Virus record (IMG/VR): IMGVR_UViG_3300035696_000033
Reading direction: 5' to 3' (one strand)
DNA: 64,000 bases
DNA from: an uncultured virus (IMG/VR IMGVR_UViG_3300035696_000033)
Lineage: Duplodnaviria; Heunggongvirae; Uroviricota; Caudoviricetes
Shown here: positions 1 to 64,000 of the stretch, piece after piece
How the letters are laid out: each line of letters opens with the position of its first letter
Position numbering within the stretch: the first letter of the stretch is position 1
Translations under genes and position numbers: made by a program
The notes under the pieces: model-generated
Told to the model about the DNA's origin: nothing
What the model saw: only the letters and a program-made list of their open reading frames with translations
The model's database searches: none

Positions 1-346
1 CTGGCCGCCCCCAAAATCAGCGGAAGGAAAATTGGATCATGAACCTGTCAAATTTTGATGAGACTGAAAAGGGTATAACCCAAAGTTACACCCTTGAGAG
101 AACAATTTCTTTGCAGGGAGGTGTAGACGTCCGGCGCGCAATAGCGCGGCGGTTGCGGGTGTTCCGCTCCGAGCAAATCCCGGCCACAAGGTATGACACA
201 AATTGCCAACCCTTGGATATTTGAGCACGCCCACACGCAAAGATTCCGCCAGGTGATGACGCCAAAAACAACAACAAACTCATGTCTCGCATCACCGCGC
301 CCCCGCCTGTTTGCGGGGGCGGCGGAAAAATCTCAAAGGACAAAAC

Positions 347-1159
347 ATGAATGAAAAGAATGACGGGCTTCCAAGGCTTTTGCTGCACCGGCCGCTCTGC
401 GTGATTGACATCGAGACGACGGGCCTGGATGTCGCGAACGACCGCATCCTGACGCTGGCGATCCTACGGATTGAGCCGCCCGATTTGTTCAGCCCGGAAC
501 AGCGCGAAACGCGCAAGACGTGGATGGTGAATCCGTGCCAGATGATTCCACCCGACTCGACGCGCATCCATGGCATCACCGATGACATGGTGAAAGATTG
601 TCCGCCGTTTAAAGCCGTCGCGGCGGAAATCCGCGCGATGCTTTCCGACGCGGATTTGTGCGGCTACAACCTGCGCAACTTCGACGTGCCGCTGTTGTGG
701 GAGGAATTTTACAGGGCGCAAATCGAGTGGGCGACGGACGGCATAAAGGTGGTGGACGCCTCGGAAATTTTCCGCAAGCAGGAGCCGCGCACACTGACGG
801 CCGCCGTGAAAAAATTCTGCGGGCGCGAGCACGGCGACGCGCACGAGGCGATGGCGGACGTGGAAGCGACATGGGACGTCCTGCACGGCCAGCTCGCGAC
901 GTATCCCGAGCTGGCAAAGATGAACGTCGCGGCGCTCGCCGAATTTTCCAGCATGGATGAATATGAGGGCCGTCCCGCCAAGCGGCTCGACCTGTCGGGC
1001 TACATCATTGAGGACGCGGACGGCATCGCGCGCTACACGCTCAAGAAGGTGCGCGGAGTGGCCGTTGCCGACGATCCGGGTTTTGGTAAATGGATGCTGC
1101 GCAGCTCGTTCCCGATGAACACCTGCAGGGTTGTCAGCAAACTTCTGGAGAATCTGTGA
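347..1159 (+). CDS. DEDDh 3'-5' exonuclease (DNA polymerase III epsilon-like)
   Basis: ExoI VIDIETTG, ExoII YNLRNFD, ExoIII HEAMADV; AAGGA before ATG 347. Confidence 0.9.
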   Translation: MNEKNDGLPRLLLHRPLCVIDIETTGLDVANDRILTLAILRIEPPDLFSPEQRETRKTWMVNPCQMIPPDSTRIHGITDDMVKDCPPFKAVAAEIRAMLSDADLCGYNLRNFDVPLLWEEFYRAQIEWATDGIKVVDASEIFRKQEPRTLTAAVKKFCGREHGDAHEAMADVEATWDVLHGQLATYPELAKMNVAALAEFSSMDEYEGRPAKRLDLSGYIIEDADGIARYTLKKVRGVAVADDPGFGKWMLRSSFPMNTCRVVSKLLENL

Positions 1160-1338
1160 ACGAGCTTTTTTACCATACGATCGCGTTGTCTGGCGGCGGG
1201 TTTAGACGGGAGGTTCGTCGTCACGACGGAAGGGTTTATGACGGGCCGTTGAAGCCTTTTGTTGTTCCGTTCACCTCACCCCGGCCCGCTCCCCATTGCT
1301 CCGCCCACTCAACGCGGAGAGGGAGGAGGCGCGCGTGA
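1156..1338 (+). CDS. Small hypothetical protein
   Basis: GTGA overlaps with both neighbours (1156-1159, 1335-1338) suggest translational coupling. Confidence 0.5.
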   Translation: MNELFYHTIALSGGGFRREVRRHDGRVYDGPLKPFVVPFTSPRPAPHCSAHSTRRGRRRA

Positions 1339-2960
1339 ACGACTTCAACGCAGTGCGGGCGAAGATTGGTGGCTTGAAGGGCGTCATGCAAAAGATGGGC
1401 GACGCCCCACCGTTTGACCACAAATGGAAGTCCATGCCGGCGTGCCCGTTTTGTGGCGCCAAGGAAAAGGCGGGGGTGTTCCACAAGGGTGACACGGACT
1501 TTTTCAAATGCCACGCGCCCGGCTGTTCGAGTGGCAATGAGTGCATGGCGGAGGTCGGCTACATTGCGGCGCGCAAGGGGTTGAGCATGGACAAGCCGGC
1601 GACCGGGGGACCGAGCCCGGCTTATAAGTTCTTTCTGGAACTGGCGGGGTGCTATGAGGAGCCGAAACAGAAGCCCCAAGCCCCAAACCCAAGGCCGACG
1701 GATCTGGACGATGAACAAATTATTTTGAAGTCCATTGAAATTATTTCGAGAGAGCGCAAGGTCAGCGTGTTGCTATTGAAGCAATGGTTACAACTGGGTC
1801 AATCCAACGCCGAGCGCATCATAGGCGAGCTTGAAAAGCGCGGCGTCATCGGGCCGGCGAAGGCGTCCAAACCGCGCGAAATTCTGATTCCAGAAAAACC
1901 AGAGCCGCCGGAGAGGGAAGCGCCGGAGAGGGAAGAGCCTGTCTTGCCGAATCCGGTCCTTCCATCAGAAGTGACGCCGCCGCCGATTCCCCTGGAAGAT
2001 CGTCCGACACTCCCCAGCGAGCCGGCGCCTGAAGCGGGAAAGAAGGACGCGTCTGACGGGCCGGCGGGTCGGATCGTGTTGGAAGATTTTTATTCGCAGC
2101 TTTCCCTCTCCCGGGAGGATGCGGGGATGTTGCGGGTCAAACGCGGGCTGTTTGACGACACGTGCCGGCGCCTTGGATTTGTGTCCAGCCCGGTTGAGAA
2201 CAAGGATAAATTGCTGGGCTTGCAGGAAAAGCACGCGGCGGATGAGCTGCTGGAGTCGGGCTTGTTTCTGCCGGAGGACAAGAAGCGCAAGAAAGAATTC
2301 CGTCCCAACAGCCAGTTCTACGGAATGGGCCAAAAGGCCAAGAAGCCCAAGGAGGATCGCAAGCACAAGGATGACCGGTGGGTTTGGGGCATGACACACC
2401 CGGTCCTCATCCCCTACTTCGACGAGGCTGGACGGCTTCTAAAACTGCGGCCGCACAAGGGCGGCGCGCCGGGGAACACGCTTTCGGGAGCGACTAGAAT
2501 TTATGTCCCGCGCGATTACAAGCTGGCAGCAGACGTGGTGGAAACCTTTCCCGCCGCGGTGATCACCGAGGGTGAGTTCAAGGCGGCGGCGCTGTGGCAG
2601 GTGCTGGGTGGCGGGCGCGATGACATCGAGGATATCGGATATCCGTGGGGTGTGTGCGCCGTCCCGGGAATCAATTTTGGAAACAATTACGACCTGCGCG
2701 CGGGATTGGATGAATGGCTGCAGTCCGTGCAGTGCCGGCAGGTGGTGGTGGCATTTGACGATCAGGACAAATCGGGGCGTCCAATGCGCGAGCGGCACGA
2801 GGCGTTGATCTGGGCGCGGTTTCTCGCGTGCGACCTGGCGCGCACGCTGCACATCAAGGCCAAGGTGCTTGTGCTGGCGACCGAGTGGCGGGACGACAAT
2901 GGAAAGGCGGATTGGGACGGGGCGCTGGCAATGATGCTGGCGGGGAAAATCAAGGTTTAG
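1335..2960 (+). CDS. Zn-finger/TOPRIM DNA primase with inserted FtsK-gamma-like winged helix
   Basis: CPFC..CHAPGC zinc finger; TOPRIM VITEGEFKA, VAFDDQD, KADWD; GGAGGAGG before GTG 1335. Confidence 0.8.
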   Translation: MNDFNAVRAKIGGLKGVMQKMGDAPPFDHKWKSMPACPFCGAKEKAGVFHKGDTDFFKCHAPGCSSGNECMAEVGYIAARKGLSMDKPATGGPSPAYKFFLELAGCYEEPKQKPQAPNPRPTDLDDEQIILKSIEIISRERKVSVLLLKQWLQLGQSNAERIIGELEKRGVIGPAKASKPREILIPEKPEPPEREAPEREEPVLPNPVLPSEVTPPPIPLEDRPTLPSEPAPEAGKKDASDGPAGRIVLEDFYSQLSLSREDAGMLRVKRGLFDDTCRRLGFVSSPVENKDKLLGLQEKHAADELLESGLFLPEDKKRKKEFRPNSQFYGMGQKAKKPKEDRKHKDDRWVWGMTHPVLIPYFDEAGRLLKLRPHKGGAPGNTLSGATRIYVPRDYKLAADVVETFPAAVITEGEFKAAALWQVLGGGRDDIEDIGYPWGVCAVPGINFGNNYDLRAGLDEWLQSVQCRQVVVAFDDQDKSGRPMRERHEALIWARFLACDLARTLHIKAKVLVLATEWRDDNGKADWDGALAMMLAGKIKV

Positions 2961-2965
2961 CAGAC

Positions 2966-3163
2966 ATGAACACAGATGCCGTAAAGTTTCAACTCGGGCA
3001 AATGGTTTACTACAAGCCGAAGCCGGAACGGGTCGGCATTGTCAGCTGCATACATTTTTCAGAGTCGGGGGTTCGCTACACGGTAAGCTGGGACGACTTT
3101 CAAGACCGTTCCCACTATGCAATTGAACTCACTGCGGAAAAGAATTTTGCGGTCAATGAGTGA
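2966..3163 (+). CDS. Small hypothetical protein (SH3-like beta fold possible)
   Basis: KFQLGQMVYYK pattern; tight packing between neighbours. Confidence 0.6.
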   Translation: MNTDAVKFQLGQMVYYKPKPERVGIVSCIHFSESGVRYTVSWDDFQDRSHYAIELTAEKNFAVNE

Positions 3164-3714
3164 TTAAAATGAAAAAAAACGAAAGAAGGGGCGACTATGT
3201 TACCACCTACACCTGCAAAAAGTTCTGGCCCCTCGATCCGCAACCACGGGATGTTTGTGTGCGCGATATCGCGCATCACCTGTCGCTCATCTGCCGTTTT
3301 GGTGGAGCGGTGCGGACGCATTACTCCGTCGCGCAGCACTCGCTCATCGTCGCGGACATCCTGCCGCCGCGTTTGAAACTGCGCGGCCTGCTGCATGACG
3401 CCACGGAAGCCTACATCGGCGACATGGTGTCCCCACTCAAGCGCTTCATGCCTGAATACCGCGAGGTTGAGGGCCGGATCTGGGCGGCCATTGTCGCGCG
3501 GTTTGGGTTGCCGGAAACCACAGACACGGAAAAGGCGGAAATCAAGCGGGCGGACAACATTGCGCTGGTGACGGAGCGCCGCGACCTGCTGTTGAATTTT
3601 CCATATACATGGTCGGTGACCGAAACCCCGCTGGCCGCGCCCATTGCGCCGATGACTGCCCGTGAAGCGGAAATAAAATTCCTGGAAACCTTTGACGAAC
3701 TCTCCGTGTTATGA
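3160..3714 (+). CDS. HD-domain phosphohydrolase (YfbR/YfdR-like 5'-deoxynucleotidase)
   Basis: DIAHHLSLICRFGG, YSVAQHS, LLHDATEAYIGD motifs. Confidence 0.85.
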   Translation: MIKMKKNERRGDYVTTYTCKKFWPLDPQPRDVCVRDIAHHLSLICRFGGAVRTHYSVAQHSLIVADILPPRLKLRGLLHDATEAYIGDMVSPLKRFMPEYREVEGRIWAAIVARFGLPETTDTEKAEIKRADNIALVTERRDLLLNFPYTWSVTETPLAAPIAPMTAREAEIKFLETFDELSVL

Positions 3715-3899
3715 GCCGCCCCAAAGAAAAAATGATTCTCGAGGAAAAACTGCGAGAGATGGAGGAACACTTCAACCGGCTTTCCTACCGCAATGCCATC
3801 CGGCAGGTGTCGGTGGAAATTGAAGGACGCACGCCAGCCCACAAACATGCGCCCTGTGCGGGCCGGGATTTTTCAGCGCCCATCACCTCCTCCATTTGA
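3711..3899 (+). CDS. Small hypothetical protein
   Basis: ATGA overlap with the HD gene; coiled-coil-like N-terminus. Confidence 0.45.
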   Translation: MSRPKEKMILEEKLREMEEHFNRLSYRNAIRQVSVEIEGRTPAHKHAPCAGRDFSAPITSSI

Positions 3900-3906
3900 T
3901 GCGCCA

Positions 3907-6420
3907 ATGGACAACGAAACTGACAACGCAACCGACAAGCCGGATCAGGAATTGCTGCGGCGCATCCGCTGTGCCTGGGAAAAAGACCTGAAGTTAAGAT
4001 CGGTTGAGGCGAACAGTTTCTGGCAACTCAAGCTGTTTGGCGAGACGGAGGAGGACTTCATCCGCAAGGAGGTTGAGCGCAAGCTCTACATCCCGGAGCT
4101 TCCGAACGGTGGCGACAAGGAGCGCCGCATTGTCGAGCGCTTGAAAAAAGTCTCGCGGATGAAGGATTTCGCGGACGCGTGGCGCGCCGGCGTGATGTTG
4201 AAAAGGTGGTTGGCGGTGCTTCCGGAAGATCCGCGCAACGCCGGCCACTATTACACGCGCACGCCAATGACACCCCGCACGGACAAGGAGGATTTTGACT
4301 GGTTCCATGAACGGCTCAACGCGGCGAAGGTTGCGAGGGATTGGGACAAGAAATGGTTTTATGAACTGCTCCTCGACGGGCCGCCGAAACCGTGCTCCAA
4401 CTTTGACATCCGCTGCCTGTTCCTGTTGAACTGCGCCGACGGCGACATCCAGCGCCTGGTGCTGCTCCACAATGACGTGGGTGAGACCGCGGGGCCGGTG
4501 AACATGGACTGCGAGGCGTTCCACGCGCCGCAGAAATTCCGCAAGTGGTGTCTTGCGCGCGGCAACTTCAACTGGGGGGGCGGCGAGAAAGAGCTGCAGA
4601 AACTGCACAACGACATCGGGCGGCTTGCCGCGTGGCGCGTCGTCAACCAGGTCGTCACGCTCGGCTGGCTGCCGCTGGTTCTTGCGGGGGCGGACGGACA
4701 AAGGGCGTCCGTGCGAACCGCAAACGGCTGCGTGGCGTGCGACGGCATCTGGTTTTTTGGCGACGCGGTGCGGGCCAACGGCGTGGGGCCGGACGGCGAG
4801 CCGGTGGATGAGTGGCTACAGCCGGACGCCGACGGCATCTACTGGCACCGGATGGTTGACAAGGAAACCGGCGAGCTGGTGGACCGCGGCTATCTGCTGT
4901 CGGACACCGGGTGGGAGGGGCCGATAAAGGTGCCTTTCTACCAAAACAAGCCAATGCTTTATCCAGGCTGGCGGATCGCGGACCTGCCATTGGAACTTGC
5001 CCCGTGCCCGGAACTGAATTTCCCCGGCACACAGAAGGGGGAACAGAACAAAGAACTGGGTGTGGATGGGGAAAAAGAGCGGCTGTTGCTGTCGGTTTTC
5101 TTCCGTGAGTTTTGCCAGCACATGCTGAACGCGGTGGGCGGAGAGGAATCCAAACTGCTCATTGGCGGTTATCTGGCGTATGCGGCGGCGCCGGAGATTT
5201 ACGCGCAACACAGCCTGTTCCCCGGCCTGTGGGTGCACGGCCAGGCCAACTCCGGCAAGTCCACCATTGTGGAACTGCTCATGGAAATCTGGGGCTTCTC
5301 GCTGCCGAGCGGCCTGATGTTGAAAGGCAACCTGGTGTCGGCGGTCGGCCTGTCGCAGGCCACGGCGCAATATTCCAACCTGCCGGTATGGGCGGATGAA
5401 TACATCAATGGCGAAGTGGACGACGACAAGATGAGCGTGCTTCACGCGGGATACAACCGCCAGACGCCGGCCAAGTTCAACGCGTCCGGATTCCGAAGGA
5501 TGATGCGGACCAACTTTGTGGTGAGCGGTGAAAGCACCTCGACGAAGGCGGCGATGCGATCGCGCTTCCCCCACATCCAGATGGCGGCGACCCGCCGCAA
5601 GGGGACGCCGGATGAACAGAAGGAAAATTTCCAGTGGCTGCTGCGGCACCGGAAATATTTCCACGTGTTCGGCCGGTTTGTGATCGAGCATCGCCGCGAG
5701 TTTGTTCGTCTGGTGCAGACCACCATGGAGAGCTGGGGCCACGAGGACATTGACACGCGCCTGCGCATCATGCATGGCGTGGGCTATGCGGCGTGGATGG
5801 CGATGGTGGGCCTGCTGCAGAGCCATACCTCCGGGGAGGTTGGGATGTTCAAGCAATACCTCATCGGCCACAGCCGGCGGGCACAGGACGACGTGCAGAG
5901 CGACCACAACATCAACGTTTTTATTGAAGAGCTGGTGACGGCCGCGAAGATGGATGCGATTCCATGGACGTGTTTCAAGGTGCTGGAGAAGCACGCGCCC
6001 CATGCGCCGGGTGCGCCGGGGCAGCCGAGGTGGACGGAATATACTTTACTGATTGATCCGGACCCGACGCTTGCGTCCTTGAACATCTGGCTGACCAAAC
6101 AGCGCCAGATGCTGCCATTGAAGCGGACGGACCTGCGCGATCAATTGAGCCGGTGTGATTATTGGTATGAGCTACCAGACGATGTCAAAGGCAAAAAGCG
6201 GTATCTCATCGTCCGGTTTGGGGCGGGCAGCAGCACGACGCTGGCGTGGGGAATCAACGCCGACAAGCATCCGCTCGGCTACCGACAGGTTTCGGACGAG
6301 GAGTTTGACGCCTATCTCGCCAACAACAGTGGCGGCGACCCGCGCAAGGGCCCGCTGTTCACGCTGATTGAGTGGGTGCTGGAGGAGCAGCGCAAGGCCA
6401 GCGCAAACGAAGACTACTAA
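3907..6420 (+). CDS. Primase-associated P-loop NTPase/replicative helicase
   Basis: Walker A GQANSGKST, Walker B PVWADEY, VVSGES..MRSR sensor/arginine-finger-like segment; downstream of primase. Confidence 0.75.
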   Translation: MDNETDNATDKPDQELLRRIRCAWEKDLKLRSVEANSFWQLKLFGETEEDFIRKEVERKLYIPELPNGGDKERRIVERLKKVSRMKDFADAWRAGVMLKRWLAVLPEDPRNAGHYYTRTPMTPRTDKEDFDWFHERLNAAKVARDWDKKWFYELLLDGPPKPCSNFDIRCLFLLNCADGDIQRLVLLHNDVGETAGPVNMDCEAFHAPQKFRKWCLARGNFNWGGGEKELQKLHNDIGRLAAWRVVNQVVTLGWLPLVLAGADGQRASVRTANGCVACDGIWFFGDAVRANGVGPDGEPVDEWLQPDADGIYWHRMVDKETGELVDRGYLLSDTGWEGPIKVPFYQNKPMLYPGWRIADLPLELAPCPELNFPGTQKGEQNKELGVDGEKERLLLSVFFREFCQHMLNAVGGEESKLLIGGYLAYAAAPEIYAQHSLFPGLWVHGQANSGKSTIVELLMEIWGFSLPSGLMLKGNLVSAVGLSQATAQYSNLPVWADEYINGEVDDDKMSVLHAGYNRQTPAKFNASGFRRMMRTNFVVSGESTSTKAAMRSRFPHIQMAATRRKGTPDEQKENFQWLLRHRKYFHVFGRFVIEHRREFVRLVQTTMESWGHEDIDTRLRIMHGVGYAAWMAMVGLLQSHTSGEVGMFKQYLIGHSRRAQDDVQSDHNINVFIEELVTAAKMDAIPWTCFKVLEKHAPHAPGAPGQPRWTEYTLLIDPDPTLASLNIWLTKQRQMLPLKRTDLRDQLSRCDYWYELPDDVKGKKRYLIVRFGAGSSTTLAWGINADKHPLGYRQVSDEEFDAYLANNSGGDPRKGPLFTLIEWVLEEQRKASANEDY

Positions 6421-6421
6421 A

Positions 6422-6673
6422 ATGAAAAATCCCAAATTCCATTTGCAGATGAAAGATCTGCGGACGGACTCCGGAGAACGATGGACGGTGGGGCGGATCG
6501 CGGAAACCATCTACGTCAGCCGATCCAGGCTGAACGACGTGTTGAACAACAAGTCGGGGCAGGGCGGACTGACGCGGTCCAAGGTCGTCAAGTTCTTCGG
6601 AAAACACCTCCCGGAACAAAAATCACAACTGCTGGCCGCGCTGGGGTGGGACGATCACGGGAGGCTGGTTTAG
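6422..6673 (+). CDS. HTH DNA-binding protein (Cro/XRE-like)
   Basis: WTVGRIAETIYVSRSRLNDVLN helix-turn-helix pattern. Confidence 0.7.
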   Translation: MKNPKFHLQMKDLRTDSGERWTVGRIAETIYVSRSRLNDVLNNKSGQGGLTRSKVVKFFGKHLPEQKSQLLAALGWDDHGRLV

Positions 6674-6725
6674 TTGCACTGTGAAACAATGTTCCACGTA
6701 GAACCGAAAGTTACACTATGGAACA
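6674..6725. promoter_or_regulatory. parS-like palindrome with flanking half sites
   Basis: TGTTCCACGTAGAACC at 6690-6705 matches TGTTCCACGTGGAACA at 14/16; GTGAAACA (6681-6688) and TGGAACA (6719-6725) nearby. Confidence 0.4.
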
Positions 6726-7323
6726 AATAAAACTCATCGGCACCTGTCAAATTTGCGGACGCGCCTTCGTTTATTATGTAACCGCCGATAGGCGTCCGAA
6801 GCTGCGGAGGCGCTGCCCCTACCATCACTGGAAGAAAAAGAACGCCATCAAGAAGGCATACAACGACGCCGTCCGCAATAAAAAGCCGGGCGAGTTAAAG
6901 CTCGTCGGGAAATATTCACGACACAGCAATGTAACCGGGGTCATCAAGAAGTCCCACGCGGAAATCGCCCGCGCCCTCAACATGAAGAGGCACGAGGTTG
7001 AGGACCTGGAGCGCAGCGCCACGTTAAAAATACGCAACAATCCAGAATTAAAAAAACTGTGGTCCAGCTTGAAAGAGGTTCTTGCGGACGGCTGTCAGGA
7101 GAACGGACTGGCGGCCCTGCAGGGACTGATTACGGACGAGCGCGAACAGGGAATGCGGCTGCTCGAATATCAGGCGGGCGTGGTGGAATTCTGGGAGGAG
7201 CACGACCGGATCGTTGAGGAAATGGAAAAGACGGGGCGCGATTGTTCTTCTGAAACGGTGGAGTGCCTGAACGAGATTCAAAGGTTCCAGCAAAAAATCG
7301 CCGAAGCCATTAGCCGGCTTTGA
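6718..7323 (+). CDS. Putative late transcription regulator (Zn ribbon plus sigma-70 region 4-like HTH)
   Basis: CQICG..CPYH; KSHAEIARALNMKRHEVEDLERSATLKIR resembles sigma region 4.2. Confidence 0.6.
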   Translation: MEQIKLIGTCQICGRAFVYYVTADRRPKLRRRCPYHHWKKKNAIKKAYNDAVRNKKPGELKLVGKYSRHSNVTGVIKKSHAEIARALNMKRHEVEDLERSATLKIRNNPELKKLWSSLKEVLADGCQENGLAALQGLITDEREQGMRLLEYQAGVVEFWEEHDRIVEEMEKTGRDCSSETVECLNEIQRFQQKIAEAISRL

Positions 7324-7361
7324 GCAACGTTCCCCGAAATAAAACCAAACCGGGCTAAGAT
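7323..7361 (+). promoter_or_regulatory. Phage late-promoter motif copy 1
   Basis: AGCAACGTTCCCCGAAATAAAACCAAACCGGGCTAAGAT; TCCCCG-N19-TAAGAT. Confidence 0.75.
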
Positions 7362-7370
7362 GTCTGCCAG

Positions 7371-10208
7371 ATGTCAAACATTGTCGTAACTGTTGGTTCC
7401 CCGCCGAGGGGATCGGGGCAGCAGGCGGCCAAGGTAATCCAGGCGCAGTCCATGCGCGGTTCCATTGCGTGGGGAGGATCGCCCTCGACCGCGACGCTGG
7501 TTTATCCCGGCAGCAGCATCGGCGCCGGCATCAGCGCCGGATCGCTCGTGACCATAGGAATTGGGGCGATGCAATTCTGCGGGCTGTGCCAGTCAGACGT
7601 CGCGGTGGACGATTCACGCGGCTACCTGCGCGAGCTGCAGTTTGTTGACCTGCGCGAATTTCTGAAGTGGGATTACGTCAAGTGCTCATTCAACAACCCG
7701 ATGCGCAAGCTGGTTAACGGCGTGTGGCAGAAACGTTATTGGCACATCTACCCCACGGATTACGACGCGTTCACAAAGACGTGGACGGATTATCCGCTGC
7801 CCGCGTGGCAAATCCTTACCGCCATCTTGAGCGCGCCGACCATTGGCTCCCCGTGGACGTGGGATTTGACGGGCAACAGCCAGTTCCCCGACGGTTTGAT
7901 GAACCAGCCGGTGTTTGCGCTGGACTATCTTCAAGGGGTGCGGCTGGATGCCGCGCTCAACGACATCTCTGAACGCGGGGGCCTGGTGTTCACGCTGGAT
8001 CCGAGACCGCTCCATCCCTACCGCCTTGTCTGGACACGCAAGGGGTATGGAATGATTCCCGTGCTGCCGCCGTTCGGCTGGCCTGAAAATGCAGACAGCC
8101 GCCGCCTGGGCTACGCCTTGAGCGGCAACGCCACCAACATCAACGTGCTGGGCGAACGCAACCGATATACGGTATTGAACCTGCCGCTGACGCCGGACTG
8201 GAACCGGGCGTGGGAACAGTTTCTGGTGCCAGACACGCTCTATCTTGACATCTTCGAAAACGAGAAAAACCCAGACGACGTGCCCTATAACGATTATCCA
8301 GACGACCCGGAACACTGGATCGGGGCGAACGAGGCACACGCCCGGGCGCTGGCGGTCACGGTGGGGGAATATGTCAACCTTCGAAACGCGCGCCCGTCCG
8401 CCGACGGGGGGCAGTTCACCGACCTTAAAAAGTTTGCGGGCCGGTCGCGGATGGACATGCCGGCGGCGCTTTACATTTCCGAGCTGGTGTTTCGAGCCTA
8501 TCGCCCCAACCCGGCCCCGGTGGTGACGGGTCCGGGCAGGGCGGCGGTGGGCATCACAAACATCAATGGGGCCGTGATACCGCTGGACTCGGTGGCGATT
8601 GCGGACGCGCAAAGCTGTCGGGTGGACTACGATCCGGCGACCGGCGAGATGACCGCCGACACCACGCAACTGGTGGATGGCAACGGCGTGGTGCTGGTGC
8701 AGGGCGCACTGTTCGGGCAGGACCTGTTTCAACTGGTGCAGCCGGAGCGGGTATCTTCGGTTTTCTTCTCGGTGAACACACGGCCGTGGACGGCGGTGGG
8801 ATTTCAGGTGGACGATTCCGGGGATGGAACGCGGTTCATTGTGCTGGAGCAGCCGGCATTCACCTCGGAAAACCTGCTTACAACGGTTGGCGGATTTGTG
8901 GTGATGAACGCGCAGGCGACATTGAATCCGGCTGGTGCGATCGGGGCGCTCACGTTCGAGGCGGAGCCGTTCAGCTATTGGAAGGGCACATGGCCGAATG
9001 TCAGCCGCGACAAGGTGGAGTTCGTCTCCGGCCTGTTCGCGGAATATGTGGGAACCGGGGAAGTGCTGGCCACCAGCCCGAAGGTGGAGATTGACTATGA
9101 AGAAATCACCTTTGCCAACGGGGAGACGGCGGCGCAGCAGGCGGACACCATTGCGGCCAACCTGCTCCTGTGCCAATACATTTACATCATGGGCGGCTAC
9201 AGGCTGGTCTGGCAGCCCAAGAACCCGCTGGCGAAGTTCGGGCAGTTCCTGACGAGCATCATTGACCGCGTGAACATCGAGGTCAGCACCGGCGGCGTGA
9301 TTGCGATGGTGGACTTTACGACGGAACGCGACCGGGATCATTTTGAGCCGGAGCGGGACCTGGAGCGGCGCACCCTGCAGAACACCCTGTTCCCCGGGCA
9401 GGCGCAGCTCCGTGCGCAGGCACTGGACTACAAGCGGTTTGCCGCGGCCATCAAGGCCACGCCGCGGGCGGTGTTCAACCAGTTTGTTGAATTTCTCAAG
9501 GGCAACTTTGTTCCCGGCAACGTGGTGGACACCGCCTACGACCCGACGGGAACAGCGCCGATTCCCGCCGGCGCACTGGTGGCGGTGGGAACGCCGCTGT
9601 TCAAGCAGCCGGTGAACGCGGCGACCGCGCCGCCGACGCACACGCTGGCGACGTTCCCGCCGAACATTGTGCCGACGGTGGACGACATTTTTCTTGGCGT
9701 CACCACGACGCACAATCAGAACGCCAACGGCCGCCTGTATGTGCAGCAGGACGGCGAGGCGTTGTGCTGGGTGCAGGGACCGGTTGCGGCGAACGACCCG
9801 GTGGGGGCCTCCACGGCGATGGTGATTGATAAAAACGGCGTCAGTCCCGGCGGATCCGGATATATCACCACCTATGCCTACACCAACCAGAACGGCTCAT
9901 GCTGGCTGGTGGGGTCCCCGGCGCAAGCGGTCGGCACCGCGTTGCAACCCGTTGCGGACAGCAACGTGCATCTGATCAAGGTCAACCTCGGCGGCGGCGG
10001 TGGTGACGGCACGGATGCCAGCGGTTTTAATTATCGCGGGATGTTCAACCCGGTTCCGACCAGCCCTTACATGACGTTCGACGTGGTGCAGCTCGGCGCC
10101 GGCACAGCAGCGGGGATGTATCTCTCGACGATTGACAATAATCCGAACAGTCCTGACACGGGCATCGGATGGACTCAAATCTCATCCTCGGCAGGCACAT
10201 GGCTGTAG
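7371..10208 (+). CDS. Putative tail tip/baseplate hub protein
   Basis: 945 aa, behind the late-promoter motif, C-terminal FNYRGMFNP..YMTFDVV virion-type motif. Confidence 0.55.
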   Translation: MSNIVVTVGSPPRGSGQQAAKVIQAQSMRGSIAWGGSPSTATLVYPGSSIGAGISAGSLVTIGIGAMQFCGLCQSDVAVDDSRGYLRELQFVDLREFLKWDYVKCSFNNPMRKLVNGVWQKRYWHIYPTDYDAFTKTWTDYPLPAWQILTAILSAPTIGSPWTWDLTGNSQFPDGLMNQPVFALDYLQGVRLDAALNDISERGGLVFTLDPRPLHPYRLVWTRKGYGMIPVLPPFGWPENADSRRLGYALSGNATNINVLGERNRYTVLNLPLTPDWNRAWEQFLVPDTLYLDIFENEKNPDDVPYNDYPDDPEHWIGANEAHARALAVTVGEYVNLRNARPSADGGQFTDLKKFAGRSRMDMPAALYISELVFRAYRPNPAPVVTGPGRAAVGITNINGAVIPLDSVAIADAQSCRVDYDPATGEMTADTTQLVDGNGVVLVQGALFGQDLFQLVQPERVSSVFFSVNTRPWTAVGFQVDDSGDGTRFIVLEQPAFTSENLLTTVGGFVVMNAQATLNPAGAIGALTFEAEPFSYWKGTWPNVSRDKVEFVSGLFAEYVGTGEVLATSPKVEIDYEEITFANGETAAQQADTIAANLLLCQYIYIMGGYRLVWQPKNPLAKFGQFLTSIIDRVNIEVSTGGVIAMVDFTTERDRDHFEPERDLERRTLQNTLFPGQAQLRAQALDYKRFAAAIKATPRAVFNQFVEFLKGNFVPGNVVDTAYDPTGTAPIPAGALVAVGTPLFKQPVNAATAPPTHTLATFPPNIVPTVDDIFLGVTTTHNQNANGRLYVQQDGEALCWVQGPVAANDPVGASTAMVIDKNGVSPGGSGYITTYAYTNQNGSCWLVGSPAQAVGTALQPVADSNVHLIKVNLGGGGGDGTDASGFNYRGMFNPVPTSPYMTFDVVQLGAGTAAGMYLSTIDNNPNSPDTGIGWTQISSSAGTWL

Positions 10209-13200
10209 CACCCGGCAACAAAATAGCGCAACCCGACATGGCTGCGCTGGCACAAGTGGCCAACATCAAAACATCGGCCATCTTCAATGTCTCGCCGCTT
10301 TACCTTGATGGAAGCGGAAATCCTTACGGTCACAAGGAATTTTCCAATGTCGCCGTCATCGGCGGCGGCGGCGGATACAAGCGTGGGGATGTGCTGACGC
10401 TTGGCTATGGATCACAATATGAAGTGGCGATGATTTCCTCGGCGGGCGCGGTCATCGGAATCCGAGTCATCAACAACGGGGCCGGGCAATACAACGACAA
10501 CAGCCCGGCAATTTCCGGCGGGAGCGGGAGCGGCTGCGTGTTGTCCTATGGCTGGGCGCAGGTCGGTCCGACGATGCCTTACAGCTTCCCGGATTTCATT
10601 CTAAACAGCGGCGTTGTCACAAGCATCTTCATGGTGTCCGGCGGTAGCGGTTACAAAGCTGGGGATGTTTTGACGACGGACTTATCCGGCCTGGCTGTCG
10701 CCGTCAACACGGTGGACGGCAGCGGAAAGATTCTAACCTACACGGCGTCGGGCTGGACGGCGACGACCATTCCAGCGGACATCGCGGCGATGAACGCGAG
10801 CGGCGGAAGCGGGAGCGGGGCGGTGTTCGGTGGCTACTTCACGCTGAATAAAAATCCCGACTGGTTGACGGAATTAAACCGGCTGCGGGAAGGAGTAGCA
10901 GCGGTGGTTGGAACGGGTGGTGATTTCATACATGGGAATTTCACGGCGGCGCAAACATATTGTTCTGGTCCCTGGCCAAAGTCTGGATTTACCAGCAACG
11001 CCTATGATGCAAATTCCAGCGCACAGGCGATTTTTTATGAAGACACCGGATCGCCTGTCACAATCACTTATTCCTCGTCCTGCACAATGGGCAATGGCGG
11101 CACGAATTGCTACTCATACGGTTTGAGCTACTGGGGTTGTCAGGGGACAAATATATGGGGGGGGGGGATTACTGGAACCATAGATTATTTTGGATTTCAA
11201 GGGATCACACAGATTGAATATCGAGTCATTATAAAATCCCCTCCGGGAGCGACGCTTTCTGGCACATTCGCCTTTAATGCAACGAAGGTCAACGGGACAA
11301 CAAATTATGGTTTTAACGGAACCGATTTTTATTACGGAGACGTTCCGACGCTGACAGTTGACAGCAATTTGGGAACATTTACCCCAGTTCTCACGGGGCA
11401 GGGCTATCAATACCAATGCACTATTGGTAGCGTGATCCCCGATGGCGAATACTATATTCGCGTGACCGGGGGTTACATCTCTCACTGCGCACCGGGTGTC
11501 AGTTATGTATATGCCAGCCTTGGACCGCTTGATGCTCAATACAATGGCGAAATTCAGAGCGCTTATGGAGAGATGGATTCAGCTTCCGCCACCTATGCAC
11601 AGCTAACCGAAACGATATGGTCAGACCCATGCAGCACTTTGTGGAATTATTGCGTCGTGGGACAGGGTATCAATGACGTGGACCCGTCCTCTACCGGGCT
11701 TTCATTTTCCGGCACGTTCTCAACCATTAGCTTTGGCCCCGGCACCAGCGCACCCGGAATTGACTCAACTAAAAACGTGTTGGTGATACCGTTTCCTAAC
11801 CTTTCCGCCGATCCATTCCTCGGTCGTTTTGGCGTATACTTAAAGACGCAGAATGTCATTACTGCTCCGGCTCAACCTGTTTATAGCAATTTTCCACGAC
11901 ATTTATTGCCGGGCATGATTGGCCCCATCACTCTCGAATCTGCCGGAACTCAACCCGTTTTCGGCGGCATTGAGTATTTTGCTGGAACATTTTCCGCAAC
12001 AATTTCGCAACCCGTTTCGGGATACTGGATCGGAACAACGCCGATGGTGTCGTCGCTGAATCCGACGACGGCGGGGCAAATGCCGTGGAACAATACAATT
12101 TACGGACAGGATGGCGGGGCGCAAAATCCAATGCTTACAGGGCATGCTGTCGGCGAACGGTATGAGACAAGTTCATACAATCAGTCACTCCCCACAGAAC
12201 AGCAGCCCGATCCCCCTTCGTGGGTTCCTTACGACAATCCAAACGGGGTCCAAACCGCGATTTACTATGCCGTTGGCAACGTCATTGTGGACAGCAACGG
12301 GAATTGGCAGACAGCCATTGTGGGAGGGAATGGCGGGGAAGTGGTAAATCCCGCATGGGCGACTGTCGAGGGGCAAACGACGAAGACTGGAAACGTGATT
12401 TGGAAATGCACGCGCGTCATGCAGACCTCGAATGTCTGGTTGCCAAACACGGTCAAGACGCTCGGCTATGCCGTGAAGGATTCCAACGGCAACACGCAGG
12501 TTGTCACGAGTGCCGGGACATCCGGCGGGACTGCGCCGGCGTGGAACACGAAATGCGGAGGCAAGACGGTTGACGGCGGAGTGACGTGGACGATGCGCTC
12601 GCCCATTGTCAGCGCACCGCGCCGGATGAATGTCACTCCTCGCTACCCGGTGGTTTGGTATTCCGAAACAGTTGCAGCACTGAAAACTCCGGTTGCCTCA
12701 ACTGACATGACGATTTGGGGTGCTGGCAGCCAGTGGCAGACGGTCAACAACTTCAACATGAGTTCGACCGGCTGGCAGACATCCAACGCGGCAAAGGGCT
12801 GGTTCATTTACAGTGTCAGCATCAATCGCATTCAGCAATTTCCCCAGAACATCAGCGGCGACGGAACTGTGATCGGTGCCGGCGACGGATCGGTTGGTGC
12901 GGGCGATGGCGGCGTCGGTGCCGACGGCGGGGCGACCGCAGACACGACCGGAATTTCGGTGACGATTGGCTGCATCCGAAATGGATCGTTCGTCGCATTC
13001 GGAACTTATTTGACCGGCCAGACCATTCAAGTGCTGTGGCCGATATTCACGTCTGACCCACTGGTTTACCAATGCTCGGAGCGGGTGGAAATCCAAGCCG
13101 TTGCCATCGCATCCGGCGGCGCTGGGGTGACACGCCGCACTGACATTGCCGGTGGTCCGGTCTGCGCGGCACATTTTCTGGACACGTTCAACCTGCTTCA

Positions 13201-13213
13201 ACTTATTCCCTGA
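10199..13213 (+). CDS. Putative tail fibre/receptor-binding protein
   Basis: Gly/Ser/Thr-rich; repeated GGSGY(K)xGDVLT and DSNGNxQ...W...T.DGGVTW motifs; lower-GC central segment. Confidence 0.6.
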   Translation: MAVAPGNKIAQPDMAALAQVANIKTSAIFNVSPLYLDGSGNPYGHKEFSNVAVIGGGGGYKRGDVLTLGYGSQYEVAMISSAGAVIGIRVINNGAGQYNDNSPAISGGSGSGCVLSYGWAQVGPTMPYSFPDFILNSGVVTSIFMVSGGSGYKAGDVLTTDLSGLAVAVNTVDGSGKILTYTASGWTATTIPADIAAMNASGGSGSGAVFGGYFTLNKNPDWLTELNRLREGVAAVVGTGGDFIHGNFTAAQTYCSGPWPKSGFTSNAYDANSSAQAIFYEDTGSPVTITYSSSCTMGNGGTNCYSYGLSYWGCQGTNIWGGGITGTIDYFGFQGITQIEYRVIIKSPPGATLSGTFAFNATKVNGTTNYGFNGTDFYYGDVPTLTVDSNLGTFTPVLTGQGYQYQCTIGSVIPDGEYYIRVTGGYISHCAPGVSYVYASLGPLDAQYNGEIQSAYGEMDSASATYAQLTETIWSDPCSTLWNYCVVGQGINDVDPSSTGLSFSGTFSTISFGPGTSAPGIDSTKNVLVIPFPNLSADPFLGRFGVYLKTQNVITAPAQPVYSNFPRHLLPGMIGPITLESAGTQPVFGGIEYFAGTFSATISQPVSGYWIGTTPMVSSLNPTTAGQMPWNNTIYGQDGGAQNPMLTGHAVGERYETSSYNQSLPTEQQPDPPSWVPYDNPNGVQTAIYYAVGNVIVDSNGNWQTAIVGGNGGEVVNPAWATVEGQTTKTGNVIWKCTRVMQTSNVWLPNTVKTLGYAVKDSNGNTQVVTSAGTSGGTAPAWNTKCGGKTVDGGVTWTMRSPIVSAPRRMNVTPRYPVVWYSETVAALKTPVASTDMTIWGAGSQWQTVNNFNMSSTGWQTSNAAKGWFIYSVSINRIQQFPQNISGDGTVIGAGDGSVGAGDGGVGADGGATADTTGISVTIGCIRNGSFVAFGTYLTGQTIQVLWPIFTSDPLVYQCSERVEIQAVAIASGGAGVTRRTDIAGGPVCAAHFLDTFNLLQLIP

Positions 13214-13214
13214 T

Positions 13215-14921
13215 ATGAAAACAAAACTCGCAATCATCCTCATCGCGGCGTTCTCGGTATTAACCGGCCACGCTCAATTTCAACTGGTGGACACGACAAC
13301 GGCCCACGTCGTCGGAGGGCAGATCATCTATGGCGATCCGCTGCCAACGGCATTTGCAAAGGTGAACAGCAACTTCACTTACTGCGCCGCGCAACTCGCG
13401 TTTTTGAACACGGAATGCGCGAACATTGTCGGGCTTCAGGCAGGGCTTCAGGCAACGAACGCGGTGTTCTCAAACAACTTCGTCAGCGTCATCAACATGG
13501 TGACAAACTTGAATGGGAAATGGATTCAAGGCGGCACAATAAACAGCAACTCGCTGGACAGCGGGACGATGGCATGGCTGAACAGCCACAGCATCTCCGG
13601 CAGCGGTGGCGGCGGCGATGGTTCTGGCGAGATGGATTTTGACGGCGGGGCGATCATCAGCGATGGCAATGGAGACATTTGGGCAAATGCGATTGTTGTT
13701 CCATCCATATGGGACAGCCAAAACCTGACAGGCAGCGCCGGCCAGGTGGCCACGGCGAATGGCGACAGAACGTGGAGTTGGGAAGCGCCAAGCGGCGGGG
13801 GTGCCGCGACCATCGTCTTCACCAACACAATCACCGGGGCGCCCGGCACGATGGCCATCGTCACAAATGTTGGAAACAATGTGTCGGCAGTTCTTCAACT
13901 CACCATCCCCGCCGGCGCGCCCGGTGCGCCCGGCACAAACACTGTCACGGTCTATAACTTGAGCAACGCGTGGCTTGGTTGCCGGCTGTTACCGACCTAC
14001 ACGACCAACTATGCGATGTGGAACGCTTCGAATTTTCTCGCCCGCGTGCCGGGATTTTATAGAGGACGGGCTTCCGGCGGCGACGATGGCGGAAATCCGC
14101 CGGAGTCCATTCCGATTTCATTTGTTGGGAGCTTCACGGGCACCAACAACTGGTTCGTGATCACCAATGGCTTCCAGACGACGAACACCATTTCTGTTGC
14201 GCTCATCACCAACGGGGCTTCCATGAGAGGGGGGACCATTGTTGATCCCGGCAGCGCCACACTTTACAACGTTGACCATTGGGAACTGGTTGGTGTCACC
14301 AACTACGGGTTCGCCGAGCATTACCAGTTCGACACGCCTGTAAATCCAAATGATGCGGCGACGAAGGGTTATTGTGACGGCCTGTATGCCAACGCCTTCG
14401 ACTCCAACTTTTCCAGCTACACCAACAATGGCGTCACCTACACCGTTTATTCCTACCAAAACGCAGTGACGTTTCAGATCGCCAACCAGACGGTGAACAT
14501 TCCGCACAGCTTTGCGATTGACGGGACGGGCACGAACATCCTGTTTGGCCTCACGCTGGCCAGCATGACGAATGGCTGCACGCTGCAATACTCGACGAAT
14601 CTTGCGCAGGTCGCCGGCTGGATGACGTTCACCAACTACACCTCTACCACGAACGCGGGCGTCGTGACGTTCACAATCCCCATGAACCGGTCCCTGCCAT
14701 TGATGCTGTTTCGCGCCATCGCCAGCGCCACCAGCATCCCATCGTTTCTTGTTCCGCTTGGCGTGCCGGAGATCGCCTTTGCGACGAACACGATCACGCA
14801 TTCAACCAATTCGACCTATGGCTACGGCGCCGGCCTGATGACGTGCGACACGAATTATGTTTACGTCAGCGTGGGGACGAACGCCTGGTGTCGGCTGGCG
14901 ATCCCGACGAACACCTGGTGA
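13215..14921 (+). CDS. Fibre-like protein with Sec signal peptide
   Basis: MKTKLAIILIAAFSVLTGHA-Q leader; PVNPNDAATKGYCD and C-terminal DTNYVYVSVGTNAWCR fibre motifs; many N-x-T/S sequons. Confidence 0.65.
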   Translation: MKTKLAIILIAAFSVLTGHAQFQLVDTTTAHVVGGQIIYGDPLPTAFAKVNSNFTYCAAQLAFLNTECANIVGLQAGLQATNAVFSNNFVSVINMVTNLNGKWIQGGTINSNSLDSGTMAWLNSHSISGSGGGGDGSGEMDFDGGAIISDGNGDIWANAIVVPSIWDSQNLTGSAGQVATANGDRTWSWEAPSGGGAATIVFTNTITGAPGTMAIVTNVGNNVSAVLQLTIPAGAPGAPGTNTVTVYNLSNAWLGCRLLPTYTTNYAMWNASNFLARVPGFYRGRASGGDDGGNPPESIPISFVGSFTGTNNWFVITNGFQTTNTISVALITNGASMRGGTIVDPGSATLYNVDHWELVGVTNYGFAEHYQFDTPVNPNDAATKGYCDGLYANAFDSNFSSYTNNGVTYTVYSYQNAVTFQIANQTVNIPHSFAIDGTGTNILFGLTLASMTNGCTLQYSTNLAQVAGWMTFTNYTSTTNAGVVTFTIPMNRSLPLMLFRAIASATSIPSFLVPLGVPEIAFATNTITHSTNSTYGYGAGLMTCDTNYVYVSVGTNAWCRLAIPTNTW

Positions 14922-14989
14922 CTAGAATTTCCTAGAAATTGTGCTTGCATTTTACGGGGGATGCGCCAGAATGATTCACATATCCAAGG
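14922..14989 (+). promoter_or_regulatory. Sigma70-like promoter, class B copy 1
   Basis: TTTCCTAGAA, TTGCAT-N16-CAGAAT, then CATATCCAAGG; the same elements recur at 24790-24861. Confidence 0.5.
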
Positions 14990-15020
14990 AGCGTGGCAGC
15001 ACTGTAACCATTTGCCGCCC

Positions 15021-16319
15021 ATGTCAGACTCCAAACCGATGCGTGTCCTTGCGCTTTGTGATTCCCCCGCCGTCCGTCCCGGCACCGCCCCCACCGGGTT
15101 CGCCCGCGTCGCCCGCAACCTGTTCGCCCAATGGCCGGAGGACGTTGAGATAGACATCTGGGCGCTCCACTTCGACGGTTGGGGCTACCGCGACCTCCTT
15201 GCGGAGGGCCACCAGTGGACATTGTTCCCCGGCGGCAACCGGGACTGGAACACGCCCGCCCGGCTCAACGCCCTTTTGAAGGTATTGTCCTCCGGCCGCT
15301 ACACCCACGTCTGGATGCTGGCGGACGCGGACGCGCTGTGCGTTGGCAACGGCGAGCGGAGTTTTCCGAACCAATTGCGGGCCTGCTGCAAAAAGCACGG
15401 CATCAAATCGCTGCTTTATTTCCCGATTGACTGCGATCATCAGGAGTTTGCGTGGATGGAAATGATCAAGGCGGTGGACGCGGCCGTGACGTTCACGGAA
15501 TACGGCGCGAGCGTGGTGAGAGAAACGCTGTCGCAAAGCCTGTTCCCGATCCACGTGCTGCCGCACGGGCTGGACGCGCACTTTGTCCCGGTGGAAAATG
15601 AGGGGCAGAAGGCGGAATGCAGAAAACAAATCATCCTTGAAAGTGGAAGGCCGTTCGCCGGAGAAAAAGACTTCCTGCTGCTGAATGTGAACAAGAACGA
15701 GTGGCGCAAGGACCCGCTGCGCTCCCTTGAAATTTTGAAGGGTCTGGTGGAGCGCGGGCTGCCGGCCAAGATGGTTTTCAGGATGTCCGCGACGAGCGTC
15801 ACGGACGGAATAAACATTCCGCGGGCGGCGGCGCAGCTCGGCCTGGAGGATGGCGTGCACTACGTCCTGCTCGACGCCGTGCCGGAACAACACCTGCCCA
15901 AGCTTTACCAGGCGTGCGACCTGTATATCACCACCACGCTGGGCGAAGGCTGGGGGCTTGGCATCACGGAGGCGCTCGGATGCGGGGTGCCGGTGGCGAT
16001 GCCAATGCACACGAGCTGTGGTGAAATTGGCGAAAACATTTTGACAGAGACAGAGAAGGCCGCGGGGGGGCCGCGCACCTTCAGTCCACTTGCATGGGTT
16101 GCTCCAATCGTTTGGCTGGAGAAAGAAGGGGGACAAGTCTGTGGCAATGACACGCGGCTGCGCTGTCGCGTGGACCTGTTGAAGGCGATCCGGGATGTGG
16201 AGAAGTTCTGGCGCGCCGCATCCGGAGCCCCGTGCGCGCCGGTTCGCCTGCCGCCGGAAATCCGCGAGTGGCTTTCGTGGGAGCGCATCGCCAAGGAATT
16301 TTTGAAACTGATGAAATAA
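15021..16319 (+). CDS. GT-B (GT4-like) glycosyltransferase
   Basis: DSP..TGFARV N-terminus, LPHGLD, NKNEWRK, YQACDLYITTTLGEGWGLGITEALGCGVP. Confidence 0.9.
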   Translation: MSDSKPMRVLALCDSPAVRPGTAPTGFARVARNLFAQWPEDVEIDIWALHFDGWGYRDLLAEGHQWTLFPGGNRDWNTPARLNALLKVLSSGRYTHVWMLADADALCVGNGERSFPNQLRACCKKHGIKSLLYFPIDCDHQEFAWMEMIKAVDAAVTFTEYGASVVRETLSQSLFPIHVLPHGLDAHFVPVENEGQKAECRKQIILESGRPFAGEKDFLLLNVNKNEWRKDPLRSLEILKGLVERGLPAKMVFRMSATSVTDGINIPRAAAQLGLEDGVHYVLLDAVPEQHLPKLYQACDLYITTTLGEGWGLGITEALGCGVPVAMPMHTSCGEIGENILTETEKAAGGPRTFSPLAWVAPIVWLEKEGGQVCGNDTRLRCRVDLLKAIRDVEKFWRAASGAPCAPVRLPPEIREWLSWERIAKEFLKLMK

Positions 16320-16337
16320 CATGAACCCGATAATAAC

Positions 16338-17132
16338 ATGAACCCAATTCCCGTCCTCGGCATCCCGCACTACAACCGGCCCGACCTGCTGCTGCGCTGC
16401 ATCCGGAGCATTGATCACCCCGTCCGCAACCTGGTTATCGTGGCAAATGGCCTGCCGTCCGAAACGCCGCCGGATTTTATCGTGCGATCATCCGCTTACG
16501 ATGGCGTGGAAAACGTGAGGGTCATTAATCACCCGAACTCCGGCGTTGCGGGCTCGTGGAATGAAATCATCAAACTGTTCCCCGCGCCGTGGTGGATGAT
16601 CGCCAACAACGACATTGAGTTCGCGCCGGGGGATCTGGGGAAAATGGCGACAGCCGCCGAGCATAATCTGGAACGGCGGTGTTTGCGTTTTACCCTCGTT
16701 TCAAACCCGGACAGTGAGGTCGAGCCTGCGGGCGCGATCTACGGCAACCACGGAGCGAGCTGGTTCGCCATCACCGCGCACGGCGTGGAGAAGGTGGGAC
16801 TGTTCGATGAAAACATCTACCCCGCCTACCTGGAAGACTGCGACTGGAGTTATCGCGCCGACCTGATGGGTGTCCGGCGCCTTACGCTGGTGGGGGATGT
16901 TCGCGCGAAACACGGCGATGACAAGTGCCTTGGATCTTCAACCATCATGTCGGATCCGGCACTGCGGGAGAAGAACCGGCGCACGCACGGCGGGAACTTT
17001 TATTACTACCGGAGCAAGTGGGGCGGCGTCAACGGGCAGGAAGTCTTCAGGACGCCTTTCGACGATCCCGGATGGCCGGTGTGGGCGTGGAAATTCGATC
17101 CGGCGTTCCGGGCAAAACAGCAATGGTGCTAA
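16338..17132 (+). CDS. GT-A (GT2-like) glycosyltransferase
   Basis: IPHYNRPDLL, N.GVAGSWN, NNDIEF, VGLFDENIYPAYLEDCD. Confidence 0.9.
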   Translation: MNPIPVLGIPHYNRPDLLLRCIRSIDHPVRNLVIVANGLPSETPPDFIVRSSAYDGVENVRVINHPNSGVAGSWNEIIKLFPAPWWMIANNDIEFAPGDLGKMATAAEHNLERRCLRFTLVSNPDSEVEPAGAIYGNHGASWFAITAHGVEKVGLFDENIYPAYLEDCDWSYRADLMGVRRLTLVGDVRAKHGDDKCLGSSTIMSDPALREKNRRTHGGNFYYYRSKWGGVNGQEVFRTPFDDPGWPVWAWKFDPAFRAKQQWC

Positions 17133-17136
17133 AACC

Positions 17137-17928
17137 ATGATCCCGCGCATCAAAATAGTCTGCTTCTTTTACAACGAGGAAACGCTGGCCGAATTTTTTA
17201 TCCGGCATTACCGCTGGGCCGACCGGATTCACGCCGTTTTAAGCCGGTCAACCGACGGGACGCGGGCGGTTTTATCCCGCGCCCCGAATGTCGTCATCGA
17301 GGACTTTGAGTTTCCCGGCGGCCGCATGGACGATTTTTTGAAGAGGGACAAGGTGAACAGCCTCCTGCTGGAGCCGTCGGAGTTTGACTGGATCATCATT
17401 GTGGACGCCGACGAATTCATCTGGCCGTCCGTGCGCGCCGATGAATTGAGCGCGCGCGCCGCCGGCCTGACGGTCCGGGAACACCTGGCGTCCGTGCCGG
17501 CGAACGACACGGTGCTGCGCGCCCGGATGTGGAATGTTTTCCGGCACGCGACGGAAGGGGATCTGGACCCGAACAATGAGCCGGTGGTTTTGCAGCGCCG
17601 CCACGGCGACGTCGACCTAAACTCGACCGGCAATGCGCAGTATCAAAAGCCGATTGTGCTGCGCACAAACCTTGGGTTTCAGCTTGTGCCCGGCAACCAC
17701 GGGTTGCTGCCGAACCCCAACACGCGGCTATCGTTCCGCACGTTCGACGGCGCTCACTGGCAGAATGCGGATCCCTCGTTTTGCATCACGCGGCGCTGCC
17801 GCGACCGGCGCGACCGGCAAAGCGCGGCGAACCTGAAATTCGGCCTTGGCAGCCAGCACCATCATGTCACCGAGGCGGAGGCGCTGGAGTTGTGCCGCGC
17901 GCATTTGAACGACCCGCAATGTTTTTAG
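17137..17928 (+). CDS. GT2-like glycosyltransferase
   Basis: FYNEETL..FIRHY, STDGT, WIIIVDADEF. Confidence 0.85.
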   Translation: MIPRIKIVCFFYNEETLAEFFIRHYRWADRIHAVLSRSTDGTRAVLSRAPNVVIEDFEFPGGRMDDFLKRDKVNSLLLEPSEFDWIIIVDADEFIWPSVRADELSARAAGLTVREHLASVPANDTVLRARMWNVFRHATEGDLDPNNEPVVLQRRHGDVDLNSTGNAQYQKPIVLRTNLGFQLVPGNHGLLPNPNTRLSFRTFDGAHWQNADPSFCITRRCRDRRDRQSAANLKFGLGSQHHHVTEAEALELCRAHLNDPQCF

Positions 17929-18191
17929 GACAAAAAGCTCCCAGACGCCACGGTGACGCCTGCTGAGCGCAACCAAAAGCCACCCGCGAACTGCGACTAT
18001 GAATAACCCAAACCTTCTCGGATTACTGACAGCGCCAACGCGGGTTGGCTCCGGCGACTGCATATGGGAATGAACCTGCAACCTCGAAACGACGAAGAAG
18101 GTGAAACACTTCGTTGCACGTTTCGGCGCTGATGACATCGCCATCATTTACGCCCTTGAACTGCGGGACGAAACCACAACTCGTAAAATTT

Positions 18192-18656
18192 ATGGAACAA
18201 AAAATAACTCAAGATGGAGCGCGGGGCGAACCGCAGGTTCGCTCCGGCGCGGTGTTGGGCTGCTGCGTGGAAATCCAAAAACTGCTCGGAAAAGAAAAAG
18301 ACTTCCACGAGCAAACACGCGGCAGTAGCGGGCGTGGTGTGAAATGGGAAGAAGGCTTCATCGAAGGAATAAAGCACTGCCTGCTAGTGGTCTCAATGCA
18401 AAATAACAATCTAAAAACGCAGCAACCGCCCGCGTCAGCGGCGGGTGCAGCGGCTTATTTGGCGCTGACCGACGCGGAGAAAATCCAAAAGACAATCGAA
18501 CTTTTGGAATATCTGCATGCCGAATGCCTCGTGCCCGACATGGCGCATGATGCCGTCGGAACGTGCCGCATCTGCCGACTCCTAAAAGAACTGAAAGCAC
18601 CCGAACGCTTTGAGCAGCCCAACGCTCGTGCTGACCTGCGCGGCGACAAACCGTGA
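18192..18656 (+). CDS. Cassette-borne hypothetical protein
   Basis: Payload bounded by GTTGGGCTGCT (18254) and AGCAGCCCAAC (18623). Confidence 0.6.
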   Translation: MEQKITQDGARGEPQVRSGAVLGCCVEIQKLLGKEKDFHEQTRGSSGRGVKWEEGFIEGIKHCLLVVSMQNNNLKTQQPPASAAGAAAYLALTDAEKIQKTIELLEYLHAECLVPDMAHDAVGTCRICRLLKELKAPERFEQPNARADLRGDKP

Positions 18657-18926
18657 ACTCACTATTGCATCAAGACCAAACTGCCGGGCGTATCCCGTCA
18701 GGCTTCCGAAGGTTGCGATTCAGCCGGCGCACGGCGCGGTCGGCGCGAGAAGAAAGCTTTCGAGGCTGGCTGGATAGCTGGTGCCGAACGCATGGGGGAC
18801 TGCCTCAACGGCGGATACCGTCCTCAAACCGTGAAACAATCTGGAGCCTCAACGAAATAAACTGCGCGTCCAACCCGCATTGGCTCCATGCGGTAGTTGG
18901 GCGGCACAATCGAAAGACAAACAACA

Positions 18927-19334
18927 ATGAAAGAAAATGGTGAACCAAACTACGCGGGCTGGATCGTCGCATCAATCGTGGCAATCGGCGTCGTAATCTT
19001 CGGCGCAATGTGGGCGTATCCGCAATACAACATCTATGCGAGCCGCGCACTCGGCCAAGCAATGCTGGCACACGCGCAGTCCGCAAAAGAAGTGGCTGTG
19101 GCCGAAGCGAAGGCCAAAATGGAATCGGCGGAACTGCTGGCGCAAGCGGAAGTAATCCGCGCTGGTGGCGTCGCAAAGGCAAATCAGATAATCGGCGAAT
19201 CGCTGAAAAATAATGAGGCATATCTTCGCTACCTCTGGATTAACGACGTGGCCGCGCAAGGCACAGACAAAACCGTGGTGTATGTGCCAACCGAAGCCAA
19301 CCTGCCAATCCTTGAAGCCACCCGAAACAAATAA
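18927..19334 (+). CDS. Cassette-borne membrane protein (SPFH/Band-7-like coiled coil)
   Basis: One TM helix then an AEA-rich helix ending NEAYLRYLWI..VYVPTEANLPILEA; bounded by a 13-bp IR (18896/19374). Confidence 0.7.
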   Translation: MKENGEPNYAGWIVASIVAIGVVIFGAMWAYPQYNIYASRALGQAMLAHAQSAKEVAVAEAKAKMESAELLAQAEVIRAGGVAKANQIIGESLKNNEAYLRYLWINDVAAQGTDKTVVYVPTEANLPILEATRNK

Positions 19335-19388
19335 AACTCACGCGGCACAGTGCGCGTGCGCTGTGCCGCCCAACGAAAGCAAAAACCT

Positions 19389-20006
19389 ATGAAATTATCA
19401 GGACATCAACTAGACGGATTCAATGCAGCATTACGCGCAGGTGACGACGCGGGAGCACACCAAGAATTACAAATCGCGTGCGCCAAAGCTGATGGCGCAG
19501 CTCCGGTTCGCGTGCAGCCGGTTGTTCTGCCGCATCGTTGCCCGCACGGAAATCTCCCATACGGGAACTGGGCGAACACCGTCCCACCAATGACACGCTG
19601 GCAAATATCGTGTCCATGCTGCATGTGGTATGAGCAGGCTGAAAACGAAACGTGCGCAGTGAAGATGTGGAATGAATACCTGCGGCAGAACGCGGGAGCC
19701 AAGCTGCGTGCTCCCAGCGACACTGATAAAACTGAAGGCGTAATCACGTCGCCTCCAGCAACTTGTTCGGCGAAAACGTATCCTCACAATCCAAGCCACC
19801 CAATCGGAACATGCACTAAATGCGGCGGTGAGATGGTCTATAACGTGCCACGCATGGGGCCAAATGGCGGCTTCGTCCACAAAGCAACAGGACGCCTAGT
19901 GTGTGGAACTGGCCGATGCGATGCGTGTGGTGGAGACCGCGACAATGCAGACTGCCCTGAATTGGCAGAAATCATGCGCCGCTATTCGCCGAACGCTACC
20001 CGATGA
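19389..20006 (+). CDS. Chimeric ORF reading through attC; two Cys-rich Zn-ribbon modules (first is Lar-like)
   Basis: CPHG..ISCPCC..AVKMWN and CTKCGG..CDACGG modules on separate cassettes joined in frame. Confidence 0.55.
   Translation: MKLSGHQLDGFNAALRAGDDAGAHQELQIACAKADGAAPVRVQPVVLPHRCPHGNLPYGNWANTVPPMTRWQISCPCCMWYEQAENETCAVKMWNEYLRQNAGAKLRAPSDTDKTEGVITSPPATCSAKTYPHNPSHPIGTCTKCGGEMVYNVPRMGPNGGFVHKATGRLVCGTGRCDACGGDRDNADCPELAEIMRRYSPNATR
19685..19771 (-). repeat. attC site
   Basis: GCAGAAC...GCCTCCAGCAACTT-GTTCGGC. Confidence 0.7.
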
Positions 20007-20087
20007 GCCACGCCGCACCAATAACCGTGAACCGCGAAGCGGAACTGAACGCGACAATAGGCGTTGGCTCCGGCGGGTTTGTTAGGT
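19988..20087 (-). repeat. attC site
   Basis: GCCGAAC..TGAGCCACGCC...GGCGTTGGCTCCGGCGGGTTT-GTTAGGT. Confidence 0.85.
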
Positions 20088-20392
20088 GTCCGTCCACGAC
20101 ACTCGCACTTCCCGGTCTGGAATCAGAAAGCGTCCGGCTCGACGACATCATCCTGACGCCGCTCGACGTGGCGCGTGACGTGGTGAAACACTTCGCGCCG
20201 TCTGGCCGCATCCTCGACCCGTGCCGTGGAAATGGTGCGTTCGCCGATCTGATGCCAGGATGTGAATGGTGCGAAATCCGGCAAGGCCGCGACTTCTACG
20301 CATGGCGCGAGCCGGTGGACTGGATCGTTAGCAACCTGCCGAAGGAAGTCCGCGAATACCGAATACGGCGAAAGGAACGAAATGAAAAGTGA
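20003..20392 (+). pseudogene. Truncated DNA adenine methyltransferase-like cassette
   Basis: LTPLDVA, ILDPCRGNGAF (SAM-binding), GRDFY, VDWIVSN then LP instead of NPP(Y/F/W), followed by an early end; own attC end missing. Confidence 0.65.
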
Positions 20393-20696
20393 TGTTGAAC
20401 GTTCTGGGACACCGGCTGTTGCGGTGCAGCGCTTTGTTAGCCGCCCGCACCCGTGGAAATCCCAATTTTCCAACCAGCAAAAACTCAAAGAAGCCAGGCG
20501 GTGCGCAAATCTGCGCCGGATGAAAAAGTATCGAGATGACGGCAAAGAATACTTCCGGCTCACCGAAAAGACATGGCACGAAACGCACCCAAACGGCGCT
20601 GGAACAAACAACCCACGATTTACAGAGCGCGCCATAAAAGCAAATGCTGCCAAGCGTCAGGCGACTAACGATGGCGCTGAGGCGCGTGACCTATGA
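20382..20696 (+). CDS. Cassette-borne basic hypothetical protein
   Basis: AAAGGA before ATG; payload bounded by GTTAGCCGC (20436) and GCGACTAAC (20669). Confidence 0.55.
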   Translation: MKSDVERSGTPAVAVQRFVSRPHPWKSQFSNQQKLKEARRCANLRRMKKYRDDGKEYFRLTEKTWHETHPNGAGTNNPRFTERAIKANAAKRQATNDGAEARDL

Positions 20697-20944
20697 CAAC
20701 CGCAAACGAAAACTCTCCCGGCAAACCTGAAGGCGTAATCACGTCAGCTTCGGCGCGGGTGTCCGTGCGCCTAAAGGCATCCGACTGGGAAACCCTTGTC
20801 AACTTCGTGCAGGGTGACATAAGCAACATGGACATCGCCGACCCAAACCGCACCGACACCGAGAAAATCCTAAACGTAATCCGGCTCGCTCTGGCTAAAG
20901 CGCCGAACGAAAAAGCTGAGCGGCCCGCGACCAAGACGCCATGA
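20693..20944 (+). CDS. Cassette-borne hypothetical protein
   Basis: ATGA-coupled at both ends inside attC sites. Confidence 0.55.
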   Translation: MTTANENSPGKPEGVITSASARVSVRLKASDWETLVNFVQGDISNMDIADPNRTDTEKILNVIRLALAKAPNEKAERPATKTP

Positions 20945-20992
20945 ATAACACTGAAAACGCCAACGCGGGTTCGCTCCGGCGACTTGTTGTGC
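20902..20992 (-). repeat. attC site
   Basis: GCCGAAC GAAAAAGCTGAGCGGCCCGCG...CGCGGGTTCGCTCCGGCGACTT GTTGTGC. Confidence 0.85.
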
Positions 20993-21195
20993 CGCTGGTC
21001 GAAATTCTCGAAAAAGACATCGCCCGGCTGAAAACGCATCTCAAAATGTGGGAGGCCACAGGTAACCCGATGGTCATGCCAAGCGACGGCCAGTGTCGAA
21101 TACTCATAGACGATTTAGAAATAGTCGTCGCCGCGCTGAAGCGGCACAACGCGGGAGCTGACGCACCCGCGACCAACGATAAACGAACTCTATGA
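20941..21195 (+). CDS. Cassette-borne hypothetical protein
   Basis: Starts inside attC 20902-20992 and stops inside attC 21144-21252. Confidence 0.6.
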   Translation: MNNTENANAGSLRRLVVPLVEILEKDIARLKTHLKMWEATGNPMVMPSDGQCRILIDDLEIVVAALKRHNAGADAPATNDKRTL

Positions 21196-21252
21196 AACCC
21201 TCTCGAACAACTGACAGCGCCAACGCGGGTTGCGTCCGGCGACTTGTTAGGC
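21144..21252 (-). repeat. attC site
   Basis: GCACAAC..GCTGACGCACCCGCG...CGCGGGTTGCGTCCGGCGACTT GTTAGGC. Confidence 0.85.
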
Positions 21253-21311
21253 CACTGGTCGAAATAACAAAAAGTCTGGTCCGGCAAAAAACGTAATGAA
21301 ATCAACATAAA

Positions 21312-21530
21312 ATGAGCAAACAACCATCAAAACAGGCCAAATCCGGTCCGGGTATCAAAACCCGCAAACAAAAGCAAAAACGCGACGAACTAACATCGGC
21401 ATGTATCGGACTGCTAGTTGGCAACTTCCATTGCGATGCCTGCCACCTCAAGCGACGAATCTTCGATGAACTGTTCAAGCGAAAAATAATGGACGTAAAT
21501 CAGCACGGCCAAATGGTCGAAGTGGCCTAA
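21312..21530 (+). CDS. Cassette-borne hypothetical protein
   Basis: Stop codon is the TAA of GCCTAAC; CDAC motif. Confidence 0.55.
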   Translation: MSKQPSKQAKSGPGIKTRKQKQKRDELTSACIGLLVGNFHCDACHLKRRIFDELFKRKIMDVNQHGQMVEVA

Positions 21531-21711
21531 CGCCCGCATGAGCGAACCCCCAACCCGCGATGCCCAATAACCAACAACTCTACGCGCAAACCTGCGGTGG
21601 CAATGGGGGTTCGCTCCATGACGGCACGCCAGTCATGGGCGCGTGCAAGAAGCATCAAGACGAACTCGCAACAAAACTCAAATGGCAAATACAGCCACAA
21701 ACGCCGATTTG

Positions 21712-21819
21712 GCACAACGACCGGAGCTGAGACGCCCCGGAACTACGATATGAAAAAACCAAAATCCAAAGCAAAAACTGCAAGGCGTAATCCGGGTCGT
21801 CTCCAGCGACTTGTTAGGC
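21712..21819 (-). repeat. attC site
   Basis: GCACAAC..GCTGAGACGCCCCGGA...TCCGGGTCGTCTCCAGCGACTT GTTAGGC. Confidence 0.85.
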
Positions 21820-22094
21820 GACCCGTGCGTGAATACACCGTTGAAATGTGGCGCACGATGGGAGTGATGCGCCATAAATGTGAGGCGGCATCGCGGGACG
21901 AAGCCATCGAAATAATGCTGACTCATCTGCCGCCTGACTACCGAATAGTGCTCGTGACTACCGCAGCACAAGCCAAACGGAAACGCGGCCACACATATAG
22001 TGGGCGGTGCGTGGTCTGCAAAAAACACATCTATGATGAAACCGGATGCGAACATCCAAAGCCTCACCACTATGCCTGCGGTGAAGTCGCCTAA
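21750..22094 (+). CDS. Cassette-borne Cys/His-rich hypothetical protein
   Basis: ATG inside attC; CVVCKKH..C motif; stop in GCCTAAC. Confidence 0.55.
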   Translation: MKKPKSKAKTARRNPGRLQRLVRRPVREYTVEMWRTMGVMRHKCEAASRDEAIEIMLTHLPPDYRIVLVTTAAQAKRKRGHTYSGRCVVCKKHIYDETGCEHPKPHHYACGEVA

Positions 22095-22187
22095 CGTATG
22101 AAGCTGAGCCACCGCCGACTCTGGACGCTGACCGCGATAGCGGAACTGACCGCGCTAACGGCGGTTGGCTCCGGCGACTTGTTAGGC
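22089..22187 (-). repeat. attC site
   Basis: GCCTAAC..GCTGAGCCACCGCCG...CGGCGGTTGGCTCCGGCGACTT GTTAGGC. Confidence 0.9.
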
Positions 22188-22214
22188 AGCAACTCGTGAA
22201 CTGACATAAAAAAT

Positions 22215-22460
22215 ATGATAACTGAACAAACAACCTATCAGCCCGAAATCTGGTCTGTCAAAAAGGACGACATCTACGCCGCAATCACGGCGATAGAATC
22301 CGGCATCTGCTACGCGCAAGAATGTCTCGCCACTCACGACCAATCTCTCGGACGAACCACCCGCAAAAACAAAAGCTCTGCGGAGCGCATGGAATCTGAC
22401 CTGCGGCAAATGTCGCTCGCTCATGCCGCGCTACGCTTGCTGCCTAACGAAAAAAGCTGA
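22215..22460 (+). CDS. Cassette-borne hypothetical protein
   Basis: Ends LLPNEKS*, stop is the TGA of the attC GCTGAG box. Confidence 0.6.
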   Translation: MITEQTTYQPEIWSVKKDDIYAAITAIESGICYAQECLATHDQSLGRTTRKNKSSAERMESDLRQMSLAHAALRLLPNEKS

Positions 22461-22552
22461 GCCACCGGCAACCCGTGGCAAACGAACTTATGAAAACCCC
22501 TGCGAATAAAAAGAAAACTGCAATGCCGGTTGGCTCCGGCGCTTGGTTAGGC
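22442..22552 (-). repeat. attC site
   Basis: GCCTAAC GAAAAAAGCTGAGCCACCGGCA...TGCCGGTTGGCTCCGGCGCTTG GTTAGGC. Confidence 0.9.
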
Positions 22553-22771
22553 TGCGTCGAACCAAGACTGACTCCAATCTTCACAGAACTCCGCAAGCTC
22601 CACCACGAATGCGAGGCGGCAAATGAAGGCCGAATCGCTTGGGAAATCTCGCAAGGCATCCGCGCCTTGGATGAAGCTGTATATCTCGCCAAGCTGTATA
22701 TCAGCGGCAAGCCACTACCAACGCTGGCGTCAATGCGGGGCATACTCAAGCGGCCTAACGAAAAAAGCTGA
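22490..22771 (+). CDS. Cassette-borne hypothetical protein
   Basis: ATG within attC; ends KRPNEKS* in the next attC. Confidence 0.55.
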   Translation: MKTPANKKKTAMPVGSGAWLGCVEPRLTPIFTELRKLHHECEAANEGRIAWEISQGIRALDEAVYLAKLYISGKPLPTLASMRGILKRPNEKS

Positions 22772-22851
22772 GCCACCGCCGACCTGCGACGTGAACCGCG
22801 ATAGCGGAACTGCAAGCGCCAACGGCGGTTGGCTCCGGCGACTTGTTAGGC
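22753..22851 (-). repeat. attC site
   Basis: GCCTAAC GAAAAAAGCTGAGCCACCGCCG...CGGCGGTTGGCTCCGGCGACTT GTTAGGC; close to the 22089-22187 copy. Confidence 0.9.
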
Positions 22852-22879
22852 GTCTGAAACGGAAAACTGAAATAAAAAT

Positions 22880-23092
22880 ATGGCATATCAAAAGAAAGCT
22901 CCAATGAAGCGCGAAATCTTTTTCTCGCAACGAATGGACATGGCTCGCCGCGCCGAAGCGTGGTGCGTCGAACGTGGCGCAGCACTCTCATCTGGCAACA
23001 TCGTGACGGCTCTTGTCAGCATGGGAATCATCAAAAAATATACGGCGGCAAAGACGCCTAACATTGTAATAGGCAACCAATCCGCGAAATGA
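22880..23092 (+). CDS. Hypothetical protein of the attI-proximal cassette
   Basis: Payload bounded by GTTAGGCGTCT (22845) and AGACGCCTAAC (23062). Confidence 0.55.
   Translation: MAYQKKAPMKREIFFSQRMDMARRAEAWCVERGAALSSGNIVTALVSMGIIKKYTAAKTPNIVIGNQSAK
23056..23074 (-). other. attI-like recombination site
   Basis: - strand GCCTATT-ACAAT-GTTAGGC resembles the attI1 core CCCTAAA-ACAAA-GTTRRRY and terminates the array. Confidence 0.65.
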
Positions 23093-23403
23093 AAGACGCA
23101 AGCTATTGGCAGAGAAGGAAATCCGCAAGGCAGCGTTGGAGTTTCAATGCTTGTCGGAAGCGTGAACGGAACAGGGTTGAGCGTGCCAACGCACCATTGC
23201 CGGACGAACGAATCCACCACGCTTCCAAGCCGCGCCGATCTCGCCCTGATTTGAAGGTGATTCTTGAACGGAGGGACGGGATGCGGATTCAGTTCTCGTT
23301 GCATAATTTTTACGGAAAACTTGTCGGCCAAACCGTAAACATGAGTCCGAAACAGTTTGGCCGTCGGCTTGGAGAAATTTTCAACCTTTGGTGCATGGCA
23401 TGA
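23089..23403 (+). CDS. Basic hypothetical protein
   Basis: ATGA-coupled on both sides. Confidence 0.55.
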   Translation: MKDASYWQRRKSARQRWSFNACRKRERNRVERANAPLPDERIHHASKPRRSRPDLKVILERRDGMRIQFSLHNFYGKLVGQTVNMSPKQFGRRLGEIFNLWCMA

Positions 23404-24053
23404 AAATCAGCGCATTAATTCCAAGCCGAGGAAACCCGAAAGAATTGCGGGACACAATATCGAACCTGTTTTCCACGGCACGGAGCCCAGAATTGCTGGA
23501 GGTGGTTGTGCGGTTGGATGAAGACGACCCGACATTTCTGGACTACGAAAGATGCTTCCGTCCGGGTGTGCACTGGATCATGGGTCCGCGACTGGGATAT
23601 GCGCGGATTCACGAGTATTACGAGGAGTGTTACAAGCTGTCCATCGGCGACCTGATCCTGGCTTACAACGACGACGTGGAAATGATGACGACCGGATGGG
23701 ACGAGGCCTACCGCACGGCGCTGGCCCCGGTGAAGTTTGGAGTGGCATCGGCGGCGGTGGACGAGGGCAACGGCACGAATTACGCCTGGGCGATGCCGAT
23801 GGTCAAGCGCGAGTTGTGTGAGCGGATTGGCCGGTTCTGCGCGGGGGTGGAAACCTGCGACCGGATATTTGACGCCTACGCGCGGTTAAGCGGCCGCGGC
23901 GCAACGGCCCGAGTGAAGATGATCCACCGGTGGCATCCGCCGGCACCGGGCGGCGAGCGCGATAAAATCTACAACCACGCGACAAGCCACTGGGGGGAGA
24001 TGACGGCAAAGTGGGATGCGTCCGCGCGGGAAATGATGGAGATGACGAAGTGA
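23400..24053 (+). CDS. GT2-like glycosyltransferase
   Basis: MKISALIPSRG, VRLDEDD, GDLILAYNDD. Confidence 0.85.
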   Translation: MKISALIPSRGNPKELRDTISNLFSTARSPELLEVVVRLDEDDPTFLDYERCFRPGVHWIMGPRLGYARIHEYYEECYKLSIGDLILAYNDDVEMMTTGWDEAYRTALAPVKFGVASAAVDEGNGTNYAWAMPMVKRELCERIGRFCAGVETCDRIFDAYARLSGRGATARVKMIHRWHPPAPGGERDKIYNHATSHWGEMTAKWDASAREMMEMTK

Positions 24054-24268
24054 CGCTCAAGCTGACCTTTCTTGGCTCAACGACACTGGCGCGACGCTAC
24101 CGGCACTGTAACGGCATCATCCAATGGGTTCCGCGGTCAGTGTGCCCCAAAAACTTCAAGCACGGCGACAAGGCGGGCGACCTGCACGAGGTCACCATTG
24201 AGGACTGGTGGCTCAAGGCAAACCCGTTTGAAAAGCCGGCGTCCAAGGGACAGCAAAACCTGCTATGA
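24050..24268 (+). CDS. Small hypothetical protein
   Basis: GTGA overlap; WVPRS..VTIEDWWL pattern common in small phage proteins. Confidence 0.55.
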   Translation: MTLKLTFLGSTTLARRYRHCNGIIQWVPRSVCPKNFKHGDKAGDLHEVTIEDWWLKANPFEKPASKGQQNLL

Positions 24269-24504
24269 CCGCCACCTACAATGCCGAACGCCAGAAAATT
24301 TACAACCGGCGCGCGCGTGAAAAGAAGGCAATGATCAAACGCATCAGCCGCGAGCTTGACGCGGCGATTGAGGCGCTGGAAAGGCTGCCCAAATGTTGCG
24401 CCTGTCAGTCCCCTGGCGCGCAGTGCGACCACACGACGCAGCGGAAACTATACACCATTGAAGCGGCCATCGCCCGGTCGCAACTGGCGGAGGCGGAATA
24501 TTGA
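24265..24504 (+). CDS. Small hypothetical protein
   Basis: ATGA overlap; CCAC..C motif. Confidence 0.5.
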   Translation: MTATYNAERQKIYNRRAREKKAMIKRISRELDAAIEALERLPKCCACQSPGAQCDHTTQRKLYTIEAAIARSQLAEAEY

Positions 24505-24797
24505 CCGCGCCCCGGCAACGCTGGACAAGGATCGGATCATTGAAATCCGATGTCACGCTTCACGGGCGGGGCGCCGTCGGCCGCGGCTGGTGGCTGAACT
24601 GGAGGGGCCGGTGCGACTGGTGCCAGCCGAACGAATTTGAAAACATGGAGAGCGTGGAATGGGCGGTGCGCCGCCGTCTGGCCATCGCCGGGCTGGAGCT
24701 GCTTGCGCTGGCATCCAGGCCGCCCCGCAACGAATATCAGGGCCTTTGGGCGCTGGTGAAGAGATGTAAAAAATATGCGCCCCGGTCATTTTCCTAG
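24501..24797 (+). CDS. Small hypothetical protein
   Basis: TTGA overlap with the upstream ORF. Confidence 0.4.
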   Translation: MTAPRQRWTRIGSLKSDVTLHGRGAVGRGWWLNWRGRCDWCQPNEFENMESVEWAVRRRLAIAGLELLALASRPPRNEYQGLWALVKRCKKYAPRSFS

Positions 24798-24861
24798 AAG
24801 TATCTAAAAAAATAACTTGCACACGGTGACGCGATAGGTTAAGAATTGGGCATATCCAAGG
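24790..24861 (+). promoter_or_regulatory. Sigma70-like promoter, class B copy 2
   Basis: TTTCCTAGAA, TTGCAC-N18-AAGAAT, CATATCCAAGG. Confidence 0.5.
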
Positions 24862-24878
24862 CGGCGCGTGGGGTGTGC

Positions 24879-25673
24879 ATGTCCGAACTTTGCGTTCCAT
24901 TGGATTATGAACAGCTGCCAGAACTCTGGCGGTTGCGCAAGGCGCTTGCCGCCCGGTCTGCCGGCGCACCCAATTCCCAGCCTTCCCCCAAGTCCATCGA
25001 GGCGGCGGCAAACTTCCTGTTTGCGCGCCTCTTCGTGACGCTCGGATATCTCGCCAAGTCCACCAACCAGCCCGGGGTGCTGACCGAAACGGGGGGCCAG
25101 CAGCTGCGCGCCTCGCTGGAACCGCTGTTCGGGGACGATTGCGAACCGGTGGCGCTGCTGGCGGAGTGCGGGTTGTTGCAAAAATCGGAAATCGGGAAAT
25201 CGGAAGGCGGAAAAGAATACATCTGTCCCCTGTTCGCCAAGCTGAACCTGCACCTCTCTGGAGACTACAAGCCCGGCCACATCAAGGGGAACGTGAACTC
25301 CCGCCTGTCGGTGGCGATGAAGAACATCGTGGGCGAATCGGCGCAGCAGATGAGGCTGCTGCCGGAGGGGGTCTTCCAGAAGAATGACGGCACGCCCATG
25401 ACGGACATGGAGCGGCAGTCCGCCGTGGTGATCATCCGCACGCTCGACCGCTGCCTGATGAGGCCGTCGCGCGGCAAGTTTGAGTTCAGCGCGGGGCTGA
25501 TGGCGACGGCGCACGACATCGCGACAAGGCACGACCGGGAAAAGCTCAAGTCGTTTTATTTCTGGCTGGCCAACAACTGCGAGCGGCCGGAGATCGCCAG
25601 GGTCCCGGATGAAATCCTGCGAGACTTCGACCATTACTTCGCGCTGGCCCAAGCCGGGGCCCCCGCCCTTTAG
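24879..25673 (+). CDS. Hypothetical protein
   Basis: Long ORF with host-like codon usage downstream of a promoter-like site. Confidence 0.7.
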   Translation: MSELCVPLDYEQLPELWRLRKALAARSAGAPNSQPSPKSIEAAANFLFARLFVTLGYLAKSTNQPGVLTETGGQQLRASLEPLFGDDCEPVALLAECGLLQKSEIGKSEGGKEYICPLFAKLNLHLSGDYKPGHIKGNVNSRLSVAMKNIVGESAQQMRLLPEGVFQKNDGTPMTDMERQSAVVIIRTLDRCLMRPSRGKFEFSAGLMATAHDIATRHDREKLKSFYFWLANNCERPEIARVPDEILRDFDHYFALAQAGAPAL

Positions 25674-25687
25674 CACGAATAACACGC

Positions 25688-27049
25688 ATGCCCCGGGCCA
25701 AAAAGAACACTCCCGCCCAACCGCCGCTGGCGGCCCCCCTGCCCGTTCCCGCGCCGGTCTTTGAGCCGCCGCGGATGGTGCGCTACATCGCGGGTGAGGG
25801 CGACGATGCGGAGGACTGGCAGGCGGAGCGGTTTGACCTTTTGGCGGTGGAATTTGACATCCACGTCCGGTCGGTTGCGGAGGCGGGGGCGGCGCTGGCA
25901 AAATTCCACGCGGTGGCCAGCGAATGTCCCCGCCAGTGGCAGCTGGCGCGCCGGCTGTTTGGCGTGGCCCCGCTGATCCAGTCGCCAGACACCCATCCTG
26001 ACGACATGGAAGTCTGGTCGCGCGAGCGCCTGGCAGCCGATGGATATGAGGTGGATGCGGAGCTGGCGGCGCTGCGGACGATCTGGCGCGATCACCTGAA
26101 CCGGGAAGAACAATCGAAGATGGCGGAGACGGTTTCGACGAAATTATCCGGCGCCGCCCCGTCCGAGGGGGACCTGCCGCTGGACGACAGGTTGTTGGAA
26201 ACATTCCAATTCTCGGAGCGCATTTTCAAAATAAAAGTCTGGGATCCCACCGCGGGCACAGACGGCGCCGGGGCGGAGGTGCCGCGCAGCGACGCCGAAA
26301 ACCGGGTGGAGAGGGACTGGTTTGCGGGCCGTGTCCAGGACTGGCAGAAGATGCTGAAAGACCCCATGGGCGCGCCGGTGGCCCGGTCCGCGCTGATGAA
26401 CGACCTCTACCTGCGGCGGATGGAATATGAAATGGCCGTCTCGCCCTCCAACCGCCGCGAGAAGCTGATGGAACAGCAGCAGCGGCTCACGCGCGATTAC
26501 AACACGAGCATCGAGAAGCTGCAGGAAATGTTCCCCGACATTGCGGTTGCGGGGCGCATTGCATACCGGGCCACGATCAGCGACATCACGGTCGGGCACC
26601 GCGACTATTATGCGCACGGGGACCGCCGACTGGTGGACAAGCTGTTCACCGCGGCGGAAATTGAACTCCAGCTCCGCTCTTCGCTGCAACTGCCGGCGCA
26701 GCACCGGTTCAGCCTTGGCCTCGCCGTTGTGGAGAACCAGCACGGCATGTATGACCCGGAATTTCGCTCCCAGTTCAAGCCGCGTGTTTTGAAAATGATA
26801 GACGCGATGACGAGGGCGGCGCGTGAAGCGGTGCGCGAACTCCAGAACGAGCCGGTGGTGGACCTGGAACGGGGCACCGCCCCGGATGAGCCGGACCAGT
26901 TTGAAGATTTCAACGACGAGCAATGCCGCGAGCCGTTGAAGGACGGAAAAACCTGCGGCCGCTGGCATCCGAACGGGAAAGCGTGCCCCAATGCGAAGAA
27001 CCACCAGGGCGGCCCCATCCCGGCGGCCCCAGATGAAACACGGACATGA
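25688..27049 (+). CDS. Hypothetical protein (packaging region; C-terminal Cys/His motif)
   Basis: 453-aa ORF, helical, C..CGRWH..C. Confidence 0.7.
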   Translation: MPRAKKNTPAQPPLAAPLPVPAPVFEPPRMVRYIAGEGDDAEDWQAERFDLLAVEFDIHVRSVAEAGAALAKFHAVASECPRQWQLARRLFGVAPLIQSPDTHPDDMEVWSRERLAADGYEVDAELAALRTIWRDHLNREEQSKMAETVSTKLSGAAPSEGDLPLDDRLLETFQFSERIFKIKVWDPTAGTDGAGAEVPRSDAENRVERDWFAGRVQDWQKMLKDPMGAPVARSALMNDLYLRRMEYEMAVSPSNRREKLMEQQQRLTRDYNTSIEKLQEMFPDIAVAGRIAYRATISDITVGHRDYYAHGDRRLVDKLFTAAEIELQLRSSLQLPAQHRFSLGLAVVENQHGMYDPEFRSQFKPRVLKMIDAMTRAAREAVRELQNEPVVDLERGTAPDEPDQFEDFNDEQCREPLKDGKTCGRWHPNGKACPNAKNHQGGPIPAAPDETRT

Positions 27050-27561
27050 AAAACCCAATTGCCCAAAAACTTTACGAAACCTATTGCGCCGCCGTTGGCG
27101 GCAAGGCGCCCAATGGCGACCCGCTGCCGCCGTGGGAAGAGCTTGCCTCCGACGAGTTTGCCTCCGACGAGAAGAAGAGGCTCCAGAGCGGCGCGTGGCT
27201 GGCACTGGAACAACAGGTTGAAAACCAGATTGACGCCGCGTTGAAAGCGTTCCGCGCGATGGAGGCGATGGAACTGACAAAGCTGTCGCTTGCGCCGGGC
27301 GACATCGTGCTGGTGACGGTGCCGAAGGAAGCGCCACTCACGCCGCAATTGCAAACTTCGCTCGCCGGCACGTTCACCAATTTGCTCCATGACAAGGGCG
27401 TGCGTGTGCTGATCAAGAACGCGGACATCGCGCTGGAGGTGCTTGCCGACCTGCTGACGGCGGACGACCTGGCGAAGATGGCGCGCCGCATGGAACAGAA
27501 GAAACTTGCGGCGGAAACGCCGCCCGAACAGAAGAAGAACCCCGGATTTGAATCGAATTAA
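27046..27561 (+). CDS. Hypothetical protein
   Basis: ATGA overlap; YETYCAAVGGKAPNGDPLPPWEEL phage-type motif. Confidence 0.65.
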   Translation: MKNPIAQKLYETYCAAVGGKAPNGDPLPPWEELASDEFASDEKKRLQSGAWLALEQQVENQIDAALKAFRAMEAMELTKLSLAPGDIVLVTVPKEAPLTPQLQTSLAGTFTNLLHDKGVRVLIKNADIALEVLADLLTADDLAKMARRMEQKKLAAETPPEQKKNPGFESN

Positions 27562-27574
27562 ACCAAGAAAAATC

Positions 27575-28363
27575 ATGAATCTAATACCCAAGGAAAATCT
27601 TTTCAACGTGGCGGGAACGCCGCTGGCCAATGTCAAATTCCAGTTTGTGACCATGACGCCGGCGCTGGCCGCCGAGCCGCTCAAGGCGAACAAGAAAAAC
27701 CGGCGCGTGAAACAGGACACGGTGGACGCCTACGCGCGCGACATGCGCAATGGCGAGTGGGTGACAAACCACCAGGGCGGCGCGCTTTCGGAGGAGGGGA
27801 ACATTCTGGATTTTCAGCACCGGCTGCTGGCCGTGGTGCAGAGCGGCTGCACCATTGTGATGCTGGTTTCCACGGGCTGGCCGCAGAAGATGCCCAAGCA
27901 AAAGGTGTCGTTGATGGATTCGGTGGACATGGGCTGTCCGCGCAACATCCGAGACCAGATGGAAATGCTGCACGGTTTTGAGGACGCGCGGGTGGTGGTG
28001 AACGTTTCCGGGGGCGTGGCGGGGCTGGTGACCGGCATGGACCGCGTGCGGCGGAAGTCGCCGGCGGCGGTCCTGACGGTGGCGGCGGCGTATGCGAACG
28101 AATTCCGGTGGCTTGAGAAAAACATCGCCACGACCAACGGAATCAAATCGGCAACCATGAGCGCGGTGCTGGGACTGGCGGCGTGGCCGGACGCGACCAG
28201 GGCATTTTATGAACAGCTCAAAACCGGCACGAACCTGACGGCCACCAGCCCCGTGCTGCATCTGCGGCGCGCGAACCAATGGCTGGCGGAATGGATGGCG
28301 CGCGGGTGGATCAGCAACGCGGGATTCCGGCAATACATCCGCACGGCAAAATTTGGGAAATGA
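27575..28363 (+). CDS. ParB/DGQHR-like domain protein
   Basis: MTPALA..NKKNRRV..YARDMRNGEW..NHQG..ILDFQHRLLAV. Confidence 0.7.
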   Translation: MNLIPKENLFNVAGTPLANVKFQFVTMTPALAAEPLKANKKNRRVKQDTVDAYARDMRNGEWVTNHQGGALSEEGNILDFQHRLLAVVQSGCTIVMLVSTGWPQKMPKQKVSLMDSVDMGCPRNIRDQMEMLHGFEDARVVVNVSGGVAGLVTGMDRVRRKSPAAVLTVAAAYANEFRWLEKNIATTNGIKSATMSAVLGLAAWPDATRAFYEQLKTGTNLTATSPVLHLRRANQWLAEWMARGWISNAGFRQYIRTAKFGK

Positions 28364-28713
28364 ATCCAGAGCCTTACAGCGGTCTGCAACGGCGGGAAAT
28401 GTCCGCCGAGGTTTTGGGTTATGAAATCAACGGCTGCTATGAGCGCGGTGTGCGGCTGGTGGAAATTGTTTTTCTGCTGCGCGAGGGACATGGCGTCCGC
28501 GAGACGGCCCGGTTGTCAGAATGCAGCAGTGTCACGGCGGCAAAAATCCGGCGGCAGATGGTGGCGCAGCGTGGTGAAATACGCTGCCGTTGTGGAAAAC
28601 CCTCCACCCACAGGGGTTGGTGCCGGTTCCGGTTTGCAACCTCGCGCCGCCGCCGAATATTTATGAAAAAATGGCAGCGTGGACGCGGTTATTCCCGGAA
28701 TGATCGCCGATAA
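28360..28713 (+). CDS. HTH plus Cys/His finger protein
   Basis: LREGHGVRETARLSECSSVTAAK; CRCGKPSTHRGWC. Confidence 0.6.
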   Translation: MNPEPYSGLQRREMSAEVLGYEINGCYERGVRLVEIVFLLREGHGVRETARLSECSSVTAAKIRRQMVAQRGEIRCRCGKPSTHRGWCRFRFATSRRRRIFMKKWQRGRGYSRNDRR

Positions 28714-30664
28714 AAACATCACCGTGAGCGGGGGCGTTTCGCGCACGCCGGGGCATTTGCGCATCACGCCGACGATGGTGGACGATTTCCTGATCGACCC
28801 GGTAATGGGAATCTACGTGATCTTTGGCGTGAAGCTGGACGTGTTCCAGTCCTATGCCACGCGGGTCACCTGGTGGGTGCCGAACGTGCTGGACAGCTCC
28901 GGGTTTGGGACGGGCAAATCGTTCCGCATCTGGCTGGTGACGAACCTGCGCGCGCTGCTGATCCCGGAGCAGCAAATCGTGGCGTATTACCAGGACTTTG
29001 GGGCGACGCGGGACGTTTTTTTTTCCAATTACAAGCGCTTTGGCAGCGACCGCGCGCCGATTTTTGCGGCACAGAAGGGCAACCTGGACGAGGAGGGCCT
29101 GGTGGAAGGCAAGGATTTGACGCGCGGGAGCGGTTGTTACAAACAGCATTTCAGGAACGGCAGCTGCCTGTTCGGGCCCGCGCCGAACTGGCTGCAGGGG
29201 GCGAAGGGACAGGCGAGCCGGACGTTCAACATGGCGGCGATAGACGAGTGGACGAAGATCGAGACGATGACGCCCAAGACGACGAAGCTGACGGGCAACG
29301 GCGGGGAACTGATTGGCGGCATTGACCAGCAGATCATCGGCCGCGTGCGTGGAATCAACTTCAACCGGAACCACATGCTCTGGGGCAACCACATTGTGTT
29401 CACGGCCACGGCGGAAAGCACGCAGCACCCCGGCTACTCGCGCTACCGGCAGTTCCAAAAGGAGGTGGAAAACAGCAATCCACATTACGCCATCATCCAT
29501 TCCTGCTTCAAGGATTTTTCGAACGTGCGGATGGAGGACCAGATCGGGGTGAGGGAAACGGAGGTGGGCGGCCGGATGGAACGGCATTTGTGTTCGAGGC
29601 TGGGCAAACCGTTCAAGCAGGTGGTGCCGGATTTCAACGCCATCAAGATGCTGAAAGGCCGGTCGCGGGCGCATTTCCTGCGCGAGGGGCTTGGGCTGTG
29701 GGCGCGCGACACGCAGGGATTTTATTCCGAGGACGCGCTGGGCCGGTGTGTGACGGCGGGCATCTCCGCCGGGACGGAGCCGCAAATTGCGCGCGATAAA
29801 ATCGCGGGCGGTTCGCAGGATACGCAGGAGCATTATTTCATGGGGATTGACCCGGCGGCGGCGCAGCGAAACAAGTCGGACGACGGCGGCATGGGGGTGT
29901 TGAGGCTGCGGCCGCGTCCGGGCATTGGCCGGCCGCCGACAAGCGTGCCGGCGGACTGGCTGTTTGAATACGTCTGGGCCTATCGCGTGCGGGGCCAAAT
30001 CAAGCGCGACGGCGACGCCGACGCCACGCTGTTCGCGCAGCGCGCGGGCGACTGGAGCGGCATCATCCACGGCAAGCACCTGCATTTCGGGTTTGACGGC
30101 ATCATGATGGATTCGCAGGGGGGCGGACAGCTCATCTGGCCGGAGCTGAACAAGGTGCGGCAGCGCATTGCGGGCGTGGAACGGGAGGTTGTTCCCATTG
30201 CCGCGCCGGGTGAAGGCTCCATCGGCAGCGCGACCTACATCCTGATGCTGTTCCTGCGCGAATACCTCGATGAACTCTGGCCGGCGCTGGCGCCGGGCGT
30301 GGACAGCCTTTACACATCGGCCCATCTGGCGTTCCGCGACGCCGTGGAGCACGGCGAGATCCTTTTTCCAAAGCCGTTCAACGAGCGGCCGTCGGCGGAG
30401 ACGGCGGCGTGGCCGGCGGAGAAGAAGTGGGCGCTGATCGGCCTTGATGAGGCCCGGCGGCAGATGGTGAACATCCAGGTGGGGACCAAGGAATCCGGCG
30501 AGTGGGATTTGACCCGGAACGGATCGCTCCGGTTTACGAGCATTGGCAAGAAGGACATGGCGTATTCACTGCTCTATGCGTATGTGCGGGCGTTGATCTG
30601 GCTCAAGACGGGCGAGCTGGATTACGGCGAGGGGGACGACGAGGTGGGGTGTTATCCGGGCTGA
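28700..30664 (+). CDS. terL: Terminase large subunit
   Basis: Walker A SGFGTGKS, Walker B AAIDEW, nuclease FMGIDPA..SDD, MMDSQGGG, KKDMAYS. Confidence 0.85.
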   Translation: MIADKNITVSGGVSRTPGHLRITPTMVDDFLIDPVMGIYVIFGVKLDVFQSYATRVTWWVPNVLDSSGFGTGKSFRIWLVTNLRALLIPEQQIVAYYQDFGATRDVFFSNYKRFGSDRAPIFAAQKGNLDEEGLVEGKDLTRGSGCYKQHFRNGSCLFGPAPNWLQGAKGQASRTFNMAAIDEWTKIETMTPKTTKLTGNGGELIGGIDQQIIGRVRGINFNRNHMLWGNHIVFTATAESTQHPGYSRYRQFQKEVENSNPHYAIIHSCFKDFSNVRMEDQIGVRETEVGGRMERHLCSRLGKPFKQVVPDFNAIKMLKGRSRAHFLREGLGLWARDTQGFYSEDALGRCVTAGISAGTEPQIARDKIAGGSQDTQEHYFMGIDPAAAQRNKSDDGGMGVLRLRPRPGIGRPPTSVPADWLFEYVWAYRVRGQIKRDGDADATLFAQRAGDWSGIIHGKHLHFGFDGIMMDSQGGGQLIWPELNKVRQRIAGVEREVVPIAAPGEGSIGSATYILMLFLREYLDELWPALAPGVDSLYTSAHLAFRDAVEHGEILFPKPFNERPSAETAAWPAEKKWALIGLDEARRQMVNIQVGTKESGEWDLTRNGSLRFTSIGKKDMAYSLLYAYVRALIWLKTGELDYGEGDDEVGCYPG

Positions 30665-30667
30665 ACC

Positions 30668-30706
30668 AGAAAGAGTCCCCGGAACAAAACCAAAAGGGTT
30701 CAGACT
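30668..30706 (+). promoter_or_regulatory. Phage late-promoter motif copy 2
   Basis: AGAAAGAGTCCCCGGAACAAAACCAAAAGGGTTCAGACT; TCCCCG-N19-CAGACT. Confidence 0.7.
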
Positions 30707-30719
30707 ACTTGAAGCGACG

Positions 30720-32189
30720 ATGAGCAGAAAACTAAAACGGAAGGCAACGCAACTGGCCGGCGGCGGCGGCGACTTTGTCGGCAGCGGCGGCGACATTGAC
30801 AACTCAATGTTCTGGTTTGGCGACCTGAACATCTGGGGCGCGTTCCCGACCACGCCGACGGTCTACCAGAAGCCGCGGTCGCAAGTGTTCTACATGACGC
30901 GCAACTGGTTTGAGCGCCAGGTGTTTGTGCGCCAGATCATCCTGCTGCGGTTTGCGATTTTCAATTACGGATTCAACCTGAACGGCATCAACCCCTTCAT
31001 GATGCCGGCAAAGCCGGAAAAAGAATGGAGCGGGGAAACGCGGCGGACCCACGAATGGTTGAGCGACAAATGGTATGGCATCCCGACGCACAAGCTGGTC
31101 GCGCAGTTTGTGCGGGACGCATGGATGGAATGGCTCATCCAGGACAATGTGATCTGCATCTGGAGGAAGCGAAAATCGGGCAGCCGTCCGCTGGTCTATC
31201 CGGTGGAGCAATGTTCGTATGCCGATGATTTCGGGGTGGAGCGGCTGGCGTTCGCGCACGGATTGAGCCGGAGCAACGTGGAGGGGCTCAAACTGCCGAG
31301 GGATGAAAGCAGCGCGTTGAAACAATCCCGCGACGTCAACCTGACCAAGACCGGCAATGAATCGGACAGCAACCTGTTTGATTTTGAGGTGGTGAAGCGT
31401 TCGCGGTTCGGCTTTGGGCTGGCGTGGCCGCAGATCCGCACCCTCTTCAACACCGTGGGCGCGTGGGAGGCGCTGGAGCTGGCGGACTGGCAGCTGTGCG
31501 ACGCGCTGCGCACGGTGTATGAGCTGCACAAGATCGGCCACGAAATCAAGAACGGCCCCCATGCCGGGAGTGCCGCGCATTTCCTGACCAAGAAGCGCGC
31601 CGATGCGGTGCGCAAGCAGATCGCCCACAACCAGCAGACGCTGGCGGCGGTGAAGCGGTTGATTGTGAACTTCGACCACGCGGTGGAATATCCGCGACCC
31701 GACCCGAAGAATTTTTCCGAGGTGCGCTTTGAGGGGATGTTCAACCGCCTGCTTTACTGGTCCATGCCGCTGGGCCAGATGATTTTTGCGCAATCTGTCA
31801 ATCCGTTCCTGATGCCGTTCCTCAAGGCGCAGGCCGCGAACGAGCGCCAGTTCATGTCTGAATTCATCCAGACCGTGCTGGTCAAGACGCTGGGCGCGCC
31901 GGAGCAAACACGGCCTGGATTTTGCGATGACGTGTTCTGGGACAGCCGGCTGCTGGCGGACATCCTCAAGACCGGACTGACCACGGGGCCGTTGAGCGAT
32001 GAAACGTGGCTCACCAAGAGCGGTTTCAATCCCGAACAGGAGCGCGAGCTGAAAGACAAGGCGGTGAGCCATCCTCTGCACCAGCACGTCCCCATATTTG
32101 ATTCGGCGCACGGCGACCAGAACGGCGACAAGGGCGGACGGCCCGCCGGGAAAACCGACAAGAAACCACGCAAGAGCGAACGGGAGTAA
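30720..32189 (+). CDS. Portal protein (putative)
   Basis: 489 aa directly after terL; C-terminal GGRP tail typical of portals. Confidence 0.7.
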   Translation: MSRKLKRKATQLAGGGGDFVGSGGDIDNSMFWFGDLNIWGAFPTTPTVYQKPRSQVFYMTRNWFERQVFVRQIILLRFAIFNYGFNLNGINPFMMPAKPEKEWSGETRRTHEWLSDKWYGIPTHKLVAQFVRDAWMEWLIQDNVICIWRKRKSGSRPLVYPVEQCSYADDFGVERLAFAHGLSRSNVEGLKLPRDESSALKQSRDVNLTKTGNESDSNLFDFEVVKRSRFGFGLAWPQIRTLFNTVGAWEALELADWQLCDALRTVYELHKIGHEIKNGPHAGSAAHFLTKKRADAVRKQIAHNQQTLAAVKRLIVNFDHAVEYPRPDPKNFSEVRFEGMFNRLLYWSMPLGQMIFAQSVNPFLMPFLKAQAANERQFMSEFIQTVLVKTLGAPEQTRPGFCDDVFWDSRLLADILKTGLTTGPLSDETWLTKSGFNPEQERELKDKAVSHPLHQHVPIFDSAHGDQNGDKGGRPAGKTDKKPRKSERE

Positions 32190-32190
32190 A

Positions 32191-34107
32191 ATGAGCATAC
32201 TTGGCAACACCCAAATCAACGGGCGCGCGACCCAAACACTGGCCGCGCAAAACCCCAACGACCTGATCCGGCTGGGGGAGGCGCAACAATTGTTGTTGAG
32301 CGTGCTGGCGGGAAGCTGGAACGGCACGAGCACGTTCACACGGGGCCAGCTCGTGGTGAGAAACAACGCGGTGTATATCTGCCTGCAGCCCACGAGTTTG
32401 AACCAGGACCCGGCGACGAATCCCAGTGTATGGACGCTGGTGTTGTCCGGCGGGGTGAACGGGAACAATGGCCAAACGGTTTATGTCGCCTTTGCGAGCG
32501 ATACGAACGGCACCGGTTACAGCCTGACGCCGGGAAGCGGCCTGAACTACATCGCGTTTCTGCAATCGGCGACGGCCCCGACCGGCGCGTCGAGCTTTGC
32601 CGGGTTATGGAAACAATTTGTGGGCGCAAATGGCAGCAACGGCGCAAACGGCAGCAACGGCCAGACCGTCTATGTGGCGTTCGCGAGCGACGCGCTTGGC
32701 ACCGGTTACAGCCTGACGCCGGGAAGCGGCCTGAACTACATCGCGTTTCTGCAATCGGCGACGGCCCCGACCGGCGCGTCAAGCTTTGCCGGGTTGTGGC
32801 AGCAATTTGTCGGAGCCGCCGGTGCGGCGGGGGCCGCGGGCGCGACGGGTGCGGCGGGCCAGTCGGCCTACCTTTATGTTGGATATGCCAGCGACACGAA
32901 CGGCACCGGATTCAGCCTGACCCCCGGCACCAGCCTGAACTACATCGCGCTGCTGGCGAGCAGCACGGTCATCAACTCGCCGAACGCCGGCAATTTCACC
33001 GGGCTATGGAAGCAGTATGTGGCCGGCATTTCATCCGTCGCCAGTCCGCTGACGTTGACGGGCGGCGTGCTGGGCATCAACGCGGCCTCCGCCAACACCG
33101 CGAACTATGTTGTCCAGCGAGACGGCAGCGGCAACTTCACGGCGGGAACCGTGACGCTGACGGCCGCGGTGATCGGTTCGGCCACGTTGAGTTTTTCCAG
33201 CAGCGCATTGCAGGTGAACGCGCCGGTGGTGATGCCGGCACTGACGGTGGGAACACTGTCTGGAATCCTGCAGGCGACCGGCGGCGTCATCACCGGGAGC
33301 GCGACGACGGACAATCTGGCGGAGGGCGCGACCAACCAATATTTCACGCAGGCGCGCGTCCGGGCGACGCCGTTGACGGGCTACACGACGACGGCGGGTT
33401 CTCCGGTGGTGCTGGCGACCGACACGATTCTGTCGGCGCTGGGCAAACTGGACGCGGCGCTGGTGAGCGGCGGCGGTTTTGCGGCGCTGGCCGGGGCAAC
33501 CTTCACGGGCGCGGTGACGATCGCGCCGGGCGCGGCCGCGGGCGGAAGCCCGAACATGCTTGTGCTGACCGGGGCGGCGAACACCGCGCTGGCCGGCGGC
33601 ACTGAATCCAGCGACGCGGTTTTTAATTTCGCGCGCACGGTGCAGTTCAATACCGGGGCGCTCCCGCTGCAGCGGTCGTTGCGGGTGGAGGCGCCGACCT
33701 ATGCGTTTGTGGCGGCCTCGACCCTGACCATTGCCGCGACGGTGGGCATCTCCGGCTGTCCGGCGGCCGGAACGAATGCGACGATCACCACGGCGGCGGC
33801 GCTGAAAATTTACAGCGGGGCGGCGGGGGCCGGCACTGTGAGCGCCTACGGCCTGTATGTGGACGCGCCGACGGGGGCGGCGAACAATTACGCGGCGGCG
33901 TTCAACACCGGAAACGTGGGCATTGGAACCGGCGCCCCCACCACCCAGCTTGACATCAGCGGAAGCTTCCTCCGGCTGCGCACGGCCCACACGCCCTCGA
34001 CGAGTTCCGAAGCGGGAAACCAGGGGGAACTGTTCTGGGACGCGACCTATCTTTATTGCCGCACCGCCAGCGCCACTGTGAAGCGGATTGCGTGGGCCTC
34101 GTTCTGA
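32191..34107 (+). CDS. Head/tail fibre-like protein with three ~63-aa repeats
   Basis: GQTVYVAFASD..YIAFL..GLWKQ x3, TTDNLAEGATNQYFTQAR, GNVGIGT, C-terminal GELFWDATYLYC. Confidence 0.75.
   Translation: MSILGNTQINGRATQTLAAQNPNDLIRLGEAQQLLLSVLAGSWNGTSTFTRGQLVVRNNAVYICLQPTSLNQDPATNPSVWTLVLSGGVNGNNGQTVYVAFASDTNGTGYSLTPGSGLNYIAFLQSATAPTGASSFAGLWKQFVGANGSNGANGSNGQTVYVAFASDALGTGYSLTPGSGLNYIAFLQSATAPTGASSFAGLWQQFVGAAGAAGAAGATGAAGQSAYLYVGYASDTNGTGFSLTPGTSLNYIALLASSTVINSPNAGNFTGLWKQYVAGISSVASPLTLTGGVLGINAASANTANYVVQRDGSGNFTAGTVTLTAAVIGSATLSFSSSALQVNAPVVMPALTVGTLSGILQATGGVITGSATTDNLAEGATNQYFTQARVRATPLTGYTTTAGSPVVLATDTILSALGKLDAALVSGGGFAALAGATFTGAVTIAPGAAAGGSPNMLVLTGAANTALAGGTESSDAVFNFARTVQFNTGALPLQRSLRVEAPTYAFVAASTLTIAATVGISGCPAAGTNATITTAAALKIYSGAAGAGTVSAYGLYVDAPTGAANNYAAAFNTGNVGIGTGAPTTQLDISGSFLRLRTAHTPSTSSEAGNQGELFWDATYLYCRTASATVKRIAWASF
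32470..33020 (+). repeat. Intragenic tandem repeat, ~189-bp unit x3
   Basis: Near-identical units start at 32470 and 32659; a diverged third at 32857. Confidence 0.85.
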
Positions 34108-35129
34108 TGAAAACCAGAAACTCCATCATCCAGCAACCGGCGCGCGGCGTCTCGCTCTGCGGCGGCCAGAAATCCATCACGATTGACGGGCGCACCTTCA
34201 CGCCCGACCCGGACACGGCCTATGTCGAGTTCCAACTGGCGCACGCGTTTCCGGTGACGACGAAATACCGCACGGGAATTCATCCGCAGGTGGTGGCGAA
34301 CAGCTACCGCACGATGGTCAACAAGGTGTTCAACCTCGCGCACATCATGCGGAAATACGACGTGAAAAACAATCCGCAGGACCGGATGCTGGGCACGGTG
34401 ATTGCGGTGGAATTCCCCGCAGGCCCCAATCAAATCACCTGCAAGTGCGGCTGCACGTTCCAGTGGTCGGAACAGCCGGAGGCGGGCATGGGTTCCGTGA
34501 AATGCCCGGACTGCGAACTGACCCACACGCAACCGACCTGGGGGGTGCAGTCCAGCCGTGACAGCGCGCCGGGGATTCGCGCCGTGGCCGTGATGCACAA
34601 GGCCGCCCAATGGGTGAACGAAATCCTGTCGAGCTGGGCGGCGGGCAACACGCCGTTCAATTCCGACGGTGAATGGACGGTCAGCATGGAGAACCAGCAC
34701 GACCTGGAAGAGAGCGGATTCATTGTCAAGATCAGCGGCGCCAAGGGGCCAATCCTCCCGGGGCAGGATGGATTTTCAAAAAACACGCCGGAGGATTTGA
34801 AGGCGATGGGCTACATCTATGTGCCCTGCATGACCGCGCCGATTGCGCTGCTTGAATGCCTGAACAATGACGAGGACGACGCGCGGGAGGGAATCACCTC
34901 CACGCGCGTCTGCCGCGATTACATGGGGTGCGAAACCATCCTGCTGCTGAACGGGATTAACGGCATGATCCGGTTCAAGGGCGTGGGTCTCTGCCCGGCC
35001 GGAATGGAGCCGGAGGCGCACGTCAAGACGATGCTTGCGGCGGAACAGATGTTCAACCTTGACCGCGTGGCGGGCGCCTTTGACGACGTTTTTGGCGACA
35101 CCGTCCGGGGCATTAAAACGCCCCAATAA
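34107..35129 (+). CDS. Putative head maturation protease/morphogenesis protein
   Basis: Position between portal and scaffold/capsid; FNLAH, VSME, FKGVGL motifs. Confidence 0.5.
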   Translation: MKTRNSIIQQPARGVSLCGGQKSITIDGRTFTPDPDTAYVEFQLAHAFPVTTKYRTGIHPQVVANSYRTMVNKVFNLAHIMRKYDVKNNPQDRMLGTVIAVEFPAGPNQITCKCGCTFQWSEQPEAGMGSVKCPDCELTHTQPTWGVQSSRDSAPGIRAVAVMHKAAQWVNEILSSWAAGNTPFNSDGEWTVSMENQHDLEESGFIVKISGAKGPILPGQDGFSKNTPEDLKAMGYIYVPCMTAPIALLECLNNDEDDAREGITSTRVCRDYMGCETILLLNGINGMIRFKGVGLCPAGMEPEAHVKTMLAAEQMFNLDRVAGAFDDVFGDTVRGIKTPQ

Positions 35130-35136
35130 AAAAATC

Positions 35137-35175
35137 AGAAACGGTCCCCGATTCAAAAAAAAACCATGTCAAACT
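35137..35175 (+). promoter_or_regulatory. Phage late-promoter motif copy 3
   Basis: AGAAACGGTCCCCGATTCAAAAAAAAACCATGTCAAACT; TCCCCG-N19-CAAACT. Confidence 0.6.
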
Positions 35176-35221
35176 CCCACCATTGAAGTGCGATGCACAA
35201 CAAAAAACAACAAACACGAAT

Positions 35222-36055
35222 ATGATTCTGCCTAAAAATTCAAAAGATGTCGCCGCGCTGCGGAGTTTTCTCACCACGCTGCGCACGCAAGCCTGCTCCT
35301 CCGGCGAAGCCTTCACCGGCGCGCTGAAACAAATGCGGGACGACCTGGTCACCAAACTGGACGCCTTCATTGACGAGATTCCCAAAGGCGACGTGCCCGG
35401 CGACTGGTGCATGGAGGACAAGCTGGACACCCTTTGCGCGCTGCTCGCGTCGGCCATCGCGCAATCCTCGCTCTCGGCCCTGGAGGTTGCCAAGCTCAAC
35501 ACACAGATGGCGGGCATGGTGGATGCGGCCATCAAGTCCAAGATTGAATCCGGCGACCTGCTGACCAAGGACATGCACACCACCGCCGTCCAGAGCGCCA
35601 TCGCCGACCAGACAAAGGCTGGCGCGGTCGTTCCCAAGGACACCGTCACCCAGCTTTGCGCCGACGCCAAGAAGCTCGGCATTGCGGAGGGGGAGAAGAA
35701 CATCCGCGATCAAATGGCCGCCGAATCCGCCACCGCCAAGCTCATCTCCGATCGGAAGGACGCCCTGCAGAAGGCCGGCAAGCCGATCCCCGAGGCCGAG
35801 TTTGAACGCGTCCTCGCCGGAACCGACGAGCAGTTCAACGCGGTCGTCACCAAGTTTGACGCGCGCCTCGCCGGCCTCAAGAAGGCCGGGGTGCAGCTCG
35901 CGGGATCCCCGCTGATGAGCAAACTGTTCCTGCCGGATGCGGACTACCGCACCTTTGAGGCGACCGTCACGAGCATTGACGCGCTGAAAACGCCGCCCCG
36001 CGAGGTGCTTGCCGCGGCCGGGGAAACCGCGCCCGAAAAAAAATTCGTCGTCTGA
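35222..36055 (+). CDS. Putative scaffolding protein
   Basis: Ala/Lys-rich helical protein upstream of capsid genes. Confidence 0.5.
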   Translation: MILPKNSKDVAALRSFLTTLRTQACSSGEAFTGALKQMRDDLVTKLDAFIDEIPKGDVPGDWCMEDKLDTLCALLASAIAQSSLSALEVAKLNTQMAGMVDAAIKSKIESGDLLTKDMHTTAVQSAIADQTKAGAVVPKDTVTQLCADAKKLGIAEGEKNIRDQMAAESATAKLISDRKDALQKAGKPIPEAEFERVLAGTDEQFNAVVTKFDARLAGLKKAGVQLAGSPLMSKLFLPDADYRTFEATVTSIDALKTPPREVLAAAGETAPEKKFVV

Positions 36056-36096
36056 ACAAACCAATCAACAACCACATTTAACCAACCAAAAAAATT

Positions 36097-36657
36097 ATGA
36101 ATCAACCTGTCGTCAAACCGCTGTTCCAGGTCACCCGTCGTGGCCCGCGTCCGAACCGCTCTGTTGCACTCCCCATCACGCTCGCGGCCTGTTCCGCCGG
36201 GACGGCCTTCATGGAGGCCACGCCGTCGCTGGACAGCAGTGAGGCGGTGGCGCTGGCGGACGGCTCGATGGAATTTCTGGGCTTCATCACCCGCGACATC
36301 CTCGCGGCGATCAACGGCGTCCCGGCGGTGCCGGTGCCGACCTACGCGGAATTATCCGTGGGGGCCGCTCCGAGCCTGCCGCTGGAGACGGCGTTCAGCG
36401 CCGGGCTGGAAGGCTCGCTGGAGGACGCGGATGAATACGAGGCGGAAGGCCCGTCGTTCATCAGCTCCGGCAACGGCGGCGGACGCGACCTGGCGGCGAA
36501 CACGCCCATCGGCACGCGGGTCAGCTTTTACGGCGGCGTGACGGCCATCGCCTTGAGCGGCCAGCGCGCGGAATTCTTCCTCAAGGAAATGCAAACGCCG
36601 CAGGTGGCGGGAAACCTCCGCATGGCCTTCGCCCGCATCTACGGCGACAAGCTCTGA
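36097..36657 (+). CDS. Putative capsid decoration protein
   Basis: 186 aa immediately before the capsid-sized ORF. Confidence 0.5.
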   Translation: MNQPVVKPLFQVTRRGPRPNRSVALPITLAACSAGTAFMEATPSLDSSEAVALADGSMEFLGFITRDILAAINGVPAVPVPTYAELSVGAAPSLPLETAFSAGLEGSLEDADEYEAEGPSFISSGNGGGRDLAANTPIGTRVSFYGGVTAIALSGQRAEFFLKEMQTPQVAGNLRMAFARIYGDKL

Positions 36658-36715
36658 TTTTTTTAACCGCATCATCTAGATATTTCTAACAAATTCCAAT
36701 CCAACCAACACCAAT

Positions 36716-37960
36716 ATGAAAAACGACAAAGTGATTGAACTGCCGGTGAGCAACATGAGCGTCGGCGAGCTGGAAGCCCGCTTCCGCTATTTCGCGCGGC
36801 GCGCCAAGAGCCTGTGCGGCACAATCCTCGTGAACGGCAAGCCGCAGCCGGCCAGCTCGGTGAGCGGATTTTTTGAGCAGATGGCCGCCGGGTTGAACGA
36901 CCCGGACACGACCCGCCTGCGCAACGAATTTCTGGACAAGGTGTCCAAGAACGACCCGGTGGCGCGCGAGCAGTTCTGCGCCCTCCGCCTTGAAACCTAC
37001 CGCAACTCGCTTTACGCGCAAATGGACTGGATAAACCAGTATTTCACGGTGGTGGAGCTGGCTTCGGATGAGCGGCCGCTGGTGCAGAACACGTTTGACC
37101 AGGAGGTCAAATGCTTTTATGTCGGGGCCGACGGGCGGCCGAAGAGCCAGAAGGTGTTCAAGGACGACGTGGAAGTGGCGCTGCCGCTGCGCGTGCTTTC
37201 GACGCCCATCATCCGCTACAAGGTGGTTGACCTTTATCGCGGCAGCATCGTGGACCAGGCGCTCAAGACATTGCACCTGTCCCGCGACATGGCGAACATG
37301 ATGGAGAGCGAGGCGTTCAAGCTCATCCAGAACAACGCCTTTGGCACGTTCATCTTCACCGGCAAGCGCGCGACCTGGCCGTATGTGGCGAACAGCTACA
37401 TCAACATTTCCAACCTGCCCACCACGAACGATGTGACCGTGTTGAATGCCAAGGGGTATTTCGACTGGCCCGTTCTGGATGAAATCATCGACTACGCATC
37501 CCGATTCAACGGCGTGCTGGCCGAGGAGGCGCAAATGGAGTTCAAACCGACCGGCCGGATCCGCCTGCCCTCAAGCCATGTGCGTTACTTTGGCACGATT
37601 GCCGCCGGCAGCAGCACGCCGGGCAGCATGACGCCCGCCGCTCCGCTGGCCACCAAGCCCGAGGAGGAAATATTGGAGAAGGGCTGGATCAAGGTTTACT
37701 ACAAGGGGATCAACTGGGTGTTCATCCCGGACGCCACGCTGGACCCGACGGTCAACAAGTGCTACCCGGAATTCACCATCAAGCCGGGGCGTGTCTTCCG
37801 CAAGCCGTCGCTCGACGCGGAATTCCTCCGCACCGGCGCGCAGGACAGGGACCTGTTTGCGGCCAACGAGGAGGAGCGCGGCATGAAAACCGTGTTCAAT
37901 TGTTACTTCAACACCGCGCGGCAGATCTATTTCGCGCGATTCGACTACACCGCCCATTAA
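36716..37960 (+). CDS. Major capsid protein (putative)
   Basis: 414 aa, strongly biased codons, canonical position, followed by a long hairpin. Confidence 0.65.
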   Translation: MKNDKVIELPVSNMSVGELEARFRYFARRAKSLCGTILVNGKPQPASSVSGFFEQMAAGLNDPDTTRLRNEFLDKVSKNDPVAREQFCALRLETYRNSLYAQMDWINQYFTVVELASDERPLVQNTFDQEVKCFYVGADGRPKSQKVFKDDVEVALPLRVLSTPIIRYKVVDLYRGSIVDQALKTLHLSRDMANMMESEAFKLIQNNAFGTFIFTGKRATWPYVANSYINISNLPTTNDVTVLNAKGYFDWPVLDEIIDYASRFNGVLAEEAQMEFKPTGRIRLPSSHVRYFGTIAAGSSTPGSMTPAAPLATKPEEEILEKGWIKVYYKGINWVFIPDATLDPTVNKCYPEFTIKPGRVFRKPSLDAEFLRTGAQDRDLFAANEEERGMKTVFNCYFNTARQIYFARFDYTAH

Positions 37961-37961
37961 G

Positions 37962-38014
37962 TTTCGCCTGAACACCTGCCCCCGACGCAAGCCGGGGGCA
38001 GCCTTCAGGTGAAA
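37962..38014 (+). other. Long stem-loop after the capsid gene (stabiliser/processing site)
   Basis: TTTCGCCTGAA..CTGCCCCCG / CGGGGGCAG..TTCAGGTGAAA; no U tract. Confidence 0.55.
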
Positions 38015-38046
38015 ACCAAACCGTCGATAAATAACATCCAAAAATT

Positions 38047-38910
38047 ATGAAATATCTACCCGCAGCCGTGGCCGCCAGCGACATCACGCTGGCAACCGAC
38101 CCCTACCTGGGCGGCGAATTCCAGGTTTTCCTTTCCGACACGCAATCCATCCGGCTGGGCGACATCGCGATGACGTCGTCCGGCAATGGCGCGAATCCGC
38201 CCGCCACATGGACGGCGAAGGCCGGCGCAACCATTGTTGGCGTCGGCGGCAGTGGTGCGGATTTGCAGATCGTCTCCGAGGACCGCCTGAACAGCGCGGT
38301 CAACTGCGTCGTGACCCTGAACGTCACGGACGATCTGGGCGCGGTGACCACGGCGTCCGGCACGTTTGCCGCGCCGGCGCGCGCGAGCAACCAGAGCTCC
38401 AACTTTGGCCGCGGCTACGCGGTGGACCTGCAGGTGGCGACGAGCACGCCGACCGCCCCCCGCAAGGTTGCGAGCATCGCCGGGCTGGCCTCGATTGTGG
38501 GCGGCAGCCGCGGCTGCAAGTTTGCGGTGTATCAACTGCCGGAGCTGGCCAGCTACGTGCTGGTGGGCGCGACGACGGAGAAGAAGTTCAACACCAAGTC
38601 CCGCGGCGCGGTGGGCATTGACATCGGCATGGAGGCGGACGCGGCGATCAAGCTTGGCAAGACCAAGAAGGGCGAGCTGACGATTGACACCAAGTTCGGC
38701 TCGCTGTCCGACGGCCTGGCGCGCTTTGACGGCGCGCGGTGCACCGCGCTGCTGGTGGGCATGAAGGATGAAGTCCTTACCGAGCAGAACCTCGTGTTTG
38801 TGAACTTCACCCCCAGCGTGGAGATCACCGCGCCGGAGGGCGACGGCGAGTCCATGGCGAACGCGGCGACGGGCAAGTTCGCGGATCACCTGTTCTTTGT
38901 GGCGCCGTAA
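38047..38910 (+). CDS. Putative major tail or other structural protein
   Basis: 287 aa; C-terminal GELTID..LVFVNFTPSVEIT tube-like beta pattern. Confidence 0.5.
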   Translation: MKYLPAAVAASDITLATDPYLGGEFQVFLSDTQSIRLGDIAMTSSGNGANPPATWTAKAGATIVGVGGSGADLQIVSEDRLNSAVNCVVTLNVTDDLGAVTTASGTFAAPARASNQSSNFGRGYAVDLQVATSTPTAPRKVASIAGLASIVGGSRGCKFAVYQLPELASYVLVGATTEKKFNTKSRGAVGIDIGMEADAAIKLGKTKKGELTIDTKFGSLSDGLARFDGARCTALLVGMKDEVLTEQNLVFVNFTPSVEITAPEGDGESMANAATGKFADHLFFVAP

Positions 38911-38952
38911 TTGATTTTGAAGCGAACCGCCCCCGGGCGATAGCTTCAAAGG

Positions 38953-38986
38953 GCGGCAACAGGATTTTCCGGTTGCCGCTTTTTTT
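38953..38986 (+). terminator. Rho-independent terminator
   Basis: GCGGCAAC / GTTGCCGC stem followed by T7. Confidence 0.8.
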
Positions 38987-38989
38987 AAC

Positions 38990-39064
38990 CGCAGGGTGGC
39001 GCAGCGGCAGCGCATCCGGCCCATAACCGGAAGGTTGTTGGTTCAAATCCAACCCCCGCAACCA
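38990..39064 (+). tRNA. tRNA-Met(CAT), initiator-like, atypical
   Basis: Cloverleaf: D stem GCGC/GCGC, anticodon stem TCCGG/CCGGA with loop CCCATAA, T arm GTTGG-TTCAAAT-CCAAC, encoded CCA, C1:A72 mismatch. Confidence 0.9.
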
Positions 39065-39071
39065 AATTTGC

Positions 39072-39398
39072 ATGACAAGTTTTCCGGCAACGCTGGACAC
39101 ATTTCAGAACCCGAACGCGGCCACCACGATGGACGCGGCCGGGTTCGAGCATGACGCGCAGCACGCGAACCTGAACGACGCCGTGGCCGCGCTTCAGGCG
39201 AAGGTGGGCGCAAACGCCAGCGCGGACACCAGCTCGCTGGACTACAAGGTGGCGCAGATGGCCGCGATGCTGCTGGCGCCCAATTCACAGTTCAAGATTT
39301 CCGGCGGCCTGCTCTGCATCTGGGACAGCGGGGCGCAGCAATACGTCCCCCTGACCTGTGTCAACGGCGCGCTGGGTGTGGGCGCCCCTGTTTCCTGA
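39072..39398 (+). CDS. Small virion-associated protein
   Basis: MTSFPATLD..HANLNDAVAALQAKVG motif typical of phage fibre N-termini. Confidence 0.65.
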   Translation: MTSFPATLDTFQNPNAATTMDAAGFEHDAQHANLNDAVAALQAKVGANASADTSSLDYKVAQMAAMLLAPNSQFKISGGLLCIWDSGAQQYVPLTCVNGALGVGAPVS

Positions 39399-39412
39399 AA
39401 CCTGAAACCTGA

Positions 39413-41221
39413 ATGAAAAACATCGCGCTTACCCTCGGATTTCTCCTGACGCTGGCATTGCCTTCGCACGCCCTTCCGACACTCACGCCGACCGTCACCC
39501 ATTCCGTGACCGTCAACGGCAGTGAGGTGTTGCAGGGGCCGGACACGAACCTGTTCAGCGCGAACAGCGGGCTGCTGGGCAAAACCGCCGTCGCGACCAA
39601 CCAGCTTGACCCGAATTATTTTGCGGTCTCGGTGGTTTTTGGGCCAAACACCAATGGCATCGTTGCATCCGGGTTTGGATCGGCGGCGTTGAACGGCGCA
39701 GCATGGTGGAGTCCCAACCAACCCTACATTGATGACGGTGGCACACTCGGAATTGGCTGTCTGACAAATTCGACGGGCGGTTACTGGATGTGGAGTAATT
39801 GGGGTGGTTACTGGCTCGCCAACACCGCGACAAATAATTTCACCACGCAGCCCCTCTATGACGGGCAGGCGACGATCACGGGTGATTGGGTTCCGGTTGC
39901 GGGCGCAACGGCGGGCACCGTGTCCTTTGCGCTTCTTACGACCAATGGCGTGCTGGACATTCAGGTGGCGGCGGCAAACACCCTCGTTGCCGGTGCGGTT
40001 TCGACTAACGCGCTAAATGTGGTTTCTCCGGCTGTGTCGGCGCGGCAAAACCTCAAGGGAACAAAGGCGCCGATGATTTACATTGGGATCGGCGCGGATG
40101 GCGCAACCGGCGGCCATGCCACGGGCCAGGATGTCACCAATATCGTCAACTACATTGGCGGAACTCCGGGGTTGAACAACCTGTTCGACGGAATAGACGT
40201 TGATGACACATGGTATTCAAACGGCGACGGAGGCGCGTGGATTACTAATTCCGGCGCTAGCGCCTATTGCCACAATGCAGGGCTGCTTTTCTGCCTGTGG
40301 GTTGACATGAGCCAGCGGGCCAGCGGAATTGGAAACGTTGAGCCATATCCGACCAACTTTTATCACTTTTTTGACCGCACAATCGGCGTCGCGGACGAAT
40401 ACAAGCTGGACAACAGTTGGGGTGAGTATGAGTTCCAATTCAATGAGGCGGACCGGCTAAAGAACTACGTTGATTCCGCGGCCTTCAACGCCGGCCGCAA
40501 CGTCATGTTTTCCGCTAAAGTTGATGATGTGGTGGACAACTTTGCCCTGGCATTCAATCCGTGGGGATGGTCGCGTTATACTGCTTGGGACAGCGAGGAG
40601 ATGTCCGCATCGGATGATATATGGACTGATTTTTGCGCATATTATTCCCAGCGCGCGGCGCAGATGAATCTTTTTGGGGATGGGAACCTACCGTTCCGAA
40701 CGCTGCTAGGTCATCTTGGAAACACCAACGAGCTGCGCGGCGCGTTGTCCATGCTCGCCGTCGGGCCGATGCGCTTTTTTTCCTGCGTCACGAATTATTC
40801 GGCGGCGGAGCTGGTATGCCTCACGAACCAGAACTTTATCAGCGTCCTCAAGGATCAGGCCGGGCTTACCGGGTGGATGGTCAGCGCCAACCCCGTTGAC
40901 GGCTCGAAGGTTTTTGCCCGGCACCTTTACAATGGAAGCGTGGCTGTTGCATTTTGGAACCCACGCGGGAGCAACGCAACGTTCAGCGTGAGCACGTCCC
41001 GGCTTGGCATACCCACAAACCAGATCGTCAACCTGCAAAGCTGTTGGTGGATGACGAATCTCATCACGTCGCAGACCATCACCGGCGCACTGAAGACAAA
41101 CGGCGCGGATTTGTTCATTGTAAGCCCCGTCAGCCCCATCGGTGCCGGAGCCACCACCAATGTCGTCACCGGCGGCGTCACACTGCATTTTGTCGGTGGA
41201 ATTTTCACCGGAGCCTATTGA
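39413..41221 (+). CDS. Secreted GH27-like (alpha-galactosidase/melibiase fold) protein
   Basis: Signal peptide MKNIALTLGFLLTLALPSHA; IDVDDTW, YCHNAGLLF, YKLD, LTNQNFISVLKDQAG, VFARHLYNGSVAVAFWN. Confidence 0.7.
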   Translation: MKNIALTLGFLLTLALPSHALPTLTPTVTHSVTVNGSEVLQGPDTNLFSANSGLLGKTAVATNQLDPNYFAVSVVFGPNTNGIVASGFGSAALNGAAWWSPNQPYIDDGGTLGIGCLTNSTGGYWMWSNWGGYWLANTATNNFTTQPLYDGQATITGDWVPVAGATAGTVSFALLTTNGVLDIQVAAANTLVAGAVSTNALNVVSPAVSARQNLKGTKAPMIYIGIGADGATGGHATGQDVTNIVNYIGGTPGLNNLFDGIDVDDTWYSNGDGGAWITNSGASAYCHNAGLLFCLWVDMSQRASGIGNVEPYPTNFYHFFDRTIGVADEYKLDNSWGEYEFQFNEADRLKNYVDSAAFNAGRNVMFSAKVDDVVDNFALAFNPWGWSRYTAWDSEEMSASDDIWTDFCAYYSQRAAQMNLFGDGNLPFRTLLGHLGNTNELRGALSMLAVGPMRFFSCVTNYSAAELVCLTNQNFISVLKDQAGLTGWMVSANPVDGSKVFARHLYNGSVAVAFWNPRGSNATFSVSTSRLGIPTNQIVNLQSCWWMTNLITSQTITGALKTNGADLFIVSPVSPIGAGATTNVVTGGVTLHFVGGIFTGAY

Positions 41222-41222
41222 T

Positions 41223-41501
41223 ATGAAAAAGCTCATCGCCATCACAGCCATCGGGATTGCCGCCTTCGCGGCGGTTCATGCGCAGCAGTTCCGCCCGGTG
41301 CAGGAAACGCGATTTCAGCCGGTGACGTGGTCTGGCAGCAACGCGCAGGCCGTCGCCAGCCAGCTTGCGAACATCACAAACCTTGACGGAAGCCTGGTGA
41401 TGCCGACGAACATTTTGAGCGGAAACACGATCATTGTGATCCGGATCGCCGCCGGAACGAACGGCGTCCGGTCCATCACCTCCAGCATATCGAGCCATTA
41501 A
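41223..41501 (+). CDS. Small secreted protein
   Basis: Signal peptide MKKLIAITAIGIAAFAAVHA-QQ. Confidence 0.7.
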   Translation: MKKLIAITAIGIAAFAAVHAQQFRPVQETRFQPVTWSGSNAQAVASQLANITNLDGSLVMPTNILSGNTIIVIRIAAGTNGVRSITSSISSH

Positions 41502-41504
41502 AAA

Positions 41505-41792
41505 ATGACCCAATCCATGATCCAATTCATTCCAACCATCAAGGCCGGGGCGACGCTTGCGACACTGTCCATTGGCGGGGGTCTTGCGACGATGCTGGCG
41601 GAAGTGAACATCGGGGACTCGACCACCATCCAGATCGGGCTGGTGGGCGGCCTGGTGGTGGGCGTCTTTTTTGCCGGATGCACGCTGCAAAAACTCAAGG
41701 ACGGGCAGCGGGCCGCGAACAAGCGCCTCTCCAGGATTGAACGGAAGCTGCAAATTGAAGAGGACGAAGACGCGCGCGTGGACACCGACTGA
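41505..41792 (+). CDS. Small membrane protein (holin/antiholin-like)
   Basis: Two hydrophobic segments plus a charged coiled-coil tail. Confidence 0.55.
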   Translation: MTQSMIQFIPTIKAGATLATLSIGGGLATMLAEVNIGDSTTIQIGLVGGLVVGVFFAGCTLQKLKDGQRAANKRLSRIERKLQIEEDEDARVDTD

Positions 41793-41794
41793 AC

Positions 41795-42163
41795 ATGAAC
41801 AGCCTCCAATCCATCTTCGACCTGCTGCACGCCCTCTGGGGGCTGCCGGGGTATGCGCTGGTGTATCTCTCGTGCATCGCGTTCGGCTACCTTTGCAAGG
41901 CGGGAAACCTTGTCCCGAACGACAAGATCCCGCTCTTTCTTTTTTTATGGGGAACCATCTGGAACCTGCTGCTGGCGGACACGCGTTCGCCGGGGAGCAG
42001 CCTGCGGCTGTGGGTCGCGCGCAACCTGATCATCGGTTTCATCATCGCCGCACTGGCGTGGCTGACGCACAACCGGTGGTTGAAGCTCTGGCTTGACCCA
42101 AAGTTCCCATCCCTTTCGCCGGCAAATCCGCCGTCGGATAAACCAACCATAACAAACACATGA
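41795..42163 (+). CDS. Holin-like protein with three TM helices
   Basis: Three TM segments; VPNDKIPL loop typical of phage holins. Confidence 0.6.
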   Translation: MNSLQSIFDLLHALWGLPGYALVYLSCIAFGYLCKAGNLVPNDKIPLFLFLWGTIWNLLLADTRSPGSSLRLWVARNLIIGFIIAALAWLTHNRWLKLWLDPKFPSLSPANPPSDKPTITNT

Positions 42164-42768
42164 ACATGAAATTCAACAAATGGACACTGGGCCTCGTGAT
42201 CGGCGCGCTGGCGTTATCAACCCTCAACCTCAAGGCGCAGACCGCCAACACCAACACCATTCAGCAGATGGCGGCGCAACTCGCCGGGGTTCCCGCCGGG
42301 GTTTCGGTGCCGGCATTCGACCCGAATGGATTGAGCTTTACGAACGCGAACTACAAGGTTGCCACCGGCCTGGAATATGAATCGTCCGGCGGCACGATGA
42401 GTTACCTGCAGGCCGATGCGGATTTCCACCACGGCTCGGCGGTTGACATTGGCGCCGGCGCGGCGGCGACCTTGAGCGCGACCGGATCCGGCCTGCATTC
42501 GGCGGCGGCTGATTTTGAACTCATCAAAAACTTTCCAAACTGGCAGCTCGTGGGGAAGCTTGGCGGCGGGGGCGTGCTGGAGGGCTCGAAGAGCTTCTTC
42601 GTCTCCGGCGGCGCGGACATCAATTACAACCTGACCAAGGGAACGGGCGCCAGCTTCCTGGGCGGCGCAGGCGGATTCACTTACGTGTTCGCGGGCGTGG
42701 ACCTGCGGGCGCATCCGGGCGGTGATTTGGAAAAGGTGTTTCACGTGGGCGCCGGGTTTGCGTTCTGA
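42160..42768 (+). CDS. Outer-membrane beta-barrel-like protein
   Basis: Signal peptide, alternating beta strands, C-terminal FHVGAGFAF signal. Confidence 0.6.
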   Translation: MNMKFNKWTLGLVIGALALSTLNLKAQTANTNTIQQMAAQLAGVPAGVSVPAFDPNGLSFTNANYKVATGLEYESSGGTMSYLQADADFHHGSAVDIGAGAAATLSATGSGLHSAAADFELIKNFPNWQLVGKLGGGGVLEGSKSFFVSGGADINYNLTKGTGASFLGGAGGFTYVFAGVDLRAHPGGDLEKVFHVGAGFAF

Positions 42769-42778
42769 AATCCCGGCC

Positions 42779-43714
42779 ATGAAACGGATTCTCTGCATTG
42801 ATGGCGGCGGGATGAGGGGCTACCTTCCCGCCGCCATGCTGGTCCAGATCGAGCGTCGCACCGGGCGGCGCTGCTGTGATCTGTTCGACCTGATTGCGGG
42901 GACGAGCATCGGCGGCATCATGGCCGCGCTGCTGGGGTCCGGAATGCCGGCAAGCGAGGCCATCAAGTTCTTCACCGAGGATGGCCCGAAGATTTTCCGC
43001 CGCCGGTTCGGGCGTTACCTGGGGCTGCTCGGCCCGCGCTATTCCGGCCGGGTGATTGAGGAGGTGCTGCAACGGCGCCTTGCCGGGCTGCAGCCGAGGA
43101 CGCGGGTGATGATTCCGGCGTTCGACCTGGTGACACAGTCCCCTTATTTTTTCAGGTTCGCCCCGCAGGGCCACGTCCCAGGCCCAAGGTCCAACATCGA
43201 AAGCTCGACGGGTCCAATGTTGTGGCAGGCGGCGCGCGCCACGAGCAGCGCGCAGATTTATTTCCCGGCCTTTGCGGCGCGGCTGCATGACGGCGAGCAT
43301 GTGTTCTGGGACGGCGGCAACGTGGCCAACAACCCCGCCGCCTGCGCCCTTGCCGACGCGGTGCGCCATTGGAACGGGCGGACGGTGATGCTCTCGATCG
43401 GCTGCGGGTCCCTGCGGGCGGCCACCGGGAGAAAGGCCATCCAATCCGCCAGGGACATGGTCAATGCGGGCGCGTTGCGCAACGGCATCGCCACGGTGTC
43501 GGCGCTCTTCGAGGCGGACAGCGACGAGGTGGACTATCAGATGGCGCAGATGCTCGGCGGGAACTACTGCCGGATCCAGCCGGACCTCGCGCAGCCGCTG
43601 CCGCTTGACGACGCCTCGCCGGAGGGCCTGCAGAATTTGAAGGACGCCGCGGCGAACGCGGTGCGCGCCGGCCGCGCGGAGCTGGAAAAGTTCCTGGCCC
43701 GCGCCGGGCTGTAA
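42779..43714 (+). CDS. Patatin-like phospholipase
   Basis: IDGGGMRG, GTSIG nucleophile elbow, ATSSA..YF, WDGG. Confidence 0.92.
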   Translation: MKRILCIDGGGMRGYLPAAMLVQIERRTGRRCCDLFDLIAGTSIGGIMAALLGSGMPASEAIKFFTEDGPKIFRRRFGRYLGLLGPRYSGRVIEEVLQRRLAGLQPRTRVMIPAFDLVTQSPYFFRFAPQGHVPGPRSNIESSTGPMLWQAARATSSAQIYFPAFAARLHDGEHVFWDGGNVANNPAACALADAVRHWNGRTVMLSIGCGSLRAATGRKAIQSARDMVNAGALRNGIATVSALFEADSDEVDYQMAQMLGGNYCRIQPDLAQPLPLDDASPEGLQNLKDAAANAVRAGRAELEKFLARAGL

Positions 43715-43746
43715 AACAATTTGGACATGAGAAAAAAGTGACGAAC

Positions 43747-44274
43747 ATGGCAGACAAAATCAAAATCACGCTGGGCGAGGCGGCCGGGCTGTTCAGCAGC
43801 GGGCTGGCCAAGCTTGCGGGCCTCAACATTCATTCCGGGCGCGACGCCTATGCGCTGATGCGCACCGAGGACCAGCTTGCGCCGGAGATCCAAAGCTATC
43901 AGCGCGCGCACCTAGCGCTGATGAAGCGCCACGGCGCGCACGGTTCCCTGGACGAACTGCGGGCGGCCGCCGCCGCGCCCGGCATCGCCCCGGAACAGGC
44001 GGCGGCCCTTGAAGCGAAGATCGCACAGCTTGCGGTGGCGGAGCAGTTCACGCTGGCGCCGGCTGATCCCGGCTACGCGGCGTTTGTGGCCGAGGCGAAG
44101 GATCTTGCGGGGCAGGGCGTTGAACTGTTCCTGGACCATCGCGTGACGGTGAAGGTGGAGCAGCTGCCCGACCGGTGTTTCAGCCCGGCGGAAATGCGGG
44201 CGCTGGCGCCCATTGTGGAGTTTGTGGAGCCTCCACCCGGCCCCGACCCCATTGCTCCGCAAGCTCCGAAATAA
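43747..44274 (+). CDS. Hypothetical protein
   Basis: Ala-rich ORF in the late region. Confidence 0.6.
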   Translation: MADKIKITLGEAAGLFSSGLAKLAGLNIHSGRDAYALMRTEDQLAPEIQSYQRAHLALMKRHGAHGSLDELRAAAAAPGIAPEQAAALEAKIAQLAVAEQFTLAPADPGYAAFVAEAKDLAGQGVELFLDHRVTVKVEQLPDRCFSPAEMRALAPIVEFVEPPPGPDPIAPQAPK

Positions 44275-44275
44275 C

Positions 44276-45103
44276 ATGAACGAATTCAAATTCAAAATTG
44301 CGACCGGCGACCGGCCCACGCTGACGGACATCCTCACGTCGTCCAACGGCGCGAACCGCGAGCCGGTTGACCTGACGGGCTGCACGGTGAAGCTGCTGTT
44401 TCAAGGGCCGGGCGTGGAGTTTGCCAGCCCGGCCGCCGTTGCCGATCCGCCCAGCGGCCAGGTGTCCTACCGGTTCAATCCGGGCGAGACGGACGTGCCC
44501 GGCGATTACTACGGCGAGTGGCAGGTGACGGACGCCGACGGCGACGTGACGACGCATCCGCCGGAAGGGTTTGAATTCCAGATCGTGCCGGGGCTGCCGA
44601 TGGCGCAGCCGGCCAGCTTCACCAAGCTCTCGGATTTTTACGACGACGTGCGGGCGCTGACGGGCGACTTCAAGAAACGCCTCTACGAGGACGCGAGCAT
44701 ACGGGACACGATGCGGACGATGCTGCGGCTGGGGCGCGTGCACAGCGAGTGCGACCACCGGGGCGGCACGCGCTGGGCGCTGGGGCCGGATGCCAACACC
44801 ATCGTCCCGGCCATCGGGCCGGACGACGTGCTGGCGTATTCGCTGCTGGTGTATCACACGGCGCACGCGCTGGTGCTGCCGAACATGCAGGGCTACAGCT
44901 ACCGCACGCGCGAGTTGAGCGAGCGGTTTGGCGAGCAGAAGGATTTCCTGTTCAACCTGCAAAACGTGCTGCACGACCTGGAGAACGGCGAGGGCATCTG
45001 GAGCAACGTGACCGGCCTGCGGAGCTGGCTGTTCAGCGTGAACGGGATCTGGGTCTGGAGCTACATGCAGACGGAAACCACCATCAACCTTTCAATCCGG
45101 TAA
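44276..45103 (+). CDS. BppU-like Ig domain fused to a putative head-tail adaptor
   Basis: GDRPTL..PVDLTGCTV..GQVSY..GDYYGEWQVT; C-terminal DDVRALTGD..YSYRTRELS. Confidence 0.6.
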   Translation: MNEFKFKIATGDRPTLTDILTSSNGANREPVDLTGCTVKLLFQGPGVEFASPAAVADPPSGQVSYRFNPGETDVPGDYYGEWQVTDADGDVTTHPPEGFEFQIVPGLPMAQPASFTKLSDFYDDVRALTGDFKKRLYEDASIRDTMRTMLRLGRVHSECDHRGGTRWALGPDANTIVPAIGPDDVLAYSLLVYHTAHALVLPNMQGYSYRTRELSERFGEQKDFLFNLQNVLHDLENGEGIWSNVTGLRSWLFSVNGIWVWSYMQTETTINLSIR

Positions 45104-45110
45104 CCGAGTT

Positions 45111-45650
45111 ATGATTGAAACCAAAATCAAGGAATTGATGGAGAAGCAACGCTCGTTGTGTGCCGACATTGAGGCGCTGCCCCCATCTGAAACCGCCACG
45201 CTGCTCGTCAGCAAGGCGTCTGATGTGGCGCATCAGTTGCAGCAAATGCTCTGGCCCCATGCGGGCAGCGACAAGACCACGCGCTGCACCCATTGCCTTG
45301 CGGAATTCTCCAATGCGGAGATCCAGGGCGTCGAAGCCTGTCCGAAATGCGGCGACAAGGGGATTCCGATGGCGGTCGAACAGGACGTCCTGATCAGGAT
45401 CAACGTCCATGAGCTGCGCATTCTTGGAATCTGGGCGGAGAACCATGCCGTCCACATGGACAACCAACACCTTGACGACGCCTACCGCAAGCCGATGAAG
45501 GACACCGTGAACGCCATTTGCGACCGCATCCGGAAACAATTGAAAGCCTCCGGCAAGGATGCCCCGCTGACCATGACCGCCGAAATGCAAGATATCAAGG
45601 CTGCCGGCCACGACGTGCAGTTGTTCCGGGATGGGAAAGAGGAAGTCTGA
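45111..45650 (+). CDS. Zn-ribbon hypothetical protein
   Basis: CTHC..CPKCG. Confidence 0.65.
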   Translation: MIETKIKELMEKQRSLCADIEALPPSETATLLVSKASDVAHQLQQMLWPHAGSDKTTRCTHCLAEFSNAEIQGVEACPKCGDKGIPMAVEQDVLIRINVHELRILGIWAENHAVHMDNQHLDDAYRKPMKDTVNAICDRIRKQLKASGKDAPLTMTAEMQDIKAAGHDVQLFRDGKEEV

Positions 45651-46636
45651 TGAACCCGCCGACGATCAACCAGGTGGTGTTTGATTTGCTGGAGGCGACG
45701 GTGACGCTGTATCCGGCGAACGCCGACGGCACGCCGCAACTGGACTGCCCGATCTGGACGGGGGCGGCGGCGGAGCGGTTGCAGGCGCGCGCCAACTGGC
45801 TGCGGGAAGAGACGCACCCCAGCGGCGCAAAACATCCGCACAAGCATCCGCTGATCGCGCAATACCAGGTGGACATTGGGCGTGTGTGGCTGGTGGACGC
45901 GGTGCTGGCGCCAACCGGATTTGCGCCGGATTACACGCGCACCGTTCTCGACGTGGTGTGGGTGAACGAGGACACGCAGCAGTGGCTGCGCAAGACATTT
46001 TACGGCGTGACCATTGCCGGCCAGGAATGGAACGCAAGGGACGTTGAGAGCGGGCTGCTGGAGGATCAGACTTTTGAGGCGCGCTATTACACGGCTGACA
46101 GCGGCACGCTGCAGGCGCCCATCCCGCCCATCTCCAACACGCTGCCCTACTATGTCAATTACACGGATGCAAGCGGCACGCTGCTCCTCTACGCCTACGA
46201 TCCCGGCACACGGCTATTCACGGCGCAGGCCGACACGAACGGGCGCGCGGTCATCAGTTGTGCCGGCGGATTCTCCATCCAGTTCGCGGCCGACAGCCAG
46301 CCGGTGGTGGCGACCACGGGTGTGGCGTCGCTGGCTTACCGCAGCCCGGCGGTCTATCGCAACGCGAACACCTACCGGCAACTGGGGCTGGCGGTGAACG
46401 GCGGCGTGTTCGCCGGGGCGCCCTCGCCGGGCGTTTTTCCACGGCTGGATTTTTATTACGGCCCGCAACGCATCGCCACCGTCACGCGCGCCGGAATCTA
46501 CGAGGTGGACTTCGACGAGGAATCCATGCCACCGGTCATTCCCGCCGGGGCGTTCGCCATCCTGTGCGGCGGATCCACCGTGGCGCTGATCGAGGCCGGC
46601 AGCCTCTCGGCCACCAACCTGCAGGTGACGAATTGA
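45650..46636 (+). CDS. Putative tail tube-like structural protein
   Basis: TGATG overlap; RKTFYGVTI..EDQTFEA tube-like pattern. Confidence 0.5.
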   Translation: MNPPTINQVVFDLLEATVTLYPANADGTPQLDCPIWTGAAAERLQARANWLREETHPSGAKHPHKHPLIAQYQVDIGRVWLVDAVLAPTGFAPDYTRTVLDVVWVNEDTQQWLRKTFYGVTIAGQEWNARDVESGLLEDQTFEARYYTADSGTLQAPIPPISNTLPYYVNYTDASGTLLLYAYDPGTRLFTAQADTNGRAVISCAGGFSIQFAADSQPVVATTGVASLAYRSPAVYRNANTYRQLGLAVNGGVFAGAPSPGVFPRLDFYYGPQRIATVTRAGIYEVDFDEESMPPVIPAGAFAILCGGSTVALIEAGSLSATNLQVTN

Positions 46637-47043
46637 GAACGCGAATTGATTTCATTGCCGGGCGGGTGGCGGACGCCACCAGCAGCATCGGCTGCGACGT
46701 GGTGCTTTGTTGGAAGGCGCCCTCCGGCGGCCAGCCGCCGGCCCGCGACCCGGTGGACGGGGCGCCGACGGCGCCGATGGTTGACCAGGCGGAAACGGTG
46801 CGGGCGCTGCTGTATTTTGTGAGCGCCACGACGCAAATCCGGCAGTTCGCGGAGGTCTGTGCCGGCGACTGCATCGCCACGTTCAATCCCGACACGCGCC
46901 TGAAGGGCCGCGAATCGCTGCGGTTTGTGATTGACGGCGAGGAATGGAGCAGCAAGCCCGTGAGCGAGGATCTGTCCAGCTATTGGGGCCGGGCGGCCAA
47001 CCTGAAACTCTACCAGGTGGTGCTGCTAAGGAAGGGAACCTGA
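46633..47043 (+). CDS. Putative head-closure protein
   Basis: TTGA overlap; LRFVIDGEEW..VLLRK pattern. Confidence 0.5.
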   Translation: MRTRIDFIAGRVADATSSIGCDVVLCWKAPSGGQPPARDPVDGAPTAPMVDQAETVRALLYFVSATTQIRQFAEVCAGDCIATFNPDTRLKGRESLRFVIDGEEWSSKPVSEDLSSYWGRAANLKLYQVVLLRKGT

Positions 47044-47047
47044 TTTC

Positions 47048-47086
47048 AGCAACGTTCCCCGGAATAAAACCAAACCGGGCTAGACT
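47048..47086 (+). promoter_or_regulatory. Phage late-promoter motif copy 4
   Basis: AGCAACGTTCCCCGGAATAAAACCAAACCGGGCTAGACT; ATG only 6 nt downstream. Confidence 0.8.
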
Positions 47087-47092
47087 TGGGTT

Positions 47093-47791
47093 ATGCAGAT
47101 TGATTCCAACATCGCCGCGGTGATCGGCCGGACCAAGCGGCTGCAAAGCCACGACATTCCCGGCGCCTTGAAACGGGCCTGTGAACCCGGTTACTGGCAG
47201 AAGCTGGCCCATGCCGAGGCGGAGGCGACACTCGCGTCGCTGGCGACGGCGGAACAGAAACAATACATTGCCGGGTTTCTGGCGACACTGCGGGCGATGG
47301 GCCTGCCGAACGGTTTCAACCTCTCGATGAACTCCCCCTTTGCCCCGGACCAGACGCTTAAGGACATGGGTGCGGCGCGCGCGGCGGTCAGCCCGGTGGA
47401 CCTGGCGCAGAATCTTTTTTTGCAGGAGGTGCAACGGGTGGAAGACTGGCTGACGGAGTGGGTGCAGACCGAGAAGCGCAAGGACCGGCGGGACGACGGC
47501 AAGACCGACGAGGAGATTGGCGCGTTCATCAGCTACGCCATGTTCGCGCCGGGGGGCGAGCGGTTGATTGTGCGAAGCGGCCCGAACGCCGGGCGCACGG
47601 TGCGCGAAGTATTCACGCCGCACATCATGGATTTTCTCCAGCGCAAGCAGGCGGCCGGCCGGCTGGACGCGGCGACCCTTGACACCTGGCTGCGGGCCGT
47701 GCTGGCCGCGTGGCGCAACCTCGTGCGGGATTTGTTCCCGCAAAAGTTCCACACCGAACTGATGGCGCTGCGCGGCGAACTCGCGATGTAA
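47093..47791 (+). CDS. Putative neck/tail completion protein
   Basis: Position in the head-tail region. Confidence 0.5.
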   Translation: MQIDSNIAAVIGRTKRLQSHDIPGALKRACEPGYWQKLAHAEAEATLASLATAEQKQYIAGFLATLRAMGLPNGFNLSMNSPFAPDQTLKDMGAARAAVSPVDLAQNLFLQEVQRVEDWLTEWVQTEKRKDRRDDGKTDEEIGAFISYAMFAPGGERLIVRSGPNAGRTVREVFTPHIMDFLQRKQAAGRLDAATLDTWLRAVLAAWRNLVRDLFPQKFHTELMALRGELAM

Positions 47792-47792
47792 A

Positions 47793-48554
47793 ATGTTAAG
47801 CTCACCCGCCATCACTGAACTGGATGTGGAGAGTTCCGTCTATGCCGTCTTTGCGGAATGGCTGGCGGACTATTTTGACGGCCAGCCGCATGACGTGGGC
47901 GGCAACGCGGCGGTGCCGTTCCCCAGGGCGCTGATCCAGTTTGGGCAGGCCCCGATGAAGCAGCCGCTGAATCCAGCGGCTCAAGGTTCAAAGCCCAAGG
48001 CTCAAAGTCCGCAGGCCGGCATTGCGATGGTGTGGGGCGCGCCGGTTTCCACCAGCCGGAAATGGGAGACCGTTGGCGGCGCGGCGCAGTTGATGATCTA
48101 TAAAAAGGTGCGCTGGAATTTCTGGGTGCGGGCCGAGATGCAGGCCAGCGACACGGGCAGCGCGCGCAAGCTGTGCCGCCAGGCGGCGGAGCTGTTGAAC
48201 GCGCTGCTGATGAACCCGGCCACGACCCGGGATTTGGGCCAATGCGGCATCCACCACCTGCGACCGGGCGAGCCGGAACCGATTGCGGACACGGGCTACA
48301 TCCTGATGCTGGTGGGCTGCCGGGCGCAATTGCGCTATCCGGTCTTTGGAACGGCCGCGCCGGACACCTCCGGCAGCCCGGCCGTTGCTCCCTACAGCCC
48401 GCCGAACACCTGCCGCGTTTATACGGGGAGCGCCGCGCCCAACGGTTTGCAGACGGGCAACGTCGGCGATGAATACAACCAGATCATTGACGGGCAACTG
48501 GTCCAGAAGTGGACCAAGGTTTCCGGAACGGGGACCAACACCGGATGGCAGTAA
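47793..48554 (+). CDS. Putative tail terminator-like protein
   Basis: Position; C-terminal YTGSAAPNG..GNVGDEY..TNTGWQ virion motif. Confidence 0.5.
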   Translation: MLSSPAITELDVESSVYAVFAEWLADYFDGQPHDVGGNAAVPFPRALIQFGQAPMKQPLNPAAQGSKPKAQSPQAGIAMVWGAPVSTSRKWETVGGAAQLMIYKKVRWNFWVRAEMQASDTGSARKLCRQAAELLNALLMNPATTRDLGQCGIHHLRPGEPEPIADTGYILMLVGCRAQLRYPVFGTAAPDTSGSPAVAPYSPPNTCRVYTGSAAPNGLQTGNVGDEYNQIIDGQLVQKWTKVSGTGTNTGWQ

Positions 48555-48556
48555 AC

Positions 48557-50041
48557 ATGAGAACGAGAACGATCATTCTATTTCTGGCGTTTCTGACGGC
48601 GGCCGCGCCAGCGCGCGCGCTTGACCGCAGCCTGTATCCCGCCACCGCCTTCCTGGGAGACTGGCATGACAGCGGTGGCACGAACTTTTTTTCGGCCACC
48701 AACGCGGCGCAAGCGAGGGCGGCAATCAACGCGACATCCCCGACGGACGTGTTGAGCATCCTGACCGGGGCCGTTGCGGGCATCAGCGGGATCAATGGCA
48801 CCAACGCGACGATAACGGTGACGAACACGATCACCGGTGCGGCGGGAAGCCCTGCGGGGGTGGTGGATTTGGGGACGCCGACTGCGGCGGTGCTGCAATT
48901 CATAGTGCCGATGGGGCCACAAGGTTTGCCGGGGATCAACGGAACCAATGGGATTAACGGGATCAATGGGACGAACGGCACCAATGGGGCCACCGGCCCG
49001 CAGGGTCCGCAAGGCTTGCCGGGCATCAACGGGACGAACGGGGTAAACGGCATCAATGGCACCAACGGCCTGCCGGGTATTCAAGGTGTGGCCGGCCTCA
49101 ACGGAACCAACGGCGTCAACGGATTGAACGGCACCAATGGCGCCACAGGGCCGCAAGGCTTGCCGGGCATCAACGGAACGAACGGAGTGAACGGCCTCAA
49201 TGGCACCAACGGCCTGCCGGGTATTCAAGGTGTGGCCGGCCTCAACGGAACCAACGGCGTCAACGGATTGAATGGCACCAACGGCGCCACCGGACCGCAA
49301 GGGCCGCAAGGCTTGCCGGGCATCAATGGGACGAACGGGGTGAATGGGATTGACGGGATCAATGGAACGAACGGAACCAACGGTGTCAATGGCACCAATG
49401 GGATCAATGGATTGAACGGGACAAACGGTATCAATGGCCTCAACGGAACCAACGGGATCAATGGCATCAGCGCCACGGTGACGGTGACGAACACGATCAC
49501 CGGTGCGGCGGGAAGTTCCGCGGCGGTGACAAATGTGGGGACAGCGCAGGCGGTGGTGCTGCAATTCGTGGTGCCGCAAGGTTTGCCGGGAACCAACGGC
49601 CTCAATGGCACCAATGGGATGAACGGGATCAACGGCACAAACGGGATTAATGGGATCAATGGCACGAACTCTGTGGGTGTAACCAACGCCCTTGCCCGCG
49701 GACTGGCGCTGAATGGAACGAATGTAACCGTGGACCTGCAATCGTATTCCAACGCGGCGCAGGCGACATTCGCAATTGTGGCGACCACCAATCTCTACTT
49801 TTTGCCGGTGACGAATGCTCCTGCCGGATTCCAGCTTGCGATTGAGGTGCAGCAGACAGGAACAAACAATGTGAGTTTCAACACCAACACAACAGCTAAT
49901 ACTGCCGCGTGGATACCGCCGGTATTTGGTCAGTTCCTGTCGTTGCCAACGAACAGTGTGGCAAGCAGACAAATCGTTTCGGCCCAAATCAGCGCGTCGG
50001 GAACAAATTGCTACTTCAACCAAATGAATATAGTCCGATGA
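48557..50041 (+). CDS. Collagen-like protein with signal peptide (G-x-N / GTN repeats)
   Basis: MRTRTIILFLAFLTAAAPARA leader; long Gly-X-Y tract GINGTNG. Confidence 0.85.
   Translation: MRTRTIILFLAFLTAAAPARALDRSLYPATAFLGDWHDSGGTNFFSATNAAQARAAINATSPTDVLSILTGAVAGISGINGTNATITVTNTITGAAGSPAGVVDLGTPTAAVLQFIVPMGPQGLPGINGTNGINGINGTNGTNGATGPQGPQGLPGINGTNGVNGINGTNGLPGIQGVAGLNGTNGVNGLNGTNGATGPQGLPGINGTNGVNGLNGTNGLPGIQGVAGLNGTNGVNGLNGTNGATGPQGPQGLPGINGTNGVNGIDGINGTNGTNGVNGTNGINGLNGTNGINGLNGTNGINGISATVTVTNTITGAAGSSAAVTNVGTAQAVVLQFVVPQGLPGTNGLNGTNGMNGINGTNGINGINGTNSVGVTNALARGLALNGTNVTVDLQSYSNAAQATFAIVATTNLYFLPVTNAPAGFQLAIEVQQTGTNNVSFNTNTTANTAAWIPPVFGQFLSLPTNSVASRQIVSAQISASGTNCYFNQMNIVR
48914..49470 (+). 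repeat. Collagen-coding tandem repeats, including a 144-bp near-exact duplication
   Basis: AATGGCACCAACGGCCTGCCGGGTATTCAAGGTGTG.. at about 49055 and 49199. Confidence 0.85.
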
Positions 50042-50781
50042 AAAAGCTGATTCTCACACTTCTTTTTCCGATGACAATCATCGCCAGCCCGATTGGGTTT
50101 AATCAGGCTCCGATTCCAGGGCTTGTGGGTTGGTGGACGTTCAATGAAGGAAGCGGGACAAATGCCCAAGATTATTCTGGGAAAGGGAACACTGGCTGGA
50201 TGACCAACTACAACTCTACCTATGGATCGAATGCGTGGACAACTGGTGTGGTTCAATCGGCTCTGAATTTCTCTAACACAACTCCTTTTTCCAGCGTGGT
50301 AATACCAGGTTCTAGTCTTTCAGGTTCACCTTTAAGCCTTTCTAACCTTACGATTTGTGCGTGGATAAACTATCGGTCTTGGGGTGGAGGAGGTAGAGAA
50401 AAGATTGTTGATAAATCAGGAAATGCAGCTAGTGGTTATAGTTTTTACATCGGACTATCCAGAAATGCGCTTGCGTATGCTGTTGGTGGCACTGCTTGGG
50501 AAACTGCACCACCAACACTATTGTCGAATACTTGGATTTATGCTTCGCTTTGCGTGACGAATACGACTATCACATTTTACACCAATGGAGTGTTATACTA
50601 TTCTTTAAGCGGGATAAATCCCACAACTCTCAATACCTTCCCAGTCGTTATAGGTGGACGACAAGACGGCGCAAGATCGTTTGATGGCCTAATAGACGAT
50701 GTTCGCATCTACAACCGCGCCTTGACACCTTACGAAGTTCAAGAGCTTTACAACGGCGGCTACGGGAGACAATTGCCATAA
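50038..50781 (+). CDS. Secreted LamG/concanavalin-like lectin domain protein
   Basis: GLVGWWTFNEGSG..DYSG, LTICAWIN, FDGLIDDVRIYNRALT; hydrophobic leader; low GC. Confidence 0.85.
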   Translation: MKKLILTLLFPMTIIASPIGFNQAPIPGLVGWWTFNEGSGTNAQDYSGKGNTGWMTNYNSTYGSNAWTTGVVQSALNFSNTTPFSSVVIPGSSLSGSPLSLSNLTICAWINYRSWGGGGREKIVDKSGNAASGYSFYIGLSRNALAYAVGGTAWETAPPTLLSNTWIYASLCVTNTTITFYTNGVLYYSLSGINPTTLNTFPVVIGGRQDGARSFDGLIDDVRIYNRALTPYEVQELYNGGYGRQLP

Positions 50782-50827
50782 GACATTTTAATTTGCTGTG
50801 ATGCGGGACATGAACTGAAAAGGAAAA

Positions 50828-51319
50828 ATGAAAAACGAAAACAAGACTGAAATCAAGACGGTGAAGATCGCCAGCTTTGACGAGCTGACGGCACGCATTG
50901 AGAAGCCGCTCCGCTGCGTGTTCAAACTGGACGGCGACCTGATCGAACTCCCGGTGAGGCGGCTCCCGCCGCTGCTGGCCGAGCGCGTGCGCCGGCTGCG
51001 CCGGGGCGTGACGCCGCCGTTCAAAAGGGAGCGCGGACCGAACGGCGACTACGACCCGATGGACGTGAAATACCTGGAGCAGCGGGACGCGATGGAGGCC
51101 AGGGTGCGCGCGCTGATCGTGTATTCCTGCTGCCCCCTCATCGCCGGGAAGAAGCCGGGCCTGACGGACGAGGGCGAGATCCTGGCGTTCGTGCAGGGGG
51201 TGCTGTCGGAAAACATCCTCGACCTGATCATGCTGACGGCGCAGGCCGGCGGCCTGAACCTGGATGAGGAGGTGCAGCGGCGCGCAAATTTTATCTCCAC
51301 GCCCGGCTCGGAAAATTAG
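50828..51319 (+). CDS. Tail assembly chaperone (gpG-like)
   Basis: Upstream of tape measure; slippery A AAT TTT at 51286-51292. Confidence 0.7.
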   Translation: MKNENKTEIKTVKIASFDELTARIEKPLRCVFKLDGDLIELPVRRLPPLLAERVRRLRRGVTPPFKRERGPNGDYDPMDVKYLEQRDAMEARVRALIVYSCCPLIAGKKPGLTDEGEILAFVQGVLSENILDLIMLTAQAGGLNLDEEVQRRANFISTPGSEN

Positions 51320-51606
51320 CCGGGTGGAAACCCCGGCGCCGGCCGGACGAGGCGCCGGATGCGCCGGGGTATGACGCGGAGTTCCTCGCGCTGCGGACGG
51401 CCAAGGCGTGGGGGTTGACGCCCGCCCAGTGGCGGGAGGCGGACGCGGACGACCGGGCCATGATGACGGCCTTTGAACTGTTTGAGGGCACGTGCGAGAG
51501 CTACCGCGAACAGTGGAGCCGGGATTATCATGAGAAAAAAGGCAAGACCGGACGAAGCGGCGCGAACGAGTTCAGCCAGATGAAGAAAGAGATGGGGCTG
51601 GAATGA
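51286..51606 (+). CDS. -1 frameshift extension of the tail assembly chaperone (gpGT-like)
   Basis: The -1 frame is open from 51286 to 51606 (..AKAWGLTPAQWREADADDRAMM..). Confidence 0.75.
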   Translation, partial: KFYLHARLGKLAGWKPRRRPDEAPDAPGYDAEFLALRTAKAWGLTPAQWREADADDRAMMTAFELFEGTCESYREQWSRDYHEKKGKTGRSGANEFSQMKKEMGLE

Positions 51607-51652
51607 AGCGCGGAGTGCGGAGTGCGGAGTGCGGATTAAAACCGGAAACAAT

Positions 51653-54600
51653 ATGGTTGAAGGCAATACATTGACGGAGCGGATCAGTTTCGATGTGACC
51701 GCCCCCTACTCGGCGGCGAAGCTGAAAGGCATCACCGAGGCGACGGCGCGCCTGGAGCGGATGCAGGTGGTTTGGAACCGGCTGCAAGGCTCGATGACGG
51801 CGATGTCCGCGCCGGTGGTGATCCAGAAATCCATGCAGGACGTGCTTTCCAGCATGGAGAAGGCGGGTGGACGCGCGTATGGATTGAAGGGGATCAGCCT
51901 CAAGCCGGAGGCGCTGGCCAAGCAACTGGTGCTGCCGGTGCAGCAGTTCCAGAATTATCTCCAACAGGCATTGCTTGGGGGATCGAGCAGGGAACTCAAG
52001 GCCATCCAGACAAAGGCGCGCCGGGCGTTTGACGCCGGCAAGGGAGAGTTCCGGTCCGCGCGATCGGCGGCGGAATGGGTCAGCTATTACACCAAGCAGT
52101 ATCCCAAGGCGGCGAATCCGTATGAGGTGATGCAGAAGATATTCGGGACGGGTGCGGGATCACCGGTTGCGGGCGTTCCAACCATTGTCGCGCAGAATTT
52201 CGGGCAGCGGATGGCGGCGGCGAGAAAGGCGAAGGCGGAAAGCGGAAAGCAGAAGGCGGAAGCGGAGCCCGCGGAAAAGGAACCCGCCAGCAAGGCGAAG
52301 GCGTTTTCCCAAAAGCTGGCGCAGATCAAGCGCGACCTGGCGGAAGACCTGTTGAAGTCGCAGGGGCTGGCGACCGGCGACAACGCGTCGCTGGGCCGGT
52401 CGGCCGAGGCGGAGATTCGCGCGCGGCAGAGGGCGGCAAAACAGGTGCGGGGTCTGGTGGGGGGGGACACGGAGTCGAAGCAGGCCAATGACGCGCTCGC
52501 GTATGCCGCCAAGCAGGAGCAGCAGGGCATCACCCTCGCGCAGCAGCAGTCGTTGCGGCAGGGTGAAAACCTGGCGGCGACCCGCACCGCGCTGAACCGG
52601 GCCAAGGAGGCGGGCGACAAGGCGGAACAGAAGCGGCTGCAGCGCGAGGTCGTCGCCTACGAGCGGCAGCGGGCCAATTTCCAGCGGATGGAGGCCGCAA
52701 GCCGGGGCGCGCCGGGGATAGAACAGCAGGCGGCGCTGGCGGCGGAGGACGTGCGGACGAACGAGCGGCTGGAGAAGGAGCGCCAGGTGAAGGAGAGCCA
52801 CGCCAACGCGCGGAAATACGCGGAGGAATTGAAGGCGAAGGGGGCGATGCAGGTGGGCGGACGGCTGCCGGGCGGACGGAAGCCGGAGCAGCAGATTTTT
52901 GAATGGGACGAGGGGGGGCTGCGGCGGCAGGCGACCATCAATTATGGCGGCGAAGGGGCGGATGTTTCCCACCGCAACCTGCGGCCGGAGAAGGCGGCGC
53001 AAACCCGGTGGCAATCGGCGGTGGCGGGGATGAGCCTGCCCAACATGGCGGCGAACGTTTTGAAGGTGACGGAATGGGCTGCGGCGGTGGCGGTGCTTTA
53101 CAAGAGCGTGGAGCTGCTGCGCTACAGCCTCAAGCGGATGGAGGACACGGGCATGGAAATGGCGCACCTGTCCATCGTGTTCCGGGGCGTGGGCGGCAGC
53201 GTGGCCGAGCTGACGAGCGACATGATCAAGCTGGCGTCGGCGCAGGGGCGGAGCACCAGCGAGACCATGGAAAGCGCCATTGCGTGGTCTCGTCTTGGTG
53301 GCGACCGGAAGGCCATCAATGAAGAGGTGCGCCTGTCCGCGCTGGCGGCGAACATTGCCCAGATCAGCATGGTTGAGAGCACCAAACAATTACAATCGCT
53401 AAGCCATATCTATGGGCTGGATGTTGCCGGACTCTCAACCGCGCTGGGGGGCCTGGTGAACACCAGTTTGAAATACAACGTCACCCTCGATGAAATGTTT
53501 GTGGGGCTGGACCGGTCGGCGGCGGCGGCGAAGGTGGCGGGCATAAGCTTGAGCGAACTCCAGGCAATGATCGGGGTGGTGGTGGGCGCGACGGGGCAGA
53601 CCGGGAGCATGACCGGCAACTCCCTGAAATACATATTTCAGGAAATCAACAAGCCAGAAGTGCAGCGGCAACTGCGCGGTTACGGGGTTGAGGCGCGCGG
53701 CAACAATCTGGAGATGAAGCCGGGCGGCCAGATCTTGTCCGAACTGTCCGGCCAATGGGGAACGCTGGGCAGCCACGCGCAGCAGTCGTTGAGCGGGCTG
53801 CTGGGAGGACGGTTCAACGCGGCGCGCGTGCCGATTGTGCTGCAGGATTATCCGCGGATTTTGCAACTGGCCATTGACGCGCAACTGAACCTGAACAAGG
53901 CGCAGGAAACGAACGTGAAAATCCTAGACACCCTGCACGCGCAACTGGAAGGCATCCATGCGGAATGGGACCGGCTGGTGATGAGCTCGCAGGTGATGGG
54001 GCCGTTGAGCATGGCGGCGCGCACGGGAAAAAACCTGCTGGGCGCGACGGCGGACGCGGTGACCAGCGGGAAGCCGGCGCAGACCATGGAACAGTGGCGC
54101 GACACTGTGGAAGGTTATCTTTCGCAAAAAAAGAACGCGGCCGGCCTGTGGCTGCGGGCGGGGTGGAGCACTTTGAGCAACATTGGAAACCTTGGCGGTC
54201 TTATGGGTTCAACCAGCGGGACGCCGGGCTTGTTTGACATCTTTAATTATTCGCGGCTGACATCGGATGAAAAATCGGCGGGTCGAGGGGGAGGGATAGA
54301 CGCACTCATCACCAATTTTACCAGCAAGTCGGAGGTGGCATCACAGCGCCAGACCGCGCTGGCGCTGGCCATGACCACCCTGCGAAACGGCACCATGACC
54401 AACGAGAGCGCGGGAAGCTTTGCCGGCATCATTCAAAAAATGCAGGGCGGCGAGGCTGGCGCAAAAAAATTCATGGCAGCCTACCAGTCCCATGATTTTG
54501 AGGGCGCAAGCACGGTGTTGAACCAATTTCAGCACCAGGCGACCCAAGATGAATTGGAGGCCAAGGGAAGGGCGGCAGCGGCCGCGCAAAAACAGCAGAT

Positions 54601-55933
54601 GGACTGGCAGACCGCGAAAGACGAATTGGTAGCCGAACGCAACGGGCTTGGCCCCGGGGCCAAGCACGATGATTTGAACAAGCAGATTGACGATCTCAAC
54701 AGCCAGATGTCGCTTGGCAAGGAGCGCGCCGACGCCCTCTCCGCAGCCTATCAAAATCTGGCGGGCGACACGGATGATGTCTCCCGAGCCATGTCGGTCT
54801 TTGGCGGCCAGATGAAGGGACAGGAGGCGGTCGCCTCTCAAATTGAACAGTGGTTCAACATGGTGGCCGCCGTGAACCCGCTTCAGGCGTTAAGCCGAGA
54901 ACTGGCGGTGGCCTCGACGCAACTGGATTACTGGCAGCAACGGAAGAAAGAAAACGACAACAACACGCCCTTCGGCCCGTTGTCACAAGAACAACAAGGA
55001 TTAAGAACCTTCTACAACGATCAAGTATTGAAGGCGGAGCAGGCGGTTCAGGCGGCGAACGATCCAGTGCGCAACCAGATGGCGCAAAAGCTGATGGAAC
55101 AGCAGTCTGGCGGCCGGGGCGCACAAAACTTCGCGACGGCGAATGATTATGGAATTGATGCGGCGGCGAAAGCATTGAGCCAGCTGCACGCCCTGCAGGC
55201 CGACCGGGATCAAACATTGAAACAGCTTCAGCAGCAGCCCGGCAACGCGGAATTGAATGGCCGATTGCAGCAGGAAGATGCGGACATCTGGCAGAGGAAG
55301 CTGGATCTGGCCAGGCGGTTTGCCGAGGTGAACCGCGACATCAAGCAACTGGCGATTGACCAGAACAAGGAGTTCATGCGGTCGTTCTACGGCGACGGGC
55401 CAGCGCAGATGCTGCAAAAACTTGCGGCGTTCCGTATGGCCTTCAACGGGGACGGCTCGCCCCGTTCGCCCTTGAGCCAGGGCGCTTTCTTTGGCTTATC
55501 GCCGGGGATGCGGCAGGACTACGGCCAGCTCAACCCGCAATACAACCCGCAGATGATCGAGCTTCAGAACGAGAGGAACCGGATCATCCGAGCCCAGAAT
55601 GAGTGGAAGAACCCCACATCTCCCGGGAGTTCCCCGGGGCCGGGAACCGGATTGTATTCCGCAAAACCGATTGACGACGCGACGGTGGCGGCGGCGGCGA
55701 GCATCCATGCCTCCGGCACGTCGCTGGGGCGTGCGTTGGAGTGGGTGGGACAGCACATCAAAGACGTGGTGCAGGACGCGCTTGGTTCAAGGGGGCAATC
55801 CGCGAAAGGCGTGGTGACTGGCGGCCAACTTCCGAAGAACCCGCAATCCGGAGGCGTGGGGGGGGCAAATGGATTTGCTGCGCCGAACTACTCCACGTTT
55901 GATTATCACACAGGAACACTAGTTCCCCATTAA
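51653..55933 (+). CDS. Tape measure protein
   Basis: About 1426 aa, Ala/Gln-rich; TP901-type core (MAHLSIVF..AWSRLG..TGNSLKYIF). Confidence 0.85.
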   Translation: MVEGNTLTERISFDVTAPYSAAKLKGITEATARLERMQVVWNRLQGSMTAMSAPVVIQKSMQDVLSSMEKAGGRAYGLKGISLKPEALAKQLVLPVQQFQNYLQQALLGGSSRELKAIQTKARRAFDAGKGEFRSARSAAEWVSYYTKQYPKAANPYEVMQKIFGTGAGSPVAGVPTIVAQNFGQRMAAARKAKAESGKQKAEAEPAEKEPASKAKAFSQKLAQIKRDLAEDLLKSQGLATGDNASLGRSAEAEIRARQRAAKQVRGLVGGDTESKQANDALAYAAKQEQQGITLAQQQSLRQGENLAATRTALNRAKEAGDKAEQKRLQREVVAYERQRANFQRMEAASRGAPGIEQQAALAAEDVRTNERLEKERQVKESHANARKYAEELKAKGAMQVGGRLPGGRKPEQQIFEWDEGGLRRQATINYGGEGADVSHRNLRPEKAAQTRWQSAVAGMSLPNMAANVLKVTEWAAAVAVLYKSVELLRYSLKRMEDTGMEMAHLSIVFRGVGGSVAELTSDMIKLASAQGRSTSETMESAIAWSRLGGDRKAINEEVRLSALAANIAQISMVESTKQLQSLSHIYGLDVAGLSTALGGLVNTSLKYNVTLDEMFVGLDRSAAAAKVAGISLSELQAMIGVVVGATGQTGSMTGNSLKYIFQEINKPEVQRQLRGYGVEARGNNLEMKPGGQILSELSGQWGTLGSHAQQSLSGLLGGRFNAARVPIVLQDYPRILQLAIDAQLNLNKAQETNVKILDTLHAQLEGIHAEWDRLVMSSQVMGPLSMAARTGKNLLGATADAVTSGKPAQTMEQWRDTVEGYLSQKKNAAGLWLRAGWSTLSNIGNLGGLMGSTSGTPGLFDIFNYSRLTSDEKSAGRGGGIDALITNFTSKSEVASQRQTALALAMTTLRNGTMTNESAGSFAGIIQKMQGGEAGAKKFMAAYQSHDFEGASTVLNQFQHQATQDELEAKGRAAAAAQKQQMDWQTAKDELVAERNGLGPGAKHDDLNKQIDDLNSQMSLGKERADALSAAYQNLAGDTDDVSRAMSVFGGQMKGQEAVASQIEQWFNMVAAVNPLQALSRELAVASTQLDYWQQRKKENDNNTPFGPLSQEQQGLRTFYNDQVLKAEQAVQAANDPVRNQMAQKLMEQQSGGRGAQNFATANDYGIDAAAKALSQLHALQADRDQTLKQLQQQPGNAELNGRLQQEDADIWQRKLDLARRFAEVNRDIKQLAIDQNKEFMRSFYGDGPAQMLQKLAAFRMAFNGDGSPRSPLSQGAFFGLSPGMRQDYGQLNPQYNPQMIELQNERNRIIRAQNEWKNPTSPGSSPGPGTGLYSAKPIDDATVAAAASIHASGTSLGRALEWVGQHIKDVVQDALGSRGQSAKGVVTGGQLPKNPQSGGVGGANGFAAPNYSTFDYHTGTLVPH

Positions 55934-56139
55934 GGCGGAAGCATTGATAGAACATGATTCAGAATGACGCAGGCACCGATGACAAGCCACATAACAGCCG
56001 CGAAGTAAAAAACCACCGGAATTTTTAATTTGACCGGTTCGCTGTCATACGGTTCGCCACAGTGAGGGCAGGCGTGGGCGTCGCTGCTGATCTGTTCACG
56101 GCAGGCTTTGCATTGCAAAAGGTTTCGTGTGGTTTCCAT
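55930..56139 (-). CDS. Small Zn-ribbon membrane protein (moron-like)
   Basis: CKACREQIS..ACPHCGEP plus C-terminal TM; antisense to the tail operon. Confidence 0.65.
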   Translation of the reverse strand: METTRNLLQCKACREQISSDAHACPHCGEPYDSEPVKLKIPVVFYFAAVMWLVIGACVILNHVLSMLPP

Positions 56140-56262
56140 GAGGCTTCTTTAATCTATTACGCCGGCATGTGCAAGCCAACAACCAGCCATTCAAACTGGC
56201 CGGATCCCTCATCGGTCAGGTTGGCCGGATAATTCAGGGATTTAATTAGCCTTCGGATTTTG

Positions 56263-56301
56263 AGCAACGTTCCCCGGAATAAAACCGAACGGGGGTAGAC
56301 T
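56263..56301 (+). promoter_or_regulatory. Phage late-promoter motif copy 5
   Basis: AGCAACGTTCCCCGGAATAAAACCGAACGGGGGTAGACT. Confidence 0.8.
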
Positions 56302-56410
56302 CATATCAAGTGCGGATTGTGGAGTGCGGAGTGCGGAATTAGAAAGCCCGACCCAACCCGATCAAGTGCGGATTGCGGAATAAAGCCCAGTCTGCATTCC
56401 TGAACGAATT

Positions 56411-59400
56411 ATGAAATTGATCTATAACAGTTTTGACCTGTCGAGCATCGGCGAGATCGCGGTGAAATGGAACCGGACCTACGAGGGCGGCAATGACGCG
56501 CCGCAGCGCTGCCGGGTGACGGTGGATTGCAGCGTCAAGGTGTTTGAGCGGTCTTATGGCGACAACTACTCGCTGCTGCGCCAGGCGCAGGCGGCGGTGA
56601 TGGCGCCGAACCAGCAACTGACGTGGACGAACGACGAGACGGGCGAGAGCTACATTGACCAGACGGCCGCGCTCACGCGCCAGAATTTCCCGGAGGAATG
56701 GGGCACCTATTTCCAGCAGCTTGAACTGTCGTTCCAATACTGCGAGAACCTGGACACGTCGGCGCAGAACCTGCTCTGCACATTCACCAAGACGGGTTCG
56801 ACCACCCCGCTCCAGTTCGACAACATCACCAAATGGGCGGAGAGCGCCAGCACGAAACGGTTCTCCACGCTGCGGAGCCAGCGGGAGCAGGTGACGGGGC
56901 AGTTGACGGTGGAAGGGCTGCTGCTGGGCGACACGACGCTGCCGCTGGCGGCGCGGCGGGCGGGTCTGGCGCAACTGGTCGCGACCTTCCGCCGCGAACT
57001 CAACGCCGCCGACGGCAACCTCACCTACGGAGTGCAGGGATCAACGGCCACCCCCACCCCGATGTTCCAAAACGTGGTGCGCATCACATCGTTCGAGGCG
57101 GCGGTGGACCAGTCCATCTGCGCGGTGCCGTTCAAGTTCACCGCGGACTACACGCTGTTCCCGGATGAGACGAACTACGCGACGGTGACGGCGACGGCGG
57201 CGGTGAGGGACCCGCAGACGGGCGAGCTGTTCCTGAACATCAGCGGCAGGATCGAGTCGGCGACGGAGGCGCTGGCGCGCACCAAGCTGGCGGCGGTGGT
57301 CGCCGCGCTCCTGAAAAGCCACGGGTTTGACAAGGGGCAGAAGCTGGAATTCAGCGCGACGCCCAACCTGATCTCGGCCAACGCGGACGGCGACACGTTC
57401 ACCGAGCTTTCGTTCACCGGCCAGTGGCGCAAGTGGCGCGCCGGAAACTTCGCGGCGTCCTTCACGCCACCGTCGCCTTCCGGCGGGGCGTTGGAACCGA
57501 TTTCGTTTGGACAGGTCTCGACATGGGAGGAGGGGATCAAGTCCGAGCGGTTTGACCCGATGCGCCCGCAACGGCGGCGCACGGTGGACACCATCACCGC
57601 GACCGGCGTGTTCGTGGGCGACGCGGGGCTGGCGCTGGCCGACCGCAAGAAGCAACTGCTCGCGCGGCAGCGGGCAATGACGGCCGCGTGCAACAACCCG
57701 CAAGGGGTGCTGCAATACGCGGACTGGAGCCAGACCGTGCGCGTGGAGAGTTTCAACGCGAAGATCAACCAGGCCGAGACGGGCATTGAATGGACGCTGT
57801 CGGCCTATTACAACGCCTTTCCGGACGAGGCGGGCTACACGACGGTGGAGGCGACCGCCGAGGAAAAGGACGGCATGACGGGCGAGATGTTCCTGACATG
57901 CGGCGGGAAGATCCAGGCGGCGAGCGAGGCGGCGGCGCGCACCAAGCTGGGGATTGTCATCACCACATTCCTTGCGCAATACGGCTACACGGGGAGCAGC
58001 GCGCAGAAGATACAATTTGACACGACGCCCAACCTGATTTCCGCCAATGCGGACGGCGACACGTTCACCGAGCTTTCATTCAGCGGCCAGTGGCGCCGCT
58101 GGAAATCCAGCAACCAGCGGGCGGTGTTCACACAGACGGGGCACAAGACGCCGGTGGCGCTGGGCAACGTGCGGACCTGGGATGACGGCTACCGCGCCGA
58201 ACGCTTTGACGTGCAGCGCAGCGAGCGGCGGCACGCGACGGGGATGGTGTCGGCCGCCGGCACGTTCTCGGTGGATCCCACGATGGCGATCGCCGACCGG
58301 CGGGCGGCCCTGTTGAAGCAGCAGCGGGCGTTGAAGGCGGAGGTGAACGCGGCGGACGGGACGCTGACGTATGGCGACTGGAGCCAGGTGGTGCGGGTTG
58401 AGGAGTTCAACGCCAAGATCAACCAGGCGGAGACGGGCGTGGACTGGAGCTTCACGGCCAGCTACTCGCTGTTCCCGAACGAGGGCGGCTATGTGACGTG
58501 CGAGTTCAGCGCCGAGGAAAAGGACGACGTGGAGACGGGCGACCAGTTCCTGACGTTTGCGGGGAACATTTCCGCGCCCAACGGATCGCTGGCCCGCGCC
58601 AAGCTCGACTCGCTGCGCGCGGCGACCCTGGGCATTTACGGTTTTACCGCGACGCAGCGCGTGCGCGGCGGCAACGCGACCCATGAAGTTTCCGCCAACG
58701 GCGACCAGACCGCCGGCGTCCCGGAAGGGATTGAGACGCAGGGAGACGCCACGGGCGTGTCGTTCATCCAACTGTCGTTCTCCGAGGAATACCGCCGCCG
58801 GACGCCGGGGACGGTGGTGAGCAGCAAATACCAGATTGCCTCGCGCGACGACACGGCAAGCGGGCTGGTGCTGACGACCTACTCCGGCAGCGTGACGGCA
58901 ACGGGCGCGACGGCGGACGCGGCGCTGGCGGCGGCGGCGGTGCAGGCGCTGCTGCTGGGCGCGAACAAGCAGGGGGCGATTGACAGCACGGCGTTTCTCA
59001 AGAGCCAGCAATGGACGATTGAACGGCGGCAGTTGACCGGCGCAAACCCGGATGAGTTTGTGGCGCTGGCGTTCAGCTACGAATACCAGAGCAAGATGGC
59101 GCCGGGGCGTTCCTATGTGGAGGCGAACACGGCCGCGGCGACCGACGCTTTCGGGCCGGATTCGCAGAACGTCAGCGGTTTTGTGGTGGCGCGCGACGAG
59201 GCCACGGCCACGGCCGTCTATCTGCAGCAGGTGCGCGCGCCCTATGCCGGGATGCTGATCCGCAACGAGACGACGACGTTTCAGCGCGTGCTGGCGGAAG
59301 CGGCGACCGCGACGCCGGCGGTTTACCAGGTGGTGGGATTGGACGGGGCCAACATCCCGCAGAATCCGCAGCCGGGAACGGGCTACACGGCGCAGATGTT

Positions 59401-60088
59401 GCGGCTGGAATTCAGTTTCACCGTGCATTCGGTGAAGCCGGCGGGACGCGTGACGGCGCGTTACTCCATGAGCGTAAGCCGCGATTTTCTGAACCTGAAG
59501 CTGTCCACCCATGTGCGGGGCAGCGTCTGGGCGGCGACGCGGCCGGCGGCGGACGCGCTGCTGCCCGCGCTCTTTGGCACGATGGCGGCCGGGCAACAGG
59601 TGACGGGCGAGCGGAACGAGGACCATGATTATACGCCGGAGTTGAACGCGTTCATCAAGCTGGACTTTGATGACGGCTATGAGGCGGCGCTGACGGGGGT
59701 GACGGGGGTTCTGGAATGCCACGTGACCGAGAGCGTGAAGTTTTCGAGCACGCGCTGGGCGGTGCAGCCGCTGCCCTTTGACAGCAATGGCGCCGGCGGC
59801 GTGAGCATTGTGCAACCCGCGGGCGTTGCGGAGGGCGGCCGCACCGTGCGCGGGACCGTGACTGCGGCGACGCTGGCGGTGGCGCAGGCGTGGGCGTGGA
59901 AACAACAGGCGTTGCTGACGGGCGATGACGACGGGACGTTTGCCCCGCTGCCGCCCGAGGTGGAAAATGACTACGAGTTTGCGCCGCGCGTGAACGGCGT
60001 GGCCAGCGGCGCCGGCCAGAACGTGCGGCTGTTCCGGGTGACCTTCACCTTTGGGGAGATTCTGCCGGATTATCCCGCGCCGGATTGA
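56411..60088 (+). CDS. Large putative tail protein with three ~220-aa internal repeats
   Basis: FPDE..Y..GE(L/M)FL..ARTKL..TPNLISANADGDTFTELSF repeated; follows tape measure. Confidence 0.6.
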   Translation: MKLIYNSFDLSSIGEIAVKWNRTYEGGNDAPQRCRVTVDCSVKVFERSYGDNYSLLRQAQAAVMAPNQQLTWTNDETGESYIDQTAALTRQNFPEEWGTYFQQLELSFQYCENLDTSAQNLLCTFTKTGSTTPLQFDNITKWAESASTKRFSTLRSQREQVTGQLTVEGLLLGDTTLPLAARRAGLAQLVATFRRELNAADGNLTYGVQGSTATPTPMFQNVVRITSFEAAVDQSICAVPFKFTADYTLFPDETNYATVTATAAVRDPQTGELFLNISGRIESATEALARTKLAAVVAALLKSHGFDKGQKLEFSATPNLISANADGDTFTELSFTGQWRKWRAGNFAASFTPPSPSGGALEPISFGQVSTWEEGIKSERFDPMRPQRRRTVDTITATGVFVGDAGLALADRKKQLLARQRAMTAACNNPQGVLQYADWSQTVRVESFNAKINQAETGIEWTLSAYYNAFPDEAGYTTVEATAEEKDGMTGEMFLTCGGKIQAASEAAARTKLGIVITTFLAQYGYTGSSAQKIQFDTTPNLISANADGDTFTELSFSGQWRRWKSSNQRAVFTQTGHKTPVALGNVRTWDDGYRAERFDVQRSERRHATGMVSAAGTFSVDPTMAIADRRAALLKQQRALKAEVNAADGTLTYGDWSQVVRVEEFNAKINQAETGVDWSFTASYSLFPNEGGYVTCEFSAEEKDDVETGDQFLTFAGNISAPNGSLARAKLDSLRAATLGIYGFTATQRVRGGNATHEVSANGDQTAGVPEGIETQGDATGVSFIQLSFSEEYRRRTPGTVVSSKYQIASRDDTASGLVLTTYSGSVTATGATADAALAAAAVQALLLGANKQGAIDSTAFLKSQQWTIERRQLTGANPDEFVALAFSYEYQSKMAPGRSYVEANTAAATDAFGPDSQNVSGFVVARDEATATAVYLQQVRAPYAGMLIRNETTTFQRVLAEAATATPAVYQVVGLDGANIPQNPQPGTGYTAQMLRLEFSFTVHSVKPAGRVTARYSMSVSRDFLNLKLSTHVRGSVWAATRPAADALLPALFGTMAAGQQVTGERNEDHDYTPELNAFIKLDFDDGYEAALTGVTGVLECHVTESVKFSSTRWAVQPLPFDSNGAGGVSIVQPAGVAEGGRTVRGTVTAATLAVAQAWAWKQQALLTGDDDGTFAPLPPEVENDYEFAPRVNGVASGAGQNVRLFRVTFTFGEILPDYPAPD

Positions 60089-60248
60089 GCACCTTGTAAA
60101 TCTTGCCATCCAGACCAATCCATTGCGGCCAGATCGTAGATAAAAATCGGGCCGTTTAATGCGGCGTGAAGCATTTTAGAACTGATGCGTTCCTTGTCTC
60201 GCAACAGCTTCATGGTGTCCCGAACGTGGATGATATTCATGGTGTAGT

Positions 60249-63200
60249 TTAATTCCGGCGCAAGAATCGTTGACGCCACAGCGGAAGATCGCCGGTAATT
60301 GCGGAGTGCGGAGCGCGGAGTGCGGAGTGCGCGGGGACGCTCGCCCCACCCTTGACCGACAGGCTGGTCCATTGGAGGAATGCCCTGCCCAGCCCGGCGC
60401 GCAGGCGGGGCCAGCCCTGTTCCAGCTCGTGCTCATCCAGTGTCTTGACGTTCTTGAACTCGCGCTCGGCGATGTGCAGCAGTTCGGCGAGGTTCACCTC
60501 GGCGGGCGTCTCGCCCAGCAGATGACCGTCCAGCACCAACTCGGCGGCGTCCTTCTTCTCGTGGATGCCGCCCTCCAGCTTGCGGTCAATGGAGCCGTCG
60601 CAGATGACGGACCAGACGTTGACCGGCCACGGCGAGTTGATGCGGTGCGCCCGGTTGATGAACTGCTCGAACTTGTCGAACGCCCACGAATAGGCGGTGA
60701 GCAGGACGTTATTGCACAGGTTGAAGCTGTGCAGCTCGGCCATGCACTCCTGACCGGCCAGCAGCACCGGGAACGCGGAGTGCGAAGCGGGAACAAGACC
60801 TTCGTCCACGGCGCGCGGCGGCCCCTGCTTGAATTGCCGGGCGAGTTCGCCCCGGCGCTTCTGGGAGACGCGGCCGTCCAGGACCAGATGCGGCACACCG
60901 GCCTCCTTGAGGCGGGCGCTGAAGACGTCGAGGCCGTTCTGGAACGCGCTGCCGATGATGACCTGCTCGCGCCGCTCCAGTGCCTGCCGGACGAGTTCCA
61001 GCGCGCTGGCCACCTTGGGGATGTAGGTGAACTTGCTGCGGGGACTGCCGCCGGTGACATCGTGTTCGGGGCGCACCAGCAGTTCGCTGGCGGGGTTGGC
61101 GGCGGCGATGCGCAGCGCCTGCAGCTTCGCGCCGATGGCCGGCCGCATATTGCAGTCCAGATACTTCGCCTTCAAGTGGAACTGATACGCGGCGGCCTGA
61201 TACAGGCCCATCGGCACGCGGACGACGTGGCGGATCTTCGGGACGATCTCCTCGCCGCAATCCTCCTTGCGCCGGCGGAGGATGATTGGGGCGAGCAGTT
61301 TCCATGCGCGATGGACGTTGCAGACCTGCGGGGTGAACTTGACGAACCGGCGGTGCGTGCCGCACGGGCCATCTTTGGCCAGCTCTTCTTTGGTTAAATT
61401 CCGTTCGCTTACCAAAAACTCCTCGGCGAAGGTTTGCTTGTCGAGCCTGGCATACGGGAAGCGCGGCGTGGGCTCCTCGTGGCCGCCACAGACGTAGTGC
61501 GCCAGATGGAACACATCCGGGAAGCGGTTCTTGATGGGGGTGGCCGTCAGCACCAGGCGGTAGGGGGCGTTGATCTGGCGGACGCCCGTGCCGACGATGG
61601 TGTTGTCGCCCTTGATCCGGGTGCCTTCATCAATGACGCAGACCTCAAAGCAATCCTGGCACAAGTCGGCCAGCGACGGGGAATAGACGCACTTGATGTT
61701 TTGTGTTGCCCCCACAACCCGGCCATCTACCCCGGCGGGGGAGAAGGTGTCCGAAGGACGGTTGAGGGGGCGCGTCTCACCGATGCCGGTGGAAAACTCA
61801 CGGTGCTTGCAGATGGCCAGCTCGGAGCGGATGAACTGCTGCTGCTGTTCGGACAACGCCTCCCACTGATGAATTGCGGATTGCGGATTGCGGATTGCGG
61901 ATTGAATCCCGGCGGCATTGAACCGTTTATTGATTGCGGAGTGTGGAGTGCGGAGCGCGGATTCATCCTTGCGTCCGGCGCCGGGTTTGCCGGTGGGGGT
62001 CAGTTGTTCGAGGACGCGGAACGACTCGCGGGCGAGGTCCACGACGACCTTGTCGGCGGTGCGCCGGATGATCTCATAGGCGGCTTGAATTTCTTTCAGC
62101 GTGGCGTCGGGCGTAATTACCAAATGTCCGCCATCACCCCAGCCCGAAAGCCGCGCGTAATGCTGGCCGTAGATATTGCCGCGATTGTTCCACCAGTCCA
62201 CGGCATCCTGCTCCTTCAAGTTGAGCTGCGACAGGGTGCGCTCCGGGTGGAGGCGGTCGAGCGGCGGGAACTCCGCGACGCCGTTGCCGGTGAGCTGGGT
62301 GTAGTTGGTGAGATAATAGTTGGGCGGCAGGCTCATGCGGCCCGTGCGCGGATCGGGTTTGGCGAGGCGGCAGAACACCGACTGGCTGTCGATCCGGACG
62401 ATTGGGATTGCGGATTGCGGATTGCGGATTGCGGAGTTCCCGAAGTGGCGGCGGTATTCATCCTCGGTCTGGTCGTGGCCATCCCCCGGCACGACGAGCA
62501 GGACGGGCCGGGCGGGTTTAACCCCGCACTCCGCACCCTCCATTCCGCACTTGAGGAGCGGCCAGATGAACAGGGCGATGGTCTTGCCCAGCCCGGTGTC
62601 GTGGCCGAGGATGATGCCGTCGTGCATGGCCGCGCGGGCATAATCATCCAACTGAAATTCCTTGAATGCAAAACCGGATCGCGACGCCCGCGCGCCCTCA
62701 CCCCGGCCCTCTCCCGCTCCCGCGAGAGAGGGGGAAAGAAGCCGGGCGATGTCGCGCATGGTCTGGCGGTGCTTCTCGAATTGTTTGGGATTCAGCGCGG
62801 CGACATCCGGGACTTCGGGGATGACGAACGAGTCCGCCAGTTGCTTGAGGGTGAAGTCAATCACACACTCGTCCTCGATGTCCTTTTCCTTGCGGCCGGT
62901 GGTGCCGGGTTTGATGAGGTTGACCTTCACGTTGTCGGCGCGCAGGCGCTCCTCCATGAAGCAGCGTTCCACGCCGCCGTCGTCGGTGATGAAGAAGGCC
63001 AGCTCCTGCCCGTTCCACTCCACGTCGTCCAGCAGGCCGATGGTGTTCATCTTGGTGCCGGTGCGCTTGACGGCCACGGTGGTGGAGCGGATGGGGTATT
63101 TTCCGCCCCGGCGGAAAACAGTTTCGGATTTCAAATCCGCAACCGGCAATCGCAAATCGGCAATGCAGGTGATGTCGTCCTGTTCGTCGAGGTAGCCGAG

Positions 63201-64000
63201 GCGCTGGATTTTGGGGAGCGGATAGAGCGGCGCGCGGACGTGGTTGTATTCCGCGATGGCCGTCTCGACGGCGCGCATCAGCGCTGGATCCACGCGCCAG
63301 GGTCCTTGCGGACGGCCACCAACCCCCACCGCATTCTCCAGCGCGCGGCGGGTGTTGCGCTGGACCACCAGTTGAATGGGCTGGCGGCCATTGAGGGCAT
63401 GGAGCGACGCGGCGGCGGACTTGTCCACGCGGCCGCTGGCGGTGTCGAACGTGTTCAGGTGGGTGCGGATGACGCCGCGTTCGGTGTCGAACCAGATGTT
63501 GAAGGGCGGCGCCTCGGACAGGCCCTGCTCGCGCTCGTGTTCCTCCCTGGCGGCCCGCCACAGTTCCACGCTGTCGGTGGTCTGCAAATACCGGGCGGCT
63601 TCGGGGCCGTCGCGCAGGGTGTAACGGTTGCGCTTCGCGTCGCGGAGGGAATCTTCAACATCCATTGGGGTTCCAACATCGAACATTTTGGTGAGCTGCG
63701 GGCCGCGATCGTGGCCGCGCGCAAAGTAGATGACGCCGGTGTGGAAGTTTCCGGTTTCCGGCTGGCAGATGTTGCCGGGGATGATGAGGCGCGCCCAGAT
63801 GTGCGCGGCCAGCGCGCGGTGCGGCGCGTTGTCCGCAAAGATGAGCCGTTCCAGGGTTGCATTGTTGGCGATGAGAAAGCCGTCGGTGTAACTGCTGGAG
63901 CGGTCGAGCGCGATGCAGAGCGTGGCGATGGTGGAATCAATGCACTCGCGCGGCGTGCGGCCGTCGTGCGCCGCAAACGCCTCGCGCACGGCGGGGCATT
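60249..64000 (-). CDS. SNF2-family helicase, 5' end outside the window
   Basis: GHDTGLGKT, VIDEGTRIK, LTATPIKN, ILRRRK, LDGRV, QFINRAHRI. Confidence 0.85.
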   Translation of the reverse strand, partial: CPAVREAFAAHDGRTPRECIDSTIATLCIALDRSSSYTDGFLIANNATLERLIFADNAPHRALAAHIWARLIIPGNICQPETGNFHTGVIYFARGHDRGPQLTKMFDVGTPMDVEDSLRDAKRNRYTLRDGPEAARYLQTTDSVELWRAAREEHEREQGLSEAPPFNIWFDTERGVIRTHLNTFDTASGRVDKSAAASLHALNGRQPIQLVVQRNTRRALENAVGVGGRPQGPWRVDPALMRAVETAIAEYNHVRAPLYPLPKIQRLGYLDEQDDITCIADLRLPVADLKSETVFRRGGKYPIRSTTVAVKRTGTKMNTIGLLDDVEWNGQELAFFITDDGGVERCFMEERLRADNVKVNLIKPGTTGRKEKDIEDECVIDFTLKQLADSFVIPEVPDVAALNPKQFEKHRQTMRDIARLLSPSLAGAGEGRGEGARASRSGFAFKEFQLDDYARAAMHDGIILGHDTGLGKTIALFIWPLLKCGMEGAECGVKPARPVLLVVPGDGHDQTEDEYRRHFGNSAIRNPQSAIPIVRIDSQSVFCRLAKPDPRTGRMSLPPNYYLTNYTQLTGNGVAEFPPLDRLHPERTLSQLNLKEQDAVDWWNNRGNIYGQHYARLSGWGDGGHLVITPDATLKEIQAAYEIIRRTADKVVVDLARESFRVLEQLTPTGKPGAGRKDESALRTPHSAINKRFNAAGIQSAIRNPQSAIHQWEALSEQQQQFIRSELAICKHREFSTGIGETRPLNRPSDTFSPAGVDGRVVGATQNIKCVYSPSLADLCQDCFEVCVIDEGTRIKGDNTIVGTGVRQINAPYRLVLTATPIKNRFPDVFHLAHYVCGGHEEPTPRFPYARLDKQTFAEEFLVSERNLTKEELAKDGPCGTHRRFVKFTPQVCNVHRAWKLLAPIILRRRKEDCGEEIVPKIRHVVRVPMGLYQAAAYQFHLKAKYLDCNMRPAIGAKLQALRIAAANPASELLVRPEHDVTGGSPRSKFTYIPKVASALELVRQALERREQVIIGSAFQNGLDVFSARLKEAGVPHLVLDGRVSQKRRGELARQFKQGPPRAVDEGLVPASHSAFPVLLAGQECMAELHSFNLCNNVLLTAYSWAFDKFEQFINRAHRINSPWPVNVWSVICDGSIDRKLEGGIHEKKDAAELVLDGHLLGETPAEVNLAELLHIAEREFKNVKTLDEHELEQGWPRLRAGLGRAFLQWTSLSVKGGASVPAHSALRAPHSAITGDLPLWRQRFLRRN
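60301..62734. repeat. Heptamer tandem repeats and REP-like palindromes inside the helicase gene
   Basis: GCGGAGT/GCGGATT runs at 60301-60331, 61873-61904, 61933-61963, 62407-62437; palindromes at 61730-61770 and 62695-62734. Confidence 0.85.

Follow-up and report, generated by a model that had tools for sequence, protein, structure and literature searches.

The window analysed here, the whole 64,000-nucleotide stretch of DNA from an uncultured virus (IMG/VR record IMGVR_UViG_3300035696_000033), carries phage genes for a tape measure protein, a collagen-like tail fibre, a BppU baseplate domain, a DNA polymerase exonuclease and a primase, and every gene inferred in it lies on the + strand. In the early/accessory region of this tailed phage genome, positions 17966-23062 are an integron cassette array without an integrase (CALIN). 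An earlier note, made from the letters alone, had placed such an array inside a phage genome, and the phage genes named above agree with it. The sites were scored with R1, a covariance model whose 10 input attC sites all came from bacterial MAG arrays (Verrucomicrobiae arrays beside integron integrases). Because the MAG loci were first located by a window-derived pattern, the independence of R1 from the window is incomplete, while the presence of IntI next to those loci does not depend on the pattern. The features are as follows.

16870..17928, +, left-flank glycosyltransferase gene, backbone (Pfam Glyco_tranf_2_4, E 3.7e-10)
17966..18070, +, terminal attC, the array's far end in the canonical direction (alignment; partial R1 match 17978-18051, 37 bits, E 1.2e-7)
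18205..18260, +, short degenerate attC-like site with GTTGGGC at its end (repeat family D2, 61%; no R1 match)
18617..18902, +, AAC box GCCCAAC, then a decayed attC (repeat D4 at 18870-18887, 83%; box pairs; no R1 match)
18927..19334, +, gene for a small membrane-anchored protein (phrog_11227, library label 'protease'; PHROG E 2.4e-45)
19368..19530, +, degenerate attC, GCCCAAC ... GTTCTGC (repeat D1 at 19484-19533, 60%; box pairs of 13 and 11 nt)
19685..19771, +, attC (R1 23.1 bits, E 8e-4)
19988..20087, +, attC of the 99-nt type (R1 42.7 bits, E 3e-9)
20003..20392, +, 3'-truncated DNA methyltransferase gene with its start within an attC loop (phrog_799, E 1.6e-12)
20390..20442, +, 3' half of a third attC subtype (sequence type of the attC of MAG locus L187; GTTAGCC box at 20436)
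20663..20770, +, degenerate attC (R1 10.2 bits, not significant; repeat D11, 84% to 19728-19759)
20902..20992, +, attC (R1 66.3 bits, E 1e-15)
21144..21252, +, attC of the 108-110-nt type, ATG in loop (R1 69.1 bits, E 1.7e-16)
21525..21625, +, attC that has lost its GTT box (partial R1 match 21539-21618, 19.8 bits, E 0.007)
21712..21819, +, attC (R1 55.0 bits, E 1.3e-12)
21750..22094, +, cassette gene without homologues found (composition log-ratio +6.8 bits)
22089..22187, +, attC that differs little from the 99-nt repeat found in Verrucomicrobiae chromosomal integrons (R1 104.4 bits)
22215..22460, +, cassette gene, 81 aa, no assigned function (composition log-ratio +19.0 bits; antisense ORF -2.6)
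22442..22552, +, attC (R1 82.7 bits)
22490..22771, +, cassette gene, 93 aa, ATG in attC loop (composition log-ratio +15.8 bits; antisense ORF -14.9)
22753..22851, +, attC, best copy of the host-type 99-nt repeat (R1 119.1 bits, E 2.7e-30)
22880..23092, +, cassette gene, 70 aa (ORF list; composition log-ratio +16.4 bits)
23056..23062, +, last AAC box, GCCTAA/C with the slash at the crossover, no attC body behind (11-nt pairing with 22845-22855)
23388..24053, +, right-flank glycosyltransferase-like gene, backbone (phrog_14945, E 6.6e-7)

In the terminal attC the AAC box (GCGCAAC) and L box are intact and the GTT box is lost. The GTT box of the site at 18205..18260 pairs with 18613-18623 over 11 nt, the decayed attC that follows is represented by its 3' half (~18862-18902, ending in GTTGGGC), and the remnant at 20390..20442 has lost its 5' half in a deletion that also took the 3' end of the methyltransferase gene. 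About five left-half sites are degenerate or truncated and an ORF of 205 aa (19389-20006) reads through two of them, 19368..19530 included, which is consistent with decay or domestication; the left half of the array (17966-20770) is decaying and probably no longer mobile. At the opposite end, the box at 23056..23062 is the attI-side junction between array and phage backbone, and junctions of the same form precede intI in MAGs and in the phage contig G009.

For the small membrane-anchored protein gene, 17 of the 18 differences listed against a 96%-identical contig of another study fall on one codon phase. The gene at 21750..22094 starts at an ATG within the loop of its own attC and stops at the TAA of the next GCCTAA/C box; a protein search with its product returned the window's own product alone. 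The gene at 22880..23092 runs 30 nt beyond the end of the array, where it overlaps the following start codon. In the phage arrays that were examined, the cassette genes that can be named are mostly of DNA-modification or anti-restriction types. No IntI was detected in the window by tblastn with MAG IntI (best E 1.4) and no PF00589 in a Pfam search of 47 large + strand ORFs, as the earlier note had supposed for the window. The exact product of one cassette ORF is also on record on a 72,599-nt contig, so up to ~8.6 kb of the phage may fall outside the window and the absence of an integrase applies to the window only.

attC sites and recombination footprints

The array holds 10 strong sites supported by R1, or ~15 when remnants are counted. 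Searching all 64 kb, R1 placed its 10 sites on the + strand between 17978 and 22851, with nothing significant outside the array region (best 13.8 bits, E 0.3) and at most 15.9 bits on the minus strands of the same sites. The eight palindromes previously described as complete attC-like sites were matched end to end at exactly the coordinates given for them, and the proposed check of both strands with an attC covariance model, run here with R1, matched the repeats on the + strand only.

The sites share an R box of 7 bp, a spacer that stays unpaired and an L box in which two bases are extrahelical. Counted from the 3' end, these two bases occupy positions 16 and 23, with 6 bp between them, on the arm opposite the AAC triplet; this matches the layout of the canonical attC as described in PMC5027507. 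In an alignment of the 10 sites that was fitted to the model, and so somewhat favours structure, 92% of cells are paired and compensatory changes occur in 10 of 22 pairs (9 of 15 in the L-box helix). The observed covariation score was reached by 0 of 500 shuffles, and slid controls pair in 24-41% of cells.

At the payload ends, 9 of the 12 adjacent box pairs show 10-13 nt of perfect, cassette-specific complementarity, against none of the 156 non-adjacent pairings (maximum 8 nt). The claim that these ends are private to each cassette is thereby upheld and, together with the R1 matches, so is the reading of the repeats as integron attC sites and of the units between them as cassettes. Two pairs described as carrying one mismatch are indeed of this form: for 20436/20669 the perfect pairing covers 5 nt, or 9 if one mismatch is allowed, and for 22546/22759 the figures are 7 and 9. 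Moreover, the two boxes within one attC are mismatched in 5 of 8 sites, which is the expectation for chimeric R boxes. These footprints show that the array arose through IntI-type recombination at the RYYYAA/C box.

Bacterial integrons of the same family and gene polarity

The window-derived pattern matched at least 179 stretches in bacterial genomes. Among the 46 distinct contigs listed, 31 bear Verrucomicrobia-type labels by hand count, 6 are labelled Bifidobacteriaceae and 9 bear other labels, and the largest arrays among the matches listed (9-45 matches per locus) lie on contigs labelled Verrucomicrobiae. Inspection of three MAGs revealed a TIGR02249 integron integrase beside all six arrays examined (307-413 bits; curated cut-off 265), so an intI, which the earlier note had suggested seeking in the predicted host, is present in MAGs of the probable host group. 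Integrons have been noted in Verrucomicrobia by Cury et al. 2016 (PMC4889954). The host of this phage is probably a Verrucomicrobia bacterium, an assignment made solely from attC likeness and the depositors' taxon labels.

The chromosomal integrons of the Verrucomicrobiae MAGs consist of IntI, attI and long arrays of 99-110-nt attC. The window sites belong to the same attC family, with 22089-22187 and 22753-22851 near-identical to the chromosomal repeat, and have the same boxes, spacer, extrahelical bases and crossover box. However, the phage array lacks an integrase and a recognisable attI in the window, mixes several attC subtypes where each Verrucomicrobiae array is homogeneous, and has its genes on the bottom strand, whereas host cassette genes are mostly on the top strand.

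This polarity departs from the earlier note, which read the + strand as the top one and put the crossover at G/TT in the right-hand boxes. Three lines of evidence contradict that assignment: the side on which IntI lies in the MAGs, the arm that carries the extrahelical bases (compared with PMC5027507) and the boundaries of a duplication within a MAG array. For this reason, the + strand is the attC bottom strand, crossover occurs at RYYYAA/C of the left-hand boxes, and the phage genes have the opposite orientation to those of canonical cassettes. Each gene thus follows its own attC, often starting in the attC loop, and genes end at or just past the next AAC box, whose conserved sequence gives stops in two of the three frames. 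PHROG-annotated ORFs in phage arrays lie on the pattern (bottom) strand in 20 of 20 cases (2/2 in the window, 11/11 and 7/7 in other phages), whereas 6 of 7 host cassette ORFs annotated by Pfam lie on the other (top) strand. Amino-acid composition in the window speaks for all 13 ORFs on the + strand and against 16 of the 17 on the minus strand.

Related phage arrays and published cases

The attC family occurs in 13 other viral contigs with 2-13 sites each. G004, with 13 sites, and G005, with 7, are complete genomes that have terminal repeats and phage hallmark genes, and a search of both for TIGR02249-type integrases, the integron-type family only, found no IntI. The fragment G009 has 3 sites beside an IntI-like gene (263.6 bits, just below the 265-bit cut-off) whose sequence is 33-38% identical to MAG IntIs and aligns with them across the KYPNA...W.W..FP stretch. 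Relatives of the window's left-flank glycosyltransferase were found at 46 viral loci, and none of these had attC sites.

Cassette content is wholly different among 14 phage arrays save one shared payload. The methyltransferase payload of the window is common to the unrelated phage G009, where the gene is full-length (90% nt identity over 263 nt, from the R box onward). The attC body to the left of this payload is wholly different between window and G009, and likewise between two MAGs, a pattern not expected if cassettes are simply transferred under bottom-strand geometry. Single cassettes ending at boxes, 18867-19368 and 22548-22759, occur in contigs of other studies (X3); in the runs X1-X3, contig-level data blind to circle junctions and rare deletions, no recombination event was seen. 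No close relative with another cassette order was found, the sole near relative being the same phage.

Phage CALINs as a kind were published by Qi et al. 2023 (Front Microbiol, PMC9892861), who described 17 with 2-3 predicted attC sites each; 5 of 6 tested phage attC sites recombined with IntI1. The present array is likewise an integrase-less attC cluster with cassettes in a phage genome, and DNA methyltransferase cassettes recur in both. It differs in size (10 model-supported sites, with 13 in one related case, against 2-3 in the Fig. 2 legend and 11 Table S1 rows of that paper), in that the sites belong to the presumed host's chromosomal integron family, and in bottom-strand gene polarity, of which the passages drawn on from Qi et al. 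make no mention. Complete integrons are also documented in temperate phages such as Vibrio anguillarum phage Va_90-11-286_p16 (PMC9892861 Table 1). G009 resembles these in having an IntI-like gene directly beside attC sites, but its protein is diverged and below cut-off and its cassette gene runs in the same direction as intI; the window itself, unlike them, lacks IntI.

Alternative explanations and a proposed mechanism

We consider it likely that the locus is, as a whole, a CALIN of host-type attC sites built by IntI-type recombination, with genes on the bottom strand, where an integrase acting in trans would allow cassettes to be swapped. The strongest competing hypothesis is that the array, or a seed of it, was captured once from an integron and now holds ordinary phage genes that no integrase recombines. 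The degenerate or truncated sites (~5 of ~15), the ORF reading across two of them, a window without an integrase and the lack of a variant array among relatives found are all in keeping with such a relic. However, seven sites at 42-119 bits have boxes and extrahelical bases intact, the private complementarity of 9 of the 12 units would decay if unused, and the 14 phage arrays differ fully in their cassettes apart from the one payload. Moreover, the genes run on the strand opposite to that of host cassettes, which a simple, single capture of a host array would not account for, and we regard a frozen relic as unlikely.

A second hypothesis is that the attC sites are phage attachment sites at which host IntI integrates the whole circular genome, giving lysogeny without a phage integrase and shuffling as a side effect. 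In its favour, the arrays of G004 and G005 occur in genomes without a TIGR02249-type integrase, the best phage sites differ little from the host repeat, and a Vibrio prophage has its excision points in two attC sites (PMC9892861). We nevertheless hold this to be very unlikely, since no phage-like insert lies between attC sites in the MAG arrays inspected (the long intervals contain transposase ORFs, not phage genes), a single site would be enough and 10-15 gene cassettes are left unexplained, and G004 and G005 may carry an integrase outside the integron-type family that was searched.

T4-type phages contain promoter-stem-loop 'mobile regulatory cassettes' that have been proposed to move by homologous recombination and are not known to have any link to integrases. 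They share with the window small accessory genes in a hyperplastic phage region with repeated hairpin-forming elements between them, and differ in that the window repeats are bona fide attC with recombination footprints. Could the repeats here be mainly regulatory or RNA-structure elements (terminators or processing sites), with modules moved by homologous recombination? The sites are transcribed within + strand ORFs, the conserved 5' arm gives stop codons and the loop gives ATG, and attC are thought to hold weak terminators (PMC9892861). Yet cassette-specific complementary ends and chimeric R boxes are impossible via homologous recombination between repeats, the same sites adjoin IntI in bacteria, and the frame in which ORFs cross the sites varies, so that their conservation is not explained by a common peptide. 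Regulatory elements as the sole explanation are already disfavoured, and we rate this hypothesis as highly improbable.

An assembly chimera, in which a phage contig was joined through repeats to a bacterial cassette array, is barely credible: although the summed depth of the 99-nt repeat is ~10,000 against ~10 for the phage (X1, possible source sample) and graph contigs break at each attC, payload contig depth is 9.5-10.8 against 12.3 and 12.8 for the flanks (X1, possible source run), phage genes flank both sides on the same strand, array coding is on the phage strand throughout, the same joins occur as error-free array pieces in a second study (X2), a 61-kb metagenome contig that possibly derives from the same data matches 21 kb, array included, at 99.995% identity, and the layout recurs in complete terminal-repeat phage genomes.

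How, then, would a host-type CALIN without an integrase be reshuffled? Each unit consists of a short gene and an attC of the Verrucomicrobiae chromosomal integron family, with Verrucomicrobiae as likely hosts, and the bottom strand, which integron integrases recombine, is the phage coding strand. We infer that during infection an integrase supplied in trans, by the host or by a co-infecting phage such as G009, may fold and recombine the sites. Shuffling by host integrase is plausible, as suggested indirectly by an attC family that is the host's, by IntI beside six of six MAG arrays and by chimeric R boxes. Beyond the published phage CALINs, what is new is a far larger array, an attC family of host chromosomes, recurrence in 13 further viral contigs and reversed gene polarity. 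Cassettes would in this way be lost, gained and exchanged, and the locus would serve the phage as a swap-shop for small accessory genes.

Repeat family and phage context of the array

The window is a segment of a tailed-phage genome in which every inferred gene lies on the + strand, with the following landmarks.

Features of the phage genome around the array
311-1159, +: DNA polymerase exonuclease subunit
3793-6420, +: primase-like protein
14961-17928, +: three glycosyltransferases
38990-39064: tRNA-Met (CAT)
in the window, +: dNMP phosphatase
in the window, +: BppU-type baseplate protein
in the window, +: collagen-like tail fibre
in the window, +: tape measure protein, 1434 aa

A patatin-like phospholipase gene lies among the phage structural genes (42722-43714; Pfam E 3.5e-23), and a cluster of glycosyltransferase genes (14961-17928 and 23388-24053) encloses the array. 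Relatives of the flanking glycosyltransferase at 46 viral and 37 metagenome loci were at most 60% identical and, a single site in locus L271 excepted, lacked attC sites; no viral relative was found for the right-flank protein. In metagenome contig L286, homologues of both array-flanking genes are adjacent in reverse order at 35-37% identity, and this locus was rejected as an empty site because its gene order runs the other way and the identity is too weak.

Imperfect palindromes, 87-111 nt long, split positions 17966-23062 into approximately 14-15 short units; every palindrome consists, in order, of RYYYAAC, spacer, L'' arm, variable loop, L' arm, spacer and GTTRRRY. Both core boxes are present in eight full sites, in which AAC and GTT are invariant, and the GTT box is missing from two sites. 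A 25-nt degenerate pattern taken from the 3' arm of the repeats and scanned against one genome per prokaryote species matched at least 179 stretches. Among the matches listed, a hand count of the 46 distinct contigs gave 31 labelled Verrucomicrobia-type by their depositors, 6 labelled Bifidobacteriaceae (co-assembly bins) and 9 with other labels, and the biggest arrays (9-45 matches per locus) all lay on Verrucomicrobiae-labelled contigs. The six Bifidobacteriaceae-labelled carriers are short co-assembly-bin contigs that may be mis-binned. The NCBIfam integron-integrase model TIGR02249 scored 307-413 bits (cut-off 265) directly adjoining 6/6 arrays examined in three metagenome-assembled genomes (MAGs), and exceeded the cut-off in none of 14 control genomes.

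A covariance model (R1) was trained only on 10 attC sites from MAG loci, themselves located with the window-derived pattern, and was scanned with filters off across the entire window, where it gave 10 matches with E no higher than 0.007, every one of them on the + strand within 17978-22851; the best score outside the array was 13.8 bits (E 0.3). The 99-nt repeat of a MAG (G001) has near-identical counterparts at 22753-22851 and 22089-22187, and the sites at 21144, 21712, 22442 and 20902 represent a 108-110-nt subtype found in MAGs as well. DNA folding predicts an imperfect hairpin with an R box, an unpaired central spacer, an L box and a variable terminal structure. Compensatory changes occur in 9/15 L-box pairs with 92% of cells paired, and the observed covariation score was reached by none of 500 shuffles. 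Two bases, a C and a T, are extrahelical in the 3' arm of the + strand; counted manually in the alignment from the 3' end, they occupy positions 16 and 23 and are separated by 6 bp. According to Nivina et al. 2016 (PMC5027507), the two or three extrahelical bases lie across from the AAC triplet on the bottom strand, occupy positions 16 and 23/24 and flank a stem of 6 bp. The window sites have C at position 16 in place of the usual G. At gathering thresholds, the tRNA was the sole Rfam match in the window, and no family was detected in the array region.

Judged by their sequence, the window repeats are integron attC sites, putative as to recombination by IntI, and the array is a CALIN with 10 attC sites within 4.9 kb and no IntI in the 64 kb examined. 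The earlier note had proposed at least eight complete attC-like palindromes in the absence of an integrase; R1 recovered the eight it listed with identical endpoints, no IntI was found, and the fold with extrahelical bases on which that note had made its claim depend is present, with two bulged bases, on the + strand.

Recombination footprints, polarity and gene orientation

What do the ends of the units record? In 9/12 units, the GTT box and its extension after an attC pair perfectly over 10-13 nt with the extension and AAC box at the far end of the payload, and none of 156 non-adjacent box pairings reaches 10 nt, which bears out the earlier observation of payload-specific complementary ends. 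Moreover, the two boxes within one site are mismatched (5-6 of 7 positions paired) in 5/8 full sites. Every attC of an array is chimeric, one of its boxes being derived from the neighbouring cassette. Homologous recombination or a common regulatory role of the repeats cannot give private end complementarity together with mismatched boxes. The array therefore carries footprints of past integron-integrase recombination.

The motif RYYYAAC...GTTRRRY reads alike on both strands of an attC, so the complementary ends leave the recombined strand unfixed. The earlier note had taken the + strand as the top strand with a crossover at G/TT, an assignment that did not hold up on three grounds. First, in 6/6 MAG arrays and in the phage contig G009, intI is located past the GTT end and on the pattern strand (the strand carrying the 25-nt pattern, + in the window). 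The longest open frame is opposite the pattern strand in 37/44 intervals of MAG locus L002 and 22/25 of L030, as are 6/7 Pfam-annotated MAG cassette ORFs (one insertion-sequence transposase excluded). Given the side of intI and the strand of the cassette ORFs, the MAGs have the regular integron layout only when the pattern strand is read as the bottom strand. Second, the extrahelical C and T sit on the 3' arm, where PMC5027507 places such bases, so the + strand is the bottom strand. Third, the L002 array contains a 0.9-kb duplication whose two boundaries coincide exactly with AAC boxes and whose left side bears a distinctive attC body. These observations together identify the window + strand as the attC bottom strand.

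The crossover is GCCTAA/C, and in + coordinates a cassette consists of an attC followed by its payload; the attI-side end of the array is 23062 and the far end is 17966. The junction at 23062, GCCTAA/C-ATTGTAATA, matches in form those that precede intI in MAGs and G009, and shares a few bases with the junction of the Verrucomicrobiae integron L192. A complete integron (intI, attI and Pc) differs from what the window holds: intI was not found, and the right flank beyond 23062 shows no further likeness to any MAG attI-intI region compared.

Two + strand ORFs of the array match PHROGs, phrog_11227 (E 2e-45) and a methyltransferase fragment (E 2e-12), and none of the 15 minus-strand ORFs does. An amino-acid composition log-ratio trained on the phage's own backbone genes is positive in 13/13 + strand ORFs and negative in 16/17 on the minus strand. 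Among 12 + strand ORFs, 8 start inside the loop of the upstream attC. The ORFs at 21312-21530 and 21750-22094 stop at the TAA of the following GCCTAA/C box, others stop 12-45 nt farther on, mostly within the next attC, and the reading frames across attC sites differ. This layout departs from the canonical cassette, in which a promoterless top-strand gene is followed by its attC, whereas the window genes lie on the bottom strand after their attC. Three further measures were neutral: the strands of the array could not be told apart by GC at the codon positions; phage and MAG payloads alike show positive AT skew along the pattern strand, so that this skew is uninformative as to the coding strand; and codon-phase clustering of variants fits one frame on each strand, so codon phase alone does not decide the coding strand. 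A protein search with the ORF at 21750-22094 retrieved only itself.

A 205-aa ORF at 19389-20006 runs through two decayed attC sites and joins apparently separate Cys-rich modules of three former cassettes. The first part of the unit after attC 21144-21252 repeats the beginning of the preceding cassette at 86% identity (21194-21271 versus 20941-21195, repeat D2) but breaks off after 25 codons, and looks like a partial duplication or truncated paralogue. Separately, the Verrucomicrobiae integrons L187 and L192 each have a bottom-strand ORF in the cassette adjoining attI, of which one resembles the DUF4326 match in locus L054 and the other encodes a small Cys-rich protein; the start lies inside the attC loop in L187 and just past the attC in L192, a layout as in the phage arrays. 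On the attC bottom strand, L002 also holds a DDE transposase ORF (Pfam; 14298-15722) within its cassette array, and a 2.9-kb interval of L030 has an open frame as long (476 aa).

Cassette sharing and related arrays in other phages

In X1, a possible source run of the window DNA, payload contigs have depths of 9.5-10.8 compared with 12.3 and 12.8 for the flanks, and the depth of the 99-nt repeat sums to approximately 10,000. A second study (X2) yielded error-free pieces of the array at low depth, and a 61-kb metagenome contig that may share the window's source data is 99.995% identical over 21 kb. Contig joints were rejected as a sign of excision in the window phage, since they stem from the attC repeats of other organisms, and stretches lacking coverage in X2-X4 do not count as evidence either.

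The truncated methyltransferase payload at 20079-20340 is 90% identical to a full-length gene in G009, and the likeness begins at the GTT box. A lake-water study (X3) contains single-cassette contigs that end at boxes, corresponding to 18867-19368 (19 differences) and 22548-22759 (16 differences). When all window ORFs of at least 45 aa from both strands were compared by tblastn with approximately 1.5 Mb of MAG and viral loci, the matches comprised attC-encoded segments and the methyltransferase payload, which is the only payload found in common among the phage arrays. None of the phage payloads occurs in the sampled MAG arrays. The attC body on the left of this payload is wholly different in the window and G009, and in two MAGs that share a payload both flanking attC bodies differ too. 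For this reason, attC bodies look array-specific, as if homogenised or replaced.

R1 identified 2-13 sites in each of 13 further viral contigs, and the flanks fetched from these contigs showed no relatedness to the window phage.

Sites matched by R1 in other viral contigs
G004: 13 sites
L289: 11 sites
G005: 7 sites
L300: 7 sites
L297: 7 sites
L184: 5 sites
L176: 5 sites
L177: 4 sites
L293: 4 sites
L179 (G009): 3 sites
L181: 2 sites
L290: 2 sites
L303: 2 sites

The two sites of L290 lie on opposite strands, 2944-3041(-) and 5713-5825(+). Both G004 (71.6 kb) and G005 (58.7 kb) represent complete, terminal-repeat genomes that carry phage hallmark genes, and neither has a match to TIGR02249. G009, a fragment of 30.7 kb, has genes for the major head, portal and terminase proteins. 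An IntI-like tyrosine recombinase gene (L250:8444-9421) lies 300 nt beyond the last of its three attC sites, with a TIGR02249 score of 263.6 bits (cut-off 265), PF00589 and an N-terminal SAM-like domain. Its product is 33-38% identical to MAG IntIs and aligns over the KYPNA...W.W..FP stretch, which we take to be the IntI-specific insertion. This gene and the cassette methyltransferase of G009 lie on one strand, and a small protein with a DNA polymerase beta thumb domain comes next.

ORFs of at least 60 aa in the other phage arrays (101 on the same strand, 117 on the opposite strand) were compared with PHROGs (E up to 1e-4), and all 18 that matched lie on the pattern strand. Including the two from the window, the count is 20/20, or 17/17 if three possible backbone genes, located in a 4.6-kb stretch of L176 that lacks attC sites, are left out. 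The functions that could be named in these phage cassettes are five DNA methyltransferases or fragments, a Mom-like DNA modification protein, a Lar-like restriction-alleviation protein, a PAPS reductase and a radical SAM protein.

Phage cassettes and a possible link to host integron machinery

Integrons are gene-capture devices of bacteria. For the array, the action of an integrase in trans is inferred as the most likely mechanism. How does such an array compare with those already described in phages? Qi et al. 2023 screened 10,705 phage genomes and reported 3 complete integrons, one In0 and 17 CALINs, with 2-3 predicted sites per CALIN in the main-text examples and 11 rows of Table S1 (PMC9892861). 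According to that paper, five methyltransferase cassettes occur in phages and IntI1 recombines 5/6 phage sites tested. Integrons in Verrucomicrobia are noted in Cury et al. 2016 (PMC4889954). Phage CALINs are therefore a kind already known, and against the examples and table rows of PMC9892861 the window array is a much stronger and structurally deviant case. A literature search covering journals other than subscription titles found no account of long phage arrays, of an attC family matched between phage and host, or of bottom-strand coding in phage cassettes.

A wider reading, which taken in all its parts we consider tentative and rather unlikely, is that Verrucomicrobiae phages run a mirror-image cassette economy on the integron machinery of their hosts. 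They would draw on a separate pool of cassettes with genes on the attC bottom strand, and phage read-through transcription would both express these genes and bare the recombinogenic strand as single-stranded DNA. Capture at a bacterial attI would place such genes antisense to the integron promoter. Counter-defence genes (methyltransferases, Mom-like, Lar-like) would be over-represented in the pool, as a mirror of the defence cassettes of bacterial chromosomal integrons, and in some phages, such as G009, a divergent integron integrase of their own would drive exchange.

Long arrays of the presumed host's own attC site family can reside in phages, and this trait recurs across many unrelated phage genomes, with cassettes that are built reversed and of which the nameable ones are mostly DNA-modification or anti-restriction genes. 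If inactive, the arrays would still illustrate the flow of cassettes into phage genomes more clearly than any earlier case. If active, they would provide a natural test of the interplay of strand choice, transcription and cassette orientation as well as a host-linking marker for uncultured phages, and one recombination system would serve both sides of the phage-host arms race.

Follow-up and report, generated by a model that had tools for sequence, protein, structure and literature searches.

Organization of the array

The window, that is, the whole 64,000-nt stretch analyzed here, belongs to a tailed phage genome, in which an integron-type array occupies 17969-23092 and comprises some 16 Verrucomicrobiota-type attC sites, remnants included, together with a conserved, putative attI at 23056. 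Its left limit lies at 17969; an earlier note, made from the sequence alone, covered it from 18192. The features are, from left to right:

17969..18066, minus: array-distal, decayed attC without R'' and with L' partly deleted; nhmmer 25 bits
18192..18656, plus: cassette ORF, 154 aa; start precedes a right-arm remnant (18229-18260); next site entered in the AAC frame
18617..18720, minus: decayed attC with GTGA at 18653; folding not significant (z +0.86); the downstream ORF is of uncertain frame
18826..19374, plus: cassette with a phrog_11227 gene (18927-19334; PHROG E 2e-45); 13-bp inverted repeat
19389..20006, plus: ORF of two small cassettes fused in frame via a decayed attC (19685-19771); inverted repeats of 11 and 10 bp
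19988..20087, minus: attC with an ATGA stop-start in the L' box at 20003; nhmmer 33 bits
20003..20392, plus: DNA methyltransferase cassette (phrog_799, E 1.6e-12), which a deletion near 20340 truncates at the NPP motif
20382..20696, plus: cassette ORF, 104 aa; start precedes a right-arm remnant (to 20442)
20663..20765, minus: attC with 6-nt spacer and ATGA at 20693; R'' decayed
20693..20944, plus: cassette ORF, 83 aa
20902..20992, minus: complete phage-type attC with 6-nt spacer and ATGA at 20941
20941..21195, plus: cassette ORF, 84 aa
21144..21252, minus: complete phage-type attC with 6-nt spacer; the ORF opened by the ATGA at 21192 has only 34 codons
21312..21530, plus: cassette ORF, 72 aa, with its own start; stop is the R' TAA
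21525..21620, minus: attC with intact L stem; R'' lost; fold z -3.4
21560-21730: 56-aa ORF beginning within the 21525 attC
21712..21819, minus: complete attC with 7-nt spacer and loop ATG at 21750
21750..22094, plus: cassette ORF, 114 aa; stop is the R' TAA
22089..22187, minus: host-type 99-nt attC; nhmmer 93 bits; fold z -3.2
22215..22460, plus: 81-aa cassette ORF, whose homologues have seven other tails past the crossover
22442..22552, minus: complete attC with 7-nt spacer and loop ATG at 22490
22490..22771, plus: cassette ORF, 93 aa, C-terminal PNEKS
22753..22851, minus: host-type 99-nt attC, identical to a site in L025; fold z = -3.6
22880..23092, plus: ORF of the attI-adjacent, probably newest, cassette; reads through attI, with an ATGA overlap with the platform gene
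23056..23092, minus: putative attI, crossover 23061/23062; right of AAC conserved, left variable
23089..23403, plus: conserved 104-aa gene at the intI position of other phage arrays

The four attC sites nearest attI are complete and no complete site lies left of 19988; the array's left half has decayed, and decay rises away from attI. Intact counterparts occur elsewhere: a copy of the 17969 attC in L248 and L346 (99% over 82 nt), and, in the unrelated phage G011, the attC of the phrog_11227 cassette, whose left arm is deleted in the window. Contigs of X1, possibly the source of the window, cover the array at about 10x with zero differences, and the joints listed there are repeat-borne and were not counted as evidence for excision. 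An Rfam search of the window returned one tRNA and nothing else, and a search of INPHARED phages with 22060-22880 gave no meaningful match.

Structure and polarity of the attC sites

A structural detector built for bottom-strand anatomy was applied to both strands and found six sites with plus as the bottom strand and none with minus. The plus strand, with a spacer of 6-7 nt, L' of 7 nt, L'' of 8 nt and a further spacer of 5 nt, is built like published bottom strands (Table S3 of PMC9892861). Moreover, six arrays in the host genomes G001, G004 and G005 have IntI at their attI side, oriented away from the array. Because of these integrase positions and the site anatomy, minus is taken as the attC top strand. 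The earlier note had made the same assignment and had named a plus top strand as the finding that would overturn it; the detector (6:0), the spacer pattern and the host IntI positions all uphold it, with anatomy and polarity alike giving plus as the bottom strand.

The six detected sites are complete, each having R'', L'', L' and R' boxes, a GTTRRRY core, one extra base in L'' and asymmetric spacers, and the site at 19988 joins them by profile as a seventh. Compared with shuffles, single-strand hairpin folding was favored at 22753 (z = -3.6), 21525 (z -3.4), 22089 (z -3.2) and 21712 (z -2.3), and was not significantly better at 20902, 19988 and the decayed sites in their present context. Nine of 13 cassette end pairs form perfect inverted repeats of 10-13 bp, two match at 10/12 positions and two lack R''; the body at 18254-18623, for example, has an 11-bp terminal repeat. 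The identity of 22753-22851 to the L025 site, its fold and these repeats together indicate that the sites did not arise by chance. With at least two attC within 3 kb and no neighboring integron integrase, as judged by profile and structural detector, the array corresponds to a CALIN as defined in PMC9892861.

Cassette genes antisense to attC

On sequence comparison, the cassette genes are encoded on plus, the attC bottom strand. The window therefore does not have the canonical cassette arrangement, in which the ORF is co-oriented with the attC top strand and attC lies 3' of it. PHROG matches were obtained at E < 0.001 for 2/15 plus-strand cassette ORFs and at E < 0.05 for 0/10 minus ORFs, and substitutions by codon position on plus were 1/1/18 for the methyltransferase at 20003 versus L004 and 16/17/35 in another comparison. 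The antisense layout with phage-type genes that the earlier note had read from the sequence is thus borne out by codon-position bias and family matches confined to plus; as to its proposed check whether homologues are mainly phage proteins, two ORFs match PHROG families and the other 13/15 have no family match.

The note had also proposed a survey of ORF orientation against attC, and this points to a layout that is phage-specific relative to host arrays. Bottom-only and top-only cassettes numbered 39:6 among 89 phage cassettes versus 13:139 among 228 host ones (p 1e-23, a value that treats cassettes as independent, which they are not). These figures rest on ORF length, by which 44/89 phage cassettes are ambiguous; a separate top-strand ORF measure was judged poor and left unused, and one reverse-strand duplicate site in L242 was removed before these and the junction and frame counts. 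A vote per phage contig gave 16 bottom, 4 top and 1 tie, and L254 may be a canonical array.

Starts, stops and reading frame at attC

The signals that the earlier note placed within attC are present: ATGs lie in attC loops at 20693, 20941, 21192, 21750 and 22490 and in the L' box at 20003, stops are the R' box TAA at 21530 and 22094 or the L' box TGA at 22460 and 22771 (both proteins ending PNEKS), and (A/G)TGA overlaps occur at 18653, 20003, 20693, 20941 and 21192. Its ORF coordinates likewise stand, except that two ORFs are doubtful. That from 21192 has merely 34 codons, the gene of its cassette beginning at 21312. As to the GTG frame from 18653, the G011 gene that precedes the shared site stops at a loop TAA, whose equivalent in the window (18858-18860) belongs to another frame.

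Phage genes entered the next site (n=93) in the AAC frame in 75 cases, in the YAA frame in 17 (15 stopping on TAA) and in the third frame once, whereas the host counts (n=111) were 55/33/23 (third-frame difference, p 4e-6); 90/93 phage genes thus use the AAC frame or stop on TAA. In the window alone, ten of 12 entries are AAC and two TAA. The spacer is 7 nt long in 341/353 host sites and 5, 6 or 7 nt in 29, 45 and 48 phage sites, respectively, and a loop ATG is found in 64/353 host versus 92/122 phage sites. At host-type sites with a 7-nt spacer, the gene mostly ends at the L' TGA, uncoupled. Sites less than 200 nt from a locus end or near N were left out of the junction, frame and spacer counts. 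The proposal that coupling survives shuffling accordingly holds for the frame and a nearby start and not for the strict ATGA overlap: among 50 phage junctions having both a stop and an in-site start, 27 place the two -4 to +12 nt apart and only 12 overlap as ATGA.

Exchange of cassettes at the crossover

Comparison with other loci indicates that cassettes have been swapped at the canonical crossover and that the traces of shuffling are still visible. The phrog_11227 cassette is 96% identical over 552 nt to that of G011, and the identity stops at AAC 19374, the crossover. Homologues of the ORF at 22215 diverge directly past the crossover residue in 7/9 cases, with seven different tails, as do, by eye, 14/26 homologues of the methyltransferase, and L348 and L353 have nearly identical attI followed by different first cassettes. 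By this comparison, movement as units bounded by the G|TT crossover, a property of canonical cassettes, is seen, and shuffling with the reading frame kept, as the earlier note had envisaged, is well supported. The same gene body was found with different attC heads, a pattern not accounted for by simple excision and insertion. At other phrog_11227 loci attC was detected in 0/79, a lower bound, as the detector also missed the intact L264 site. L352, differing from the window at 1/7312 nt, is not an independent locus.

attI and its neighboring gene

The 23056 site is identified from sequence conservation as attI at the right, array-proximal end, where the earlier note had placed it: right of AAC is conserved and left is variable in 13/13 loci having the next gene, and also in L233. 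In each of the 11 distinct attI variants the AAC frame stays open for 10-13 codons, and 10/11 of these frames end -1 to +12 nt from the called start. Since the cassette genes face attI, a Pc could not express them; a promoter scan gave 2 promoter-like sites versus 2.8 expected by chance.

In a complete integron intI lies beside attI; here the next gene is the 104-aa non-recombinase. No IntI match was obtained in the 64 kb searched of the 72.6-kb contig (best E 0.47), nor a PF00589 match in any of six related phage records, two of which have terminal repeats. IntI directly follows attI in the phage records L004, L243 and L227, reading in the same direction as the cassette genes in L004 and L243. 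The 104-aa gene has a family of 20 related proteins, counting its own, without a Pfam, PHROG, Atlas (best 0.77) or fold (best Z 4.4) match. That it might be an integrase arm-binding fold found no support in these searches, which does not make its fold new. Site decay, the missing IntI and this conserved gene had all been overlooked in the earlier note.

Discussion

Phage CALINs, attC clusters without integrase in phage genomes, were described by Qi et al. 2023 (PMC9892861), who found that five phage sites were recombined by IntI1 with bottom-strand preference. The present array resembles them in lacking IntI and in carrying DNA methyltransferase cassettes, whereas the text of that paper does not mention genes antisense to attC, a frame rule or attI in an IntI-less phage array. 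One of these CALINs, TJE1, has the canonical layout; in another phage from that paper, ctTUS972, bottom-strand sites lie, by eye, on the coding strand, on which its text does not remark. Phage attC clusters are thus known, and no published description of the antisense layout was found in our literature search. The sedentary chromosomal integrons of Verrucomicrobiota (Limisphaerales / subdivision 3) share the 99-nt attC, polarity to attI and 10-12-bp end inverted repeats, but have top-strand genes (139:13), mostly 7-nt spacers, fewer loop ATGs, and IntI. ORF-11 coupling at attI1 of class 1 integrons (PMC8876359) is similar in that a frame spanning a recombination site aids translation of the gene after it; it runs from attI to the first cassette on the top strand, whereas the phage frames follow the bottom strand, linking one cassette to the next and leaving through attI into the platform gene. 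In the inverted-integrase integrons of PMC13323075, intI and cassette genes are unidirectional, as in L004 and L243, but intI and attC share a strand; in the phage arrays attC polarity is regular and the cassette genes are reversed.

We consider it quite probable that the locus is an integron array in a phage format, with attC of normal polarity, bottom-strand genes, exchange at the crossover and IntI in trans. Cutting at AA|C on plus, each cassette would bring its own attC body ahead of its gene; because the body precedes the gene, the start codon, whether within the loop or within the A-rich leader that follows the site, would be the cassette's own, and the final codons and stop would be supplied by whichever site comes next. 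With AAC read as a codon, or a stop on TAA, any cassette order would therefore be in frame, and attI would follow the same rule. Spacers of 5-6 nt would take the ribosome beyond the L' TGA into the loop, close to the next start, and host-type 7-nt spacers would mostly halt it at L'. Entry of new cassettes would be at the operon's downstream end, where attI lies, and older cassettes would decay distally. The array is probably run by an integrase in trans, most likely that of the host, a Limisphaerales-type Verrucomicrobium. Presumably, attI-intI was captured co-oriented with phage transcription at the origin of the layout, so that only bottom-strand genes would be expressed; the layout may also put the recombinogenic strand on the lagging template.

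It is unlikely that the attC sites are now mere short homologous linkers, at which phage homologous recombination swaps modules in a relic of integron activity. The left half has indeed decayed, heads swap at the R'' side, and neither the window nor the six other phage records searched contain IntI; however, identity stops at the crossover base where the sequences beyond it have nothing in common, tails switch right past that residue, attI takes different cassettes despite almost no homology to attC, and L-box stems are preserved though their sequence has changed. Quite improbable, too, is the same traffic driven by a phage enzyme, either an IntI in the remaining 8.6 kb or an Xer-like recombinase other than IntI: IntI is found next to attI in three other phage contigs and the window is not all of its contig, but none of the six related records has a PF00589 match, the attI-proximal sites are of host type, and the gene after attI lacks a recombinase match.

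A captured host array with real genes on minus, the plus ORFs being their shadows, is very hard to credit and largely refuted already; long minus ORFs do span several cassettes and host arrays include cassettes open on both strands, but family matches and purifying selection are confined to plus, and the cassette bodies match host loci only in their attC part. Returning to the phage-format array, cassettes of this format, which the earlier note predicted to be silent in a host integron, do occur in host chromosomal arrays, among them DUF4326, a common phage gene, in bottom-strand format. Some host cassettes combine a plausible top-strand gene with a full-length antisense frame having an attC-loop start and a phage-frame end, and the top-strand protein of such a dual-frame cassette had no viral relative. 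The same gene can stand free, form a cassette, or bear any of many different attC heads, and this offers concrete material on how cassettes arise. We tentatively entertain, as a possibility short of likely, a phage group with its own cassette pool and platform (attI and the 104-aa gene, without integrase), which would build cassettes from free-standing phage genes and trade them both ways with host chromosomal integrons. If this is true, phages would act as makers and carriers of integron cassettes, and the origin of cassettes would become testable.

Surveys presuming co-oriented ORFs will misassign the genes of phage arrays, and short heads and tails derived from attC will produce false leads when small phage proteins are searched for homologues. 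Integrons are read as bacterial devices and have lately been seen as stores of anti-phage genes (10.1101/2024.07.02.601686). Phages appear to rearrange accessory genes of their own, frequently methyltransferases, with the same sites and probably with the host's integrase, in a format that keeps a one-directional operon in frame, comparable to phase-matched exons.

Polarity of the attC sites and setting of the array

The array (17969–23092) lies in a tailed-phage genome, in which a scan of 60 ORFs revealed a tail protein (PF10145), a holin-like match, and an SNF2 helicase, and the genes flanking the array are nearly all on the + strand. By reading, about 16 junctions were recognized, seven of them complete; the four sites nearest the right end are complete, and none is complete left of 19988. 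The 24-base repeat arm gave at least 189 matching stretches in the genome collection, mostly in Verrucomicrobiae and often in long arrays. The host attC length was 99 nt in 190 of 219 distinct sites, and the host-site profile yielded eight matches in the window, all within 17979–22851 and in a single orientation. Perfect terminal inverted repeats of 10–13 bp bound the window cassette bodies in 9 of 13 pairs, and host cassettes carry repeats of the same kind (median, 11).

An earlier note had taken the − strand as the attC top strand, which is borne out by the spacer pattern, a structural detector, and host integrase positions. On the + strand, the sites run R' box, 6–7 nt, 7-nt L', loop, 8-nt L'', 5 nt, and R'' (box names follow PMC9892861 and PMC8946536); the former's Table S3 shows bottom strands with this pattern of boxes and spacers. 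Moreover, the detector found six bottom-type sites on + and none on − in the window. The integron integrase model TIGR02249 scored above cut-off in four of the five host genomes searched, and host integrase matches lay on the expected side of six arrays in three of the host genomes (G001, G004, and G005), pointing away. Site pattern and integrase positions together show that − is the top strand and that attI is expected at the right end. The array qualifies as a CALIN (attC cluster without integrase), is not a complete integron, and holds cassettes that depart from the canonical orientation. Judged from its sequence, it is a real feature, apparently working like an integron cassette array.

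Glycosyltransferase genes occupy both array flanks (14961–17928 and 23400–24053), and a single tRNA gene (38990–39061) lies amid structural genes. The SNF2-type helicase ORF (60252–63989, −), on the strand opposite to most of the genome, is open at the window end and contains in-frame simple-repeat stretches. The window covers all but some 8.6 kb of a ~72.6-kb contig. On a second contig of sequencing run X1, a diverged copy of 18236–18395 is joined to attC at a depth of 10.8x, equal to the phage's; from this contig, a second array possibly exists outside the window. In many viral contigs (L002–L008, L210–L256), the contig start or end falls inside the array or near it, as expected if arrays break assemblies.

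Coding strand of the cassettes

The proposal that the plausible ORFs lie on +, antisense to attC, is supported by matches to PHROG phage protein families and by codon-position bias. Two of the 15 cassette ORFs on + match PHROG families at E < 0.001, and none of ten minus-strand ORFs matched at E 0.05.

PHROG matches of cassette ORFs
cassette ORF, +, phrog_11227, E 2e-45
DNA methyltransferase (MTase) cassette ORF, 20003..20392, +, phrog_799, E 1.6e-12

Differences by codon position were 1/1/18 between the MTase and its counterpart in viral locus L004 (17 synonymous, 2 non-synonymous), and 16/17/35 between ORF 22215 (22215..22460) and viral locus L231. The suggested survey of ORF orientation against attC, scored by ORF coverage, agreed: 39 phage cassettes were bottom-only, 6 top-only, and 44 ambiguous (n = 89, 25 loci), against 13, 139, and 76 host cassettes (n = 228, 73 loci). 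When the six top-only phage cassettes were inspected, five proved to contain a plausible bottom-strand ORF as well, and the vote by phage contig was 16 bottom, 4 top, and 1 tie. Both formats exist in phages, since the published array TJE1 is canonical and the published array ctTUS972 is, by eye, antisense. The literature searched, where subscription journals are poorly covered, yielded no report of phage cassettes lying antisense to attC.

In viral contig L254, four of five cassettes lean to the top strand, and this array may be canonical or host-derived. The published phage CALIN MW202573 (L258:2070-3720) has bottom-strand attC on the coding strand and contains a purine-rich stretch; its MTase may start further upstream, inside a site.

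Reading frame and coupling at the junctions

With the cut at AA|C, a start in the loop would stay with the gene that it opens, and the stop would be lent by the following site. An ORF of 50 codons or more runs into 93 of the 122 phage sites: the AAC frame is used at 75, the YAA frame at 17 (with the stop on TAA at 15), and the third frame at one. The host bottom-strand control gave 55/33/23 (n = 111). The AAC frame stops in the loop at 41 of 47 sites with 5–6 nt spacers, and at or before L' at 24 of 28 with 7-nt spacers. Of the coupling said to survive shuffling, the kept reading frame stands (90 of 93 entries in the AAC frame or stopping on TAA); strict ATGA overlap does not, being a minority of 12 of 50 junctions (27 of 50 within −4 to +12 nt), and such overlaps are common elsewhere in this phage too. 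We liken this phase-matching of cassettes to exon phase.

attI, integrase, and platform gene

After the last cassette, an R' box at 23056 has no L' box behind it. The motif just upstream of the platform gene (23089–23403) is kept on the right side of AAC and varies on the left side in all 13 loci carrying that gene (10 distinct contexts, the window's own among them), and viral loci L348 and L353 have near-identical attI with differing first cassettes. The AAC frame stays open for 10–13 codons in each of the 11 distinct attI variants, and in five of them it closes with an ATGA that overlaps the called start of the platform gene. The product of this gene, a conserved basic 104-aa protein, has 19 homologues besides itself, and no family or fold match was found. 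Three other phage contigs carry IntI, the integron integrase, in its place.

IntI of phage contigs, beginning 30–50 nt after the attI crossover
L004:5330-6253
L243:2928-3860
L227:4388-5338

The IntI of L243 exceeds the TIGR02249 cut-off (268.7 vs 265), and the other two fall slightly under it. The gap between attI and IntI leaves scant space for a promoter. No IntI was matched in the window, and six related phage records gave no PF00589 match.

Cassette shuffling and phage-format cassettes in hosts

Window 10000–29900 and the otherwise unrelated phage G011 have in common one 552-nt block, the cassette 18823–19374 (96% identity, ending at the crossover), plus two short site matches. Seven of nine ORF 22215 homologues diverge directly after the crossover-encoded Asn, each with its own tail; likewise, by eye, do 14 of 26 longer MTase homologues, the others having no such tails. 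One MTase body occurs with many different heads, indicating that attC heads were swapped or added independently. G011 has no single array; its attI-like sites, along with lone attC or cassettes, are scattered among genes (L264:415-510, 1368-1980, 2075-2165, 2873-2920).

In host arrays, 40 of 228 cassettes have an attC loop ATG open through R''. This frame is open across the whole body in 14 of the 40; at standard sites, counting any frame, the figure is 16 of 170. The enrichment holds inside genome G004 (9/23 vs 2/28) and outside it (6/17 vs 14/160), and AAC is the terminal frame for 13 of the 15 open frames (p 3e-5). One such host cassette, whose array lies between metabolic genes, bears on its bottom strand a DUF4326 gene with 102 viral relatives. 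Most other phage-format host cassettes also show a plausible gene on the top strand.

Host arrays with phage-format features
L057:9044-9403, bottom strand, DUF4326 gene
L054:138-500, bottom strand, phage-like gene
L043:3159-3386, bottom strand, phage-like gene
L043, L054–L066 (G004), L010, L044, L202, loop-ATG attC with full-length antisense frames over plausible top-strand genes

We read the phage-format host cassettes as a sign that phage and host arrays may exchange cassettes; a single direct search for a viral relative of such a cassette found none. In G001 (L198:2720-3440), the host array starts, next to attI, with two near-identical cassettes in tandem that show no clear ORF.

Origin and operation of the antisense array

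The antisense layout may have arisen when attI-intI was captured along phage transcription, so that only bottom-strand genes would be expressible. The cumulative GC skew (+3.77) is weak evidence for + as the leading strand; if so, the lagging-strand template would contain the bottom strand, a placement that promotes folding and excision according to PMC8946536. We consider it quite probable that the array is of a phage format, is operated in trans by IntI, gains cassettes at attI, and decays toward its distal end.

Follow-up and report, generated by a model that had tools for sequence, protein, structure and literature searches.

A candidate attI-type entry site at the head of a cassette array in an uncultured phage with presumed Verrucomicrobia hosts

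Positions 23056–23074 of the uncultured virus record IMGVR_UViG_3300035696_000033 probably form an attI-type entry point, at which an integron integrase (IntI) supplied in trans would insert and remove cassettes at the head of an attC array. The site has the position and polarity of an attI, resembles the attI sites of Verrucomicrobia from soil and peat, the presumed hosts, is conserved next to unrelated first cassettes, and occurs in complete related phages in which no intI was found. The window, i.e., the whole stretch of DNA analysed here, comprises the first 64 kb (64,000 nucleotides) of a linear virus record of 72,599 bases, whose completeness was estimated at 57% and whose gene content includes tape-measure, holin, helicase, and primase-like genes.

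The attC cassette array occupies 17960..23062 (- strand) and holds approximately 14 cassette bodies, some of which are truncated. Each body is bounded at both ends by its own 10–13-base inverted repeat, which is the mark of units that were once circular. The distal attC near 17960–18060 is degenerate and some cassettes are decayed; the R boxes of the three proximal attCs are intact, and two of these attCs fold clearly better than shuffles. The first cassette (22753..23062, - strand) consists of an attC at 22753–22851 and a 218-base body at 22845–23062. With two or more attC sites and no nearby intI, the array is a CALIN as defined in the cited sections of PMC4889954. The cassette at 18896–19374 contains an ORF (18897–19334) matching phrog_11227, which is labelled as a protease (E 2e-45), and at 20081–20340 lies a truncated DNA-methyltransferase-like cassette, an intact relative of which (514 bases, 90% identity) is present in the IntI-bearing phage G313. 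Glycosyltransferase-like genes are present on both sides of the array (14961–17928 and 23388–24053).

A 21-mer from a window attC is common to the chromosomal integrons of Verrucomicrobiae. Scanning genome contigs with this 21-base motif yielded at least 176 matching stretches, and among the 80 matches listed most were titled Verrucomicrobiae, with some Limisphaerales and a few other labels. The host is accordingly presumed to be a member of Verrucomicrobia, with the shared attC sequence as the sole basis. Records titled Bifidobacteriaceae (L100, L110, L112, L143, L157, L171, and L172) contained the same attC family, and L143 and L171 also contained IntI; the label or the binning of these records may be wrong. 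Of 301 genomes sampled within the order to which one attC-sharing genome belongs, hereafter the presumed host order, 103 contained an IntI above the cut-off. In all 15 host integrons examined, corresponding to the distinct integrase ORFs adjoining the attC-motif arrays, intI was located downstream of the array on the strand that is + in the window, and the TIGR02249 cut-off was passed by each of the nine host integrase ORFs tested. The longest ORF lay on the strand opposite to intI (- in the window) in 217 of the 271 host cassettes. This intI position and this ORF strand identify the - strand of the window as the attC top strand and place the site where an attI belongs, in agreement with the placement proposed in the initial annotation. 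The polarity of the attCs was additionally fixed by the base following AAC, which was G in 144/144 host attCs.

GCCTAAC occurs five times in the 72,599-base contig, always between 21525 and 23056. The other four copies open attC sites, and the copy at 23056 is the last. This last copy is a true cassette end, as shown by an 11-base pairing between GTTAGGCGTCT at the far end of the cassette (22845) and AGACGCCTAAC, whose last base is 23062. The initial annotation held that no attC follows this copy; the letters it gave were confirmed, and the folding of 23056–23155 relative to shuffles gave a z of -0.02, as against -3.6, -3.2, and -1.5 for three neighbouring attCs, so that there is no attC hairpin beyond this point. 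A search against Rfam produced no match.

The site reads GCCTAAC ATTGT AATAGGC on the + strand and GCCTATT ACAAT GTTAGGC on the - strand. Its R box, GTTAGGC (23056..23062, - strand), derives its G from the platform and TTAGGC from the first cassette, whose end is marked by the 11-base pairing; it agrees with the GTTRRRY R box of attI, the TTRRRY portion being that of the first cassette. By analogy with the cited sections of PMC12901181 and PMC4792948, the crossover is predicted between 23062 and 23061. The 5-bp spacer is ACAAT (ATTGT on +; 23063..23067, - strand), and an identical spacer follows AAC in three of 33 host junctions (L328, L373, and L429) and in the junction of phage G006. The L box GCCTATT (AATAGGC on +; 23068..23074, - strand) is an imperfect inverted repeat of the R box, and the host L-box block has the consensus ATTggGCg on the same strand. 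Overall, the site is a 5+9+5 inverted repeat, and its top strand reads G-T-T, i.e., a GWT is present at the crossover. A short tail ending in GCGAA (23075..23088, + strand) leads to the next start codon; it is kept in the closest relatives and contains no inverted L-box copy of the host type.

For comparison with host attI sites, 110 stretches lying upstream of host intI genes were parsed by script, which yielded 39 candidate junctions. Twenty-seven of these were kept by eye, 12 were dropped as still being attC halves or as having weak pairings, and six of 15 junctions from the first integron set were added (n = 33); the host and the phage junction sets were both hand-selected by eye. As a check on the host set, the integron pairs L129/L429 and L139/L426, each from within one genome, had the same junction and different first cassettes. 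A two-block core model was trained only on the 33 host junctions between the last cassette and intI. Under this host-only model, the window site scored 7.0 bits and ranked first of the 2380 AAC positions in the 72.6-kb contig, the leave-one-out median of the host junctions being 5.7 bits. With 124 host-derived seeds, the rank of the site varied between 1 and 7 (shuffle p 0.003); the site was also first among 105 RYYYAAC sites and first among 111 AT-rich sites starting with A. With the accessory repeat included in a three-block model, the site was placed only fifth of 2380. The base after AAC was A in 27/33 host attI junctions and in 17/17 phage junctions, as opposed to the G of host attCs.

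An inverted copy of the L box (at least seven of eight pairs), approximately 21–24 bases on, was detected in 10/33 host junctions, in 0/15 phage junctions, and in 2.5–3.2% of shuffles. This feature was noticed in the present study and does not come from a published definition. In loci such as L426, L344, L338, L385, and L391, the top strand carries the inverted copy 21–24 bases upstream of the L box, in contrast to attI1, whose repeats are direct. Judged by sequence, then, the phage site appears to be a bare attI core of the host type without accessory elements.

Viral contigs were scanned twice with attC motifs and once with an alignment of gene X, the gene behind the site, and the heads of the related phage arrays collected in this way were read by script and by eye. 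Seventeen junctions were found in 15 phage records, including that of the window, and AAC was followed by A in all of them. When 15 phage junctions were scored together against 10,639 AAC sites, 12 were among the best 5% and the others among the best 9% (weakest, 8.9%). Two more phage junctions scored 7.7 and 5.0 bits, and those of G006 and G316 scored just 0.3 bits. The closest variants of the sequence after AAC (+ sense) were ATTGT GATAGCC in G006, ATTGC AAYAGGC in three copies in G005, AATGT GATATGC in G316, ACTGT ATTATAC in G310, and AGTGT ATTAGGA in G309. Further cassette ends followed by A-rich non-attC sequence were seen near contig ends at L347:19807 (G007) and L300 (reverse) 7421; these two and a non-attC end near a contig end in L089 were left out of the scoring.

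These scores also bear on whether the site is a secondary target of the attG type that was once used by a host IntI, in which case its attI likeness would reflect the preference of IntI rather than descent or selection as a platform. According to the cited part of 10.1101/2022.09.11.507474, IntI inserts at GWT motifs genome-wide and attI may have arisen from such hotspots; the top strand of the site does read G-T-T, and the modest scores of the G006 and G316 junctions would fit such an origin. However, a random GWT target would not be expected to rank 1/2380 under a host attI model, and the same core type caps arrays in 15 phage records with differing backbones, three of which carry an IntI-like gene right behind it. 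We regard a secondary target as quite improbable.

The expectation that the site would be conserved in relatives with different first cassettes was borne out. Among 13 first cassettes compared, one pair was related, at 37%, and the rest were unrelated. In pond run X4, two contigs matched the window to the right of 23052 and of 23058, respectively, the former with 7 differences in 284 bases; to the left of the match, their letters were unrelated to the window, and one of them ended like another cassette type. These X4 contigs were of low depth (3.9 and 4.4) and came from a single run, and runs X2, X3, and X5–X8 yielded no contig spanning the site. A 758-base cassette, 92.5% identical end to end, was docked at the site in G005 and was followed by an attC in G318. 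In G005 (L352), three site copies of approximately 23 bases (at reverse-strand 2080, ~4416, and 9768) each stood behind a cassette end; one then led to a gene X homologue, and another preceded a 684-aa ORF that appears terminase-like from its sequence. The in-array copy of L352 was followed by approximately 240 AT-rich bases and half an attC. As a counter-example, the near-identical L090, L281, and L288 have one first cassette in common.

Direct scans for the site gave few further junctions. An exact 15-mer scan of viral contigs returned 81 stretches, none of them in an attC array, and a 17-mer variant scan returned 14 stretches, two of which were real junctions (L276 and L281). In a metagenome scan, five stretches corresponded to the same phage (L286, 99.99%), one contig of the G006 lineage (L288), and three stretches without cassettes. 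No match to the array DNA was found among INPHARED phages. The order difference between L090 and L288 was considered as proof of IntI activity and rejected; the switch takes place inside conserved attC ends rather than at the AAC crossover, a pattern more in keeping with homologous exchange or misassembly. The near-identical phages L354 (14270–15465) and L288 (reverse, 88–1740) differ in cassette order and in one 360-base cassette, with all switches located in conserved attC ends and away from the AAC crossover. In L354, the cassettes at 18277–18728 and 14270–14764, the first cassette among them, have their longer ORF on the top strand, as in hosts, and may be recent host captures.

The pattern of conservation may also be read as that of an attI relic. 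On this account, an ancestral complete integron lost its intI, the core was kept mainly as a coding tail and coupler, and cassettes change by homologous exchange at attC repeats. The missing accessory elements, the decay of distal attCs and of some cassettes, the L090/L288 difference, which resembles exchange within attC ends, and the single first cassette of the three close relatives would all fit, and the ATGA overlap described below provides a second reason for conservation. On the other hand, the X4 contig, with its 7 differences in 284 bases over gene X, differs to the left of the R box and shares only about 7–11 bases there, too few for homologous exchange; the proximal attCs have kept their R boxes and, in two cases, their fold; and the site has spread to three places in G005. 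A relic is unlikely in view of these results, and an attI-type entry point is still the reading that we prefer.

The first-cassette ORF (22880..23092, + strand; 70 aa) is antisense to the attC polarity and could be assigned to neither a Pfam nor a PHROG family. Its reading frame runs across the site, and its TGA stop and the ATG start of gene X (23089..23403, + strand) overlap as ATGA; gene X encodes a 104-aa basic protein in the position and orientation of intI in host integrons. Gene X has 19 homologues besides itself (22 clusters), and homologues were found behind the same junction in G005 (one copy), G006, G309, G310, and G316. The ORFs behind the junctions of G007, G311, G314, and G317 had a weak link to the gene X family (E 0.4 to 1.4 before manual addition of members) and are termed no more than X-like; the ORF of G008 showed no link to it. 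Gene X was not detected in the 301 genomes of the presumed host order searched or in INPHARED phages. When the 453-aa neighbour and gene X were each used as a single-protein query, no loci were returned; the gene X alignment returned four. The predicted fold (pLDDT 87) combines a long basic helix with three strands and a further helix. Neither Pfam nor PHROG contained a matching family, Foldseek gave nothing at E <= 0.001, all Atlas matches were under 0.8, and the highest VIA Z was 4.4. The possibility that gene X has an integrase arm-binding or excisionase fold was considered and found no support in the fold and family searches.

The AAC frame terminated in ATGA, overlapping the start of the next gene, in 6/15 phage versus 0/33 host junctions, and a stop occurred within five codons in 15/33 host junctions versus 1/13 phage junctions lacking an IntI-like gene, the junctions in both counts being partly non-independent. 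No Pc was conspicuous: in the region 17500–25000, two weak sigma-70-like matches were found versus 2.8 expected, and the cassette ORFs point in the opposite direction. In L354, the distal end of the array (14130–14270) has a promoter-like stretch, TTGACA...GATAAT, seen by eye with a spacer of 15, pointing to the site on the attC bottom strand.

An IntI and phage-integrase search of the contig of the window gave no match. This negative is weak, as the contig is 57% complete and a gene for IntI or for some other recombinase may be situated in the remainder; moreover, the tyrosine integrases known from G005 and G006 initially escaped the family search. Behind the site, the window contains gene X and a glycosyltransferase-like gene without an adjacent intI, and the locus is thus not a complete integron. 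Among the related records that were at least 90% complete (G007, G008, G309, G310, and G312), three of which have terminal repeats, a TIGR02249 match was found in 0/5, and a six-frame IntI HMM search of the five revealed no match of IntI length, only one 41-residue segment (E 0.01–0.05). The initial annotation proposed a phage carrying attI without intI; this holds for complete related phages, which have site and array and no detectable intI, and extends less far for the window's own contig, at only 57% completeness.

In contrast to these relatives, an IntI-like gene lies directly behind the junction in G313 (L301:10366–11377), G315 (L295:4601–5618), and G318 (L439:423–1412), on the same strand as the phage genes. 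Their TIGR02249 scores were 263.8, 223.7, and 229.9 bits, respectively, against a cut-off of 265, and the two phage IntI-like proteins that were aligned both keep the integron-type (I2-type) insertion with a 6-residue gap. Complete and integrase-less platforms therefore coexist in the phage group. In G318, the first 166-base cassette is present twice in tandem, 94.6% identical and with different attCs, possibly owing to a recent reinsertion or to an assembly effect.

Tyrosine integrases of the phage type raise another explanation, namely that the site is the core of an integrase target (attP or a resolution site) that abuts the array by chance. Such an integrase (phrog_1) follows gene X in G005 and G006 and the X-like ORF in G314, and the 5+9+5 inverted repeat would suit such a target. 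Nevertheless, one arm of the repeat comes from whichever cassette is first and varies between phages, no phage-type integrase was found in the contig of the window, G309, G310, or G312, and one G005 copy precedes the terminase-like ORF. This explanation is highly improbable.

As an attI-type entry point, the site would probably work as follows. IntI would act in trans, supplied by the presumed host or by a second, co-infecting phage that carries an IntI-like gene; it would bind the double-stranded core at its R and L boxes and cut in AAC, and the cut core would be joined to the folded bottom strand of an attC and resolved by replication, as in the established integron pathway (cited parts of PMC4792948, PMC2727003, and PMC12901181). 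A new cassette would land at 23061/23062. In the cited part of PMC8946536, non-cognate attI/IntI pairs are described as generally inefficient. The phage would read the array from its far end, on the attC bottom strand and without a Pc; because of this, the site may double as a coding tail, with ribosomes passing from the first-cassette ORF to gene X via the ATGA overlap. One may go further and speculate that Verrucomicrobia phages have evolved a portable integrase-free platform, in which the attI core and coupler is combined with gene X or an X-like protein that recruits or activates host IntI during infection, and which runs a pool of reversed cassettes, including DNA methylases, on the defence-stocking machinery of the host. 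We hold this scenario to be rather unlikely.

According to the cited sections of PMC4889954, attI is unknown for most integrons and CALINs are commonly seen as decayed or displaced arrays. In the integrase-less array described here, the entry site is still recognisable, and it is conserved in complete phage genomes. Since this entry site is conserved in integrase-less phage arrays, our results suggest that a phage may use the integron enzyme of its host to gain and reorder accessory genes, and the question of whether phage arrays recombine in trans becomes directly testable. The analysis also yielded candidate attI sites from Verrucomicrobia (n = 33) and, as putative cognate partners, three IntI-like enzymes of phages, and the reversed, operon-coupled cassettes bear on the origin of cassettes and on their expression without a Pc.

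Phage CALINs and one attI-capped prophage CALIN have already been published. The main text of Qi et al. 2023 (PMC9892861) reports phage CALINs and active phage attCs, and its supplement lists 17 CALINs; the one attI-capped CALIN shares a cryptic Shewanella prophage with a complete integron. The present array shares with these CALINs its attCs without intI and its methyltransferase cassettes and, with the one in Shewanella, an attI-type head. It differs in that the main text of that paper reports neither an attI for the CALINs of virulent phages nor a phage-specific pool of inverted cassettes nor a conserved gene where intI would lie. A literature search, whose coverage mostly excluded subscription papers, found no report of an integrase-less platform whose cassettes are inverted and translationally coupled and, for Verrucomicrobia phages, none of an integrase-less attI platform or of inverted cassettes.

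The site had been called attI1-like. The attI1 reference, read from two plasmid records (NZ_CP011661 and CP061688), is CCCTAAA ACAAA GTT with two GTT-type repeats upstream. Over the L box and spacer, 8/12 bases of the site are identical to attI1, which 3/2380 AAC positions of the contig reach, and the L boxes GCCTATT and CCCTAAA share 4/7 bases. Under the host model, however, attI1 scored -2.6 bits as opposed to 7.0 bits for the site, and comparison by eye revealed no GTTR motif at the offsets of DR1 and DR2 on the - strand. The reading as an attI-type entry site is thus retained, and that as a class 1 attI1 is not. As described in the cited parts of PMC12901181 and PMC4792948, attI1 has the same layout of L box, 5-bp spacer, and GTTRRRY R box; unlike attI1, the phage site lacks DR1/DR2, the AAC triplet at the L-box border, Pc, and intI1. 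For attI1, the cited part of PMC12901181 describes the simple site alone as weak against attC.

Delta-attI-type cassettes of mobile integrons, as covered in the same part of PMC12901181, are similar in that short attI fragments without DR1/DR2 can be IntI substrates, and G005 has one site copy within an array. In contrast to these cassettes, the short core of the phages is the main array head and lies outside a class 1 or 2 platform. The attG secondary sites, in the cited part of 10.1101/2022.09.11.507474, share the GWT at the crossover and are double-stranded targets outside an intI platform, whereas the phage site is conserved across phages, is similar to the attI cores of hosts, and heads long arrays. 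The host attI of Verrucomicrobiae, beside TIGR02249 genes, has the same attC family, array-head position, AAC followed by A, A/T-rich spacer, and L box of the ATTggGC type. The phage site differs from it in having no intI behind it and no inverted L-box copy, and in that its frame stays open and is coupled to the next gene; moreover, the longest ORF is on the bottom strand, facing the site, in 49/74 phage cassettes, versus 30/271 host cassettes.
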